DNA of 64,000 nucleotides from positions 682,001 through 746,000 of the forward strand of contig JAUPSS010000008.1 in the NCBI GenBank assembly GCA_040285825.1. Direction: 5' to 3'. The position numbers were made by a program, and so were the translations under genes. The first letter of the stretch is position 1. Each line of letters starts with the position of its first letter. The notes beneath the pieces were generated by a model. It was not told where the DNA came from. It ran no database searches and saw only the letters and a program-made list of their open reading frames with translations. Shown here in pieces: positions 1 through 64,000 of this stretch. This stretch comes from Eukaryota sp. TZLM1-RC (lineage: Eukaryota > Protista > Metamonada: BaSk clade).

Positions 1-114
1 AATTGTAACTAAAAGTGCTAATACTCACCACATAACTAATAGTTCCAAAATAAAATATTATCGATTCATCTTTTATTATAGTGTTCGTTCAAGTGTTTGT
101 AAAAAGTATAGTGT

Positions 115-175
115 TGGTGAAAGAAGTGGTGTGGTGAAAGAAGTGGTGTGGTGAAAGAAGTGGTGTGGTGAAAGA
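115..175. repeat. 17-bp tandem repeat (TGGTGAAAGAAGTGGTG) x ~3.6
   Basis: Read directly: units at 115-131, 132-148, 149-165 and a partial unit at 166-175. Confidence 0.9.
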
Positions 176-744
176 GGATTTTATAATTATGTGGACAAAA
201 CGAAAGCCACTAATGAATTTCTATCAAAACGCACTTCTGGCTTTTGACCAATTCATGCAATTTTGATAGACGTTAAGCATACTTTAGTTCCATCACTATA
301 TGATATCTACTGAATTTTTCCAAAGATACAACTCTAAAAAGGTCTGTTTTCGAATGCAGAATTGAAGGTGATAAAAAAACAAAAAAAACATCATCCAACC
401 ACCTCCCAGTAGCAAAAAGGTCCAAGACTGTGTGACGAATTATCTCGTTCAAGGCAGTTGCCATTTGTCGTTTTTTCCTGGACAATATCGATCTCTATTA
501 CAGCAACATTGCTGATTTTACATACTGCACTTTCAAGAATGTTTTCTTAGAACATTGTTAACCTTACATTAATCGATGAATAATCCTTACATATATTTTG
601 AAGTATTTGATATCCAGTGCGAGAATTTGTTCTAAGTTCAAACATCTACAAATCCCGTTTGGGTTTTATGCTGTTGTGAATGTGTTATTTGAAGTAATTA
701 AATGCCAGATTAATATAAAACTTACTTGCATTGTATCTTTATCA

Positions 745-1611
745 ATGCACAATGAAGAGAACTTCTCTTCATTCGCATGTGCATTAGAGTTCATAATTAG
801 TCATACTTACTTCTTTCCAGAGCCCAATTACCTCAACTGTATTCAAAATGATGTCAATTTTACTGAATCAGTTCGAAGAACAATAATACATGCACTTCTA
901 GAACTTGGTAATGCTTATGAATTTCCTCCTTCTACTTGTGTGCTTGCTATCACTTACCTGGAACGATTTTTGTCTTGTGAACCAGTTCAGCTCGCCAATT
1001 TACAGCTATTTGCTTCAGCTTGCTTCCTTATCGCCGCTAAAGTCGACGAGGCAACATGTGGATATAAATGTCGCCTAGAAGACCTGGCTCAATTAGCCGG
1101 TAATTCTTTTGAACCTTTACAACTAATAGAGGCTGAAAGAATCATTCTCAATGCACTGGACCATCGTCTGCTCAATGTGTCTCTCATTACTTTGGTTGAT
1201 GTCTTATTAGGGTCAATTGCTTCGACAAGCACTATTCTAGAATTTAAGTTATCTATCACAGACCATCAAGAATTACTTTTATCAAACCTATGCTATTTTC
1301 TTATTGAGTTGAGTATTTCTGAGTACAACATCCTTGCCTGGCATCCCTGTTCTGTTTGCATTTCTTGTATTTACGTATCTTGTAGAATATTAGAAATGGA
1401 AGAAGTTGAGTTTATAATTAAAGATTGTTTTGACTATTTAATGGCATTTATTGATGTTGACTTTAATCCTGATGTTTTGCTATTGAATGGGCATGTTTAT
1501 AATCTGTTCTTGCGAAGTAAAAGCAAAGGAATGGTTCCAAATTTTTTAAAAGATCCAGTGCCGGGAACGGTCCACGAAAAAGATACACAAAAGGGATGCA
1601 GACTCATGTAG
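745..1611 (+). CDS. Cyclin (cyclin-box protein)
   Basis: Cyclin box RRTIIHALLEL...AITYLERFLS...LQLFASACFLIAAKVDE...AERIILNALDHRL. First in-frame ATG is at 745; the ORF track start at 598 is TTG. Confidence 0.85.
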   Translation: MHNEENFSSFACALEFIISHTYFFPEPNYLNCIQNDVNFTESVRRTIIHALLELGNAYEFPPSTCVLAITYLERFLSCEPVQLANLQLFASACFLIAAKVDEATCGYKCRLEDLAQLAGNSFEPLQLIEAERIILNALDHRLLNVSLITLVDVLLGSIASTSTILEFKLSITDHQELLLSNLCYFLIELSISEYNILAWHPCSVCISCIYVSCRILEMEEVEFIIKDCFDYLMAFIDVDFNPDVLLLNGHVYNLFLRSKSKGMVPNFLKDPVPGTVHEKDTQKGCRLM

Positions 1612-1682
1612 TTGCAATGTATATTATTATTTTTAGTTTACCTAATTTATTTATTATTAATAATGTTTGGACTGTACTCTTC

Positions 1683-2090
1683 TTAATTGCTGTTGAGACG
1701 TTTATTTTGCATTAAAACTTTATCAAACTTTTTTTTCTTGTTATCGCTTTTTCCAATAGTGATGTTCAAACGACGGTTGTCACTCACATATCTTATCTTA
1801 TCATATGAGTTACCAATATGTGTTTTGAATTGAAGAGGATCAACAGGATTAAGTTTTGTTCTATGAGCCAAAGTGTCATTTGCAACATGTCAGTAGACAA
1901 AGTCAACAACAACTTTAGAGTTCTTAATTTAATATGATAATTTTTGATAATAATTGAGCATCACCTCTGTCCTCAAAACCACAAAAATTGAATGACGGTG
2001 GTTGTTTTAGCAAAAACTCTTTGACACCAGAAATTCTTGTACTTCTTACCTCACTGAAAACAGTGTCTGCAAACACTCAATGTAAAGCAA
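1683..2090 (-). mobile_element. Decayed 3' (REL endonuclease) fragment of a non-LTR retrotransposon
   Basis: HRTKLNPVDPLQFK...YDK resembles HRRKLNPVSALDFKAKEKHRKYDK of the subfamily C copies at 30000-31000 and 54200-55000. Confidence 0.65.
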
Positions 2091-2559
2091 AAAGATAAAT
2101 GCTCAAAATAGAAAAATTGAGAGCAAAACACGAGATGAGTTTTGCACCTTGGAATATCGACATTTGAAATTACATTTGAGGTCGCTTGCTCATCCAGATC
2201 AAAGAGATCGAGATTTGATACTCTATGAAAGTGCTGAGTGAATAGTAACGAATAGATTGATAAGAAGATTCATGGAAATTCTTGGTTCTCGGTGATTTGG
2301 TTATGAGGATCCCTAATGTTTTACATTTTGTCGACAATTATATAATTGATGTTCTATTTTTGACATTCCCTGGTTGTAACGAATTGGAGCAACATATTTT
2401 TAATTATAATTGATTAATCCCACTGTTTCAGAAGATACCGAGAACAGAACATTGCTTAGCAACATTTTTACAAACATCTGAATTAATTCAAGGCAAAACT
2501 GTCAATGATTTTTCTACCACTTTTATGGTAAAGAATCAGATTTAATATTTAATTCATTT

Positions 2560-3070
2560 GCTTTAAAATCATTTTCTGGTGTAAAACAAGGTGATCCTTT
2601 AGGCCCTCTATTGTTTTGTTTAGCTACTCACAAAATTTTAGATGTCATTAAGCAAAAATACCCTAATTTAAAAATAGTGGCTTATATGGATGAAATATCC
2701 CTGATTGGTTTATTTGATTTACGTATTGGTTGTTCAAGAAATGTCCAATTCATATGAAAATATTGGGCTTCATCTTAATGCGAGCAAATGTCTTCTGATT
2801 GGTTCTTCTCCTCGGGATCTTGTGATAAATGCTTCTGTTGTCCCTTTTACTAACTACACCAGGGATACTGTTAGATTTCTTGTTTGCTGGTTCGGAAATG
2901 TGCCTCAAAATAAGAATGAATTACAAACAATTTTGGAAAAATGAAAAATGCACTTGATTCAATTTCTTCCTTAGACAGAAAAACATATTAAATTTTTTAT
3001 GCTCAAAATTTGCTATACTGGGAGAATAGCCCACATTTTGAGAACCTCTGCTCCTGACATAATGTAAAAA
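2560..3070 (+). mobile_element. Decayed reverse-transcriptase fragment of a non-LTR retrotransposon
   Basis: GVKQGDPLGPLLFCL at ~2578-2622 and AYMDEI (YxDD variant) at ~2680-2697; frameshifted. Confidence 0.8.
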
Positions 3071-3735
3071 CAATACACAGTCGTTTAGATATTTATAAAC
3101 AGAGACTCTGAATAAAAAAAATTGCTGTCGATATTCGGTAGAGACTTTGACAAGTTTTTCTTCTGTAGTTTTAGTAAAAGGGTTATTAGCACCCCTACTG
3201 AAAACCCTTAACACACCCCTTATCAGATAAGCTGACAATCGAATCAACCATAACCCCCATAAATGAATTGGTAATTAAACAACCAAAATATCAAACGTTC
3301 AAAATACATTAGTTGTAAAAATATAGTTTCCTGTTGTCAACAAGCAGTCAACCACCAACTACTGCCATCTCCGAAATGTTCATAATGACGTTGGAATTGA
3401 TAAAATTAAAGGAAAACAATCGCATAAACGTATTAATGAAATGAATAATAGATTTGAAAGAAACCAAACCAGATAATTCACCGGTGGTCAACTTATTCAA
3501 AGTACTGTAAGTTATCAAAAATTCCTATTAGGTTATTTGGAGTAGAGCAGTTTCAAATGATGTGGACAACTCAAAATACAAGCCTACCCCAGTAAAAAAC
3601 AGAATTGCTAATGTCAAACAAATTCTGAGGTGTTGAATTACTTATATTGCAGTTTTCTAAACAAAAAACAGGATCATTAGAAACTAGCAAACTATTACTG
3701 GTAGATAAACGATCTACATCAACATAAAACAATAT

Positions 3736-3993
3736 TCAATTTTGAACTAATGGCTTAAAAACGGTACCATTTAGTTTAGAAAGATTGCAATTGATGAATC
3801 CAAGGTTGGAAATGTTCAATTCAACATGACCAGAAGCTTGTGAACCTAATACATCAACATTGGTAAAGGTAACATCTGCATTGTTAATACCAACAAGAGT
3901 CTGGGACAAATGGCCAATAAGTGAGGCATTAGCCAAAGTAACCTCTGAATTATCAACAGTGAATAAAAAGAAAGTAAATGAACAAGTCACCAT
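3736..3993 (-). other. Short ORF, possibly a remnant of a secreted/surface beta-helix-like protein
   Basis: Hydrophobic N-terminus and beta-strand-like N/S/T/V-rich periodicity; no family recognised. Confidence 0.2.
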
Positions 3994-4169
3994 GGGGGTG
4001 GTGGATAGATGGTGTAAAAACCCCTAAACGGTCAGTAGCAAATAATGAGAAACCGTAAAAGAATGTATCGAATCGGGAGACGAAGTATTGGTAAAAATGG
4101 TAGGAAAAACAATTTAATTTTTTTTGACACGATTATTTGTTTTGAAACGCAAACAAAACAACTAAGCAA

Positions 4170-4830
4170 AAAATTAGAACTCAATATCCTCTATACAGGC
4201 ATCAACATCATTAAACCTCTTCAGTTCGTGGTTCTCCTACTCTATTCCTAATTGTAACAGTGCTTTGGTTATCATTTCGGGAATTGCTTTAAGTATACCA
4301 AAAACAATTCTCTTGTGCCAGAAAATAAAGTTCAACTCTTTTCCTGCTCTTTCCTTTATTAAACATCTGAAACCTTCAAGAAATTTAATACCAGATATAC
4401 CAATGTTACCAAGGGCTCCTTGTACTTTTTATTTTGCTCTTGTCAGCAACGCAAAAGTGGAGTTTCATCTTGTTTAGCAAAATCAATTGCTGATTCTTTA
4501 CAAACATCAACAGTGACAACATCAACAACTTTGGTCACACCATCAGACCCAGGAGTAATTAAATCAGCACGGCGTTTTCCGCAAGTATTATTATTTTCCT
4601 TTTCAGGTGACAATTTACGCACAAGTGCTTCAACAAAAGCTTGAATATGGTGGCTTTTGCACATGGCATACAGTTGGTCTCTAACAGCTTCATGAACAAC
4701 TGAGCGATATGTAGTATTAAATTTGCAATTGCCAGGCTAAGACGAACAGTAAAATCCAAGTTTTCAAAAACTTTTAATATCTTTTTCTGCAATTTGGCGT
4801 ATGCAAATCTTAAGGAAACCAAAGTTCTGA
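4170..4830 (-). mobile_element. Non-LTR retrotransposon 3' fragment, subfamily B
   Basis: MCKSHHIQAFVE..GKRRADLITPGSDG..VVDVVTVD, near-identical to 40604-41511. Confidence 0.85.
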
Positions 4831-4891
4831 AAAACAAATGTGGAAGGTTTCAAAAAGTTGGGCAACATATTTTTTTGTATTATTAATTTTA

Positions 4892-7051
4892 GAGACTGAC
4901 TAAATCCAAAACTAGTTACAAAATTGACTAGTTACAAAATCAATCTCGCTGCACTGTTTCCACGTCTGTTTGCCAACACATGACGTCACATCCCTCACTG
5001 TTAGAAACAATCCCTGCACCCCTACTCTCCTCCACCTGTCGTGATTCCCTTATCAATGCTATCAAGGCATGGGGTTTCCGAGAAGGCTTCGTCCTCTACA
5101 TCTCTGCCTCTACCAGTGATATCTTCACTTACCTCCATTGTACCCAAGGTCAGTTTTCTAGTGAAGTTCATTCGGTCCGTGATGAAATCTCTGCAGAAAC
5201 TCATGATTTTGTAGACTATTCTAAGTCAACAAAGCCAGATTGTACGTTCAGAGTTTATTTATCAATGGAGAACAGCATTTGGAAGGTCAAAAGTAGTGAC
5301 AGAACACATAACCATCCGAAACTCCCTAACCTATCAGGATATTCTGGATATTGGCTCTGGGGGGCCCAACAACATATGGAGGAATTACACTGATATTTTG
5401 TAATCCCGAGCAACAGAATGTTGAGGAAGAATCACAAGAGCAGTCAGAATATGATGTGGTGTTGAATGAACTGCATGTGCTTTCAGAAACCAGCAAGGTG
5501 ATGATTCTCCCAAAGTTGAAAGAACTTCTAGATATTGGCTTGAAAGGTCCACAACCACCTGTTGTTGCAACAAAGCGTACAAGAGATAGACCACCAGGAT
5601 CGAAGAATAAGCAAATTAGACAAAGGAGAGACCAATCGTTGTTTGAGCATGTAGAAGACAGTCATCAGTAGTTAGGGTTGGGCACTGGGTTAACTTAGTC
5701 CGTTAACGTTCAACCAAACTAAGTTTTAGTGCACTAAAGACTGAAATTTCCTTAGTCTAGTTTTAGTTTCTGGTCTAAAATCTATTTATCCGTTGATGAA
5801 AAAAGTTATTGAATTTGTCAACAAAGCCAGATCATCATCAAATAACACAAATGTTCCACGAACTTCAAATGGGAAATTGGGAAGAAGAAAAATCTCTCAT
5901 CAACGATGTATCCACCAGGTGGAATTCTACTTATCTAATGATAAAAGTATATAAGGAACAAATCCGGCATGTGACGAACATTCTGGTTGAGAACAATAGA
6001 TTTAACTTAATTATACAACGAGAACGAGCTAGTTGTCCTGGACGATATTATCGGTCTCTTGAAGCTGTTTTATGACGCGACTGTCACTTTATCTGAGCAG
6101 AACAATCCGACTATTGCCCTGGTCTAAACCATTTTAGACCACTTAAATACACATTTGCTGAACTTTTATTCATCAAACTCCGCTGAATGGCTTGTCACAG
6201 CTGTGAACAGTATGTGTGACAAGTTTCAAAGTTATATTGTTTTGTTGTATGACTTCTCAGCTTATGCAGGCACAGTACTGGACCCACGTTTTAAAAGACC
6301 AGATGCGTCTTCGTTACTTCATAGAAGTGAGTTTGAAGTGCAGTTGAAATCGCTAGTGTCTCAAAAGCAGCAACAGGAGAATCAACAATCAAGAAATGTA
6401 TCTCAAAAGGTCTCTTTTCTTCAAAAGTTGCAACTCGAGAAAGGTATGAAATGTAGTGATGAACTGGAGAGGTACCTGAACGAAGGTCCCATCGATTGGT
6501 GTGAAAATCCAATTTTGTGGTGGAAAACCAATGAAAGTAGATTCCCTTCAGTAGCTTCCGCTGCAAAAGACCTTTTTGCTATACAGCCCACATCAGTACT
6601 TTGTGAACGAATGTTCTCGATTGCAGGAGATGTTGTTTCTGCCAAACGAAACAGATTGTCTGATGACATGGTTAGAAATCAATTGTGCCTAAAATCATGG
6701 TTGGAAAATGATTTTGATTTGAATATGGAATAATTATTTATTTGTCAGTATTTCTAATAGTAGTTTTTTTAATAAATTGTTTTTTGTTTTTTCATATTAG
6801 TCTTAGTTTAGTCCAAGTTAGTCCGAGCTTAGTTGAGCGTTAGTACACTAACATCAAGATTAGTTCAGCCTTAGTGCGACTAAGATGTGTATAATGTAGT
6901 TTTAGTGCAACTAAAGTACTTTGAAGTTTAGTGTTAGTACGTTAACTTTTGCCCAACCCTATCAGTAGTCAACAGTAAAATGCTGTTTATAAGAAGAGAA
7001 TGATTTTGTATCTAGTCAATTTTGTAACTAGTTTTGGATTGAGTCAGTCTC
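4892..7051 (+). mobile_element. Internally deleted Mutator-like (MULE) DNA transposon
   Basis: ~51-bp TIRs (GAGACTGACTAAATCCAAAACTAGTTACAAAATTGACTAG.. at 4892, inverse ending at 7051); 8-bp TSD TAATTTTA (4884-4891, 7052-7059); FAR1-like C..R...W.V...HNHP ORF at 4980-5393 and C-terminal RPPGSKNK..RRDQSLFEHVE ORF; DDE core missing. Confidence 0.88.
5673..6961 (+). mobile_element. Internally deleted hAT DNA transposon nested in the MULE
   Basis: 12-bp TIRs TAGGGTTGGGCA / TGCCCAACCCTA; 8-bp TSD TCAGTAGT (5665-5672, 6962-6969); DVSTRWNSTYLM, LDPRFK and hAT dimerisation domain WWK..RFP...QPTSVLCERMFS. Confidence 0.95.
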
Positions 7052-8047
7052 TAATTTTATTAAAAACCTATAAATCAACATCTAAATAATCCATCTCTCC
7101 CAAAACAAAAACACTTGATACAACTCTCTCATAGTGAGATCCAAGAGAAAGCAAAGCATCAGAAACCGTCTTCAACATCCCCTCAAAAATAGAAAAAACA
7201 ATTCTATTTTGCCAAAACAATCTGTTGAAATTTCTGTTAGTTCTCCTCTTTACAATCATTTCAAAATCTACCAAAAAACGTATAGCCGTTGGAGCAGGTG
7301 CATCAAATAGAGAAAATACAAATGGAAACAAATTATATTTTGCATACTGTTGGCTGAACAATTTGGACAAAGGTTCATTGTATTTTTTGATTTTGAAATT
7401 TTCAGCATTTGCAAGCCTTTCATTTGAGACATTACAAGGATCAATAGACATTACATCCAATAAATTTTGTTGGATGGTTCCATCTAATCCAGGCAATATG
7501 ACATCACCTCTATTATTCTTATGAAAATCATCTTCAAAATCAAACAGTGTTGACAACAGAGTTTCCAAAAAGGATTCAATTGTATGAGACTTACACATAC
7601 AATATAATTAGTCTCTTACAACATTGTGAACCTTGCTTCTAAAAGTAATAAAATGTTTACAATTTAACAAATGAGTAAGTGTAATGTTCTGAGAACATTT
7701 ACAAATTAAATTACGAGGCAAATTATCAGGCCAGATAGAAGAGCAAAGTCCCATATTCAAAGTCCAGGCAGAATCAGTTACGAGAGTGCCATAAACTTGA
7801 GGAATGGTTGCTACTAAAGCAGAAGATGTACTATTGCACATATCTTGGTAAAAGATTTGCAAAAGCGGGATTCTTTTTCTTGGCCAAGCCAAGTCTAACA
7901 TCAAAATCAAAGCTTTCAAAAATTTTTGACAATTTTTGTAGGAAGCTTAATAGCAAAACTGCAAATTAAAGAGAGATCGATTTGGAATTTCTTGAATTGA
8001 TGGGGGAAACATTTGGTCCAAATTTGTGGTGGCAACATATTTCGACA

Positions 8048-9703
8048 ATGTCTTCTATACTTTTGTGCCATGGTTATCTCCTTGAAGGGTCTGGTAGTAA
8101 TCTCTGGACCAGATGTGTACTCAACTCTTTGGCAAAAAGCGGACGTGATGCACACATTTATTGTCAAGAACCACATCCCGAACTTTATGACTTCATCTCT
8201 GAAGCGTACATCTATGAAAATGGGGTCAAAAGATGTATCCTAAAACGTCCTTCTCTACACAATGGTCGAGTTGTTATGCACAAGGTAAAGTTGAGTCACC
8301 TTCCAGTATATGTTCAAGACTCTTATGAAGAGTTTCCTGCTGAGAACGTCCAACCTATCCCACAATGCAGTGATGACCAGCTTTCTAGTTACATTACCAC
8401 AAATGAACAAGTACTTTCCACAATTATTGCTGAAGTTCGTCCAACTTTTGTCATTGTCAACCATGTTGTTTTGCTCTCCGAGGCTGTGCGTAGAGCATGT
8501 GCCAGTTCACAAGTTGACTTTGCACTAATGCCCCATGGTTCTAGCTTGGAGTATGCTGTGAAGAAGGACTCACGAATGATGAAGATCTCCCATAATGTCA
8601 TGAACCAAGCCAAAGTGGTGTTGACCATTTCTGATGAGATTCAGGAACGTCTTTCTTCAGTATTTGGCAATAATTATACCAACAAGTTTGTTGGATTGCC
8701 ATTAGGAGTCGATGTTGCATCCTTCACCACTGTTCCTCTCTCTCAACGCTTCCAAGGTTATGCTCGGCTGAAGGATTCATTACAGCGATGGATTTCTGAT
8801 GAGTCTATTGTTGGTCGATCTTTGAACCAGAATATTAGAGTTGAACGTTCTCTTTCAGAAAAACTTGATTTAAAAAAGCTTCAACAACTTTGTTCTGAGT
8901 CCTGGTATCCTCGCAAAGGTCCCGATTCAGATGCCGTGGAAAAGCTAGATAGAATCAAATGGGATACTGACCAAGTCTTGCTGTTTGTGGGACGTTTGCT
9001 GAGTGGGAAAGGAATTGCCTGCCTACTTGCTGCTCTTCCCTTATTATGCCAGAAGATGGAACTACTTGATCCCTCTTCATCCACCCATCTGGTAGTTGTA
9101 GGACATGGTCCTTTCAGAGAAATTGCTGAGGCCTTACTATTTGCGTTGAAGACTCGTAATGAATCGTTGTTGGACAGTCTGGTCAAGCAAATTGCTTTCT
9201 TGGAAGGTGACAGTACTGATGAACCACTACCTGAGTTGGATTCTTTTTTCTTTGAACTCCGTAAAAACGAACAACTGGATGATTACTTTAATCAAGTTGA
9301 AAAGTTTGCCGACAATATCATCTTCCTGGGATATCTTACACACTCCTATTTGAGTCTACTCTACCCTCTCGTCAATTATTGTGTCTTTCCTTCTATAGTC
9401 AAGGAAGCAGGACCATTAGTGGCCCTTGAAGCAGTATCATGTGGAGTTTTGTTCCAAGGTGTCTATTATGCAGGCATGAAATCTACTATTGACCGTTTAT
9501 CCAATGTTTTGAATAGTGATGTTATTAATGCAATGAAGTTGTCCACTAATCGTACCCAAATTATTAATGACATTGTGGACAAATTTCCAATCCTCTTAAA
9601 AGAATCCACAAATGATCAGCTACGTTCAGTTCTTCGTCAGTTTGCAGAAGATAGACTTGATTGGAGTCATTGTGTTGGAATAATTTTGGAACAAATGCAA
9701 TAA
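8048..9703 (+). CDS. Glycosyltransferase family 4 (GT-B), bacterial-type
   Basis: HGYLLEGSGSN N-terminal motif, FVGRL, and PS..EAGPLVALEA (E-X7-E). The ORF-track extension 7982-8047 is retrotransposon/TSD sequence, so the true start is ATG 8048. Confidence 0.88.
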   Translation: MSSILLCHGYLLEGSGSNLWTRCVLNSLAKSGRDAHIYCQEPHPELYDFISEAYIYENGVKRCILKRPSLHNGRVVMHKVKLSHLPVYVQDSYEEFPAENVQPIPQCSDDQLSSYITTNEQVLSTIIAEVRPTFVIVNHVVLLSEAVRRACASSQVDFALMPHGSSLEYAVKKDSRMMKISHNVMNQAKVVLTISDEIQERLSSVFGNNYTNKFVGLPLGVDVASFTTVPLSQRFQGYARLKDSLQRWISDESIVGRSLNQNIRVERSLSEKLDLKKLQQLCSESWYPRKGPDSDAVEKLDRIKWDTDQVLLFVGRLLSGKGIACLLAALPLLCQKMELLDPSSSTHLVVVGHGPFREIAEALLFALKTRNESLLDSLVKQIAFLEGDSTDEPLPELDSFFFELRKNEQLDDYFNQVEKFADNIIFLGYLTHSYLSLLYPLVNYCVFPSIVKEAGPLVALEAVSCGVLFQGVYYAGMKSTIDRLSNVLNSDVINAMKLSTNRTQIINDIVDKFPILLKESTNDQLRSVLRQFAEDRLDWSHCVGIILEQMQ

Positions 9704-9914
9704 GTTTATATTAGCTTTGTGACTAAACAATCTTGTACATGATATTTTTTGCCCAATTCCAATACCAATTCCTCTTTCAGAGCTGTTTGAAACTTTCTAC
9801 TTAAAAAGCAATCTGGAAGCAATTAGTCAAACAACAGAGACAAGACATGTAAAAATGAAAAGAAAACATAAAATTGGATGATGGAGATCTATATTTACAC
9901 ACACAAAACAAACA

Positions 9915-10790
9915 CTAATTCTTGAAAAAATCATGACTAAGGGCCTCAGTAGCAGTAATTCTTTGAGATGGATCATAATGAAGCATGCTCTTCAGAAGAT
10001 CAAGTCCTTTGTCATCCAATCTGGGGCAAATTTCGTGAAACGGACGTCCAACACGGACAGGCCATTCATTTGAGTACTTTGGAAGGTTCGTAACTCCTGG
10101 CCATAGATCAGGAGTTGGGGTGCCAAGAGTCTCAAAAATGAGGTTTAATTGAGAGTCTACAGACTTACCTGGGAAGAGGGCATTTCCATTGACGAGTTCC
10201 GCAAAGATACATCCAATAGAGAACATGTCTATGGAAGGGCCATATCGGAGGGCTCCACATAAAAGCTCAGGAGACCTATACCATAAAGTCACCACCTCGT
10301 GAGAATATGACTTGACAGGAATGCCATAGCTCCGAGCGAGTCCAAAATCAGCAATTTTGAGACAGAGCTGATCGTTTGTGTGGCAAATCAATAGATTTTG
10401 AGTTTTAAGATCACGATGAAGTATTTTGTTCAGGTGGACAGTCTCAATACCCTGCAATAGTTGCTTCATTAGTAGTTTGATAGTGTCTATATGAAGAACT
10501 CCATCATGTTGGTCAAGGAACTTACGTAAATCTGTATCAGCATATTCAAAGACAAGAAGCAACTTCCTATCACAATGGAGAACATCTTCTAGTCTAACAA
10601 TGTTGGGATGTCGAATGTCTTTCAAGAGGGATATTTCACGTATAGCCGAAGACGGTATACCTTCATCATCATTGGTTAGATTGATGACCTTGAGTGCGAC
10701 TGTTTTCTGATTTGTAACATCAAGGCACTTGTACACCTTACCATAAGTACCTTCACCAAGTTTTTCAAGGTGTTGAAAGCGTTCAGCCAT
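9915..10790 (-). CDS. Cyclin-dependent kinase (CDK1/2/5-like, PSSAIRE)
   Basis: GEGTYG, PSSAIRE, HRDLKTQN, DFGLAR, HEVVTLWYR; first ATG at 10790. Confidence 0.95.
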   Translation of the reverse strand: MAERFQHLEKLGEGTYGKVYKCLDVTNQKTVALKVINLTNDDEGIPSSAIREISLLKDIRHPNIVRLEDVLHCDRKLLLVFEYADTDLRKFLDQHDGVLHIDTIKLLMKQLLQGIETVHLNKILHRDLKTQNLLICHTNDQLCLKIADFGLARSYGIPVKSYSHEVVTLWYRSPELLCGALRYGPSIDMFSIGCIFAELVNGNALFPGKSVDSQLNLIFETLGTPTPDLWPGVTNLPKYSNEWPVRVGRPFHEICPRLDDKGLDLLKSMLHYDPSQRITATEALSHDFFKN

Positions 10791-11217
10791 ATAGTAGTAG
10801 TTGACTGATGTCAAGTAATAGTGGGAAAGGAAAAATAAATTTTATCTATTTTTGGACAAAAGTGACAAGCATTATAATATATTTACAATTACTCACCTGT
10901 TGAACTGTAAACAATTTATAACCTTTAGAAGCAAGGTTGATGATGATGTAAGAGAGCAATTATAATGTATATGAAAGTCTCATAGAAATGAAGCTTTTTC
11001 AAACCTCTGTTGTCAAATTTATTTGATGCTGAAAATGATTTTCTTAAGAATAATAGATATAATGTTATTCCACCTGGATTAGATGGAACCTTTATTTTAG
11101 TGAATGTGATATCTGTGGACCCTGCAATGTTTCTAATAAAAGATTAGCTAGTTCTGAAGTTCGAGTCTCCTTTCAAATGCTGAAAATCTCAAAATCAAAC
11201 AATAAGGTGAATGTTCG

Positions 11218-11353
11218 TGTTGTACTGTGGACAATTAGTCTAGTACATTTATATTTATATAACATAGTTCACTAGTGATGGCCTTTATAAGGGCCGGTGA
11301 AATTCTAATAAATTATTCCTTATTCTTTGTTATCATATATGGATAGAGCATCA
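11218..11353 (+). repeat. 5' LTR of the gypsy element
   Basis: 136 bp, identical to 18012-18147. Confidence 0.97.
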
Positions 11354-12760
11354 TTAATTAATGGCTTGAATAGCCACAATGATAACCCTCCTTCCTCTCT
11401 GAGGAAGAGTAATGTCCCTTCTTTGAAGGAGAACAATCCACCGCCCTCGGTGAGTAATCCTCCACTTGCGGAGAGTAGTCCTTCCTTCGGGAAGAGTAAT
11501 CCTCCAAAGGAGAGTGAGCTTTCCGCTGAGAAGAGCATTGCCTCTCAGAAAGAAAGCCACCTCCTCAATAAGGAGAGTGAACTTCGCACTGAGGAGAGCC
11601 CCACCTCCCAGAAAAGAAGTCACCTCCCTAATACGGAGAGAGGTAACCACGTTGTTGATGTGTCAGAACTATACACATACCCCGACAACTCCTCGGAGCT
11701 CCTTCCTTGTAGGAAGAGTTTTCTCACTCCGAGCGAGCAACGGAGATTCAAAGCGTTTGTTGTAAGTACGAAATCTGACGCTTGTACAGAAGGTGAAGGA
11801 GGTGAAGGCGAGCAACAGCCTACGACTGGCTCCTCACGTAAAACTCCCTCCTCACCTACTTCTGACATCAGCTCAAGTGAGGAACCTCAAAGTGATTCCA
11901 GAGGATCTCTTAATCAGAACTACAGCAGGAGAGGGGATGAGAGCGATGATGAACCACCTCATACACCCAATCCTCCTAATCCAACTCCCAGTTTCCCATC
12001 TACGGAAAGGACTTCTCAGGGTCTTTACCGCAGGAAATTAGCAAAGGCAGTTGAGGCTGTAACTAGAGATTTCTTATTGGACCTCATCGCCAATCCTCCC
12101 GAAGATATACTGGATTGGAGTGATGACGAATTATTAAAAATGGCTGAGAATGAGTCAGAGCGTCTTGCGGGAGACGTAGACCCAGCCGAATGTGAGAAGG
12201 TGCGACGTGACTATTTAGCGAAACGTTGGCCCTTCCTCTTTGGGGAAGCCCACGGCAAAACACTTGACGACGTCGTCTACGAGAGTTATGATCAAAGTCC
12301 AAATCTTTTAAAGAGATTGGATGATCTTACCGATTCGGCAGTCTCGTGTGGAATGAGTGCAGTCGAGGATTGCTATTTTAGCGCACCTCGTTCAAAGTAT
12401 CAAGCTGCTACTCCCAGGCCTGCCAAATGGCATAGGGATGCAATTGATGACCACAAAATATATTTCAGTGGAAATCAAGAAGCTTACGACAGACTATTTT
12501 GGATAGCTAAAATGTATCCTCATAATCAACAAGGTAGAAACCTTAGAGGCGTCGTAAGGCATTTCCTAGTGGAGAATGTACACCCAAAAGATTCCATTGC
12601 GGACATTCTTATTATGCTTGGGGGCAGATTCGATGAATCTCGAGGTGACACCCTTCAATTTCATACCAAAGAGTCCTATATTAGAGAAATAGGCACAAGG
12701 GTAATTGAATTGAAAGAGCAACGTGTTGGCCCCAACAAGTTAAAAACTAGTATACCCTGA
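11339..12760 (+). CDS. ORF1 of the gypsy element: low-complexity S/P/E-rich repeats plus an unknown domain, upstream of gag
   Basis: Intact ORF whose ATG lies inside the 5' LTR; KSNPP/KESEL repeats; no gag/pol motif. Confidence 0.55.
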   Translation: MDRASLINGLNSHNDNPPSSLRKSNVPSLKENNPPPSVSNPPLAESSPSFGKSNPPKESELSAEKSIASQKESHLLNKESELRTEESPTSQKRSHLPNTERGNHVVDVSELYTYPDNSSELLPCRKSFLTPSEQRRFKAFVVSTKSDACTEGEGGEGEQQPTTGSSRKTPSSPTSDISSSEEPQSDSRGSLNQNYSRRGDESDDEPPHTPNPPNPTPSFPSTERTSQGLYRRKLAKAVEAVTRDFLLDLIANPPEDILDWSDDELLKMAENESERLAGDVDPAECEKVRRDYLAKRWPFLFGEAHGKTLDDVVYESYDQSPNLLKRLDDLTDSAVSCGMSAVEDCYFSAPRSKYQAATPRPAKWHRDAIDDHKIYFSGNQEAYDRLFWIAKMYPHNQQGRNLRGVVRHFLVENVHPKDSIADILIMLGGRFDESRGDTLQFHTKESYIREIGTRVIELKEQRVGPNKLKTSIP

Positions 12761-12767
12761 TGCATGG

Positions 12768-14067
12768 ATGGCTAAACTTAAGGCATGGGTTGATAGCTGG
12801 CCCGACCAAAATGTTTTTGAGAATGTCTTAATAAAGAGCAGTTGCCTTCCATATGATCATAAACTAGCAGGGGTCCCTAGAGGATCTAAAGATGCACCAG
12901 ATTGGGTGGATTTAAGACCACCAGCCCAGACTGTACCTGTGCAGGAGGAACCTCCTAAGACAAGATTTATCATTAAGTTGGGCGAAACATTGCCTTCAGA
13001 AGAGAGGAATATGAACCTATATAGTACACCTTCTGTAGGGCCTCTGGCATCTAGGAGAGCTTCTTGTGAAGCAACTCCTACACAAGCATCTGTTATAAAA
13101 TCATCTATACCCACGCAACCCCTAGGAACGAATGCTCCTAGAGATTCTCTCGTCGACACCCTCGGTCTTTATAGAACTCATGTAACAGACGAGGAGAAAT
13201 TGAGGAAAAGAATAGACGACAAACTGAGATGCCTAGTTAAGTTAAATGAAGCGTTTGACGCCAAGAAGATCTTCGACTTCGTTCTTAACTTTGGCAATTG
13301 GGCTAAAACAGTTAGGGATCGCGATGGACCCACCAGAGCATTTACGCCGATCACCAAATACGGTCAACCTGTTCATCAGTACGACTTCGTTAGATCTATG
13401 TTCTTCGAAGTGGACCCTTTGTATTTGAGATTTATGATTGAGGGTAAGGTCATCGCAGAATGGCAGAGTTTTTATGGAGGCCGAACAAACGTGTTAGGCA
13501 ACAACCCATCTGACGCCGAAATCTGGGAATATTTGCTACTCAGCACCCAGTACAAATACCCTACCGATGTTGAGAAGGCTTTAAGGTCTGTAAGACCACC
13601 TGAGATCAGTCGCAAAATGACTGCTGAATCTTCGTGGACAGCCTTCATAGAGCAGATCATATATATAATTCGACGCTCTACAATTATGCCTGGAACGGAT
13701 GGTAATCCGTCTGTCGTCTACCCAGCAAAGAGATTTCTCGAAACTATTAACGACAAAACAAAACAATCAATTGATGGACACATATATCATTTGGATTGGC
13801 AAGTTTGATTCAAGTAACGAGAAACTGGGCGATGCGATTTACGATTTAGGTAACGCATTTGTTAACAAGGTCAATAGCCTTGAATCCTCGATCAAAGACA
13901 TGAATTTGATAAGAACAGCTTTTGGTGCTCACGCTCCTGCGCAAAAAGGACGAAGCCAGTCAAAAGGTCCTTTTAAGAACCCTAGAGTAAGCAGTCGACC
14001 CATCCCTTCAGAGCAATGGTGTAACTTATGTAAAACCAATAAACATCCTGAAGAGAAATGTTTTTAA
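12768..14067 (+). pseudogene. Gag (capsid region + CCHC nucleocapsid), frameshifted
   Basis: ORFs 12768-13808 and 13699-14067, ending in WCNLCKTNKHPEEKC. Confidence 0.7.
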
Positions 14068-14205
14068 ATTAGTGGGAAGACCTGGTTCAAAAAAGCGTCA
14101 AGGAGGTGAAAGACGTGATAGAAAAAAAATAGTAGTAATAAATCAGATGATTATACATCTTTAAACAATAACCTTACAAATAATTCAATCAAATCCATTT
14201 ATAAA

Positions 14206-17200
14206 ATGAGCAAAACAGATTCGAATTATAATCACCTAAATCCATTAAAAAGATTTAGAGAGTCATCCAATCCTGTGGGTTCTATCCACAGTGTTAGACT
14301 ATCCAGGGTAGCAGAGGACCAAGAAAGTTCTAACGGGGAACTTTGGTTAACCTGCACCATAAATAACGTGGAAGTACAAGGCGAAATTGATAATGGAGCT
14401 GCATTTTCAGCATTATCAATGGATTTAGCCTCTAAATGTAATATGACAGTTAATTACAATAAGACTGTCGAATACTTATCGGCAAATGGTATTCGCTCCA
14501 CGACCCTGGGATGTGCAAGTGGTGTTCTTGCTCTAAATGTGGGTAGCTTGGCCACTCAAGTGTTTTTAAGGATCGAATTCCAGATCATTCCTGGTACCAA
14601 TAATTTTTTGATCGGAAGAGACTTATTACAAACCTTGGGGCTACGCACGGAGCACGGTTTTAATATTAATTTGGATCACGAACATCGCACCATCTTAAAT
14701 GCTGAATGTGAGTTCGATAATAGAATTTGTCAACCAATTAGATTCATTGAACAATTGAGTAATAAATCAGACTTAGGTAATGATTTTTGGGCATTCCACA
14801 TTTAGACATGAGTTAGATGAGTTGGGCTGTAGAATACGCCTGGATGACATTAGGGACGAGGAACGCCTAGTCGTGCTACTCGAAAAATATAGAAATGTAT
14901 TTAGTGGGCTACCTCACCCGGATGGAATTGATTGTCAGCCGATGACCATTCCATTTTATGACGAAAGTAAGGTCGTCAAAAGGAAACCTCGAAGATTAAA
15001 CCCAGAAAAACAACGGGTAGCCGAGGAAATTTTTAACGAATTGATCCGTAATGGATTTGCTGTGCCCGCAAAGTCTCAATTCAGTAGTCCCATCTGTCTT
15101 GTGATTTACCCTGATCACAGGAAACCACGATTAACTGGCGATTTTAGTGGTATTGGTGGAGTAAATGATTTAACTAAACCTGTAGAGGCAAATTTGCCCA
15201 GGATTAGCGACATTTTAGAGTTTCTAAGTAAAGCTAATTATATAGCAACTCTAGATTTACCTAAGGCATTTTGGCAGCTCAAAAATTGCAGAAGAGGATA
15301 TTGATAAAACTACCGTATCATTTCCCGGGATGTCGATCAGTTTTAAAAGGGCTTGTTTTGGTTTGAAGAACGTTCCTGCAGTCTTCCAAAAACATGATGA
15401 TGGAAATATTTGATTCTGAGGGCGTATTTATTTATATCGATGATATAATAATAGTAGCTTCGACCCTGGATGAATTTCTATCTAGAGTAGGTACGGTCCT
15501 AGAACGCGCCAAACGTTTTAGAGTTAACCTTGGCCTACCCAAGTGTAGCTTTACCACTTGCAAACATGAAATAAAAATTCTAGGTAGTATTTTTGTAAAC
15601 AAAACCCGTTATATAGATGAATCTAGGATTGAGGGACTGATCAACCTACCCAAACCCAGGACATTACCTGAGGTTAGGAGTTTTATAGGTTCGATTAATT
15701 ATATACGTGACTGGTCGCCAAACTTGTCTGATTTGATAGAACCAATCAACAAATTAACCAGAAACAAACCGTCAAAGATCAAGTGGACTTCTGATCATGA
15801 CGAGGCTTTTGGTAAGATTATAAATCTTATCAAAGCAAATATCCCTCTTGAATTGCCCTCAGAAGACAAGCATATTTTAATAAGTGCTGATGCGTCTGAT
15901 GTGGCTGTAGGTGGAGTAATATGGCAAGAAGCTAACCCACCTAAAGATCCTACGACACCGCTAATTAAGAGAAAGGTTGTACCAATTGCCTTCTTTAGCA
16001 GATTATTATCAACTTCACAAAAGAATTGGTCTGTACTTCAGAAAGAGTTGTATGCAATTTTACTAATTCTCACTGACAGTAGTTTAGAAAATTATTTAAT
16101 TTCGAGGAAATTAACTATTTTCACTGATCATAGAAATTTAGCATACCTTATATCAGCTCCTGAAAAGAACAGAATTGTGAAGAGGTGGCTACCAATATTG
16201 TCAGAATTCAATTTTGATGTAGTCCACACGGCAGGCGAGGAGAATTATTGGGCAGACATGTTGTCTAGATTGGTTGATACCAAACCCAAAACCCCTCGAG
16301 TCCAACAAGTGAGAAACTTGGCACCTCACAGAGTTGAAGAACAATTACCCTATTTAAATTTATTAACTAGAGTTAATTTGTTAAGGGATGAAATTACTCA
16401 ACCGTCCACAATTGAGCTACCCACGATCAATAGCTTATCTGCACTGAAAGAAGCAGTTGAGGATACTAAATTTGATTTATTTGACACTTGGATCTCAAAG
16501 ATTAGGCAAGAACAACTTATAGATGTTGATTCAAATCCTGATTATTACAAAGATTACAATTATAATTCAGATATTCAATTGTATACCAACAATCGTGGGA
16601 AGATTGTTATCCCAGATAGTTTAAAGAAGCAGACTTTAACTATCATTCATGGACATGCAAATGTTGGCCATCCTAGTGTGACGACTAGCGTAAAGAAATT
16701 ACTCAATAGTGATTACTTTTGGCCCGACATGCGCAAAGACATGCTTAATCATATTAAGAGATGCCCAGCATGTCAAAAGACGGCACATGTGCCTAAAAAA
16801 GTCATTGAATCATCTGGCTCTCTTTGGGCTGATCGACCTTTTGCACGATTAAACGCAGATACTATTGGACCATTACAACAAGATGATAATGGATTCAAAT
16901 ATTTAATAGTTTTCGTAGATTCGTTCACTAGGTATACGATCATTTGCCCTGTAAAGGAATTGAATGCAGTGGAGGCAACCAACCACCTCCTATGGAGTGT
17001 AGTATCAATTTTTGGTATCCCACTGTTGATTCATAGTGACAATGGTATTGAATTTGCAAATACCATATTCAAAGGGTTATGCGATTTATTGAAGTAAATT
17101 GAAGTAACATTGAAGTAAGTCGTTCACTAACTAGCTTTTCACAAAGCAATGGTTTAGTAGAAAGACGACACAGAGACATCCTACAAAGTCTAAGAAAGAT

Positions 17201-18011
17201 TTTGGTGGACTCTGGCGATTATAGCAATTGGAGTGAATATATCCCAATTGTACAACTTCAAATCAATTCAACTATTAGTACTTACATTCGTTACTTACAT
17301 TCGCCCTACAATTTAATGTTTGGTAGCGACCACAGCCCTAGAGCTGATCCTAGTAATATGTTTGAATTAATAAAATCAGCTAATGTTAATATTCCCTTTG
17401 TTAAAGATCTTGAAGCAAAACTTGAAAGGATTTCAAAGAAGAGAGAAGAGGCAGAGCTCAGGCAAGCTCAACAACTGCCTGAAGTTAACAAACATAGGAA
17501 CCCTTTTAATAAAGGTGACTTAGTTTTGCGATTAAAGACTAATGGTAAACTCCATGGTTGCTTCGCTGGCCCTTTTCTCGTTGAAGAAGTTAAACCCAAT
17601 AAAAGTTTATTACTCAAGAATCTTGTCACTGGTTCGATGTCTACGGCAAGTATAAATCATTGTAAACTATACCTTTCAGACTTCCCTAAAGAAGATCTTG
17701 ATTGGCATAAGAATATTGCTGCTGGCGATATGGAAGAATCTGTAATCGTTAAAATTATAGATCACTTTGATTACGTAGATTCGAACAATAATAAAGTTCC
17801 TTATTGTACCGCAGTTTGGTATGGCGGCGAGACTTCGTCTGTCCCAGTTGCTGACGTCAAAAGCACTGAGGCATATCAAACATATTTGCGCTCTATTAGT
17901 CCTCACACTACCAGGAAACGGAAGGTATCTTCTAATTCCAAATCTAAGACTAATTCCCCTGCAGTCAGTACTCGTAGCTCTCGTTCAAGATCTAAGAGAG
18001 GGAAAAGGTAG
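14206..18011 (+). pseudogene. Pol (PR-RT-RNase H-IN-chromodomain-like), broken into 4 ORFs
   Basis: DNGA, LDLPKAFWQ, YIDD, DASD, HPS..CPAC, NADTIG, HSDNG, NGLVERRH, AGPF, IVKIIDH...VWYG. Confidence 0.92.
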
Positions 18012-18147
18012 TGTTGTACTGTGGACAATTAGTCTAGTACATTTATATTTATATAACATAGTTCACTAGTGATGGCCTTTATAAGGGCCGGTGAAATTCT
18101 AATAAATTATTCCTTATTCTTTGTTATCATATATGGATAGAGCATCA
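18012..18147 (+). repeat. 3' LTR of the gypsy element
   Basis: 136 bp, preceded by a PPT. Confidence 0.97.
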
Positions 18148-18806
18148 TTTGTCCACATTGTCTATCCAACAGCATGCAAAATACAATTTGTATCCATTTG
18201 TTTTTTTCTTTTTGGTTCACTTGGACCGCTTTACGGTCTTTGGCAGATTTTGAACTTATTGTTAGAAGAAGGACCAGTAGAAATTTGAACTGGTTTTGCT
18301 GGCAGAATAGAATTGTCTATGAATATAAATGTCTAAGGGGATGTTGAAGGTGGTTTCTGATGCAGTGCTTTCTCTTGCATCACACCATGAGAGAGTTGGT
18401 TATAAATCAACATCTACACAATCCATCTCTCCCAAAACAAACAACTATAAGCTGTTCAACAAATATATTCATTTAAAAAAAGTTACATTGTGTGGACTAC
18501 AATTGTGTTCCGTTGTTAAATATTCTCATGTTGTACCTTTCTTTGTGAATTCGGATTTATCTAACAGATTAAGATACATTTACTTAATTGTTCAGCGTAT
18601 TCAAAACAGAAATCTTTTTTAGTAATCAGACAAAATGCTGCAGTAATCGAAGTTTATCTGGTTATAATAATGCAAAAACAAGTAATTAGTAATTGAGTTG
18701 CAAAGAACCATATGTAATGTAATTTGAGAAAAAATGAAGCTAAACAAAACACAGCAGGTAAAGTAACTCTAAAATAAAACAATTCTGCTTAATAACCAAG
18801 TATCAA

Positions 18807-19415
18807 TTAAATATCTTCAAGATCTTGTTCTTTAATTTCAAACTGTTCATCAAACTGTGCAGGTGGTATATTGAACGTATCCACACAATGTTTCCTTACA
18901 GTATAAAGATTATCAGTCCATCTATTTGCTGAGGAAACACACACAGCAGTCTCCTCTTCAATTTCCTTAATTACCTCCGGATCAAAAGCACTATACCTGT
19001 CTAGTTGAGATTGGAGATCAGAGCGTTGTTTCTTGAGAGAATAATAAAGTTGCAACTGTTCCGGTCGATTGGGCGCTTGTCTAGTTTGTAAGAGTTGCTC
19101 TCTGTTCGAAATGAGACGATCACTTTGGGATTCCAGATCAGAGAGTTGAGACTGAAGTTTATCTATGACTGCAGCACGCGAAAGCTTTGCTTGGGAAAGA
19201 AAGGCCCAGAAAAAGTTGCCGGCACCAATCTTGTCTGTTGATATAAGACGGTCATCCACAAGTGTTTGTACTACCTCTTTGACAGTTTGCTGTGTCACAC
19301 CACATTTCTTAGGTATCAACTTTTCAAGTTCCTTCAAGTTAAAAACTCGCTGATTTTCATGAAAGAATTTGAGTACTCTGTCTCTCTTTTCATCAAACGA
19401 AAGACGCTTGGACAT
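18807..19415 (-). CDS. MND1: Meiotic nuclear division protein 1
   Basis: MSKRLSFDEKR...FNLKELEK..PK..G...QTVKEVVQTLVDD.L...DKIG..NFFWAF..ANRWTDN. Confidence 0.95.
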   Translation of the reverse strand: MSKRLSFDEKRDRVLKFFHENQRVFNLKELEKLIPKKCGVTQQTVKEVVQTLVDDRLISTDKIGAGNFFWAFLSQAKLSRAAVIDKLQSQLSDLESQSDRLISNREQLLQTRQAPNRPEQLQLYYSLKKQRSDLQSQLDRYSAFDPEVIKEIEEETAVCVSSANRWTDNLYTVRKHCVDTFNIPPAQFDEQFEIKEQDLEDI

Positions 19416-19480
19416 TGGTTAAGAGGACACCAAGAACAAATAGCAGTAACTATGAAGTAAAAAAATATCAATTAAATCAA

Positions 19481-22400
19481 ATGTCATATTGCTCCTACTT
19501 CTCTAAGTTAGTTGATGTAGTGTCTTTTGCAGGTCCACTGGGTCTCTCCATATCGAAGCTCTTTGACGCTCTTTCTCCGATTACTAGTGATGAGTTTACT
19601 TTCATTTGGAATTCTCTATTAGTTTCCCCTCAGTATTCATCTGGCTTTTGGTATAAGTACGCTCCTTTTGATGGCAACTCTTCTCTTCACTCATCACAAT
19701 GGCCTTCTGTTGATAAAACTACTCTGCCTAAAACTTTTGATGATCTTTTTTCTCCTCACACCAATGTTTTTGACAACCCAGATACCCAAGCTACCATCCA
19801 AATTGGTGTCCATGACTCTGTTTTCCTTTCACTGCTAGGTCTTGACTCTTCCTCCTCTCATATCTCACCTCAACGCTTTACAATACTGGTAGCTATCGCA
19901 TCCGGAAGAGGCGAGGGAGTGCTGCAATCCGATCTCCCAAGGCTATGTGACATTGAGCACCAAGGAAGCAAGGAGGCCAACAAGACTGTGTTTTACCATG
20001 TTAAAGGGCTGGTGGATGAGGGTTTAGTCGAGAAATCTCCTGTTTACGTTACTTTTAAAACCGGAAGTGTCTCTACAAATAAACTTGTATTGAAAAAGTT
20101 CAGGGAAGCTGATGGGGTAATTGGTAACAAAAATGAAAAGAAGAGGTTTAATTTAAATGATACGGTAAATAATATAAAGAGTTATTTTTCTAATATTGAT
20201 AATGTGTGTCAATCAAGGGATGACTCTGACAAACAAATCTCTTTTTATTATCTAAACAAGTTGAAGTGTGCAATGTTTGAATTGGGGATTTCAAGGGGCA
20301 TTTTTCAAGAAGCAATGAATTTTCTGATTAATTCTGAATTTATTTACAAAATCGAAATTGTGGACGATCGTGGAACCAAAAGAACTGGGTTAGTAATCAA
20401 TGACCCCGATCAAATAGATTCTGCAATCATTAATGAGGGTCAAAATCAAGATCAACAACGACCATCCAGCCAAATTTTGTCCCTGTCATCCCACCCTTTC
20501 TCTTTTCTCCCATCCAATCCTGTGTGCTCCCCTGGAGGCTACCATAACGTTCCTCTCTATAGACAGCTTCTTTCTTTTTCGATTGTGGGAAACAGGGTGA
20601 AGTCAATGACGGGGATTAGCGCCGTAGATGCCACTCAATTACTGGTTTATTACCCCAAACTAATCATTGCTCTAGGGAAAGAGTTGGCTGATCTTAATCT
20701 TGTGCGAAGGATGAACATCCAGCATGGTAAAGTTACTCAGCAGTTCTTTGGTCCCAGTAAGCTTGGTCGATCAATGAACCATTTGCTTCCTCAGTTTAAC
20801 CATTTGTTTCAAGACCAACCCCAAGATCCTCACGATGACCTTATCTCCACTCCACCACCATCTCCTCAAATTCCCAATGCTCCAGAACCAACAAGAACTA
20901 GGAAGTTGAACAAGGGAAGGAGTGTACAATCTTATCAGAGGCAAGTTAAGTGTCTGGAGATAGTGGATCATCACCTTGCCATATCTTCCCTTTTACTCCA
21001 AAGGGAACTTTCCACTTGGCAACAACAAGAACTGGCAAATGGAACAAAAGTCGACAAGGCAACTGTTCACAAGCTGGTTAAGGAGTTGGAAGAATTGGGT
21101 AAAGTTAAGGTGGTTCATGATGAAAGAAAGAAAGATAACAATGTTGACGTGATTGTTAGCTCTAAAGTTTTGACTGGGCCTGACTTTCTTGTGGATTCTG
21201 ATCTACTTGAGCTTCCTGAGGTGCTTTCCGCTATCCACAATCATCATGAAGCCATCAAATTGTCGCGATCACTTTCTCTTTCACATTCAGCACAAGTCAG
21301 CAAGAAAACACTTGCCACATATTCAGTTAGGACAGATGAGAAGGGAGAGAAGGAGGAGAAGGGAGAGGGTTTTGAGCAAGAGTTGGAGGTATTATTCAAA
21401 CGAGTTGAACTGTTTCATTCTTTACTGGCCAGCTCCCTTTGTACAGAGAATTCAAATGATTTGAGCTATAGTGCGCGTTTTATCAATCAAATTCTTACCT
21501 TTTCTGACCTTTGTAAACTAATCAAACTGCCAAACGCGTTCCCCAGTCAGCAACAGTTGATTGAAAAGCATGGGGAGTCTGTGTTTGGTTTAACCTTGGT
21601 CAACATCCCTGCTAGTTTAAATGTTTTTCTAAAGAAAACTCTAACTCCCAAGATTTCCAAGTTAAACTCCTTGATGATTAAATTGAATTTAATATATTTT
21701 TGTTTGGAAAACAAAAAGTATCGTTTTAACAGTGATTACCGCCTAGTTTCTCTTATAGAAGAGTCTTTTATTGACCAGGTCAAAAATGACCAAACTTTTG
21801 TTGACTTTTTCTCAAATATTGAGCTTGTTTACAGTTCAAAAGATAATATAATGAACTCAATATCGAACTTTTGGGCCAGTTTTGAGGTTTTTTCCCTTTT
21901 TATTTGTTTTAAATCATTTGATTGCGGGGGTTCTGAGTTTCTGTCCCTTATCACCAATCCAATCAATTGGCCAATTCAAGAACTTTTGAAAATTGATAAT
22001 GATCTCACTCATTTAAACTATAAGTGTTCATTTAATGACTTGTTGAATGCAGCCAATGATTGTAAAATAACCCCTAATCAATTACTCCGACATTTGGTTG
22101 CCGTTCAAGTGCGACAACGAAGCAAATCACGACTTGTTGGGGTTAGAAAACTGAAGAAATACGGTCAAAAAAAGTCAATAAAGTCTTCAAGAGTCTTGAA
22201 TGATTTTGGTCTTGACGATACAACTTCCGTAGCCACCCCATCTCAAGTTGAAAACTTTTTCAACTTGTATTCCGATTTAGATTTCTTTTTAATGTACTTT
22301 ACTATTATTTATAGATATCCTGCCACAACTAAGTTTCCTTTAGGTAAAGTTAGGATGGGGTTGGTGAAAAGTGGTTTAATGAGGGTTGTTGAGAAGTTCA

Positions 22401-23731
22401 ATATTAAGCTTGACTTTTCAAGACTCCCTGGAGGACTTTCTCAGTCTTCTCTGTTTATTAGAATAGACCAACTTGAATGTAACCCTCATTTTGGCTATTC
22501 TTTCCTTCTATTATTGAGTTATTATCGTCATTTTAACATTTTACCACGAATTTCACAACCCCTATCTCATACTGATACTCTTTCCCAATTCAACGTTGAA
22601 TCATTCAAATCGTGTTTGAAAGCTTTCCATTCGATTCTCCGACCCTCCCTTTCTTTTACCACAGGCGACTTGCTCTTTGGATATCAATTAGCGACACCTT
22701 GTCCTCCTTTTGGAAGACATTTTGAAAGTACTCACTTTTTGCATCCTGATCTGGGTCTTTATTCAAGAGAGGTTGTTGCGAAATTTTTAAATTTTCGGTA
22801 TGTTGATTCTGAGTGGAACTCAATTAGAATATTGGAGCTTTTGTTTTCTTTTCTCTGTACAAAAGTGTCCATCTTGCTTGAACAAAATAGTGTTCATGAC
22901 CAATCAAAACTGCAATCAGTATCTGATTGCTATAATGATGATTCAATAATCACTAATCTCTTCAAGAACCTACCATCTCATGTTTTAGAGAGTCATATGA
23001 ATTATCTTCAATCAGTTTCTATATACCCTGATCACAAAACCAACACAGTTTATGGCCTTGCACTCGCTCCTTTCTTTTCCAATGAACCAATGGCTGTTTT
23101 GTTTAAAGTTATTGAAGAAAAGGCATCATTGTCTAAACAAATTGATTTCAAATTATCAGAATCAGTATTTCCATCTGATTTAATGTTTTTTGTTCTTTAT
23201 TCTTCAGTTTCAAGTAATTTTGGTTTTAAATTAGGGTTCATTGAGAATCAACAGGAAAAAAGTGAAGGTTTATCTCAATTTCATTTAACACTTTATCCTC
23301 TCAATGACTACGATTCGACTCCCATTTTCAATAGTGACCTAACCTTTGACATGGACAATTTGTCTTTTGTTGAACAACACCCAATCCGTAATGTAATCAC
23401 CTTGGATTTAAACCAGGAACTTGAAAAGCGAGTCGAGAGTTCTCTTTTATTGAATCTCTATAAAGTTGGTTCAATGTCGATGAAACAAATGAAAAGTTAC
23501 TTTGAAGTTTTTCCACCACGAGTTTTGGCTTTTTGTTTGTTTGGTTTAGTGTCAAAAAAGAAAATTGTGATTTCTGAATTAGTTTCACAAGACTGTAGTT
23601 TATTTTCTGAACCAACTCCGATAGTAATTCAAAACAAAATATATGACGATTTTTCCGAGATTGAATTACTTTGTGACCATGACAACACTGATACTGGAAA
23701 CATATATGTAGAGCTAACAGAGACATTTTAA
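19481..23731 (+). CDS. GTF3C1: TFIIIC largest (B-block-binding) subunit-like protein
   Basis: ILVAIASGRGEGVLQSDL...KTVFYHVKGLVDEGLVEK B-block winged helix; later VDKATVHKLVKELEELGKV; first ATG at 19481. Confidence 0.75.
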   Translation: MSYCSYFSKLVDVVSFAGPLGLSISKLFDALSPITSDEFTFIWNSLLVSPQYSSGFWYKYAPFDGNSSLHSSQWPSVDKTTLPKTFDDLFSPHTNVFDNPDTQATIQIGVHDSVFLSLLGLDSSSSHISPQRFTILVAIASGRGEGVLQSDLPRLCDIEHQGSKEANKTVFYHVKGLVDEGLVEKSPVYVTFKTGSVSTNKLVLKKFREADGVIGNKNEKKRFNLNDTVNNIKSYFSNIDNVCQSRDDSDKQISFYYLNKLKCAMFELGISRGIFQEAMNFLINSEFIYKIEIVDDRGTKRTGLVINDPDQIDSAIINEGQNQDQQRPSSQILSLSSHPFSFLPSNPVCSPGGYHNVPLYRQLLSFSIVGNRVKSMTGISAVDATQLLVYYPKLIIALGKELADLNLVRRMNIQHGKVTQQFFGPSKLGRSMNHLLPQFNHLFQDQPQDPHDDLISTPPPSPQIPNAPEPTRTRKLNKGRSVQSYQRQVKCLEIVDHHLAISSLLLQRELSTWQQQELANGTKVDKATVHKLVKELEELGKVKVVHDERKKDNNVDVIVSSKVLTGPDFLVDSDLLELPEVLSAIHNHHEAIKLSRSLSLSHSAQVSKKTLATYSVRTDEKGEKEEKGEGFEQELEVLFKRVELFHSLLASSLCTENSNDLSYSARFINQILTFSDLCKLIKLPNAFPSQQQLIEKHGESVFGLTLVNIPASLNVFLKKTLTPKISKLNSLMIKLNLIYFCLENKKYRFNSDYRLVSLIEESFIDQVKNDQTFVDFFSNIELVYSSKDNIMNSISNFWASFEVFSLFICFKSFDCGGSEFLSLITNPINWPIQELLKIDNDLTHLNYKCSFNDLLNAANDCKITPNQLLRHLVAVQVRQRSKSRLVGVRKLKKYGQKKSIKSSRVLNDFGLDDTTSVATPSQVENFFNLYSDLDFFLMYFTIIYRYPATTKFPLGKVRMGLVKSGLMRVVEKFNIKLDFSRLPGGLSQSSLFIRIDQLECNPHFGYSFLLLLSYYRHFNILPRISQPLSHTDTLSQFNVESFKSCLKAFHSILRPSLSFTTGDLLFGYQLATPCPPFGRHFESTHFLHPDLGLYSREVVAKFLNFRYVDSEWNSIRILELLFSFLCTKVSILLEQNSVHDQSKLQSVSDCYNDDSIITNLFKNLPSHVLESHMNYLQSVSIYPDHKTNTVYGLALAPFFSNEPMAVLFKVIEEKASLSKQIDFKLSESVFPSDLMFFVLYSSVSSNFGFKLGFIENQQEKSEGLSQFHLTLYPLNDYDSTPIFNSDLTFDMDNLSFVEQHPIRNVITLDLNQELEKRVESSLLLNLYKVGSMSMKQMKSYFEVFPPRVLAFCLFGLVSKKKIVISELVSQDCSLFSEPTPIVIQNKIYDDFSEIELLCDHDNTDTGNIYVELTETF

Positions 23732-23834
23732 ATCGAATGATAAATAAAATAATAATATAATGTTTTTAATAATATTGTATTATCAAATTATTTAGTGTTA
23801 ATAAACACAATTAATTAAAAATTTAAAAAAATCA

Positions 23835-24767
23835 TTAATGAAAAAGCTTCTTGAGTGCAATACATTTTTCATTTTTCGCTACAAAATTCCAATCATACAG
23901 ATCAATATTCTTAATTTCTGATCCAGAAGTCGCGAGACTTCCTTGCACCCTTCCCCTCGATGCTTCCTTCTCAAGATTTCCCCTCTTTGGCTTACCCAAA
24001 TAACTGGCTGCTGCAGCATCAGCAGCTCTCAGCTTTTCTTCTTGTTTCCTTGCCTCCAACTCTTTTTCCCTCTTCTCTTGCAATGCCTTTTCTGCTTCTT
24101 TATCATCAGCGTCTCTAGCAGCCTTCACCTGTCTTTGGTGGAGATCCTCTTCTCGGCTCTCTTGATATCTAGCAGCCTCGTCCCTTAGAGCTTGCTCAGA
24201 CTCAGCAATGATTGAAAGCAAAGGCTCAACATGAGTGTTGTTGTTGTCCGTGGTAAAAATGGACTGTGACTCGTAGGGAAGCTTTGGCTTGAACACATCA
24301 GATCGTTGGCGATTTGCAAAAACTAATGTTTTGAGCAAGTACAAAACAATATCGTCAAGTGCTGCAACTAGGAAGGGAAGACAATCAGGGGAAGGCATGA
24401 AGTGACCACAAAAATGACGAAAGAGGTCAAAGAGAGGCTGAGAGTGGATGGGAGGCCGTGTTAACTGAGATGATTGAAGAGAAAAGACAGGTAAAGAAGG
24501 TTCCCACGTGAAAGCATCAGCAAAGGGGTGACGGCCAGTGGTTAGCTTGGTGACTGCTTTTTGAAGAGGAGCAAGAAACTGTGGTGAGGTAATTGTTTGG
24601 TATAATTCTGGAACAAGTGAAGTTAAGCTACCAATGAAAGAATTTTTGTCGATCTTGCCAAAGAAAAGGCGACTAAGAAGGTTAGCTACATTGTGAGCAA
24701 CATTCTCAGGAAGATTGGGGAATGTTTGGCGGAGTTTGACAAAAGAAAGTTGATGCAACGTTTCCAT
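23835..24767 (-). CDS. TAF4: TFIID subunit TAF4-like
   Basis: Histone-fold-like AALDDIVLYLLKTLVFANRQR, RAADAAAASYLGKPKR, and C-terminal NIDLYDWNFVAKNE matching the TAF4 conserved C-terminal domain. Confidence 0.75.
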   Translation of the reverse strand: METLHQLSFVKLRQTFPNLPENVAHNVANLLSRLFFGKIDKNSFIGSLTSLVPELYQTITSPQFLAPLQKAVTKLTTGRHPFADAFTWEPSLPVFSLQSSQLTRPPIHSQPLFDLFRHFCGHFMPSPDCLPFLVAALDDIVLYLLKTLVFANRQRSDVFKPKLPYESQSIFTTDNNNTHVEPLLSIIAESEQALRDEAARYQESREEDLHQRQVKAARDADDKEAEKALQEKREKELEARKQEEKLRAADAAAASYLGKPKRGNLEKEASRGRVQGSLATSGSEIKNIDLYDWNFVAKNEKCIALKKLFH

Positions 24768-25139
24768 TGTTAGAGAAGGTGTCTATAACAATGAAAGAAG
24801 AGTCGTTGACACCAATTGGAGGAATTATTGGAGGTTGGAAGATTTGATAAAAAAATTGATTTTGTTAGCTTCATTACTAATGAATCATTAGATTTGGTTC
24901 TTTCACCATTGTATCTCCATATACACCGTAAGGCAACATCTTGTACAATGATGTTGTAAAACTTGGATCAACTTCTCAGATTCAGTTTATGTCTCATTAA
25001 GCATTTTTTAATAGTTCAAAAATTTATTCCAACGAGAAACTAAACACCGAAATTAAAATTAATAATAAACTCAAAGTAAAGTATTATGGGATGCTACTCC
25101 GATTTTGAATTTTTCTCAAAAATGATATATAAACTTTTA

Positions 25140-27770
25140 TCAAAAAATTCAAATTTTAAAAAGAAAAGTTGGTAAGAAAACTTGCTTTAAAAGGACGTTT
25201 TGGTTCTGCAAAGCAATATTTATTTTCTTCCAAGTTAGCTGAATGCAATGAAAGTATGCTGTCACAATTGAATAGTCTTCATCCAGAAGAAAATTTTCAT
25301 TGTCCCAAATCAGATTCAGTTGATTATTGGTTGAAACATCCTGTGAATGTTCCAGAGGTCGTAACACTCATTCATCAAATGCCTGCTGGAAATGCTCCAG
25401 GAAATCCAGGGGGGGTCCTGAAATTGTTGATGATCTCGTCTATTTTTTCAACAGTCTTTTGACCTTGAAAATTAAAGTTCCTCGTGAGATGATAATGTTC
25501 GTTTAATTGCCCTCAAGAAAAATCCATCCAAAGTTTGTCCAATAGCAATGGAGAATCGTTCGCCAGAATTCTTGCTTCCCCTCTTTTCAATAGAATTGGG
25601 AAAAAAGCCAAAGAATTTTTCAGCCCGTTTCAACTTGAAAACAAGACAATTAATGGTGCTTCAGCTGCTGCCCTTTCGTCTGATGTATTTTTTAATTCTA
25701 GTAATTCTATTTACATCTTTAATTTAGATTTTAAAAATGCTTGTAATTCTGTATCACGTTCGTCCACTTTCCCTTTGTTGCAAAAACATTTTCCTGAGCC
25801 GAGTCTTCTTTCTATTCATTTTATGGAAAATCATCAACATTGTTCTATGAAAACTTTGACCAGTTTTCTTCTTCAGGTGTTAAACAGGGCGATCCACTTG
25901 GTCCTTTTTTCTTTTGTTTGGCAATTCATCCTTTGATGTGTGAATTACAAGAAAAATTGACAGAAAATGATATAGTAGCATATATGGATGACATTTCTGT
26001 CATTGCACTTATTTCAGTTTAAAAAAATGGCAAATAGATTTTGTTCAACTGATGCCGTAGGTTGCGAAAGTGGTTGAGATAAAGAAAAAAGCGAATGAGG
26101 AAAAGTTGATTTATTTTTCAATCATAACATATAAGCCTTAGGGCGCCAACACTGCTTCTTCCCTTTTTCAAAATAAATCAGCTAATATGAATATGAAACA
26201 AAACTATAACAAATAACTAAATAACTATAAATACTAAGAACTAAATACTGAATTCTACTGTTTTCTATTGTCTACAATTATCTTTGTAGTGATTGGGATT
26301 CACACAAACAGTGGGTTGTACATTTTTAAGATCGACAATTGATGTACTATGACTCTCCCAGGACAATGTTAGTATAAGGTAGTAAGCAATAACTGAAAAG
26401 GGCCTCGTTCCAAGATCTGTGTGTTTGAATACTTTTTTGTGTATGTTATAATCGCTACATAAAGATGCTCTGCTCCTTCCCTTTTTCGTAAACGAGAAAC
26501 GTGGTAGTGTCGTTAAGTAAAGGTATCATGGAATCGAAGAATGGATTCGCTGATAATTATGCAGTATCTATGTTGGATCAAAAACAGCAGTAAGCACAGT
26601 AACAAACCTCAGAAACCCGAAGGCGGCGTCTTTTGTTGTTGAAGTACTGGCTTTACGACTAAAAATATCAGAGGAGCAAGGACCGTATCTTTGCATTGTA
26701 GTACAATAACAGTGGAGGTGGAGTTTCTACTCGTAACTTCGTATTTGGTCGATTTTTCTCGTGTTTGGCTCCATAATAAAGGAAGCTGCTCGAATGGATA
26801 AGAGTCCACTGATTCGAAGTAAGGCTCCGCGTCCTTGTTAGAAGTTTGTAGAATCCATCACTGGAGTCATCTTCCTGTCTTTGGAATTTGCTTCAATAAA
26901 GGAGGGAACTGCTCAAACAAACAGTAATCTGTAGGTTCGAGGTGAGTCTCCGCATCCTTCATGATTTGTTGGCGAAGTTCTTTCTCATCGTCATTCAGTT
27001 CGTCTCAAACGGACTAAAGTTCTTCATATCCTTAAAGGACTGTCGAGGTTTCAGAACTTGAACCAACATTTGCGTTCTTTGGTAAGAAGGGGGGTGGTCC
27101 CATTCCTGAACCCTTTTATGGCATTAAGTTGGACTTGGAAGAGGCGGGAGGAAGTTTTGTGCCTGTTTCCATCGGTTTTCCTTGAGGAGGGGCGGAGGAT
27201 GGTCTCGAGCCCGAGTACTCGATTTTACTAGTCTCTACTACTTCTCCTATTACTACTGTTTGTATGCTAATTGCATCCCTGTTATGTTCCTGCATGTTAG
27301 TTTTAACGGTGTCAGTGTTTTGGCTGAAAAGGACTGACATGATATCTGCTAGAGATATCCTCTGTAGAAAAGCTGTGTGTTATCAAAGTGGTATACCTAT
27401 AACCTAAATGGCCAATAATTATTGATGCCGTAGGTTGCGAAAGTGGTTGAGATAAAGAAAAAGGCGAATGAGGAAAAGTTGATTTATTTTCCAATCATAA
27501 CATATAAGCCTTAGGGCGCCAACACAACAGCATTATGAAGAAATTGGTTTTTCATTGAATATCGCCAAAAGTCTGATTATTGGCCATGATCATATTGATA
27601 TTTTTATTAATGACGTCAACATCCCCTTTATCAATTACAATCAGTTTGGTTTTCGTTTTTTGGTTGTAATCGCGAAAATGTTGATGATGACAAAAGCCAA
27701 CTTTCGAATTTGTTGACTCAATTTGGAAAAGAATTAGAATCAATTGAGAATTTAAATATCGAAAAGGATT
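25140..27770 (+). mobile_element. Decayed non-LTR RT region interrupted by a small LTR element
   Basis: LDFKNACNSV, GVKQGDPLGP, AYMDD; the RT-like sequence resumes after 27528 (HYEEIGFSLN). Confidence 0.8.
26050..27524 (-). mobile_element. Small non-autonomous LTR element (TRIM/LARD-like) with no gag/pol motifs
   Basis: 102-bp LTRs at 26050-26151 and 27423-27524 (2 mismatches); 4-bp TSD CAAC; PPT on the minus strand AAAAAGGGAAGAAGCAG next to 26151. Confidence 0.92.
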
Positions 27771-27774
27771 TGAA

Positions 27775-28170
27775 ATTCTTTATAGAATTGAATCTTTACT
27801 GGAACCACTGTTGTCAAATCTGTTTGATGCAAAAGATGATTTTCATAAAAATAATAGAGGTGATGTCATATTACCTGGATTAGATGAAACCTTCATTGTA
27901 TTGGATGTAATGTCTGATGATCCTTCTAATGCCTTAAATGAAAGGCTTGCTAATTCTGAAATTCATAAGTTTCTTTCAAATGCTGAAAATTTCAAAATCA
28001 AAAAATACAAACTGATGAAGTAATGAACCTTTGTCCAAATTGTCCAGCCAACAGCATGCAAAATAAAATTTTATCAATTTGTATTTTCTATATTTGGTTC
28101 ATTTGCTCCCACGGTTAAACGTTATTCGACAGATTTTGAAATGATTGTAAAAAGAAAAACTAACAGAATC
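27775..28170 (+). mobile_element. Subfamily A non-LTR REL fragment
   Basis: DDFHKNNRGDVILPGLD...NAENFKIKKY. Confidence 0.85.
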
Positions 28171-28171
28171 A

Positions 28172-31100
28172 TGATGAAAGTAATGTTTGTTCAAAAACGA
28201 AGACACGCTCTTACAGATGCTCAAAGTGTCGACAACAAAGACATAATGTTCGAACATGTCCCAATGTTTGAAAAAATGATGTGACAAATTCTGAAACAAA
28301 ATGCAAAAGAAAATTTGATAGAAGAACAGAATCTAAGGAAAAACCAATAAATGATTCTCCACAAGTTGTTGCAAAACCAGTCAACAATCGAATCAAGCAC
28401 AAAGTTTGCAACAATTGTGGTGTTTCTCTTAGGAAAAATGCAAAAGGTAAAACGGCTGATCGATGCATGAAATGCCCAATAGTCTATAATTACCATCCTT
28501 GCATAAAATATTTCAAGAAATTCATCCGTCAAAATGCAATGAATTTGCTTTTGTTTTTAAAAGATTTTTTTATCAATTATGCAAGGGAAAGTATGCTGTC
28601 AGTATTCTTTGGGAATTTTTTGGTTCTTTTTGTGCTCATTTTGAACAAAATATCGTAAATAATTCTGAAGATTTAATTAATATAGCACCGAGAAAACAGT
28701 CATCTGAGAAATTGGGTAAAATTTTTGAAGACAAATGCTTTGATAACAAATGGTCCAAGGCTTTGTCTGCTTTAAGTCCCGGACTTAAAGCTCCTAACAA
28801 TCAAGATACTATAGATAAACTGAAAATACTTCATCCATTTAAAGACCCAATAATGGATCAAAATTTTTACGGAAATTATTGGGAAAATTATCCATTAATG
28901 GCATCAGAGGTATTTTCAGTGATAAAAAAGAGACCACGCGGTAAGTCTGCCGGGCTTTTTGGTATTTCTATTGATCATATAAAAGCCGCAATAATTTCAT
29001 CAGAGGATTGTCTTGGTTTATAAATCAAATTTTTCAACAGAATATTGACTGGTCAACTCAAATATCCAGAAGAATTAGGAAGTTCTCGTTTGACTGCACT
29101 TGTCAAAAATTCAAAAATGAATGTTCGTCCTATTGCGGTTTCTGAGAGTATACATAATATTTTTTTCTGCTTGCTGCTTAAGCAGGTTCAATCAAAAAGC
29201 AAAAACGATTTTATTGTCCTTTCAATATGGAATGAATACCACTGATGGAGTTTCTTCAGCGATATTTGCTAAAGATGTATTATTTCGCCAAAATGAATCC
29301 AATGTTTGTATGTCATTGGATTTTAATAGTGCATTCAATTCACTCAGTCGTTGCAGTATTCATAATGCTTTGTTGCAATATATGCCGGAATTAATGCCGT
29401 ATTTTTAATCAAGATATAGCACAAATTCTAATTTGCATTTTGGTAATTCTATTTTGAGTTCATCAAATGGTGTAAAGCAAGGAGATCCGTTAGGACCTCT
29501 TTTGTTTTGTTTGGCCATTCATCCTATTTTATAACAAATTCAAGAGATGTAGCCTTCGCTAAAAATGATTGCATATATGGATGATGTTGTTCTTATAGGT
29601 GATTTAAATATTGTGAAAGAAGCAATTGTATGTTTTGAAAAATTATTTACCCCAATTGACATCCGACTTAATTTACTTAAATTTGTTTTGTTATCGAAAT
29701 CTACAGTTTCTACAAAAGTTGATGGCATTGAAATTTAAGCCAAATTATACTCAATTGATGCTATTCGTCATCTGGGTTCGTTTTTAGGAAATAATGATGA
29801 AATTACCAAAAAATAGTTTGAAAAGTTGAACTCAATTTTTGATAAAATTAACAGAATGATGACTTGAGATATACAGACACATATCAAATTTACCATTCTA
29901 AGACTGTGTTTCAGTTCCAACTTCAATCATATATTTTGATCTACAAATCCTCTTATCACTAGGCCTTTGGCTCAGAAGTTTAATGAGTTACGTGCAAAAG
30001 TTTTGTCACAATTACTGGGATGTAAAATGTTCCAAATTCCAGATTATGCCTATCTTAGTCCACATTATGGCGGTTTAGATTGGACGAAGGCTTTTATTCT
30101 TACTTCGTGTGCTTTTATTGGTGGATGCAGAAATGCAATATTTGAGTTTTCTGAAAGATTTGCAGATTGGGAAGATTTATTAATGACAAAGCAAAGTTCG
30201 ACTATTTTTGCATTAAATAAAGAAATTTCAAAAATTAATGTAGAAAAATGGAGTCGATGCTTCTTCCAATCATTCAATGGTAATATTCCTGAAAAGAATT
30301 TTTTAAATTTAAAATACACTCTTCGAACATTACAGAAACAATTGACTGGAATGTATGAAAATGATTTTTATAATAATATAAGCAGCTCAGATGTTTTAAA
30401 TCAAGATCTTCACTCATTGTTATTGGAAAAGGGTGTTTGTGAAAATAAGTCATCAGATTCTTCACTTTTTGTAACCATTGTACCACGAAGATTTGGATTG
30501 TGTGCCACTAATGAAGCATTTGAAACAAAAATGGAATTATATTTGAACATCCCCATTAACCAATTATTATCAAAAGAAAAATGTATTTGTTCGAATTCAC
30601 CTCAACTCACTTTGCGCCATGCTCTAAATTGCTCTAAATTGATAACTTATCGTTCTTCATTACATGATGCTGTGAGAGACATTGTTTTCAATATGGCACA
30701 AACTGCAGGAAAATCGTATGTCAAAGAGCATCTGCTGAAGGAAACACTTTCTCTGAATAATTTTGGTTCTGATGACAGAAGTGATGTATACTGTAATTGG
30801 ATTGATAATTCTGAAGCTATTGTTGAGTTTGTCTCATGTAATGTTGCAAATGATACATTGGTTCACAGAAGAAAACTTAATCCTGTAAGTGCCCTTGATT
30901 TTAAAGCAAAGGAAAAACATAGAAAATATGATAAAGATATTGAAGAGGCTAATGCTGATAGAAATACACAGCTGGTATTTATTGCTTTCCTATATTCGAT
31001 AAACGGAAGATTATCAGTTGAAGCAGAAACTTTTTTGAATGATTTCTAAAAGATGGTTCAAGAAAAAACAATGAAAAGATTTGATATTTTTTTATGGCGT

Positions 31101-31275
31101 TCTCGAATTCAAATTGCCATTATTAATGGATCACCTTGGTTTTTCAATCGAATAAGAGGAGCTTTAGCTAGACAGCAAGCAGATAGATTTTGTAGAGAAA
31201 ATCTTGGTTCAATGATATTCGTCCCATTAGTTATGAATTAATTTAATTAAGTGTGCATGTTCAATAAATATTTAT
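28172..31275 (+). mobile_element. Near full-length decayed non-LTR retrotransposon, subfamily C (zinc knuckle - RT - CCHC - REL endonuclease; CRE/R2-like)
   Basis: CSKCRQQRHNVRTC (~28218), VRPIAVSE, LDFNSAFNSL, GVKQGDPLGP, AYMDD, CIC..H.LNC, LHDAVRD, RSD/RGD..; AATAAA/T-rich end; many stops. Confidence 0.9.
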
Positions 31276-31289
31276 TTTTTATATAAATT

Positions 31290-32185
31290 TATTTAAAGAA
31301 AATTGAAAATCTTTTTTCTAAAATTTGTTATTCTGGAATATTCACTCATGTTTTGAAATCAACATTACCTTTGTCGTATTTTCAATGAACAAAGGACCAG
31401 TTTTTTAGCAAAATTAATAGAATGAGACATCTCAATTACGAAGTCACATTTTGTGTGGTACAGATCTTGGTGGTGTTGATTTTCATAAATCAAGCTGCCT
31501 TCGTAAAGCTGTGGTTACGCTTTCCCGTGTTTTGAACTGCAAATATTTTATCACCTATCGCTCAATTGTTCATGATTCAGTTCGTGATCAATTATATGCT
31601 ATGTGTAAAAGTTTCATTATAGAGGCTTATCTTGAACCGTTAGTACGTAAGCTATCTCCGAATCAAGCTGACGAGTCCTTTGGTAAAATAAGAGTAGCTC
31701 CAGGGATCGATGGTGTTCTCAACGTTGTGGATGTTGTCTCAGTAGATGTGTGCAAAAATTCTGCTGCTCATTCAATGTATTCTGCTGATTCACCACTATC
31801 TAAAGCCGAAAAAATAAATAAAAAAATATAAAGAAGCTTTGGCACAATTTGGTAGAGTCGAACATGTGAAGCTTCAGTTTGTGATGTTTGGAATTTCTCT
31901 TTTTGGCAATATTGGACCTTCAGGATTACACTCTTTTCTGAATATTATTTCAATTATATTATATTTCAAGACAGTTTTACAAAATAGATCTCGTAAAAAA
32001 ATGAATTCCACATTCTGGTTAAATAGAATTGTTTTTTGCATTTTCAAGTCTATGCCAACAATGATTTCTAAAGCTCTCTTAGCTAATAACGTAGAATATG
32101 AACAAGATGTTGTGAGTAGATTTTGTAATAGTCATACTTGTTTGGATGATATTGAATTTTAGACAGAAGTTTAGTTCAATAAAAA
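31290..32185 (+). mobile_element. Non-LTR fragments, subfamily D (C-terminus CLDDIEF)
   Basis: HDSVRDQLYAMCKS..VVDVVSVD..FWLNRIVF. Confidence 0.8.
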
Positions 32186-32189
32186 TATA

Positions 32190-32700
32190 GTTCAAAAAAT
32201 GAAACATCGAAAAACCATTGTACAAGAAAAGGTAATAATCATCTAAAAGAAGACCATAAATTTGAGGAATTTGAGAATTTAAACAAGAAGAAGAACTATT
32301 TTGGGCATCTAACAAAAAAGGCAAAAGTCGGAGCCAAAACGAACATTAAAATCCTAACCTCCAAAAATTATTGTTAATTGAACAACCAAGGAAACGAAAA
32401 GCATCTGAGGAATTGTTTACTAAAGCAATTTCAACATTATCAATGGTTAAACTATCTTTTACATTTCCTATGAGGGTACCTTTGTCAGGGCTAAGCATAA
32501 GACCAATATTTCGGTAAAGAACCGAAGCTTCAAGAGCAATTTCATTCAAAACATTCAAAGAACCAATAATTGAAATACCATCCATATATCCTACTATTTT
32601 CAACATAGAATAACGTTTATTGAAATGAATCAAAGACTTGTGAATTGCTAAACAGAAAAGTAATGACTCAAAAGGTTCACCTTGCTTAACTCCAGAAGAT
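32190..32700 (-). mobile_element. Non-LTR RT fragments (minus strand)
   Basis: GVKQGEPF.., GYMDG (YxDD variant), SQIPQIYGLLL. Confidence 0.7.
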
Positions 32701-33284
32701 CAGAATACAGTATAATACTCACTCATTAAGCTAGAGAGTTGTTTTAACATATTTTCAATGTTGTCTTCATTGGAATAAAACTATTCCTACACTTTAAAAA
32801 CTGAATAACTTTTGCATGTTGTTTTTCTTAAGGAAATTTAGATCGGACAGTGCTGTTTAAATCGAAAATATTTTCTCACATTCATGAAATGTTTTCTTAG
32901 ATGTTTTGATTTACTTCAATAAAGTAAAGTGAAAGTAGAAAAATGCTTGCGATATGTGGGTCTGTTCATTACATTGAGATTCGATTCGATTTGTTTTGTA
33001 TCATAAGTGGGTGGAAGAAAGTGTAAAAGAAAGGAGACACTGGTGAATTTTGTACATTCTTTCTGAAGGTTTTGACACTGATGTTATCGTTTTGTACTCA
33101 AGCTTGCTGAGATAAAGAAATGGTGAAACTACTGATTGTACATTGCTTTTAAGTCTACTAAGAATTATATTAGATCAAAGATATTCATTTTCAGGATCTG
33201 AAAAAAGAGTAATGGATTGGATGAAGGTTGAATCAAAAAGCCAATTGATTTATTTCAAACTACATCCACAACTACTACTAGTTG

Positions 33285-33434
33285 ATGTCTACAACAGCTA
33301 GCGCCTACACATGTGGTGATTGTGCCCGCGAGGTAACTCTCCAGCCCAGGGATGTTGTTCGCTGCCATCACTGCGGAGGTCGCATTTTCTACAAGAAAAG
33401 AACATCCGCACCTGTTCAGTTTGCTGCACGTTAG
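33285..33434 (+). CDS. POLR2K: RNA polymerases I/II/III subunit RPABC4 (RPB12), 49 aa, missed by the ORF track
   Basis: Hand translation: MSTTASAYTCGDCAREVTLQPRDVVRCHHCGGRIFYKKRTSAPVQFAAR. Confidence 0.95.
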   Translation: MSTTASAYTCGDCAREVTLQPRDVVRCHHCGGRIFYKKRTSAPVQFAAR

Positions 33435-33773
33435 TTCCTATCACTTCAACATTAGTTTTTTCAACATTCTTCATGTTGTGTTCATTGTACAATTTAATAT
33501 AAACTCACCATCTTTCCATTGTTTTCATTAACACTATATCCACCGTTGATTGTATTCATTTGGAAAGTACTTGTCGAACGTATATCCAAAATCTAACCTA
33601 CAATGACTTTTCCTCTATTTGCATTTTGATTACGAAAGATGAAGCAGAACAGTAGCTTTGGTTCCATTTTTGTTAAATGTGAGCAAATATACCGTTAGGT
33701 CGTTTGTTACTGCAGCAACAATGCAGGTTGTTCAAAATGCTCCAACAAAATCCCTCAATCTTCTGTTTTACTT

Positions 33774-34325
33774 ATGGCTCCTTTTGCCTTGTCCATCTCT
33801 GGCCAAATACTCACAGGTACTATACACACTCATGACCATTTGACTGTCAAGTATGAATGGCACTACAATAAATCACACTGGACTTATGTATGTGGTCAAA
33901 CAGATGGTATTTCTCATTGCTGTACAAAATCTCCTTCTCCTGACGGTATTTCTACAGCCACCTGGTCCCTCCCTTTAAACCTTACACTTTCTTCCTCCAA
34001 CATTCATGGATGGCCAAGACTGGTACTCACAATCTATGCCAAGGACTGGCTGGGTAGAGATGTCGTCATGGGGTATGGCTCAGTGATTGTACCCCTTAAA
34101 CATGGACCATCTTTCATTCAATGTCCTATATACAGACCTGAAGCTACCTCCATGCTAGAGGGACTAATTTGTTGGGCTTCCGGGTCATTACCCCACTTCG
34201 CTGACCCCTTGTTACCTGCAAAGAATGACCATAGGGATCTGGTTAGGACCTGCAGTTCTGGTTTCGTTGGTATTAAGGTTAATATAATTTCAAAGGGGCT
34301 TTTGGATAGTGGGCTTGTATTTTAA
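33774..34325 (+). CDS. B9D1: B9 domain ciliary transition-zone protein
   Basis: WSLPLNLTLSSSNIHGWPRLVL..Y.KD.LGRDVVMGYG..VP..G; C-terminal RDLVRTCSSGFV. Confidence 0.85.
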   Translation: MAPFALSISGQILTGTIHTHDHLTVKYEWHYNKSHWTYVCGQTDGISHCCTKSPSPDGISTATWSLPLNLTLSSSNIHGWPRLVLTIYAKDWLGRDVVMGYGSVIVPLKHGPSFIQCPIYRPEATSMLEGLICWASGSLPHFADPLLPAKNDHRDLVRTCSSGFVGIKVNIISKGLLDSGLVF

Positions 34326-34589
34326 GCTGTTTAAGTTAGTTTGGGTTATGGCTTTGTTGTTTGCTGGTAATTTAATAATTATTTAAATTTATCTTTAACA
34401 TTTGTAAATATAATTTCTAATTCGTTTACTACTCAATAAGTTTTTGTCAGTTTTTTAACAATTCATTTGTTTAATTAATAATTTGTACAATGATACGTAA
34501 TAAAGATAATAAAATTAATTTATCAAATGCAGAAAAATATTTTTATCAGTTGTAAATTCTGTTCCAAGAACATTAAAGACTATAAAAGA

Positions 34590-36440
34590 CTAATTAACCC
34601 TTTTCTTTGGTTTTTCGTCACCTCTTTTTCTTTTCCTTGACTTAATGCTTCGTTGCTCAAATATATCTCGTATTTGATCATCTATTGTTGCTTTCTTGCT
34701 GATAGAGGCCATCCATGCATGCTCACCTTGCTTGAATTTGGCCAAGGCGAGCTTATCGTATATAATAGAACCAATTCTATCTGCAACTAAGCGTTGATCA
34801 TATTCAAGTAACTGAGAGCATATTCTTTTCTTCTCATTGACACTGGCTAATTCATAGAGAGCTTGAACTGTAAAAGAACCTTTAGTATCAATTGAGAGAT
34901 GGAATATGGCTGGTAAAAACTTGGTTAAAAACTTTGTGTGATAAGAATAATTGGTAGACTTGAATAATTTCTTAATTAATTCGGGGGAATTTTTGGTACA
35001 TGCTAGGATATTAAAAAATTTGAAATCAGTACCAAGTAATGCACCGTAAAACCATTTTCCATGTTCAAGAGGGATAGAGGCCAAGGAAAGGAGAAAATTG
35101 AACAAAGTTTCTGGAATATCATGTGGTAACTCATAGTCAAAATATTTGAAAATGGTGGACAAAATATCCTGTCCGTTTGATTTAAAATGAGACTTCAAGG
35201 TTTTTGATAACTTTCTTGAGCAATCAAGAGTAACAGCCAACTCAATTACTGACGGAATCACTTTTAATTGCGAATTTGACAGTTGTGAAGAATTCTCAAT
35301 CAATTTGATTGTTTTTTTGATTAGTAATTGACAGGTGTTATAAAGATCTACATGCTCAATTTCGATTCCTGATAAGCGAGAACTAATCGAATTAATTAAG
35401 GAAACAATAAATAAAGAGTAGGCTCCCTCATTGAAAAAATCTTCAAAGTAATTCACAACCAAAGTGAGATAGACGTTCAAAACGCACTGATCTTGACATT
35501 TTTCAAGACAAGATTCCAAAAACATCCTGCCGAATGGTTCAGCATTATTCAGGATATCATCAATGTATTCATCGCGAACTAGAATCGTCAAAATATTAGA
35601 AATAATGTAGGTTTTAGAAAAAAACTGCAATACTTCTTGTAAAACAAAAGAACCAAAACAATGCTTTGCTACCAAGGACAGGGCAGTTTCGTTCACAACA
35701 ATGGCTTGCTGGTTGAAGTTGATCACAGTCTCTCGAAGTCTCAATACTTCTTCCTTAGTCAAAGCCTCGGTATTGAATGATTCAATGACTGCAATGCCGG
35801 TACATTTAATTAATAAGAGTAATTCTCTTTTGACTTTGGGACCAACCAAGTCTTGGTCTGCCTTATCTTCCATGAAAGCTGCGTGGAAGTGGGAAGGTTT
35901 TCTCCCTCCAATGCTCACTCTTACAATGGAGTTTATATTACCAGGAATGGTAATTTTTGATGACAGGATGGAGCAAATGGATTTGATAACGTGTGATGCA
36001 AACCGATTGCGAAAGTAGAAACGGCAATTGACCAGGATATAGGTAAAGATCTCAGTCAAGAGGGCTGAGATTGACGGTACAGACTGGTCTTCTACATCTG
36101 AGGAAGAGAGAGCAAACAAGGTGGAGAGTAGGGTTTGCATGAAATAGGAGCCTGCCTTATCAACAACAATGGTATCAAACTTGTGAAGAATTGAGTTGGT
36201 AAAGGTACGGAGCTGTAAATGTGTTGTGTATTTTATAATGGTTTCTAAGTAAGGTGATGCAAATACATTGGTGACTAAGAAGACTTCATTGGATGCTATT
36301 TCAGTAAAAATAGAGCTAACAAAGGGTGGTATTTCAGTCGGAGGAACGGTATTTTTGGAAAGGTTGTCAGCTGCTTGCTTTAGGAACTGTTTGGTATGTT
36401 GATCTACCTTACGACCCCGACTCGATGAGTTGGAGTCCAT
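34590..36440 (-). CDS. NOP9: Nucleolar protein 9 (Pumilio-like repeats)
   Basis: ASPYLE, GSYFMQTL, ASHVIKS, GSFTVQ repeats; KKRICSQLL..L..D..GS.I..KLALAKFKQGEHAW. Confidence 0.8.
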   Translation of the reverse strand: MDSNSSSRGRKVDQHTKQFLKQAADNLSKNTVPPTEIPPFVSSIFTEIASNEVFLVTNVFASPYLETIIKYTTHLQLRTFTNSILHKFDTIVVDKAGSYFMQTLLSTLFALSSSDVEDQSVPSISALLTEIFTYILVNCRFYFRNRFASHVIKSICSILSSKITIPGNINSIVRVSIGGRKPSHFHAAFMEDKADQDLVGPKVKRELLLLIKCTGIAVIESFNTEALTKEEVLRLRETVINFNQQAIVVNETALSLVAKHCFGSFVLQEVLQFFSKTYIISNILTILVRDEYIDDILNNAEPFGRMFLESCLEKCQDQCVLNVYLTLVVNYFEDFFNEGAYSLFIVSLINSISSRLSGIEIEHVDLYNTCQLLIKKTIKLIENSSQLSNSQLKVIPSVIELAVTLDCSRKLSKTLKSHFKSNGQDILSTIFKYFDYELPHDIPETLFNFLLSLASIPLEHGKWFYGALLGTDFKFFNILACTKNSPELIKKLFKSTNYSYHTKFLTKFLPAIFHLSIDTKGSFTVQALYELASVNEKKRICSQLLEYDQRLVADRIGSIIYDKLALAKFKQGEHAWMASISKKATIDDQIRDIFEQRSIKSRKRKRGDEKPKKRVN

Positions 36441-36684
36441 TGAAGCTGATAATAATTAATAAAAATGAATTTTGGTTATGAGGGACAAGCATGTTTTTAC
36501 TTCAGCAAAGATGGACACTATTGTTACGTTTTAATCATAAGTCAGGTATACAATTGAAGGAGAATGAAGAAATGGATACTAATTTCTTGATCAAATGAAC
36601 AAATAAGAAATACATTTATAAAGAATAAATAAAATATACAAAAAAGCAAGTAAAAACTATCCTGAAACTGTCCTTGGCTTGAAC

Positions 36685-39348
36685 CTAATTGGTGAATCCC
36701 ATCATTTCGTCAAGCAAAAGATGTGCTTTGTGGTCCTTTGCAGTAATTCTACTTTTGACATTTTCCAATCTTGTTACATCTTTAATACTACTTAAACACT
36801 GTCTAGCTGAATCATATCTTTTACACCTCAAAAACATCTCAACCCGATCGATCGGATCTGGAATTCTTTGAATATACTTGACAGCTTCATCAAGTACTTG
36901 ATTTTGAATACAAACTTCGGCAAAGGGAACAAAACCAATAGCTGGTTTGCCTCTGCATACATTAAAAGCTAAATCAGAAAGACTTGACCAATTATTTTGT
37001 TGAGAGTAGGTACGAAGTCTCCACCACAAAAACTTCTTATCATTCACATCAAAAAGCTTGGTTAAAGTTTTACAAGCCGAAGAATTGTGTAGTCTAACAT
37101 GATTTTGGGCAGCTTTCGACACTGTGGACTCGCCTGAGAGCAACTCTGAATGCGTGAATAGCTTTACCATATCAACAATTACTTTACAATTGAAATCAAA
37201 AGTTGGTTTAACACTTGCAGGTAAATGTGGGAGAGCTGAGGAAAGCAAAACATTAGCTGAAGAGAGCAGATGTGTACGCTCATCTAATTCAGGTTGGAAA
37301 AAAGACTTTAGAACAAGGAAAAGTGCTGCCTGCTCGGGTTGGCCTTGGTCCAAAAATGATTCCTTGAGATCAAAATTAGATAAAAAGTCAACAAAAGTCT
37401 CTTCATTGTACCTTGACCCCGCTTGACTCATCATAATGTCCTTAAATAATGACCCAAACAACTGAGCTGCTAAAGGAAATTCACGGAGCAAGTTTGGCAA
37501 TTTTAAGGGCCTACCTTGTCGATTTAAACCCACATCTAGCTCCATGACAGTCAATATCACGTTATAAATCAAATCCACATCGGCACATCGACATGCAACT
37601 TCGCAAGCCAGATCCTCTCGATTCATTTCTAGTAAACATGAAACTTGAAGACTTGGACGTTCTTCGTGCTGGATGAGATCGATTGCAAGCTCTTGGTGAC
37701 CAAACTCAAAAGAAGCCTTTGCTATTGGTGCTAGGGAAATGCCAGGACATTTGTTATTGATATGCTCCCTTATATATCTTGACAAAGTAATAAAAGCCAC
37801 CTTGTTGCTAAATTCTTTTACCTGGTGAACTGCCCAGCTTGTCAAGACGTGCTGAGCTTCTTCCTTCCCCAGCTCTAAGTGTTGGACGACTGTGTTTGCT
37901 AAGGCAAAAAGCTTTCTGAAACATAGTCTTTTGATCAAAATTGATTCAGATAATTGATTGAATTGAGTTAGAGTCAGATTCATTCCAGTGTGATTTGCGC
38001 TTCTTAAATGGTTAAGCACCTTCAACTTTGCACACGTGTCAACAAACTTGCAAGAGTCCACGGCTTGTTTCCTTGTTGGCAAGAACAACAACCCAAAATG
38101 AGCAGCTCGTAGTAAGAGCTTTTGCCGAATGGGGCAAGTCTCGAATCCAGCTGAATCAATCAAATCATTTGCTGCTGATTCTAACCCCTCGTTACTGATA
38201 CACCTTAGCATCTCTTCACAGTCAACTTTATCGGACTCGAAGCTCTTGTAAGCCTCCAAAAGCAAAGACGAAGGAGCAACAGAACCGTATCTAAAAGCTT
38301 GTTCAACAAAACTGGGTACTCTTGCAATAAAATCAATCTGATTGGCAGAAAAGGCACGGATTCCGTCACATTCCGAACTAACCCCAACAGAAGAAAAGTA
38401 ATCAAATAAGTGAAAGACAGGATTACCATGGTGGGTGGCTACCAAAGCAACAGTACCATCCTCAAAAGAAATCACAACTGCATGATTACCACACCAAGAA
38501 ACAGAAATGACAGGGGAATCAATGGTTAAAAGATCACATAGGGACACCGAGAGCAAAAACTTTGAGAATTCGGTATTAGTGACCACAAGCCGGGAGTCTC
38601 TAGTGACAATGGCACACATAGATGAACTCGGGGCAACCGAACAATGTTCAATGACATCAGAGTTGACCATAGGGGCAATTGAACCAAGATGAGAGGTTCT
38701 GTCCAAGGCAGTGGTGTAGGACAGAGTGGAGAGAGTGGCGATGGAACCAGTGTCAGGACCAACAAGGAACGTAATCCCTTGAGAGGTGTGACCAAGAAAA
38801 CTAAAACAAGAAGGAGAGGAAATGAGCTGGGTGGAAGGTAGCTCCTGGAAGAGTCTTCCTTCAGGTTCTAGTGATGAAAACAAACCCCCATTGACTGTGC
38901 CATCGATGCTGTATGCCAATGCGGCAACACCGGTTTCCCAAACCACCGCATGGAGAATACCCTCACGAACCATGTTGTCAGGAAAGTGAAAAGAGTCGAC
39001 GAGTTCCCCAATAGTTGTGTAGAGACAGATGGATCCATGAGATGAAATGACAACAAGTCTCTCGTCCATGGTCCAGCCAATTGCACGAATGAGAGAAGGG
39101 TCCTGTTGATTGTAGATCGTTGTCATATATTCGCCAGAGCCAGAGTAGATCTTAACTTCTCCGTTACCAACACCAGGGGCGACAGATAAAGCTGTAGGAT
39201 CTCTACAAATTGCTATGGCACCTCCACAAGGAGCGACAGATACAAGACACTCATTGAAGTTGATGGTGCTCCAATGATTAGGGGTGTAAAGCTTAACTTT
39301 TGTGTAATACTTGTCTCCAAGTGGAGACCAGCTGCTGATGCTTGTCAT
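36685..39348 (-). CDS. VPS16: Vacuolar protein sorting 16 (HOPS/CORVET)
   Basis: WSPLGDKYYTK..LY, VAPCGGAIA, ECDGIR, QKLLLRAAHFG, FDVNDKKFLWWRL, IGFVPFAEVC. Confidence 0.95.
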   Translation of the reverse strand: MTSISSWSPLGDKYYTKVKLYTPNHWSTINFNECLVSVAPCGGAIAICRDPTALSVAPGVGNGEVKIYSGSGEYMTTIYNQQDPSLIRAIGWTMDERLVVISSHGSICLYTTIGELVDSFHFPDNMVREGILHAVVWETGVAALAYSIDGTVNGGLFSSLEPEGRLFQELPSTQLISSPSCFSFLGHTSQGITFLVGPDTGSIATLSTLSYTTALDRTSHLGSIAPMVNSDVIEHCSVAPSSSMCAIVTRDSRLVVTNTEFSKFLLSVSLCDLLTIDSPVISVSWCGNHAVVISFEDGTVALVATHHGNPVFHLFDYFSSVGVSSECDGIRAFSANQIDFIARVPSFVEQAFRYGSVAPSSLLLEAYKSFESDKVDCEEMLRCISNEGLESAANDLIDSAGFETCPIRQKLLLRAAHFGLLFLPTRKQAVDSCKFVDTCAKLKVLNHLRSANHTGMNLTLTQFNQLSESILIKRLCFRKLFALANTVVQHLELGKEEAQHVLTSWAVHQVKEFSNKVAFITLSRYIREHINNKCPGISLAPIAKASFEFGHQELAIDLIQHEERPSLQVSCLLEMNREDLACEVACRCADVDLIYNVILTVMELDVGLNRQGRPLKLPNLLREFPLAAQLFGSLFKDIMMSQAGSRYNEETFVDFLSNFDLKESFLDQGQPEQAALFLVLKSFFQPELDERTHLLSSANVLLSSALPHLPASVKPTFDFNCKVIVDMVKLFTHSELLSGESTVSKAAQNHVRLHNSSACKTLTKLFDVNDKKFLWWRLRTYSQQNNWSSLSDLAFNVCRGKPAIGFVPFAEVCIQNQVLDEAVKYIQRIPDPIDRVEMFLRCKRYDSARQCLSSIKDVTRLENVKSRITAKDHKAHLLLDEMMGFTN

Positions 39349-39367
39349 CGTTGAAGATATTGACTAA

Positions 39368-39635
39368 AAGTCTCCTATTTACACCGAAGTGGAGGGACTT
39401 AGGGTGAATTTCACTTATAATACATTCCCCTGTGAAATTCACTCCTGTTTTCAACTTTCTCAATGTCTACTCACAGGGTGTAAGAGACATCTAGCATCAT
39501 TTGACAAAGACAATCATGATCTTCGTCAAAGGGCTACCTCTCTTAAATACACCTACTGCATTCACAGAACAAAGCCTTGCGACTTGATGTATCTAAGTGG
39601 ATCTACCAAAATCTACTAAGGCATTTGTAGATCGG
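39368..39635 (-). ncRNA. Candidate structured RNA (Fanzor omegaRNA-like right end)
   Basis: Five to six consecutive stem-loops with GCAA and C(UUCG)G tetraloops; G-U pairs form only on the minus strand; lies downstream of and co-oriented with a Fanzor C-terminus. Confidence 0.55.
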
Positions 39636-39722
39636 TCTCAAGTGTTTTTCAAAAAAATTAAAACTCAAAATAAAATATCAGTTTTTCAAAAGTTTTTGTT
39701 TCTGAATGCTCAGGTTCCCCGT

Positions 39723-40112
39723 TCATTTCCTCAGCAGAGCATCTGGGCAAATGTATCTTTCCGGCCACAAGTCCGCTTTCTTCTTAATTTGAATATTTTT
39801 TGCAGCGGAAATATTTCTGTCATATACCATTTGACACTCAGTACGAATACGCATCTGCCATGAGCCTGCTTGAATATTCTCGGCCATGCAACAACTGGAC
39901 AGTTTGCTTGTATTAAATTCACTGATTGACAAATGCTTCACGTCCTTTTGATACCACAACCATCTTCTGAAAGCCCTTGCTGATGCATATCGATTGAGTT
40001 TTCGGCAATGAGAAGGGAAATTAGCAGAACCCACAGCAAGGTAGAGTTTTCAGGATGTCCAGCCGGCCTTTGAAATTTATTGAGACTCTCTCGAAACCGT
40101 CTCAAAACCGTC
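39723..40112 (-). pseudogene. Fanzor/TnpB-like RNA-guided nuclease, C-terminal remnant (lineage 1)
   Basis: LAVGSANF...SISEFNTSKLSSCC...RTECQMVYDRNISAAKNI = RuvC-II E, zinc finger and RuvC-III (D>N); truncated by a retroelement at ~40113. Confidence 0.85.
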
Positions 40113-40385
40113 GCAATTTCTCTTTTTGGCAATATTGGACCTTCAGGGTTGCACTTTTTTGAAAATTTGAAAAAAGTGTTACTAAATAGGTCTAGTAAAA
40201 CAATAAATTCCACTTTCTGGTTAAATAGAATTGTTTTTTGCATTTTCAAGTCTATTCCAACAATGATTTCAAAGGCACTTTTAGCTATTGGTGTAGAATA
40301 TGAACGTAATGCTGTGAGTAGGTTTAATAATAGTGAAGCTTGTTTGGAGGATATTGAATTCTAGATGGTTTTTTTATCTCAATAA
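40113..40385 (+). mobile_element. 5'-truncated subfamily D non-LTR fragment
   Basis: ISLFGNIGPSG..FWLNRIVF..CLEDIEF, followed by AATAAA. Confidence 0.85.
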
Positions 40386-40424
40386 ATATTCCAATTTTTT
40401 TAAAAACAAAGGGGGGGATTCTTT

Positions 40425-42195
40425 TCCTTTTTTCAGTTTGTGAAAATAAGTCATCAGATTCTTCACTTTTTGTAACCATTGTACCACGAAGATTTAAATT
40501 GTGTGCCACTAATGATGCATTTGTAACAAAAATGAGATTATATTTGAATATCCCCATTAATCAATTATTATTAAAAGAAAAATGTATTTGTTCGAATTCA
40601 TCTTTTTTTATTCGATGAGATTTATTTTGAACGCTAACATAACATAAAACAAAAACCAGAACTCAATATCCTCAATACACGCATCAACATCATCAAATCT
40701 CTTAAGCGCGCGATTTTCATACTCTATTCCTAATTGTAACAGTGCTTTGGTCAACATTTCTGGAATTGCTTTAAGAATACTGAAAACAATTCTATTGTGC
40801 CAGAAATTGAAGTTCAATTCTTTTCCAGCTCCTTCTTTTATTAAACTTCTGAAACCTTCAAGAAATTTAATGCCAGATATTCCAATGTTACCAAAAAGAG
40901 AAACAGCAAATGGAACCAACTGATACTTGACATGCTCAACACGTCCTAGCTGAGATAAGGGTTCATTGTACTTTTTGATTTTGCTCTTTTCAGCAAAGCA
41001 AAGTGGAGTTTCATCTCTTTTAGCAAAATCAATTGCTGAGTCTTTACAAACATCAACAGTGACAACATCAACAACTTTAATAACACCATCAGACGCAGGG
41101 GTAATTAAATCAGCACGGCGTTTCCCGAAAGTATTTTCATCTTCATTTTCAGATGACAACCTTCGCACAAGTGGTTCAACAAAAGCTTCAATGTGATGAC
41201 TTTTGCACATAGCGTATAGTTGGTCTCTAACAGCATCGTGAACAACTGAGCGATATGTAATATTAAATTTGCAATTAAATAAATGATTCAGATTAATGAG
41301 CTGCCCACAACGACAAATCAAATCATTTGGCACACTACATGGCCACAGAAAACACCTCATCGTGAAGGCAGTTGTCCATTGATGATCATTTAATAATAGA
41401 CCATATACATTTGGAATCTGGGAAATAAGACAACTTGTGCTACTATCCTTGAGGTCAATTAAAAAGTTTGCAAAAACGGGATTCTTTTCTTTAGCCAAGC
41501 TAAGACGAACATCGAATTCATCTCAACTCACTTTGCGCCATGCTCTGAATTGTTCTAAATTGATAACTTATCGTTCTTCATTACATGATGCTGTTAAAGA
41601 CAATGTTTATAATATGGCACAAACTGCAAGAATATCGTGTATCAAAGAGCCTCTGCTGAAGGAAACACTGTCTCTGAATATTTTTGGTTCTGATGATAGA
41701 GGTGATGTATACTGTGATTGGATTGATAATTCTGAAGCTATTGTTGACTTTGTCTCATGTAATGTTGCAAATGATACTTTGGTTCACAGAAGAAAACTCA
41801 ATCCTGAGAGTGCTTTTGATTTTTAAGCAAAAGAAAAACATAGAAAATATGATAAAAATATTGAAGAGGCTAATGCTGATAGAAATACACAGCTAGTTTT
41901 TATTGTTTTCCCATTTTCGATAAATGGATGATTATCAGATGAAGCAGAAATTCTTTTGAAGGACTTCCAAAAAATGGTTCAAGAAACAACAATGAAAAGA
42001 TTTGACATTTTTTTATGGCGTTCTTGGATTCAATTTGCCATTCTTAACAGATTACCTCGTTTTTTCAATCGAATAAGAGAAGCTTAAGCTAGACAGCAAA
42101 CAGATCAAGATTTTGTAGAGGAAATCTTGGTTCAATGATAGTCGTCCCATTAGTTATGAATTAATTTAATTAAGTGTGCATGTTCAATAAATATC
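40425..42195 (+). mobile_element. Subfamily C non-LTR 3' fragment interrupted by a subfamily B copy
   Basis: Aligns to 30430-31270; split at 40603/41512. Confidence 0.85.
40604..41511 (-). mobile_element. 5'-truncated subfamily B non-LTR copy with an intact REL-domain frame
   Basis: ORF 40608-41498 (CRC..H..C, HDAVRD, RADL..VD); T-run at 40604-40609; 12-bp TSD TCGAATTCATCT (40592-40603, 41512-41523). Confidence 0.9.
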
Positions 42196-43143
42196 TAATT
42201 TTCCTTAGCCAATCTAAGATGTACAAAAGAAAGGTGCTAAAGGTGTTATTCTAAATTTTTTCCGGCAATGCATATGAGAAAAAAGTGAGTAAATATTGTG
42301 AAATTTTAGGATTAAAGAGAAAAAGCTCACCAATTTCCTTTGATGAAAAGGTGATCTTATCACTTGAGATTAGTAAGGAAGCAGTGGAAATAAATTTTTG
42401 ACAAAGATTCAAAATAAAATTACATGCATTTAATAAAAAAATCTTTTTCTTGAATTATTAAAATGGAAATTGGTGTACCGTTCAAGAATAGAATCAACAA
42501 CTACTTGATCGGGTTGCTCACCTTCTGTTATTACACTAGCTTCTAGAGGTGCTGAGGGTTCATCTGGTATAAGGGACAGAACATAATTGGCAAAAAAAAT
42601 CCATTTATCCAGGCTCTACAATGAGTACGAATGAAGCTTTTAGTCCAGGGTTGACATATTGTAGGTAAACTTGTCTTAACTTTAGTTGCCAATTGACAAG
42701 CTTGACAAACAAGGTAAGGAGAAAGTCCTTTTCTATTAATAGAAATGCATCTTTGCCCCTGCAGCCACTCATTGAGAAAAATAGTGAATGAATTTCTATA
42801 GGGAACTAGATAATTTTCCCATGTAGAAACAAGAGCCCTGTCTTGTGGGCATTCATAATTCTTGTATCCAGCAAATAAACGTTGAAACACAAGAAAATGA
42901 TCAAGCAACTTAGACAGCAGCATCACATTGATAATGATCAAGAAACAAAATTCTTTCTTTTATAGTAATGATCACATTCCAACATTGGTGGAAATGATTG
43001 TAACACTTTTCCAAACAATATTTCAACAATCATAAATTTTTGAGGTCTTGACAACAGCTGTGAACCATGATGTCATACGAAGTAGCTTATTTGAGCTTGT
43101 TCAAAAGAGAAACTTTATTCACAGACTAATTTACTACAATAAA

Positions 43144-45341
43144 TTAAGTCCTACAAGGGATTTTGATAATACCACCCTTGTAAGCAAAAACTAGGTCAGT
43201 CAATCGGTCACGGCGTTTCTGCAACTCTAGACCTTTCTGAGTATCGAAAACACGGTTTCTTTGTTGATATCTGTCCACCACTTGCAACTCATTAACCATA
43301 AGCTTGTTTTCGTGAATAGAAGCATCTCTGCCCTCAAAAGGATGATGAGAAGAAAGGAAAAGTCCATGGGAAGACTCCACCAATGTAAAACCACCAATTC
43401 CAGTAACATTCAGCTAGAGTTAGTTTAAACTATAAAGAATGACATACATATGCTTCACTAAAACCTCCATCAATAACAATAAGCTTACCATTAGCTTTAA
43501 CAGCATTTTCTCCTTTTATTAACTTCACAGGAGTGTGCCCACAAACAACTTTGCTGGCATTACTGGTGAGTCCGAAACCAGCTAACCATTTAGCAACAAC
43601 AGATTCATCATCACGAAGTTCAAAAAACACAGAATTCTTCTCCTTTTTCGCATCTTTATCGTCAATGAAATATGATTCAAATGTCTTCATTGCTGTTCTC
43701 TGGAACAATGGACTATCGGGATGACACCACAGCCAATACAGCAAATCTCTACCATAAGATTGAAAGCGTTGACGGGCATCTTCGGCATCAGTGTATGATC
43801 GTTGCCTTGTTTCGGGCATAATGTTATAGATATCACTTGCAAGCGAAAACTGGTCGAGGTAAGAAAAAGACTCACGGATGCGGCGGTCGAGGTAGCTAAA
43901 CAACTTGTTGCCGCTGAGGAAAGTGTTTTCATCCACTTGAACATCAATAAAGTTACCTTCATCATCAACTGGGATTCCAGCGTGCAAAAGCAACAAATCA
44001 TTGTGAATCTTGTACATACCACCATGGTAGATAATGTAGTTAATGTGATCCTGAAGAGTTGATGAATGAAGGAAGCTACTTCTAAAATGCAAAACCAAGT
44101 TCCTTTCAGCTTCTGACAATTCATAAGGGGATTGCTCAAAGTCAATGGTTGGGAAGTAATTGTCCATCATCTCATACTCCTTGCCATCATTTAAAGTCAC
44201 GTAGAGCTTTCCATTCTCAGGACGAATCTTATGGAGAAAGTTCCTGTGGTCAAAGTGCCAATAAGGCCTACGCAAGGCAAATCCCCGTTCAAGCTTGAAC
44301 TGAATGACGGCCATGGCCTTTTGCATACGAGCTAGCTGGAGAGCTTCATGAGGGTCATCCAATTCGACCTTTGGAAGGAACCGTTCACAGGGGTCATCCT
44401 TGTAAACCATATCAGCAAATCGAAGTAGAGGAGATAAACTAATTCCATAGCCAGCTTCTAAAGTGTTGATGTTGTTGTATCGGACAGAGATTCGGAGAAC
44501 AGATGCAATGCAAACATCAGATCCAAGACTAGCTCCTGCCCACAAGGCATCGTGATTACCCAAAATGAATTCAACATTCGGGTGGGTTTTCAAGAGTTCT
44601 ACACAACCCTCGGCATCATCACCACGGTCATAGATATCACCAACGACGTAAACTTTGTCAACACTCAGACGCTGGATGGACAAACACAATGCTTTACAAC
44701 TGAGATTAAATGATGATTGTCATACAATTCTGCAGCACTACCAATTTCAATAATGCCTTGGAGAATGTTCTTGTAATAGTCACGTTTGGATTCCTCTTCT
44801 TCTTGTGGCGATAGTAACTCTGATATAATGTATTGAAACTCTGTAGGTAATGCCTTTGACACCTTACTCCGGGTGTATTTTGCACTAACTCTTCTGCAAA
44901 GTTGTACAAGACGATACAATGTAATAATGTAAAAGTCGTTTTCCTCCTTTTTACTTTTAACGTTTTTACGAAGCAAAAGAGGTAACTTCTCTGTGGGATA
45001 CATAATCAGAGTACATAGTTCATCCTTTTCCCTTTGTGAAAGGTCGAACATAAACACTTGTTCAATCTGGGGTTAAATACATGCAGTTACATCAAACCTT
45101 TCGACGGAGATTACCTGAGCCACTCTTCAAGACACTGAGTTAAGAGGATGAAATGATTCACATACTGTTCGACGGCATCATGTGCTCCATGAAGATCTGA
45201 AACCATTTGACAAGTGGGTTTTGGAAGATTTAAGATTGCATTAAGATTGATGGCTTCAGAAAGAGCAGACTGTGGGGTTGGAAATTGTTTGGAGAGAGTC
45301 TCCAGAACATCAAGATCAAAAGAAGAAGGTGTTTCGATCAT
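43144..45341 (-). CDS. fbp: Fructose-1,6-bisphosphatase class III (Firmicutes-type), 5 exons
   Basis: AINLNAILNLPK, SDLHG, YTRSKV.KALP, GDIYDRG, GNHD, GHTPVK, IDGGFS. Removing GT-AG introns 45135-45165, 45067-45097, 44700-44725 and 43414-43447 restores a continuous conserved frame. Confidence 0.93.
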
Positions 45342-45628
45342 TCAAGAAGGTTCAAAAGCTGAAAAGAACAAATACGCATAAGGATGAATCCTTAAGGAGG
45401 AAATCAGAAGAATTCATCTGGTGACCATGAGTGACAAAACTGAGTGATTTGTTTTACGTGTTTTGATAGTTCTTAAAACCTACTGAGCGATTTTCCCATC
45501 GAATGAATCAATTAGGCCAATAAGCATTAGTAATTTTTGTACTTATGAGTAGCTGACATGTGTGATTATTTGAATCAATGTTAACCAGATAATTGAATTA
45601 TGATCTGCACCCTATTTTTTTCAGGACT

Positions 45629-46823
45629 TGTTAGATGTTGGATAACATCAAATCACGTGTGATGACGTGGCGATAGTTTAAGTTTAGTATTTGTAATTTA
45701 ATAAAGCTTTTCCTTTGGTCACTGCAGTGGAAACCAACAATAACGTTATTGTCCCTGTCCCTGTCCTTGTCCCTGTTTCAGACCCGTCACTGTTCTTGTA
45801 ACTGCCTTTGGTAAAGCCGTGCGATGCGTCCTGTCCACCGTCCCTATCTGACCTCGCTGTCCGAGGAAGATGTATGTATGTTTTTAAGCGAGTTTGAAGT
45901 GTATCAGTCTGTCACTGATAGCACCAAAGTTGTTTCCTTAAGGCTCTCTGTAGATCCCTTCATTTTGAAGTCCTTAGAGTTGTATGAACCTAAGGTGAAG
46001 ACTTCCGATAGTGTGTTGCTCAACTATTTGAAATCGCTGAACAATTTTCCGTCCTATGAAGCTGTCAACCAGACGGTCTCTCGGTTGAAAATGAACGTGA
46101 AAATCCCTAGTGCCAGAGAAAGAATGAATGATTACCTCAGAAACTTTCTGAAGGTGAAGGAAAAGGCTGAAGGCCTCGCCATTCCGAATAATGTTTTCAT
46201 GAAACGATTTGCTGCTGGTATTGCTCATAAAGGTCTAGCTGAATCCCTTGTGTCCCGTATTAATGACCAACTGTTACCTGATTTCAAAACCCTTGTGAAA
46301 GTTGCTACCGACGAAATTGTTGACCATGATAGATCTAAAGTTTGGTCAGGATCCATATCTAATACAAGTACTCGTTCTGCCGTCAGAGATACAGATATTG
46401 CTGCCAAAACTTGTTACAGATGCCATAAGCCTGGTCATATTGCTGTTAATTGTCCTCTTCGCAATGGTACTGCCCAAACTTTTGATGTCAAAAGATCCGC
46501 TCATGCTCATAGTATTAGAGAACTAGAATAGGTGAACACTGTACTTTGTGCTGTTAATGAAGCAGATATCAATAACTGTTCTGACTCATGCCTTGGAGAC
46601 GCGCTGAATATTTATGATAGTGATTCTTCAGAAGAAGAGCCGTATGAACTTGTACTCAATCCATTAACAAGGATTTCCCCATCACTGAAGAAGAAGAGTG
46701 AAGAAGGGGTAGTGTTAGATGTTGGATAACATCAAATCACGTGTGATGACGTGGCGATAGTTTAAGTGTGGTATTTGTAATTTAATAAAGCTTTTCCTTT
46801 GGTCACTGCAGTGGAAACCAACA
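45629..46823 (+). mobile_element. Gag-only LTR element (TR-GAG-like), 1195 bp
   Basis: 111-bp LTRs at 45629-45739 and 46713-46823 (2 mismatches); TSD GACT; PPT GAAGAAGGGGTAG; no pol. Confidence 0.95.
45824..46531 (+). CDS. Gag with CCHC zinc knuckle
   Basis: Intact 235 aa ORF containing CYRCHKPGHIAVNC. Confidence 0.85.
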   Translation: MRPVHRPYLTSLSEEDVCMFLSEFEVYQSVTDSTKVVSLRLSVDPFILKSLELYEPKVKTSDSVLLNYLKSLNNFPSYEAVNQTVSRLKMNVKIPSARERMNDYLRNFLKVKEKAEGLAIPNNVFMKRFAAGIAHKGLAESLVSRINDQLLPDFKTLVKVATDEIVDHDRSKVWSGSISNTSTRSAVRDTDIAAKTCYRCHKPGHIAVNCPLRNGTAQTFDVKRSAHAHSIRELE

Positions 46824-46884
46824 GACTGATTTAGAGAGTATTAATGATCTCGGAAGCAAAAAGAGTGAAAGTTGAAAGTAGACG

Positions 46885-47712
46885 ACTAAAGTCATCAGAT
46901 TCTTCACTGTGTATGACCATTGTACCACGGAGATTTGGATTGTGTGCTACGTATGAAGCGTTGGTAACAAAAATGAGATTATATTTGAATAACCCCATTA
47001 ATCAATTATTATCAAAAGAAAAATGTATTTGTTCGAATTAACCTCAACTCGCTTTGCGCCATGCAATGAATTTTTTGAAATTGATAACTTCTCGTTCTTC
47101 ATTACATGATGTTGTAAGAGACACTGTTTTCAATATGGCACGAACTGCAAGAATCTCGTGTATTAAAGAGCCTCTGCTGAGAGAAACATTGGCATTGAAT
47201 TATTTTGGGTCTGATGATAGAGGTGATGTATAATGTGATTGGATTGAGAACTCTGGAGCTGTTCTTGACTTTGTCTCCTGTAATGTTGCAAATTACACTT
47301 TGGTTCAAAGAAGAAAACTTAATCCTGTAGGTGCTTTTGAATTTAAAGCCAAAAAGAAACATCGAAAATATGACAAAGATATCGAAGAAGCTGATGCTGA
47401 TAGAAACAGACCAATTGTTTTTATTGCTTTCCCATTTTCTAAAGACGAAAGACTATCAGTAGAAGCAAAACTTTTTTTGAATGATTTCCAAAGAATGGTT
47501 CAAGAAAAAACAATGAAAAGATTTGATATCTTTTTATAGCGCTCTCGAATTCTATTTGCCATTATCAATAGATTGCCTCGGTTTTTCAATCGAATTAGAG
47601 AAGCTTTAGCTAGACAGCAAGCAGATCAAGATTTTGTAGAGGAAATTGGTTCAATGAATTTAGTCCCATTGGTGATGAGTTTATTTTGTTAAGTGTGCAA
47701 GTTTAATAAATT
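46885..47712 (+). mobile_element. Subfamily C non-LTR 3' fragment
   Basis: TIVPRRFGLCAT...RRKLNPVGAFEFK...; ends in AATAAA. Confidence 0.88.
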
Positions 47713-48370
47713 AAGTATTGACCACTAAAGGTTCTGCTAATCAGTTGATTAACAAAGTGGTGGTTTTTTTGTGTCCCATCACCTGTTCCTTGAAAAAATT
47801 TTCCTGTTCTCACACTCAATGTATTTTTAAATATATTCTTGTTTGCTCTCTGCCTTTCCCAAGTCAACAAGTTATAGCTGTTAATTTTTGTCTTGTGAAA
47901 ATTGTCCCCGGTTATGCTCTAGACACAATCCGTAAAACAAAAGTTTGTTAAAACAGTCATCTTCCATGAAATCCGCAAAATTTCCTTTCAAAGCATAAAG
48001 ATCATTGATAAAACCGGTCTGTCCTTGTTGACCAATTTTTTGGGCTTAAATAAATGTCTTGACCAATTTTGCAAGGTTTTTCATCCCACAGCACATTCAT
48101 TTGTGAAAATTCTGCTTGAGCATATGCACCATTGTAGTCCTGGCAAAGGTTTTATTGCATTTGCTGTATGTTAAAATATGTGTCAAAAGACTGAAAATGG
48201 TTCCAAAAGTAAAATTAAAACAGAATATTGTTTAATTTTGATGAATGTAGTCGAGCAGCATTCCATAAATTGTGAAGATATTTTATACAAGAAACTGAAA
48301 TCCACAAAACAGCAAATTACAAACCAATTAGATACAAAATAGTTTATAATATTATACAAAATTAACAACA

Positions 48371-48892
48371 CTAAGATGAAGAATTACGCATTAGGTAGGC
48401 CCCAAGCCATTCAATTGGGTTAAACTGGGATGATGGATTTTCAATGACATTTCTGCTCTCTGCTACACGAAGAAGTTGTTCAAGTGCTGGTGTAAGCACG
48501 GAAAGTATATCATCTAGATACTTTCGTCGCTCGACATCTAAAGTAGATTCAAGGGGTGTATTTTGTAATAAGGTCTGTGAAGACTTACCAAAAACAAATT
48601 CAAGAATATCCACTATTTGTGTCTGTGGAATAACAATGATAGAGGAGTCAAAGGAAGGTAAAGATTGATCACCAATGACGTAAATGACCTCAACAGGAGA
48701 GGACGTAAGACTAGACCTTAGTTCCTCGTACAAAGTCAGGTTGGATAAGAAGACAAACTGTGCATCTGAATCTTCAAGCAATATTGACTTGCGCTTTGCA
48801 ATTTTGAATTGATAAGAAGACCGAAGAGTCTCTATGACAGGAAAAGAACTGGTTCCAGGGGGTATGATAATAACATGCTGATGTGTATCCAT
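48371..48892 (-). CDS. Hypothetical protein with a C-terminal Dpy-30-like docking helix pair
   Basis: YLDDILSVLTPALEQLL...FNPIEWLGAYLMRN; first ATG at 48892. Confidence 0.6.
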   Translation of the reverse strand: MDTHQHVIIIPPGTSSFPVIETLRSSYQFKIAKRKSILLEDSDAQFVFLSNLTLYEELRSSLTSSPVEVIYVIGDQSLPSFDSSIIVIPQTQIVDILEFVFGKSSQTLLQNTPLESTLDVERRKYLDDILSVLTPALEQLLRVAESRNVIENPSSQFNPIEWLGAYLMRNSSS

Positions 48893-48970
48893 TATTGAAA
48901 TTAAGGCAAAAAAAATGTAAGTGTATTCAGCATCTATAATCTTAATCCAATATAAGCAAACTTGCTTATC

Positions 48971-49309
48971 ATGAGCAAACTTGATGCACTTAGAGAGTTC
49001 AATATTAAACAACTGGAACTACGATGTATCATCAAGGAGAATGAACTAATCAAGCATCGATTGTCGTCTTTTAGACAAGCCCAAGCTGAAAAGGATGAAT
49101 TGATAAACAAACAGAAACTTACAATAATTAATGAAAGAAGACGGCGAGCGAATGAGAATGCAGCTAAACGTGTCGAGTTTCAAAAGATTGAAACACGTCG
49201 TAATGAATCATTGATACAGCTTGCGGCTCGACAAGAAGCACTTGATCAACAGCTGTTGAATCGTCTGCGTCTTAAACCCCAACGTAGCATTTTCAAATCC
49301 AAAAGATGA
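48971..49309 (+). CDS. Small coiled-coil hypothetical protein
   Basis: Charged helical ORF, divergent from the gene at 48892 across 78 bp. Confidence 0.6.
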   Translation: MSKLDALREFNIKQLELRCIIKENELIKHRLSSFRQAQAEKDELINKQKLTIINERRRRANENAAKRVEFQKIETRRNESLIQLAARQEALDQQLLNRLRLKPQRSIFKSKR

Positions 49310-49533
49310 ACTCAATGTAATATAGTGTTTCTGTAATTAATATGTCAACATAAACGATCGCCACATTAACTAATGCTGTCTTTGTTGATCTAAATACAAC
49401 AACAGTTAACTTATTGCATTGAAACTAAAATCACGATGAGTGTTCACATCCGGCATGTTTATTAACATCCTACAACCTCAGTAACGACCTCTCAATGTGG
49501 ACAAAACTAAGACAAAGATAAAGTTCAAGATGA

Positions 49534-49907
49534 CTATTCGGATTTCTTAGCACGCATGGCACGGAGAACACTAGCAATTTCTTCACGCTTTGACTTGGCA
49601 CGAATGTGAGTACCCAACTGATGTTAAGATGTGAAGAATAAAACATACACGTTTCTTAGCAAATCGGAGAGCACGTCTGTCGAGTCCCAACTTTAAAAGT
49701 TCCATCATGCGTCGTTCATAAGGAGCGAAACCGGCAACTTCACGGATAAGAGCCCTGCGCATAGTGACGCGCTTGGTAGCTTGCTTAGATGAGAGAGACA
49801 GTAAAGCATACTCCCTTCTTTCGTGACTGACGGGTCTTCTTAACATCAGTGATGGGGGTGGTGATGTGGCCATGATTGGCACCGATAGCAATACCAGACT
49901 TACTCAT
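49534..49907 (-). CDS. RPL36: 60S ribosomal protein L36 (eL36), 3 exons
   Basis: [44 protein letters not shown]; introns at 49784-49811 (28 nt) and 49618-49648 (31 nt). Confidence 0.97.
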
Positions 49908-50246
49908 AGGAAATGAAGAGGGACTGAAAAAGGAAATTCTTTGAATTTGACAAAACATTCTTATGGACAACTTAGACAAAACAGTCATTTCCTTTCAGCA
50001 GTAACTTTCAGAGTATTCATTATTTAACCATAAATGCATAATTCATGTAAAATATGGGATAATCTTTTAATCACCAATATTCATTCACATGGTTCAATTT
50101 TTGTTATATTGTTGTTACCATATCATATAATTGGAAAAATTACAAATAAAATACACTGATGAGCAAAAAACAGAAAATGATTGTCAGATAGCTGTGGTAT
50201 TTAGTTTAAAATTTGCTTAGGTCTCACTCACTGCTCACTATGCCGG

Positions 50247-51701
50247 ATGATCCACCATGTTGTCCTTAGCACTACATCTGGAACATGTTTACTTGCAGTA
50301 GCATTACCTAGCGCATCTACTCTTCAGTATGAATCCCTTATCGACACCGTAATTGCAACACAGTCGTTCCTTTCATCTTCTATGTTTTGTTTTAACCTAG
50401 ACAATCTCTGCTTCACCGTTTTCTTTTCACATGATTGCTTCTGTTGTATATCTTCCGATCACTCTTCTCACCGTCCACTTATTTACACTCTTGCCCAATT
50501 TTTCACACTGTCTCTACTTCATCTATTTGCATCCGATATTCAAGACATCATTCAAGACGACAACTCATGCCACGAAGCCAATCTCTCCACGTATTCTGTT
50601 CAACAAGAACTAGACAGTCCAGAAATACATGTTGTCTCTGGCGTTGAGTGCCCCTCCTCCTCCTCTTCCCTATCCTCTGAACTTAATAGTCTTTACTTTA
50701 ACGACCTTATATCTGAATTTGTTTTCAGAATCACCCTTCCCTTAATCAAGAATCCCCACTTGTGGGAAATGGTTGCTAAACTGTCTGGTTTTATGAATAT
50801 ATTCCATGCACCCCATTCCGACCTTGCTTCTCTCTTTCCTCATCCAGACTTTTTTCCGCATTCATTACCAATTAGTTTGTTTATGGAGCAGCTGTTTTCT
50901 TATTCCAACTCAACTGTGCTCTCTCCAGATTCTCTATCCGTATTCATCATTCCTCAATCCTCCTCCACTCCATTTGCATGCATTCCCCTTTCCTTGGATC
51001 AGGGGCTGGGTATTAGAAGAATTTTGTCACAGCATGGGAGAAGTGCTCATTTAGAATCTGGTTTTGTTTTGATTAAGAGTAATGACTTGACCAATGATTT
51101 TCCTGTTTTGGCGAATCAAATTGAAGAAGCAGAATTGTTTATTACAAGACTTGCTACACTACTCTCCACCTTCAACTCTGTTAATTCTGTCCAATCACTA
51201 GTGAAGATCTTATTGTCCCTTAAATTGCTGGTTTTGCATTCAATTGACCCTTCATTGTTAAGCCACTCTCTTGTTCGTCCGCCTCCCCCAACCAAGGAGA
51301 TTGGCTTTTCTCGTAAAGTATTACCAGTGTCTTGCACACCCCCTCTTCCACCTAGCAAACCTCCGATCGATCGGAGACCAACTCCCAGAATTACCCCTTG
51401 CGAGGTTGAGATGGAGGTTGCTACACCGATAGAAGATGCAAAGTTCAGAAGAAAGGTGCCAAAGATCAGGGGGATCGCGACTGTAAAGAAGGAAGAAAAT
51501 GCAGAAGGAAGTGCACGGAGAAGGCTTTTGTTCTCAAATACTGCGTCAGGTAACAGTTTGGTTAGGAAAAAGAAAATGTTATTGAAAAAGAGACCAATCT
51601 TTGACTTGATTAAGAGCTTGTCCTTAAATGAAGGTTCAGTTGAGTCTGTAGTTGAGTCTAGTAGACATAATGTATCTAAATCAAGGGTTTTATTCAAATA
51701 A
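50247..51701 (+). CDS. Hypothetical protein (possible longin-like N-terminus, Pro/basic C-terminus)
   Basis: 484 aa open frame with gene-like composition; family not recognised. Confidence 0.65.
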   Translation: MIHHVVLSTTSGTCLLAVALPSASTLQYESLIDTVIATQSFLSSSMFCFNLDNLCFTVFFSHDCFCCISSDHSSHRPLIYTLAQFFTLSLLHLFASDIQDIIQDDNSCHEANLSTYSVQQELDSPEIHVVSGVECPSSSSSLSSELNSLYFNDLISEFVFRITLPLIKNPHLWEMVAKLSGFMNIFHAPHSDLASLFPHPDFFPHSLPISLFMEQLFSYSNSTVLSPDSLSVFIIPQSSSTPFACIPLSLDQGLGIRRILSQHGRSAHLESGFVLIKSNDLTNDFPVLANQIEEAELFITRLATLLSTFNSVNSVQSLVKILLSLKLLVLHSIDPSLLSHSLVRPPPPTKEIGFSRKVLPVSCTPPLPPSKPPIDRRPTPRITPCEVEMEVATPIEDAKFRRKVPKIRGIATVKKEENAEGSARRRLLFSNTASGNSLVRKKKMLLKKRPIFDLIKSLSLNEGSVESVVESSRHNVSKSRVLFK

Positions 51702-51901
51702 TTAATAATAACTTAATGTGTTTGACTTGTAAATTTAAATTTTTTGTATTTTGATTTACTCATGAATTTCAATGAACCATGCTACATTATAGAGAAATAC
51801 AATTAGATAAATCAAACTAAAAGGCCCAAAGTCCCAGATGCTCTAAGAGTTCTAATATAAAATTTGTATTTGATTTCATTAGTCATTATTGACCAGATAA
51901 T

Positions 51902-52087
51902 TTAATTGGTACACTTTGAACTGTCAGCTTCTGGAGGAACGTCATTAACAGCAAAAAACTGATCGTTTAATGAGCAGGATGAAGCAGGTGTAGAGTCTTC
52001 ACGAGATTCAGGATCCAAAGATAAGAAAGCATGGCCAGGAGTTGAAGAACTGTTCATTGGGGCATCAAAGTCGGAAGAAAAAGACAT
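51902..52087 (-). CDS. Small Ser-rich hypothetical protein
   Basis: 61 aa ATG ORF with higher GC than its flanks. Confidence 0.4.
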   Translation of the reverse strand: MSFSSDFDAPMNSSSTPGHAFLSLDPESREDSTPASSCSLNDQFFAVNDVPPEADSSKCTN

Positions 52088-52111
52088 AATAGGGACAGTT
52101 TAAGCGAGGAC

Positions 52112-53545
52112 AGAATTTTTTGCTGATTTATTGGATGTAGAAGTTAGCTAATGCTAAATGCCACTTCCCGGTTTAGGAAAGTACCACGTGTGGTATCACG
52201 TGATCATTAGTTTAAGTTCTAGTTTGTATTTATTCATGTTGATTTTCTTAACTTTGTCCATTAACGTCTGTTTCATCTTAGTTTTAGGGAGTACCGTGCA
52301 CATAAGCCAACATAGAACCGGGAATGTTGAAAAATCACTTATTGTCTCCAGCAAATTTGGGTGGTATTGGATTTACTAAATCTTCTATTTGATGTCAATC
52401 AGCTTTTTTGGGTGGATACAAGAATTTTATTTCTGAATTTTCTCGTAGATTTTCCTGAAGACTCTCATCTGTTAGTTCCCAGTTGCAGTCCATATTTGAA
52501 TGAGATATCTTGTGAACTTGATAGATTGCCGCCACAAATCTGGACCAAATGTTTTCCCCCATCAATTCAACAAATTCCAAACCGACCTCTTTTTAATTTG
52601 CAGTTTTGCTGCAAAAAGCTTCAATAAAAATTGTCAAAGATTTTTGAAAGCTTGGATTTTGATGTTAGATTTGGCTTGGCCAAGAAAACCAATCCCGCTT
52701 TTGCAAATCTTTTACAAGATATGTGTGACAGTACTTGTTCTTCCTTAGTGACAAAAATTCCTCAAGTTTATGGCACTCTCTTAACTGATTCTGCTTGGAC
52801 TTTTAATATGAGATTTCGTTCCTTTATCTGGCCTGATAGATTACCTCATAATTAAATTTGTAAATGTTCTCGATAAATTGCTATTACTCATTTTTTAAAT
52901 TATAAACATTTTATTACTTTTAGAAGCAAGGTTCACGATGCTGTAAGAGACCAGTTATATTGTATGTGTAAGTCTCATAGAATTGAATCCTTTTTGGAAC
53001 CTCTGTTGTCAAATCTGCTTGATTTTCAAGATGATTTTCATAAGAATAACAAAGGTGATGTCATATTACCTGGATTAGATGGAACCTTCATTTTATTGGA
53101 TTTAATGTCTGTTGATCCTTGTAATGCCTCAAATGAAAGGCTTGCTAATTCTGAAATTCATAATCCTCTTTCAAATGCTGAAAATTTCAAAATCAAAAAA
53201 TACAAAGAACCTTTGTCCAAATTGTCCAGCCAGCAGCATGCAAAATACTATTTGTATCCATTTATATTTTCTCTATTTGGTTCACTTTATCCAACGGCTA
53301 TACGTTTTTTGGCAGATTTTGACATAATTGTAAAGAGGAGAACTAACAGAAATTTCAACAGATTGTTTTGGCAAGACAGAATTGTGTTTCTATTTTTTAA
53401 GGGGATGTTGAAGATGGTTTCTGATGCTTTGCTTTCTCTTGGATCTCACTATGAGAGAGTTGCATCCAGTGTTTTTGTTTTGGGAGAGATGGATTATTTA
53501 GATGTTGATTTATAGGTTTTTAATAATATTGATAATTAAAAAAAG
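52112..53545 (+). mobile_element. 5'-truncated subfamily A non-LTR copy
   Basis: 16-bp TSD CAGTTTAAGCGAGGAC (52096-52111, 53546-53561); A-rich tail; REL ORF 52964-53515. Confidence 0.92.
52159..52330. mobile_element. Probable solo LTR inserted in the subfamily A copy
   Basis: Starts with TG; sub-terminal inverted repeat TTCCCGGTT/AACCGGGAA; shares CACGTG..TAGTTTAAGTT motifs with the 45629 LTR; host sequence resumes after it. Confidence 0.5.
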
Positions 53546-54147
53546 CAGTTTAAGCGAGGACTAAAATTTATTTACTTTTATTATTATTATCAACACACCT
53601 CAAAACGTTGTGTTTATTTGTCACCATGTGGAGTTTGGTGAAATGGATTTCTACCGTGTCTTCTGATTTTGAATTTGAAAACTCTTTCTTACTTCTTGTG
53701 CTTTTATTGGTGGATGCAGAAATGCAATATTTGAGTTTTCTGAAAGATTTGCCGATTGGGAAGATTTATCAATGACAACGCAAGGTTCCACTGTTTTTGC
53801 ATTAAATGATGAAATTTCGAAAATTGATGTAGAAAAATGGAGTCGATGCTTTCCCCAATGATTCAATGGCAATATTCCGGAAAAGATTTTTAAAATTTAA
53901 AATACACTCTTCGAACATTGCAGAAACGATTGATTGAAATATAAGAAAATGATCTTTATAATAATTTATGCAGCTCAGCTGTTTTAAATCAAGATCTTCA
54001 CTCATTGTTTGTGGAAAAGGGTTTTTGTGAAAACCAGTCATCAGATTCTTCGCTGTTTGTAACCATTGTACCACGAAGATTATGATTGTGTGCCACTAAT
54101 GAAGCATTTGTAACAAAAATGAAATTATATTCGAATATCCCCATTAA

Positions 54148-55070
54148 ACTCAATTTATTGAATTTGCACACTTGATTAAATTAAATCATAACTAATGGGG
54201 CGACTATCATTAAACCAAGATTTCCTCTACAAAATCTTGATTTGCTTGCTGTCTAGCTAAAGCTTCTCTAATTCGATTGAAAAACCGCGGTAATCTATTA
54301 ATAATGGCAAATTGAATCCGTGAACGCCATAAAAAAATATCAAATCTTTTCATTGTTTTTTCTTTCACCATTTTTTGGAAGTCATCCAAAAAAGTTTCTG
54401 CTTCAACTGACAATCGTCCATTTATCGAAAATGGGAAAGCAATAAAAACCAGCTGTGTATTTCTATCGACATTTGCATCTTCAATTTCTTTATCATATTT
54501 TCTATGTTTTTCTTTTGCTTTAAAATCCAGAGCAGCCACAGGATTAAGTTTTCTTCTATGAACCAAAGTATCGTTTGCAACATTACATGAGACAAAGTCA
54601 ACAATAGCTTCAGAATTATCAATCCAATCACAGTATACATCACCTCTATCATCAGAACCAAAATTATTCAGAGAAAGTGTTTCCTTCAGTAGGGGCTCTT
54701 TGATACACGATATCCTTGCAGTTTGTGCCATATTGAAAACAGTGTCTCTAACGGCATCATGTAATGAAGAACGATAAGTTATCAATTTGGAGCAATTTAG
54801 AGCATGGCGCAAAGTGAGTTGAGGTGAATTCGAACAAATACATTTTTCTTTTGATAATAATTGGTTAATGGGGATGTTCAAATATAATCTCATTTTTGTT
54901 ACAAATGCTTCATTAGTGGCACACAATCCAAATCTTCGTGGTACAATGGTTACAAAAAGTGAAGAATCTGACGCCTTGTTTTCACAAACACCCTTTTCCA
55001 ATAACAATGAGTGAAGATCTTGATTTAAAACAGCCGAGCTGCAAATATTATTATAAAGATCTTTTTCATA
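54148..55070 (-). mobile_element. Young 5'-truncated subfamily C copy with an intact REL frame
   Basis: ORF 54210-~55070; TSD CCCATTAA (54140-54147, 55071-55078). Confidence 0.88.
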
Positions 55071-55286
55071 CCCATTAATCAATTATTATCAAAAAAATGT
55101 ATTTGTTCGAATTCACCTCATCTCACTTTGCGTCATGCTCTGAATTGTTCGAAATTGATAACTTAACGTTCTTCATTACTTGATGCTGTTAGAGACACTG
55201 TGTTTAATATGGCACAAACTGCAAGAATTTTGTGTATCAAAGACTCTGCTGAAGGAAACACTGTCATTGAATAATTTTGGTTCTGA

Positions 55287-55396
55287 TGTTGGCGCCTTTA
55301 GGCTTCAATAGAATAAGGGCAAAATAAATCAACTTTATGGCATGCACTTTATGTCAATCATCTTTATCTCAACCACTTTTGCAACCTAAGGCAACA
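55287..55396 (+). mobile_element. Solo LTR related to the 26050/27423 LTRs
   Basis: TGTTGGCGCC...CTTTATCTCAACCACTTTTGCAACCTAAGGCAACA, similar to the reverse complement of 26050-26151; TSD CTGA. Confidence 0.9.
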
Positions 55397-55927
55397 CTGA
55401 TGTCAGAGGTGATGTATACTGTGATTGGATTGATAACACTGAAACTGTTGTGGACTTTGTCTCATGTAATGTTGCAAATGACAATTTGCTTCACAGAAGA
55501 AACCTTAATCCTGTAGGTGCTTTTGATTTTAGGGCTAAAGAAAAACTCAGAAAATATGACAAAGATATCGAAGAGGCTAATGCTGGTAGAAATACACAGC
55601 TTGTTTTTATTGCTTTTCCATTTTCGATAAACGGAAGACTATCAGTAGAAGCAGAAATTTTTTTGAATGACTTCCAAATATGGTCCAAGAAAAAACAAAG
55701 AAAAGATTTGATAGTTTTTTATGGCGCTCTCGGATTCAATTTGCCATTATTAATAGATAACCTCGGTTTTTCAATCGAATTAGAGAAGCTTCAGCTAGAC
55801 AGCAAGCAGATCAAGATTTTGTAGATGAAATCTTGGTTCAATGAATTTCGTCGCATTAGTTATGAATTAATTTAATTCAGTGTGCATGTTCAATAAATAT
55901 TTATTTTGTAGAATTTCCCAACTTATT

Positions 55928-58900
55928 ATGGACTCCTTTTCACGCTATAGCGAGTTATGTCTACAACGTATACAAGGGTCCATCACTCTTGAACAGTTTC
56001 AATCTACCATCAATTCAAACCTTGATAATGAACAACTTAAAATTCTGTCCACAGTGGTGAACAACTTGCTCAGTACAATACGTGATGAATCTGCTGTTGC
56101 TACCTTATTAAACAGTATTGATAATTCTCAGTTTGGTGATGTACTTACCCTAACTCTACCACTGAACCCCCCTACCTCCCTTGCCAAACCTGATCTCAGA
56201 CACACTTCTCATACATCCTCCTTTAAATCAGCCAAGACTCGACTCAAATCACAAACCACCAGAGTGCTGCTCAAGGACTCTTTTTTACCCTTAATTTCTC
56301 TTGACATTCCCCATTCCTCGGTACTTTCAATGAGTGGAGCAGAGCTGATTCAGTATATAAAACCTTTTCTTTCATTTTACAGGATCAGCCCTCTCCGCAT
56401 CGCTTGTAGCTTGTGCTCTTTGGTGTCGGAATCACCCATGAATAGATCATTTTATGATTCCTTGGTCAGAGCACTTGAATTTCTATCTCTTTCAGCCAAA
56501 CATTATGATGGACTAGTCGGCTTTTTGTTTACTTTAGAGGGTAATGCAAAGTATGTCATTGCTGCTCACCTAATTCAATCAAAATTGATTGATTTAGATT
56601 GTCTATACCCTTACTTAAAAGATACTTCCTTTTTGGAATCTAAACTCTCTGAATTTTCTTCTGTACGTTTCCCAAACCCCAAATCTGACGATGGATTCTT
56701 CATCATACCCTATCAATTTGTCTCTATTGATCTTGATGGTGTTGGCCTGGTTGAGATTGTGTCAAATTTGTTTAAACTAGGTTGTGAGGATGAAGCAATT
56801 TACTTTCTGAAGGTAATTAATTCTTTAAATATTTGTAATCCCATGGCCATTACCAAACTTAGGGAAAATTTCATTAATTTTCAAATAATTCCTTTCTTTG
56901 CCGAGCTGTTTTCGAATGAAATGACTGATAATATTGAACAACTTTACCACGTATTTATTAAAAGAATCAATATTATTCATTTTTACATTGGGGTTACCAA
57001 CAGCACCAGTTTACTAAACTCTTTAGTTAAAGCTCTTTCTTGTTTTTTTACTCATTTTGGAAATGGATCACCTCAATTTTCCGAACTTCTTTTTGTTTTT
57101 TCCAATATTTTGATCCCCAGTCTTTTATTTGTAGATCCTTCCAAACCTCAATTTCAGCGGGAAGTTTCTGATTCAATTCTTGGTCTTTGGCAGTCCTTTG
57201 AATTTCCAATCAAAATTGATTTACTTAAACAATCTTCATCTTTTATTTCATCGCATTCTTTTCTAGTCAAAGTGTCCAAGTTCTATCAAACACTATCCTT
57301 TAAAGTTTCTAAAAAACTAAATTCTGATATTCATCTTGATTCAACAAGAAGCGTAGGCCAATCCATTCAATTTTGTTGTGTTGTCAATCCATCACTTTGT
57401 TTTCCGTTTTTGTTGTCTAAAATCATCAACATTCCTGATTTATTAACTCCACTATCAAAACTATTTAGGGATTTAATGTTACCTATATTCTTTGGAGAGT
57501 GTTTAGTTATTTCAATTCTTCAGTATTTAACTGGTGACCCCTTGAGCGACCCCCATATTGAATCAAATAATGTTTTGATTAAGGACCATTCAAGACTTGG
57601 AGTATTAAACTTTAAACCTTTTGTAGAATTTCTCTCTATCATTTTGAGAAGATTTTCGGTGCTGACACCACATGATATTATCACATCCTTTATTCTTCCA
57701 AAAGTAATTTCAGGCGATTACCTCACACTAACTTTATTACGTGAAATAATTTCTCAATTATCGCTCATTGAGTCTCCATTTATTAACCAAGTCGACATTT
57801 CTCCTATTCAGCATGTTTACGGTTTTTCTCTAAGAGATAAGTCAATTAGAGAATTTCTGTTAACTGATGCCTCCAAAAACAAACCCACTGATGACAGTTT
57901 AAGAAACTTGGCTGATTGCATTCAGGGTATTCTGTCAGTAACGCTGCTGATCACTCTTGCACAGGCACTTTCTGTTTCTCAGGAAGGGTGTTCTGTTTTT
58001 GGGTTAGATTTGAATGGGGAGCCAGATTGGAATAGCATCAGAATCGTCTTTTCCAATCCCTCATTTAATTGTTGTTTCGTTGATGGAATGCTGGGTGTAA
58101 AAGATTTGATTAATGATGTTCTGCTTCAATTGCTTGACTATCTCGCAATTTACGGTGATGCCGAGTCCACTTGGAATTCCCTTCCATCAATTGCCACTCT
58201 GATCAAGGACTTTAATCTTCCTTTAGCAGTAAGTTGTCAATTTTTCATTCATTATCTCGATTATCGTGCACTGTCTCCCAAATCTAGAGTTTCTGAATTA
58301 AACCCAATATCTGAAGTTATTGCCGAAAGGACTCTGTCGTTTTCAAGCCAATTAAAGGATTTGTATGCAAGTTTACCTAATTATCGTGGTTTGTCTAGCT
58401 GGATTTCTTCTGATTTCTTTGAACTTTTACAAATTCTTAGACTTGATGATATATATTATCATGCATATCCGTTTGATCACATCCAGGGCTCTACAACAGT
58501 TCCTTCAAGAGTTAAACACAAGGTAAAAGAAATGCAGACCAAAGTTTTGGCATCAAGAAATAATGTTTCTCTTTTTGTTAAAGATAAGATTACTCAGTGG
58601 TTCAGGCCCCAAAATCCTGATACTTTTGACGACCAGTTATTTGAACAATTTATTTTTGAAGTTATTCTACCCAAAATCAAATGTTCTCCTCAAGATGCTG
58701 CAATGTGTGGTGAATTCTTGAGGTTGTTGTTACGAATTGAAGTTCCAAATTTATTCTTCTTCGATATTTTAAACACTCTAACAAGGCATCTCTCAATTCT
58801 TGCCACTTATACTGATAATGAAACTAGGCGGTTTGGACTTTTTTATAAATCTTTGTTTCAAAACCTCGAAATTCCTAATGTTGTTGACACCAATTGTTCT

Positions 58901-59215
58901 TTAAGATTAAAAAGTAGAGACGATATTTTTACTTTGAACAATAGAATTTCTGAAAATACAACTAGAGAATTACTGTCATGGCTCCACCTTTCCAAAACTA
59001 ATCCCTCTCGATGCCTTCAATTCCTTAATGAAGTGGTGTATATTCTTCCTTGTTCAACGTCCCAAATTGACAACATTGCAAAGATTGTTTTCAAGTATAC
59101 TACCGATGATAGTCCAGATAAAGTTCTCGCTAGGAGTTTTATTGATAAAGTTCAGAAACTAGATCGAAAACGGAGAATTAGTGGTCCTGAGCCTGGTAAG
59201 AAATCTAGAACATAA
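55928..59215 (+). CDS. THOC2: THO complex subunit 2-like
   Basis: C-terminal Tho2 motif VILPKIKCSPQDAAMCGEFL...ATYTDNETRRFGLF; first ATG at 55928 (the upstream extension is retroelement tail). Confidence 0.75.
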   Translation: MDSFSRYSELCLQRIQGSITLEQFQSTINSNLDNEQLKILSTVVNNLLSTIRDESAVATLLNSIDNSQFGDVLTLTLPLNPPTSLAKPDLRHTSHTSSFKSAKTRLKSQTTRVLLKDSFLPLISLDIPHSSVLSMSGAELIQYIKPFLSFYRISPLRIACSLCSLVSESPMNRSFYDSLVRALEFLSLSAKHYDGLVGFLFTLEGNAKYVIAAHLIQSKLIDLDCLYPYLKDTSFLESKLSEFSSVRFPNPKSDDGFFIIPYQFVSIDLDGVGLVEIVSNLFKLGCEDEAIYFLKVINSLNICNPMAITKLRENFINFQIIPFFAELFSNEMTDNIEQLYHVFIKRINIIHFYIGVTNSTSLLNSLVKALSCFFTHFGNGSPQFSELLFVFSNILIPSLLFVDPSKPQFQREVSDSILGLWQSFEFPIKIDLLKQSSSFISSHSFLVKVSKFYQTLSFKVSKKLNSDIHLDSTRSVGQSIQFCCVVNPSLCFPFLLSKIINIPDLLTPLSKLFRDLMLPIFFGECLVISILQYLTGDPLSDPHIESNNVLIKDHSRLGVLNFKPFVEFLSIILRRFSVLTPHDIITSFILPKVISGDYLTLTLLREIISQLSLIESPFINQVDISPIQHVYGFSLRDKSIREFLLTDASKNKPTDDSLRNLADCIQGILSVTLLITLAQALSVSQEGCSVFGLDLNGEPDWNSIRIVFSNPSFNCCFVDGMLGVKDLINDVLLQLLDYLAIYGDAESTWNSLPSIATLIKDFNLPLAVSCQFFIHYLDYRALSPKSRVSELNPISEVIAERTLSFSSQLKDLYASLPNYRGLSSWISSDFFELLQILRLDDIYYHAYPFDHIQGSTTVPSRVKHKVKEMQTKVLASRNNVSLFVKDKITQWFRPQNPDTFDDQLFEQFIFEVILPKIKCSPQDAAMCGEFLRLLLRIEVPNLFFFDILNTLTRHLSILATYTDNETRRFGLFYKSLFQNLEIPNVVDTNCSLRLKSRDDIFTLNNRISENTTRELLSWLHLSKTNPSRCLQFLNEVVYILPCSTSQIDNIAKIVFKYTTDDSPDKVLARSFIDKVQKLDRKRRISGPEPGKKSRT

Positions 59216-59329
59216 CATTCAATAAATAAATAAAATTAATTTTTATTGAATTTTTATATATGGAGGAAATACATATTAAATAATTTAGTGAAGGAGAAAA
59301 CTTTGAAATGCAATTATGGAACCACAGAA

Positions 59330-59717
59330 CTACACCCCAGAACCCACTGAATTGGCAAAAGCTGAAGCAATCTGTTTGGCTTGATTAAGTTGTTCCATTC
59401 CAGATGAAATTTCACCTACAAGATCCACTAGATGAGAAGTAGAATTCTGGTCTTCAGTTTGACGTATATTGAGGCTACCCGAAACTGATGAGTAAAACTC
59501 TTGAAAGAGAGAGGCTATGTTTTGGCCCAATTCTGTGATAAGCAGTCGACAAAAAGAGAAACATTCCTTCGTGCAATGATGAGACACGATTTCTGAGAGT
59601 AGACATTTGTTCAGAGATCCTATGGATCTCATCGAGATGTTGTTGTGACTGTGATTGTGACTGTGACTGCGGGTCCTGCTGTGGAGCATCGTGATACGGT
59701 GAACTTTCTGTGTGCAT
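59330..59717 (-). CDS. Small coiled-coil protein, two exons (probable 34-nt intron at 59533-59566)
   Basis: The N-terminal half of ORF 59475-59717 and the C-terminal half of ORF 59330-59689 join in frame if GAATGT...TATCACAG is removed. Confidence 0.6.
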
Positions 59718-59772
59718 ATTAGGAAGGCAAAATTGTCTTTTCAGTAATCATTAGCATTTCCTGTGCTACCAG

Positions 59773-60216
59773 ATGATGGTATCTGAAATTGATATCTCTA
59801 TATATCTCCAGAAATGGTTAGACAGTAAGAGGCGGCGTGATTTACTTGTTTCCAGAGCGTTTCTCTCTGTTTTAGATCATAAGGCCGATCACTTTATAAT
59901 TTCAAATACATTAAAACATTGCTTCTCAATGTGGCAACTGCATATTGTCTCTCTTCGATTTTATCGTTACACTGTGTTTGAGCGTACATTATCTAGATGG
60001 AAGCTGTTACACGACATTCGATTGGAGGCTTACTGTAATTACCACAAGGCTCTTCAATTGCGGGCTATGACCATTCTAAACGATGCACTGACAGGAATTC
60101 ATGTTGATCGTACATGTAGTTCTGATACTGAACATTTAAGTACTCAATTGGCAGTTCTTCGTTTGTTTTTCAGATGGAAAGCCCTGATAAAGCCAAAATA
60201 TATCATAAACATATAA
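59773..60216 (+). CDS. Hypothetical protein with Sfi1-like L..F..W repeats
   Basis: LKHCFSMW, FERTLSRWK, LRLFFRWK. Confidence 0.5.
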   Translation: MMVSEIDISIYLQKWLDSKRRRDLLVSRAFLSVLDHKADHFIISNTLKHCFSMWQLHIVSLRFYRYTVFERTLSRWKLLHDIRLEAYCNYHKALQLRAMTILNDALTGIHVDRTCSSDTEHLSTQLAVLRLFFRWKALIKPKYIINI

Positions 60217-60238
60217 TAATAAATAATTTATTTGTACA

Positions 60239-60775
60239 CTAAAAGTTTTGCGTTTCAACACGTATCAATGCCGCCCTAAGTCGTTCAACAAGATCAGCAA
60301 GTTCACAAGTTCGAGCTGAAAATGATACAGGACCTTCAGAGGTTTCCAAATGAAGCAAGTATTCCAAGGGATCCGAACCAGTGGAACCTTCCAGGCTACA
60401 ATCTAAGCGCCAGTTGACGTCTTTAAGGACGGGATTCATAGTACAAAGAGAAAGGTGATTGCGAAGATCTTGTTTAAGTTCTGTATATTTGGATGATATC
60501 GCTGACTCCAAATTGGAAACTTCAACACAGTTTGTGTCTAGAACACCTAACAAATCATCAAGTGAGTAATCATGTTGTGCAGCCTCAGTCATTAGTGATG
60601 AGAGGGATGTAAACAATGGAGCAACGTCATCGCCGGAAATTCCACATGATTTAGACACAGAGTGAAAGAGTGAAGAGGCGTGGTTCGAAGTAAGACAAGT
60701 AACAGTAGCCTGTACTAATGACAAAATTTGTTCTGGGCCAAGTGCCTTAACTAAGCTAATGTGAGCGTAGTCCAT
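60239..60775 (-). CDS. COMMD3: COMM domain protein (COMMD3-like)
   Basis: PVLKDVNWRLD...P.EYLLHL...VSFS....LADLVERLR. Confidence 0.75.
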   Translation of the reverse strand: MDYAHISLVKALGPEQILSLVQATVTCLTSNHASSLFHSVSKSCGISGDDVAPLFTSLSSLMTEAAQHDYSLDDLLGVLDTNCVEVSNLESAISSKYTELKQDLRNHLSLCTMNPVLKDVNWRLDCSLEGSTGSDPLEYLLHLETSEGPVSFSARTCELADLVERLRAALIRVETQNF

Positions 60776-60894
60776 TTTTACAGATATTGTCTATTACAAT
60801 GAAATAAGTGTTCTCTTTACACCGTTGTAGAGAGACTGAGTTTTTTGGAAGATTTTCTCCTTGATTCCTTTTCTTTGAACCTTTATCAACCTTG

Positions 60895-61192
60895 GCTCTC
60901 TGTAGGTATACTGGTCTATCTCCAGCCTTTCTATGTGTCCATCACTGTCAGGATTCCAAGCGAAGGATTTTGATTTCTATTCAATTAACTTTCGCATGAT
61001 TTACACTTGGTAAGCCTGTGAAGAATAGACATCTCTTCCATGGTTTTGGATTTTTCCAACACTTGAATGTTTCAACTGTTCTTTTTTCTTTCCTGCATTT
61101 GGAAAAACAACAACTGGTTTCAAACTCATCCATTAAAATGACTTTATAACCAGCCTTTTAAATATAATTCTTAAACTTTTTGTTTTGTTAGG
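60895..61192 (-). pseudogene. Fanzor C-terminal remnant (lineage 2), absent from the ORF track
   Basis: Hand translation across frameshifts: PNKTKSLRIIFK/AGYKVILMDEFETSCCFSKC..F..WKNPKPW/LHRLTKCKSC..LNRNQN../GDRPVYLQR. Confidence 0.8.
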
Positions 61193-61194
61193 TT

Positions 61195-61248
61195 GTACAG
61201 TAGGTCTTCTGCTTTAGTAACTACCGTTGCTCAAGTTTATGGTACTCG
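61195..61248 (+). mobile_element. Tiny subfamily A non-LTR fragment
   Basis: TCTTCTGCTTTAGTAACTACC..CTCAAGTTTATGGTACTC matches the reverse complement of 7783-7830. Confidence 0.6.
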
Positions 61249-63217
61249 ATCAAATGGCTGCGATAAAATTTGCCGAAGTGAGGCAACCGCAAAGCTGGAA
61301 AAATCTATAGAAGTTGCTGAATTGGAAGCAAACGTGGATAATTCGGTGTTTGCATTTTCAATTGTCATTTCTTTAGACTCTATCATTTGGTTTTATATCC
61401 TACGCTGCCCCAGTATACTTGATCGCCCATCGTTTGTGGTTTTCATTAAGCCTTGTTTTCAAATACCAGGACATCTGAGTCATTCTGAACCATTTGAATT
61501 TCTTGTCTTGATCACCCGACTTTTTTGATGTTCAGTTTCATGTTCAAAAACCATGAGCAATTCTTGCTCCGTTTTTTTACCCCCAAAATACAATAAATCA
61601 CGTTTTCCGGGATCACAAACAACAATTCGTTTATCTTGAATAGTATTGACCTCAACATCATCAATATGTAAGAGAGAAATACTGGCCTTGTTGTCTGGCT
61701 TACATTTCTGACCTTCCAAAACCCGACAAACAAATTTCACTGCAGTTTATTGTCAATCAGTTTGGATGGTGTTGTAGAATTTATAATCTTTTGTTTGATC
61801 ATTTGTTGGTTTGAATCTATAAATTTGATCTTGTGTATTGACCATTTTCAGCCTCTGTTTAGGCAACAAATCGTCCATCAATGTTTGTTTAATAGTTGTC
61901 CATATTGTTCTCATGTCAATTGGAAAATAACCAGGACCTAGAATGATTGGTATAGGGTTAATGTGAAAAAGTTTCTCCTCTCTATTTGCAATATATTGGG
62001 CAATCCTAATTGCTGGATTTAAGAATATCTGAAAATCTTTCTCAAAAGAATGTGGAAGAAGATGTACATCAACTGGAAATATATTGTCAACCATACCTTC
62101 ATCCATGACTAAATTCTCAATTTGACAAGTAAATGGTGTTACAAGACCATAAAAAATTTCTTCACGTTCATTGTTTCTAATATCATGATGCTGACACAAA
62201 TTTAAAAACTCATCATCAAGAAGGTCTGAAATATTTTCAAGTACAAGACTTAAAGAACCCAAATAATCTCTATCATCAACTAAAAACATTTTTTTGTGGA
62301 AGTTTAAATCTATATGAAATCTAATGAAATTATAGTAGGTAATGGTGTTGCGTACCCACCCAGTTTGTGCATTTTTGCTAACAATTCTTTCCACATCTGT
62401 TCTGTCAAAATACACCATAGAGGAACGATTGACATGCTTTTCATAATTTAATTTGAAATTATTCTCAAAATTTACAAACATCACCGGGGCCATGTACTCG
62501 GGAGTTCTATTGAACACACCAGTTGGAAATCGTGGAAACAGTTAAGGTCTATTTCTCAATTGATCCACATAACTTAGAGTTTGGTTCAACTTTTGTTGTT
62601 CAAAAATAGTCGATAATCTATAATCTCCTTCACCATATACAAGGTCTTCCAAGTCTTGTGGATTTGCACTTCTTAATTTTGAAACTTGTTGTTCATAACA
62701 ATCAGCAAAAATAAAACGAATTATGGTCATCAATGATTCGTATAATTTGGCAGAAATACGTGGAAATGACAAATTACGTTCAACGAAGACTGTAAATACA
62801 GTTTCAAACAAGATTTATTCGTAATTAAAGTAATATTCGAACAACATGTATTCGTAATTGTTTAGACTTTGAAGCCGTCTCTTTCAGTTTCAGTTTAACC
62901 TTTCAATGATTGACCATTGAGTTCACAGCTGCACGAATAGTTTTATAAGATGGTAAAATGAACTTATCTTTCTGAAAGAAGACAATTGGTTTGAGACTTA
63001 GGATGCAATCATGCCCAGAATGAATCAAATTCTTTCGAACTTCATTAGTTGCCCAACAGACAACAGATAAAACATTAGTAAATTGGTCATGAAGTTTAAT
63101 TTTCTTCTCATTTACCATCTTATTCGCAAGATTGCCTAAACTATGTCCATATTGGAAAAAATTGAATTTTTTGACAATGCTGACCATGTAAAATTGTAAA
63201 GAATTGATTACTTTCAA
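61249..63217 (-). pseudogene. Fanzor1 N-terminal to RuvC-I region, multiply disrupted
   Basis: Consecutive ORFs give LFHINPIP..PGYFPIDM, YKFYNTIQTD (F..I.TDG motif), IVVCDPGKRDLLY (RuvC-I D), FRMTQMSWY and IENANTELSTF.S. Confidence 0.78.
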
Positions 63218-64000
63218 GTAGGTCTAAAAATGTTGAATCTTGCTTGGAACTCTATTGTCAAAACTTTTTTGTGCTAAAGTGTTTCTGTAGAAACAATTCA
63301 GTATTTCCTGGATATAGAACTTTTACTTACAAGATGTACTACGGTAATTCTCTAATGTAGAATTCGCTAGGTCAAAATATCAAAATGTTGTCTCAAATAC
63401 AGAAACATTCTAGAACTATACATAAAATATATATAAAATGTTCGAAATCCAGGATAAAATATTCCGATCTTCAATCAAAATTTTACATTCATTGTACAAT
63501 ACACAAATTGTATCCATTGGAAGAATTTGATTGGAATTTTGCCCATTTACTCTATTTTTTAATATTTATTGTCAATACCCTATATCTTCCAGGTGAATTT
63601 GAAAACGTTTTTGAACTGATAGGTCCAAGAACTAATACGGATTTCAAATTATTTTTGACGAAATATTGCGTTCTTCGTATCTGAACAGATGTTGAAGATG
63701 ACTTTGATGCAATAACGGTGAATCTCTATGAAGGTGTTGCATCATTTAAAAAGACGTGGAAAATTCAGGTGTGTTTATGTTTAGTTTAGTTAGTGTAAAT
63801 ATTCTTTAAAAGTTGATATAGACATGACCAACAACAGTCAATTGCAGAAGACACAAAAAAATGTGAAAAGCCCAGACTGGTGGTCACACGTAATTATCAA
63901 TTCATTTCTAGTTTCCAAAGACAAGTTTAGGTTTGTGTGAAATTGCCAGACAGATTTAAAGGTCAAAATCTAAATTCAATTGTGCAATCATCGTGATCAT

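What the first reader, a model, noticed from the sequence alone, without database searches (positions are those of the whole stretch)
11347..11366. Palindrome in place of a tRNA primer-binding site in all three two-LTR elements: candidate new self-priming mechanism
Seen directly: the terminal CA of each 5' LTR is the left arm of a perfect palindrome. Gypsy: CATTAATTAATG (11352-11363). Small element: CAATAATTATTG (27413-27424). Gag-only element: ACAATAACGTTATTGT (45737-45752). The three LTRs and the palindrome cores differ in sequence, so symmetry rather than sequence is conserved. Two extend with the same AT bulge (AGC-AT-pal-GCT, GGC-AT-pal-GCC). Established: a canonical PBS begins with TGG 0-3 nt after the LTR, and Tf1-type self-priming uses the transcript 5' end. 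Neither is evident here. Inference: cleavage before the TG followed by fold-back, or pairing of two genomic RNAs through the palindrome, would place a 3'OH exactly opposite the U5 CA and prime minus-strand DNA without tRNA. It could also serve as a dimerisation signal.
Basis: partly seen in the sequence, partly recalled or inferred. Interest (0 to 1): 0.88.

Follow-up and report, generated by a model that had tools for sequence, protein, structure and literature searches.

The report
Palindrome replaces tRNA primer site
In the protist Skoliomonas, every complete LTR retrotransposon examined has a perfect 12-16-base palindrome starting at the last bases of the 5' LTR, where a tRNA primer-binding site normally sits. 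This points to a tRNA-independent way of starting reverse transcription whose mechanism is unsolved; it has one published, equally unexplained precedent in fungal copia elements.

Summary
All three two-LTR elements in the window have a perfect palindrome that begins at the LTR-terminal CA. So do 11 further LTR/leader junctions in eight loci from three Skoliomonas genomes.

- **Palindrome types:** there are six. Three of the six base-pair positions show changes on both sides, and every centre is self-complementary.
- **Structure:** 3-4 bp stems flank the palindrome after a 1-3 nt bulge on the U5 side. An outer U5:leader stem covaries between families.
- **Canonical parts:** LTR ends (TG..CA), 4-bp target duplications and polypurine tracts are ordinary.
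- **What is absent:** no family-shared TGG site and no Tf1-type complement inside the LTR. The one host tRNA recovered, Arg-TCT, does not match.

My best reading (about 0.45) is that the palindrome is the primer-binding site, and that two copies of the element's RNA pair through it so that a cleaved copy primes the other. That step is inferred, not shown.

It is less new than claimed. Fungal GalEa copia elements have a published palindromic "Conserved Hairpin Site" at the same position (PMC5445492), also unexplained. Distant environmental gypsy contigs show the same architecture. The scan's first readers had noted the same palindrome on other pieces of this genome. No RNA run was listed.

The parts
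11218..11353 (+). 5' LTR of the Ty3/gypsy element (TG..CA, 136 nt)
   Evidence: 100% identical to 18012-18147. The internal ORFs carry protease, RT, RNase H and integrase domains.
11347..11366 (+). Core module of the gypsy element: stem AGC (11347-11349), bulge AT, palindrome CATTAATTAATG (11352-11363), stem GCT (11364-11366)
   Evidence: Read directly. Predicted as the apex of a hairpin.
11329..11386 (+). Outer U5:leader stem of the gypsy element: 11329-11336 pairs with 11379-11386, enclosing the module
   Evidence: 7-nt perfect complement found; 8-bp stem in the minimum-energy fold.
17994..18147 (+). Polypurine tract (17994-18011) and 3' LTR (18012-18147) of the gypsy element
   Evidence: Alignment of the LTR copies with their flanks.
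27423..27524 (-). 5' LTR of the small non-autonomous element (102 nt)
   Evidence: 98% identical to 26050-26151. The polypurine tract next to 26152 on the minus strand sets the orientation. Target duplication GTTG.
27401..27436 (-). Hairpin module of the small element: AACCUAC, GGC, bulge AU, palindrome CAAUAAUUAUUG (27424 to 27413), GCC, AU, UUAGGUU
   Evidence: Same module as the L003 and L011b gypsy families, with compensatory changes in the outer stem.
26050..26169 (-). 3' LTR (26151 to 26050) and polypurine tract (26169 to 26152) of the small element
45629..45739 (+). 5' LTR of the gag-only element (111 nt)
   Evidence: 98% identical to 46713-46823; target duplication GACT.
45729..45760 (+). 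Module of the gag-only element: GGA, internal loop, palindrome ACAATAACGTTATTGT (45737-45752), internal loop, UCC
   Evidence: fold z-score -2.3. The same palindrome is kept in the diverged copy L007:9926-9941.
45824..46531 (+). Gag ORF (235 aa, CCHC zinc knuckle) of the gag-only element
46687..46823 (+). Polypurine tract (46687-46712) and 3' LTR (46713-46823) of the gag-only element

Best explanation
**Shown.** The 12-16-nt palindrome is a conserved cis-acting, base-pairing element. It occupies the primer-binding position of a divergent Ty3/gypsy lineage in Skoliomonas, and of that lineage's non-autonomous and gag-only derivatives. It sits at the apex of a U5:leader stem structure with a small bulge on the U5 side.

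**Inferred.** Because the site is self-complementary, the only RNA known to carry a complementary 3' end for each of the six variants is the element's own RNA. Two copies of the genomic RNA would pair through the palindrome, extended by the flanking 3-4 bp. One copy would be cleaved at or 2 nt before the 3' edge of the palindrome, by analogy with the RNase H-dependent cut in Tf1. The new 3'OH would then prime minus-strand strong-stop DNA on the partner's U5-R. Copying the primer's last 10 or so nucleotides during plus-strand strong-stop synthesis would regenerate the right arm. That would supply the homology for the second strand transfer and keep the palindrome perfect in every generation.
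For: 1. **Position.** The palindrome begins at the terminal CA of the 5' LTR in 14 of 14 junctions. These are three in the window and eleven in L001, L002, L003, L005 (two), L007, L008, L009, L010 and L011 (two), from three species. Four-bp target duplications fix the LTR ends in at least nine of these elements. The offset scan peaks only at -2.
2. **Covariation.** There are six palindrome types. All cells are paired, three of six pairs change on both sides (A-U, U-A and G-C at pair 3-10), and 0 of 500 shuffles reach the observed score.
3. **Self-complementary centres.** The central four bases are AATT, TATA or ACGT in all six types. A hairpin loop would not need this; a full duplex would.
4. 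**Flanking stems.** Between L003a and L011b the outer stem changes from AACCUAA/UUAGGUU to GACUUUA/UAAAGUC, which is three compensatory double changes.
5. **Thermodynamics.** As monomer hairpins the folds are weak (z-scores -0.1 to -2.3). The self-dimer gains 7-15 kcal/mol.
6. **Retention in non-autonomous copies.** The 1.47-kb small element keeps only LTRs, this module and the polypurine tract.
7. **No shared tRNA-type site.** The 15-mers after the palindrome differ in all eight families. TGG is absent within 30 nt in two families. The positions where the tRNA T-arm invariants should pair do not fit. There is no match to tRNA-Arg(TCT).
8. **No Tf1-type primer in the LTR**.
9. **Everything else is canonical** (polypurine tract, TG..CA, target duplication), so only the minus-strand primer is unusual.
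10. **Recurrence elsewhere.** The same architecture occurs in distant environmental gypsy contigs (L061, L038, L062 and others) and in fungal GalEa copia elements (PMC5445492).
Against: - No RNA, cDNA or biochemical data exist. No RNA run was listed, so transcript ends, cleavage and primer identity are unobserved.
- The host tRNA set was not available; only tRNA-Arg(TCT) was recovered. A tRNA fragment or another small RNA is therefore not excluded family by family. TGG at +9 in four of eight families could still be a short Ty3-like site.
- The model needs an asymmetric cut, one RNA cleaved and the partner intact, and an RNase able to cut an RNA:RNA duplex. This is known only for Tf1 and is contested in vitro.
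- If the cut is at the palindrome's 3' edge, the LTR's CA would have to come from retained primer bases.
- The 12-bp AU-rich duplex is only moderately stable.
- Perfect symmetry could also come from strong selection for dimerisation alone.
- The sample is 14 junctions, not a genome-wide survey.
Confidence: 0.45

Rival explanations
1. The palindrome is only a dimerisation or packaging signal. It would be an extended-duplex dimer linkage of the kind seen in retroviruses and Ty1. Priming would be done by some host RNA, such as a tRNA fragment or another small RNA, that anneals to overlapping or adjacent leader sequence.
For: - Self-complementary centres and a large predicted gain on dimerisation.
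- Retroviral dimer sites are palindromes (PMC5874298, found; not read).
- The host tRNA set is untested.
Against: - Known dimer sites exist in addition to a primer-binding site and lie downstream of it. Here nothing else occupies the primer position.
- The adjacent leader covaries with U5 instead of being conserved between families.
- A dimer site has no reason to start exactly at the LTR's CA in 14 of 14 junctions.
Confidence: 0.25
2. Ordinary tRNA priming. The palindromic 8-10 nt are a structured spacer, the true primer site starts at the TGG/TGT that follows, and integrase trims an unusually long tail.
For: TGG lies at +9 to +11 in gypsy_w, the L003/small/L011b group, the L002/L008/L010 group and the L009/L011a group.
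Against: - Four families have TGT instead of TGG. L005a and the gag-only element have no TGG within 30 nt.
- The sequences after TGG share nothing beyond TGGCC and fail the conserved T-arm positions.
- In the L003 group they covary with U5.
- There is no match to tRNA-Arg(TCT).
- As far as I know, integrase removal of an 8-10-nt tail has not been described.
Confidence: 0.07
3. The palindrome acts at the DNA level. It could be a binding site for a dimeric protein (a host factor or integrase), a downstream promoter element that distinguishes the 5' LTR, or a snap-back hairpin at the cDNA end.
For: Perfect even-length palindromes are typical of sites bound by dimeric proteins. The element lies only beside the 5' LTR.
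Against: - Six different half-sites with compensatory changes argue against sequence-specific protein read-out.
- The flanking U5:leader stems with bulges and compensatory changes point to single-strand pairing.
Confidence: 0.1
4. Priming without a nucleic-acid primer. Reverse transcriptase would start de novo or on a protein at the conserved U5-side bulge of the hairpin, in the manner of the hepadnavirus epsilon signal.
For: A 1-3-nt bulge on the 5' side sits directly at the LTR end in every family and in the environmental relatives.
Against: - No terminal-protein domain was seen.
- The idea does not explain why the apex must be self-complementary.
- As far as I know there is no precedent among LTR elements.
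Confidence: 0.05

Closest known systems
[quoted passage not shown] 2017, PMC5445492)
   Same: - No tRNA primer site.
- A conserved palindrome directly at the primer position that includes the last base of the 5' LTR (A+CTGATCAGT or A+CTAATTAGT).
- Variation mainly at paired positions.
- A larger hairpin with a bulge or internal loop at the LTR junction.
- The authors propose a primer-site role; the mechanism is unknown.
   Different: - Here the superfamily is Ty3/gypsy and the host a metamonad.
- The palindrome is 12-16 nt and includes both bases of the CA.
- There is no CHSeq2 partner 12-41 bp downstream.
- Instead, nested U5:leader stems flank the palindrome.
Tf1/sushi self-priming (the 'pretzel' RNA structure; Levin 1995, Lin and Levin 1997, as summarised in PMC10085805)
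   Same: - Independent of tRNA.
- The primer would come from the element's own RNA.
- Duplexes between U5 and the sequence next to the primer site flank the site.
- An RNase H-type cut of an RNA:RNA duplex would be needed.
   Different: - In Tf1 the primer is the first 11 nt of the same mRNA and the site is not palindromic.
- Here no complement exists in the LTR, so the donor must be the same site on a second RNA.
- No chromodomain was detected.
Retroviral and Ty1 dimer-linkage palindromes
   Same: A self-complementary sequence in the 5' leader that can switch between a hairpin and an intermolecular duplex.
   Different: Those sites exist in addition to a tRNA primer site and lie downstream of it. 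Here the palindrome takes the primer position and overlaps the LTR end.
Skipper elements of dictyostelids (PMC5006619)
   Same: A protist Ty3/gypsy lineage that lost the TGG primer site, has no Tf1-type complement, and for which a new form of self-priming was suggested.
   Different: Skipper has a degenerate polypyrimidine tract, not a palindrome.

Membership tests
Ty3/gypsy LTR retrotransposon | Two LTRs ending TG..CA, a short target duplication, a polypurine tract before the 3' LTR, and domain order protease-RT-RNase H-integrase | tested here: met
   - LTR ends, target duplications and polypurine tracts.
- Domains.
- Target duplications are 4 bp.
Canonical tRNA-primed primer-binding site | TGG within 0-5 nt of the LTR end | tested here: not met
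   TGG is at +9 in four families and is TGT in four others. There is none within 30 nt in L005a and the gag-only element.
Canonical tRNA-primed primer-binding site | At least 8-18 nt complementary to the 3' end (or a half) of a host tRNA | tested here: inconclusive
   Only tRNA-Arg(TCT) was recovered from about 240 kb. The longest complement to it is 7 nt or less. The full tRNA set was not obtainable.
Canonical tRNA-primed primer-binding site | The same site sequence shared by related families that use the same tRNA | tested here: not met
   Eight families have eight different 15-mers after the palindrome.
Tf1/sushi self-priming | A site complementary (about 11 nt) to the mRNA 5' end inside the 5' LTR | tested here: not met
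   The only perfect complements of 7 nt or more are the nested U5 stems. The best imperfect matches are no better than shuffles (p = 0.13-0.88).
Tf1/sushi self-priming | Duplexes between U5 and leader that flank the site | tested here: met
   compensatory changes between L003a and L011b.
Tf1/sushi self-priming | Chromodomain at the integrase C-terminus | tested here: not met
   No Pfam chromodomain at E <= 1 in five C-terminal regions.
GalEa Conserved Hairpin Site | A palindrome at the primer position that includes the terminal LTR base or bases | tested here: met
   14 of 14 junctions.
GalEa Conserved Hairpin Site | A second conserved sequence (CHSeq2) 12-41 bp downstream, complementary to the first with one A/A mismatch | tested here: not met
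   The best downstream partners pair at only 7-10 of 12-14 positions, G-U included.
GalEa Conserved Hairpin Site | Membership of the Ty1/copia GalEa clade | tested here: not met
   Integrase lies after RNase H, which is the gypsy order. All homologues found are gypsy-type.
Retroviral dimer initiation site | A palindrome in a hairpin loop, present in addition to and downstream of the primer site | tested here: not met
   The palindrome overlaps the LTR end and no separate primer site is present.
Retroviral dimer initiation site | Mediates RNA dimerisation | not testable with these tools
   Only predicted: the dimer is 7-15 kcal/mol more stable than two monomers.

The most novel reading that the evidence does not exclude
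A third general way of priming LTR-element reverse transcription, beside tRNA priming and Tf1-type cis self-priming. The primer-binding site would be self-complementary, so two co-packaged genomic RNAs prime each other in trans. The dimer linkage and the primer-template complex would be the same structure, and the site would repair its own symmetry in each cycle. The mechanism would have been acquired independently or retained by Skoliomonas gypsy elements, many uncultured eukaryotes' gypsy elements and fungal GalEa copia elements.
Probability: 0.4. Interest if true: 0.85.

Novelty: new variant of a known kind. Interest (0 to 1): 0.68.

Why it matters
How minus-strand synthesis starts is a defining step of retroelement replication. 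Only tRNA priming (full or half tRNA) and Tf1-type self-priming are established.

A palindromic primer site has been noted once, in fungal copia elements, and left unexplained. Finding the same solution in a gypsy lineage of a deep-branching metamonad, with covariation and self-complementary centres, shows it is a recurrent and selected design rather than a curiosity. Distant environmental gypsy elements show it too.

It also gives a sharp, testable model: trans priming within the RNA dimer.

In practice, LTR annotation tools that require a tRNA-type site will miss or misjudge these elements.

Tried and rejected
- **RNA evidence.** The look-up of sequencing runs listed no RNA run for 45300-47100, so read laying could not be used. 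Transcript start, poly(A) site and any cleavage remain unknown.
- **Host tRNAs.** ARAGORN found none in the window or in L001-L005, L008 and L009. It found only three tRNA-Arg(TCT) genes, in L007. No tool reaches the rest of the eukaryotic assemblies.
- **Wasted look-ups.** The P0101 look-up returned the window itself (L006 = window 35824-56531). P0062 is not on record.
- **L004.** No LTR pair was found around the P0012 element.
- **Other palindromes.**
  - L001 CATACGCGTATG at 17631 and 18175 lie in a short inverted-repeat element, not at an LTR.
  - Window palindromes at 7917 and 49247 lie beside no detected LTR pair.
- **G-U pair in L009.** CAATACGTGTTG at first looked like RNA-level evidence. 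The sister copy L011a is perfect (CAATACGTATTG), so it is a post-insertion mutation in an old copy.
- **Second complementary sequence.** A CHSeq2-like downstream partner was sought and not found.
- **Cis fold-back priming.** Rejected on geometry.
- **Literature.** Searches for a 'palindromic primer binding site' found nothing. Other searches gave only the GalEa paper and one paper citing it.
- **PMC1369541** (Lin and Levin 1997) is not held.

Full report
**Source of the window.** The reverse-transcriptase/integrase ORF at 15394-17097 finds its closest relatives (up to 93% identity) in proteins of 'Eukaryota sp. TZLM1-RC'. Relatives at 40-55% identity occur in the same genome, in GEM-RC1 and in TZLM3-RCL. 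A look-up places the window on JAUPSS010000008.1 of GCA_040285825.1. These appear to be the free-living metamonads described as Skoliomonas (PMC11316075, PMC11603281); equating isolate TZLM1-RC with that genus rests on my memory, because the strain name was not found in the paper I searched. That paper does not use the word 'retrotransposon'. The host is a protist, not an animal or crop.

- LTR pairs are 11218-11353 / 18012-18147 (100% identical), 26050-26151 / 27423-27524 (98%) and 45629-45739 / 46713-46823 (98%).
- The small element lies on the minus strand. A polypurine tract abuts 26152 on that strand, so its 5' LTR is the copy at 27524 to 27423.
- Four-bp target duplications fix the LTR ends at TG..CA: GTTG for the small element and GACT for the gag-only element. 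The gypsy copy has TTCG/TTTG.
- In each element's own orientation, the sequence after the terminal CA reads TTAATTAA-TGG, ATAATTAT-TGG and ATAACGTTAT-TGT.
- All three have a canonical polypurine tract ending in (G)YAG just before the 3' LTR.
- The gypsy element encodes protease, RT, RNase H and integrase in gypsy order, and the gag-only ORF has a CCHC knuckle.

**The feature is clade-wide.** I fetched ten further loci from the three Skoliomonas genomes through relatives of the pol and gag proteins and located LTR pairs by self-alignment. I found no LTR pair around the asked-for element in L004, so it contributed no junction. Every two-LTR element has a palindrome beginning at the LTR's CA:

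| Palindrome | Where found |
|---|---|
| CAATAATTATTG | L001, L003, L005b, L011b, small element in the window |
| CAGTAATTACTG | L002 (two junctions of a tandem array), L008, L010 |
| CAATTATAATTG | L005a (two junctions) |
| CAATACGTATTG | L011a; its older relative L009 has one transition |
| CATTAATTAATG | gypsy element in the window |
| ACAATAACGTTATTGT | gag-only element in the window and its diverged copy in L007 |

- Target duplications (CAAG, TTTA, TTGG, TAGG, GAAG and TTAA twice) confirm the LTR ends.
- Across 14 junctions the 12-mer starting at the C of CA forms 73 of 84 possible pairs. Other offsets give 19.7 +/- 4.9.
- Aligned, the six distinct 12-mers are 100% paired. Three of six pairs change on both sides, and none of 500 shuffles reaches the observed covariation.
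- First-stage readers of other windows of this genome noted the same thing (s1-634023, s1-634102, s1-634035).

**Anatomy.**
- After a 1-3-nt bulge on the U5 side only (AT, AA, A or TAT), 3-4 further base pairs extend the symmetry: AGC/GCT, GGC/GCC, GTCA/TGAC, GACC/GGTC.
- An outer U5:leader stem follows. It covaries: AACCUAA/UUAGGUU in L003a becomes GACUUUA/UAAAGUC in L011b, which is three double changes.
- As monomer hairpins these structures are weak (z-scores -0.1 to -2.3). A symmetric dimer is predicted to be 7-15 kcal/mol more stable than two monomers.
- The central four bases, which would be the loop of a hairpin, are themselves self-complementary in all six types. A loop would not require this. 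It indicates a full duplex, meaning pairing between two copies of the site, or a process that generates symmetry.

**What it is not.**
- *Not a canonical tRNA site.* TGG lies at +9 in four families and is TGT in four others. Two families have no TGG within 30 nt. The 15-mers after the palindrome differ in all eight families and, in the L003 group, covary with U5. The positions that should pair with the invariant tRNA T-arm do not fit. The only host tRNA I could recover, Arg-TCT in L007, has no complement longer than 7 nt. The full tRNA set was out of reach, so this test is incomplete.
- *Not Tf1-type self-priming.* No sequence complementary to the site exists elsewhere in the LTR, either perfectly or imperfectly (p = 0.13-0.88 against shuffles). 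No chromodomain was detected.
- *Not cis fold-back.* This fails on geometry.

**Most likely mechanism (inferred).** In LTR elements the right LTR boundary is set by where the minus-strand primer sits, so whatever lies at the CA is by position the primer-binding site. Here that site is self-complementary and differs between families. No single host RNA could match all six variants, whereas each element's own RNA always does.

The simplest model has these steps:
1. Two genomic RNAs pair through the palindrome and its flanks.
2. One is cut at or just inside the 3' edge of the palindrome, as Tf1's RNase H cuts its primer duplex (summarised in PMC10085805).
3. Its 3'OH is extended over the partner's U5 and R.
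4. Plus-strand strong-stop synthesis copies the primer's last 10 or so bases, reproducing the leader's first bases. This gives the homology for the second jump and resets the palindrome to perfect symmetry each generation.

This accounts for the exact register with the CA, the perfect cores beside imperfect flanks, the compensatory variation, and the retention of the module in the 1.47-kb non-autonomous element. It remains untested. No RNA run was listed, so neither transcript ends nor cleavage could be examined.

**Comparison with what is known.** The literature search found one close precedent. Fungal GalEa copia elements lack a tRNA site and carry a 9-bp sequence (CTGATCAGT or CTAATTAGT) that is palindromic together with the LTR's final A. 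It has a bulge at the LTR junction and was proposed as a primer-site substitute of unknown mechanism (PMC5445492). Only one later paper cites it (PMC6934838). The Skoliomonas module differs in four ways:
- It belongs to the gypsy superfamily.
- It is 12-16 nt long.
- It includes both bases of the CA.
- It has no downstream CHSeq2 partner.

Dictyostelid Skipper elements are another protist gypsy lineage with an unexplained non-tRNA site (PMC5006619).

**Wider distribution.** A scan of metagenome contigs with the Skoliomonas pol alignment returned 80 distant gypsy loci at 23-31% identity.
- Where LTR ends could be placed, a perfect palindrome again sits at the junction:
  - L062: LTR ends GGGACA, then C, then TGTATATATACA.
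  - L038: AAAGAATTCTTT shares the terminal A.
  - L061: polypurine tract, a 167-nt LTR, then ACTGTAATTACAGT sharing the terminal A.
- Eleven of 49 windows just upstream of the first long ORF hold a perfect palindrome of 12 nt or more, against about 3.7 expected.
- Several fold into the same stem, 5' bulge, palindrome, stem arrangement.
- These contigs are chimera-prone and their target duplications do not match, so I treat this as supporting evidence only.

**Verdict.** The palindrome is a primer-site substitute. Trans self-priming is the best explanation but is unproven. The claim of a wholly new mechanism is tempered by the GalEa precedent. I rate it a new variant of a known, unexplained kind.

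Noticed in passing
L002:484-12601 and L005:7046-19757: Tandem arrays of the form LTR-internal-LTR-internal-LTR. The outer LTRs carry 4-bp target duplications (CAAG, TTGG) and the two units are 99.6-99.7% identical. Two arrays among about ten full elements seems frequent. Their origin is open: unequal exchange, or reverse transcription or integration of a dimer.
   Followed up: partly
window 45753-45782: Directly after the gag-only palindrome come four TGTCCC-like hexamers and then TTTCAG. This looks like the polypyrimidine tract and acceptor of an intron, and it fits earlier scan notes that an intron removes the LTR end and primer region from the gag mRNA. No RNA data were available to test it.
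   Followed up: no
L007:8781-12674: Three tRNA-Arg(TCT) genes lie around the diverged gag-only copy (9818-11243), about 0.5-1 kb away. There are no tRNA genes near the window's copy. This is possibly a tRNA cluster rather than targeted insertion.
   Followed up: partly
window 30435-31280, 40436-42202, 46889-47711, 53686-55907: Four copies (85-94% identical) of a 0.85-1.8-kb repeat. One has a 0.9-kb insertion and one an inverted partial copy at 54153-55071. The family was not identified.
   Followed up: partly
window 11214-11217 and 18148-18151; 11327-18011: The gypsy copy has 100% identical LTRs but an imperfect target duplication (TTCG/TTTG), and its coding region is split over at least seven ORFs. 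It may be a recombinant or gene-converted copy, or it may contain introns or frameshifts.
   Followed up: no
L002:590-615, L008:8466-8490, L010:6850-6875: In the CAGTAATTACTG families the right arm of the palindrome can alternatively pair with a conserved downstream hairpin (GGCCC-loop-GGGUC, then YAGUG), as in the minimum-energy folds. This could be a monomer/dimer switch.
   Followed up: no
L089:118-129 and 5700-5800: An environmental gypsy contig carries the same 12-mer, CAATAATTATTG, about 40 nt upstream of its gag frame. It also carries what looks like a chromodomain motif at the integrase C-terminus, read by eye only and not tested with Pfam. Its LTR end could not be verified.
   Followed up: partly
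L001:17578-18262: A short element with terminal inverted repeats and internal CATACGCGTATGG motifs. It resembles a miniature DNA transposon and is unrelated to the LTR palindromes.
   Followed up: partly
All Skoliomonas LTRs, e.g. window 11308-11314: Every 79-148-nt LTR has an AATAAA/TATAAA motif 35-60 nt before its end and a TATA-like run upstream. This implies very short R and U5 regions.
   Followed up: no
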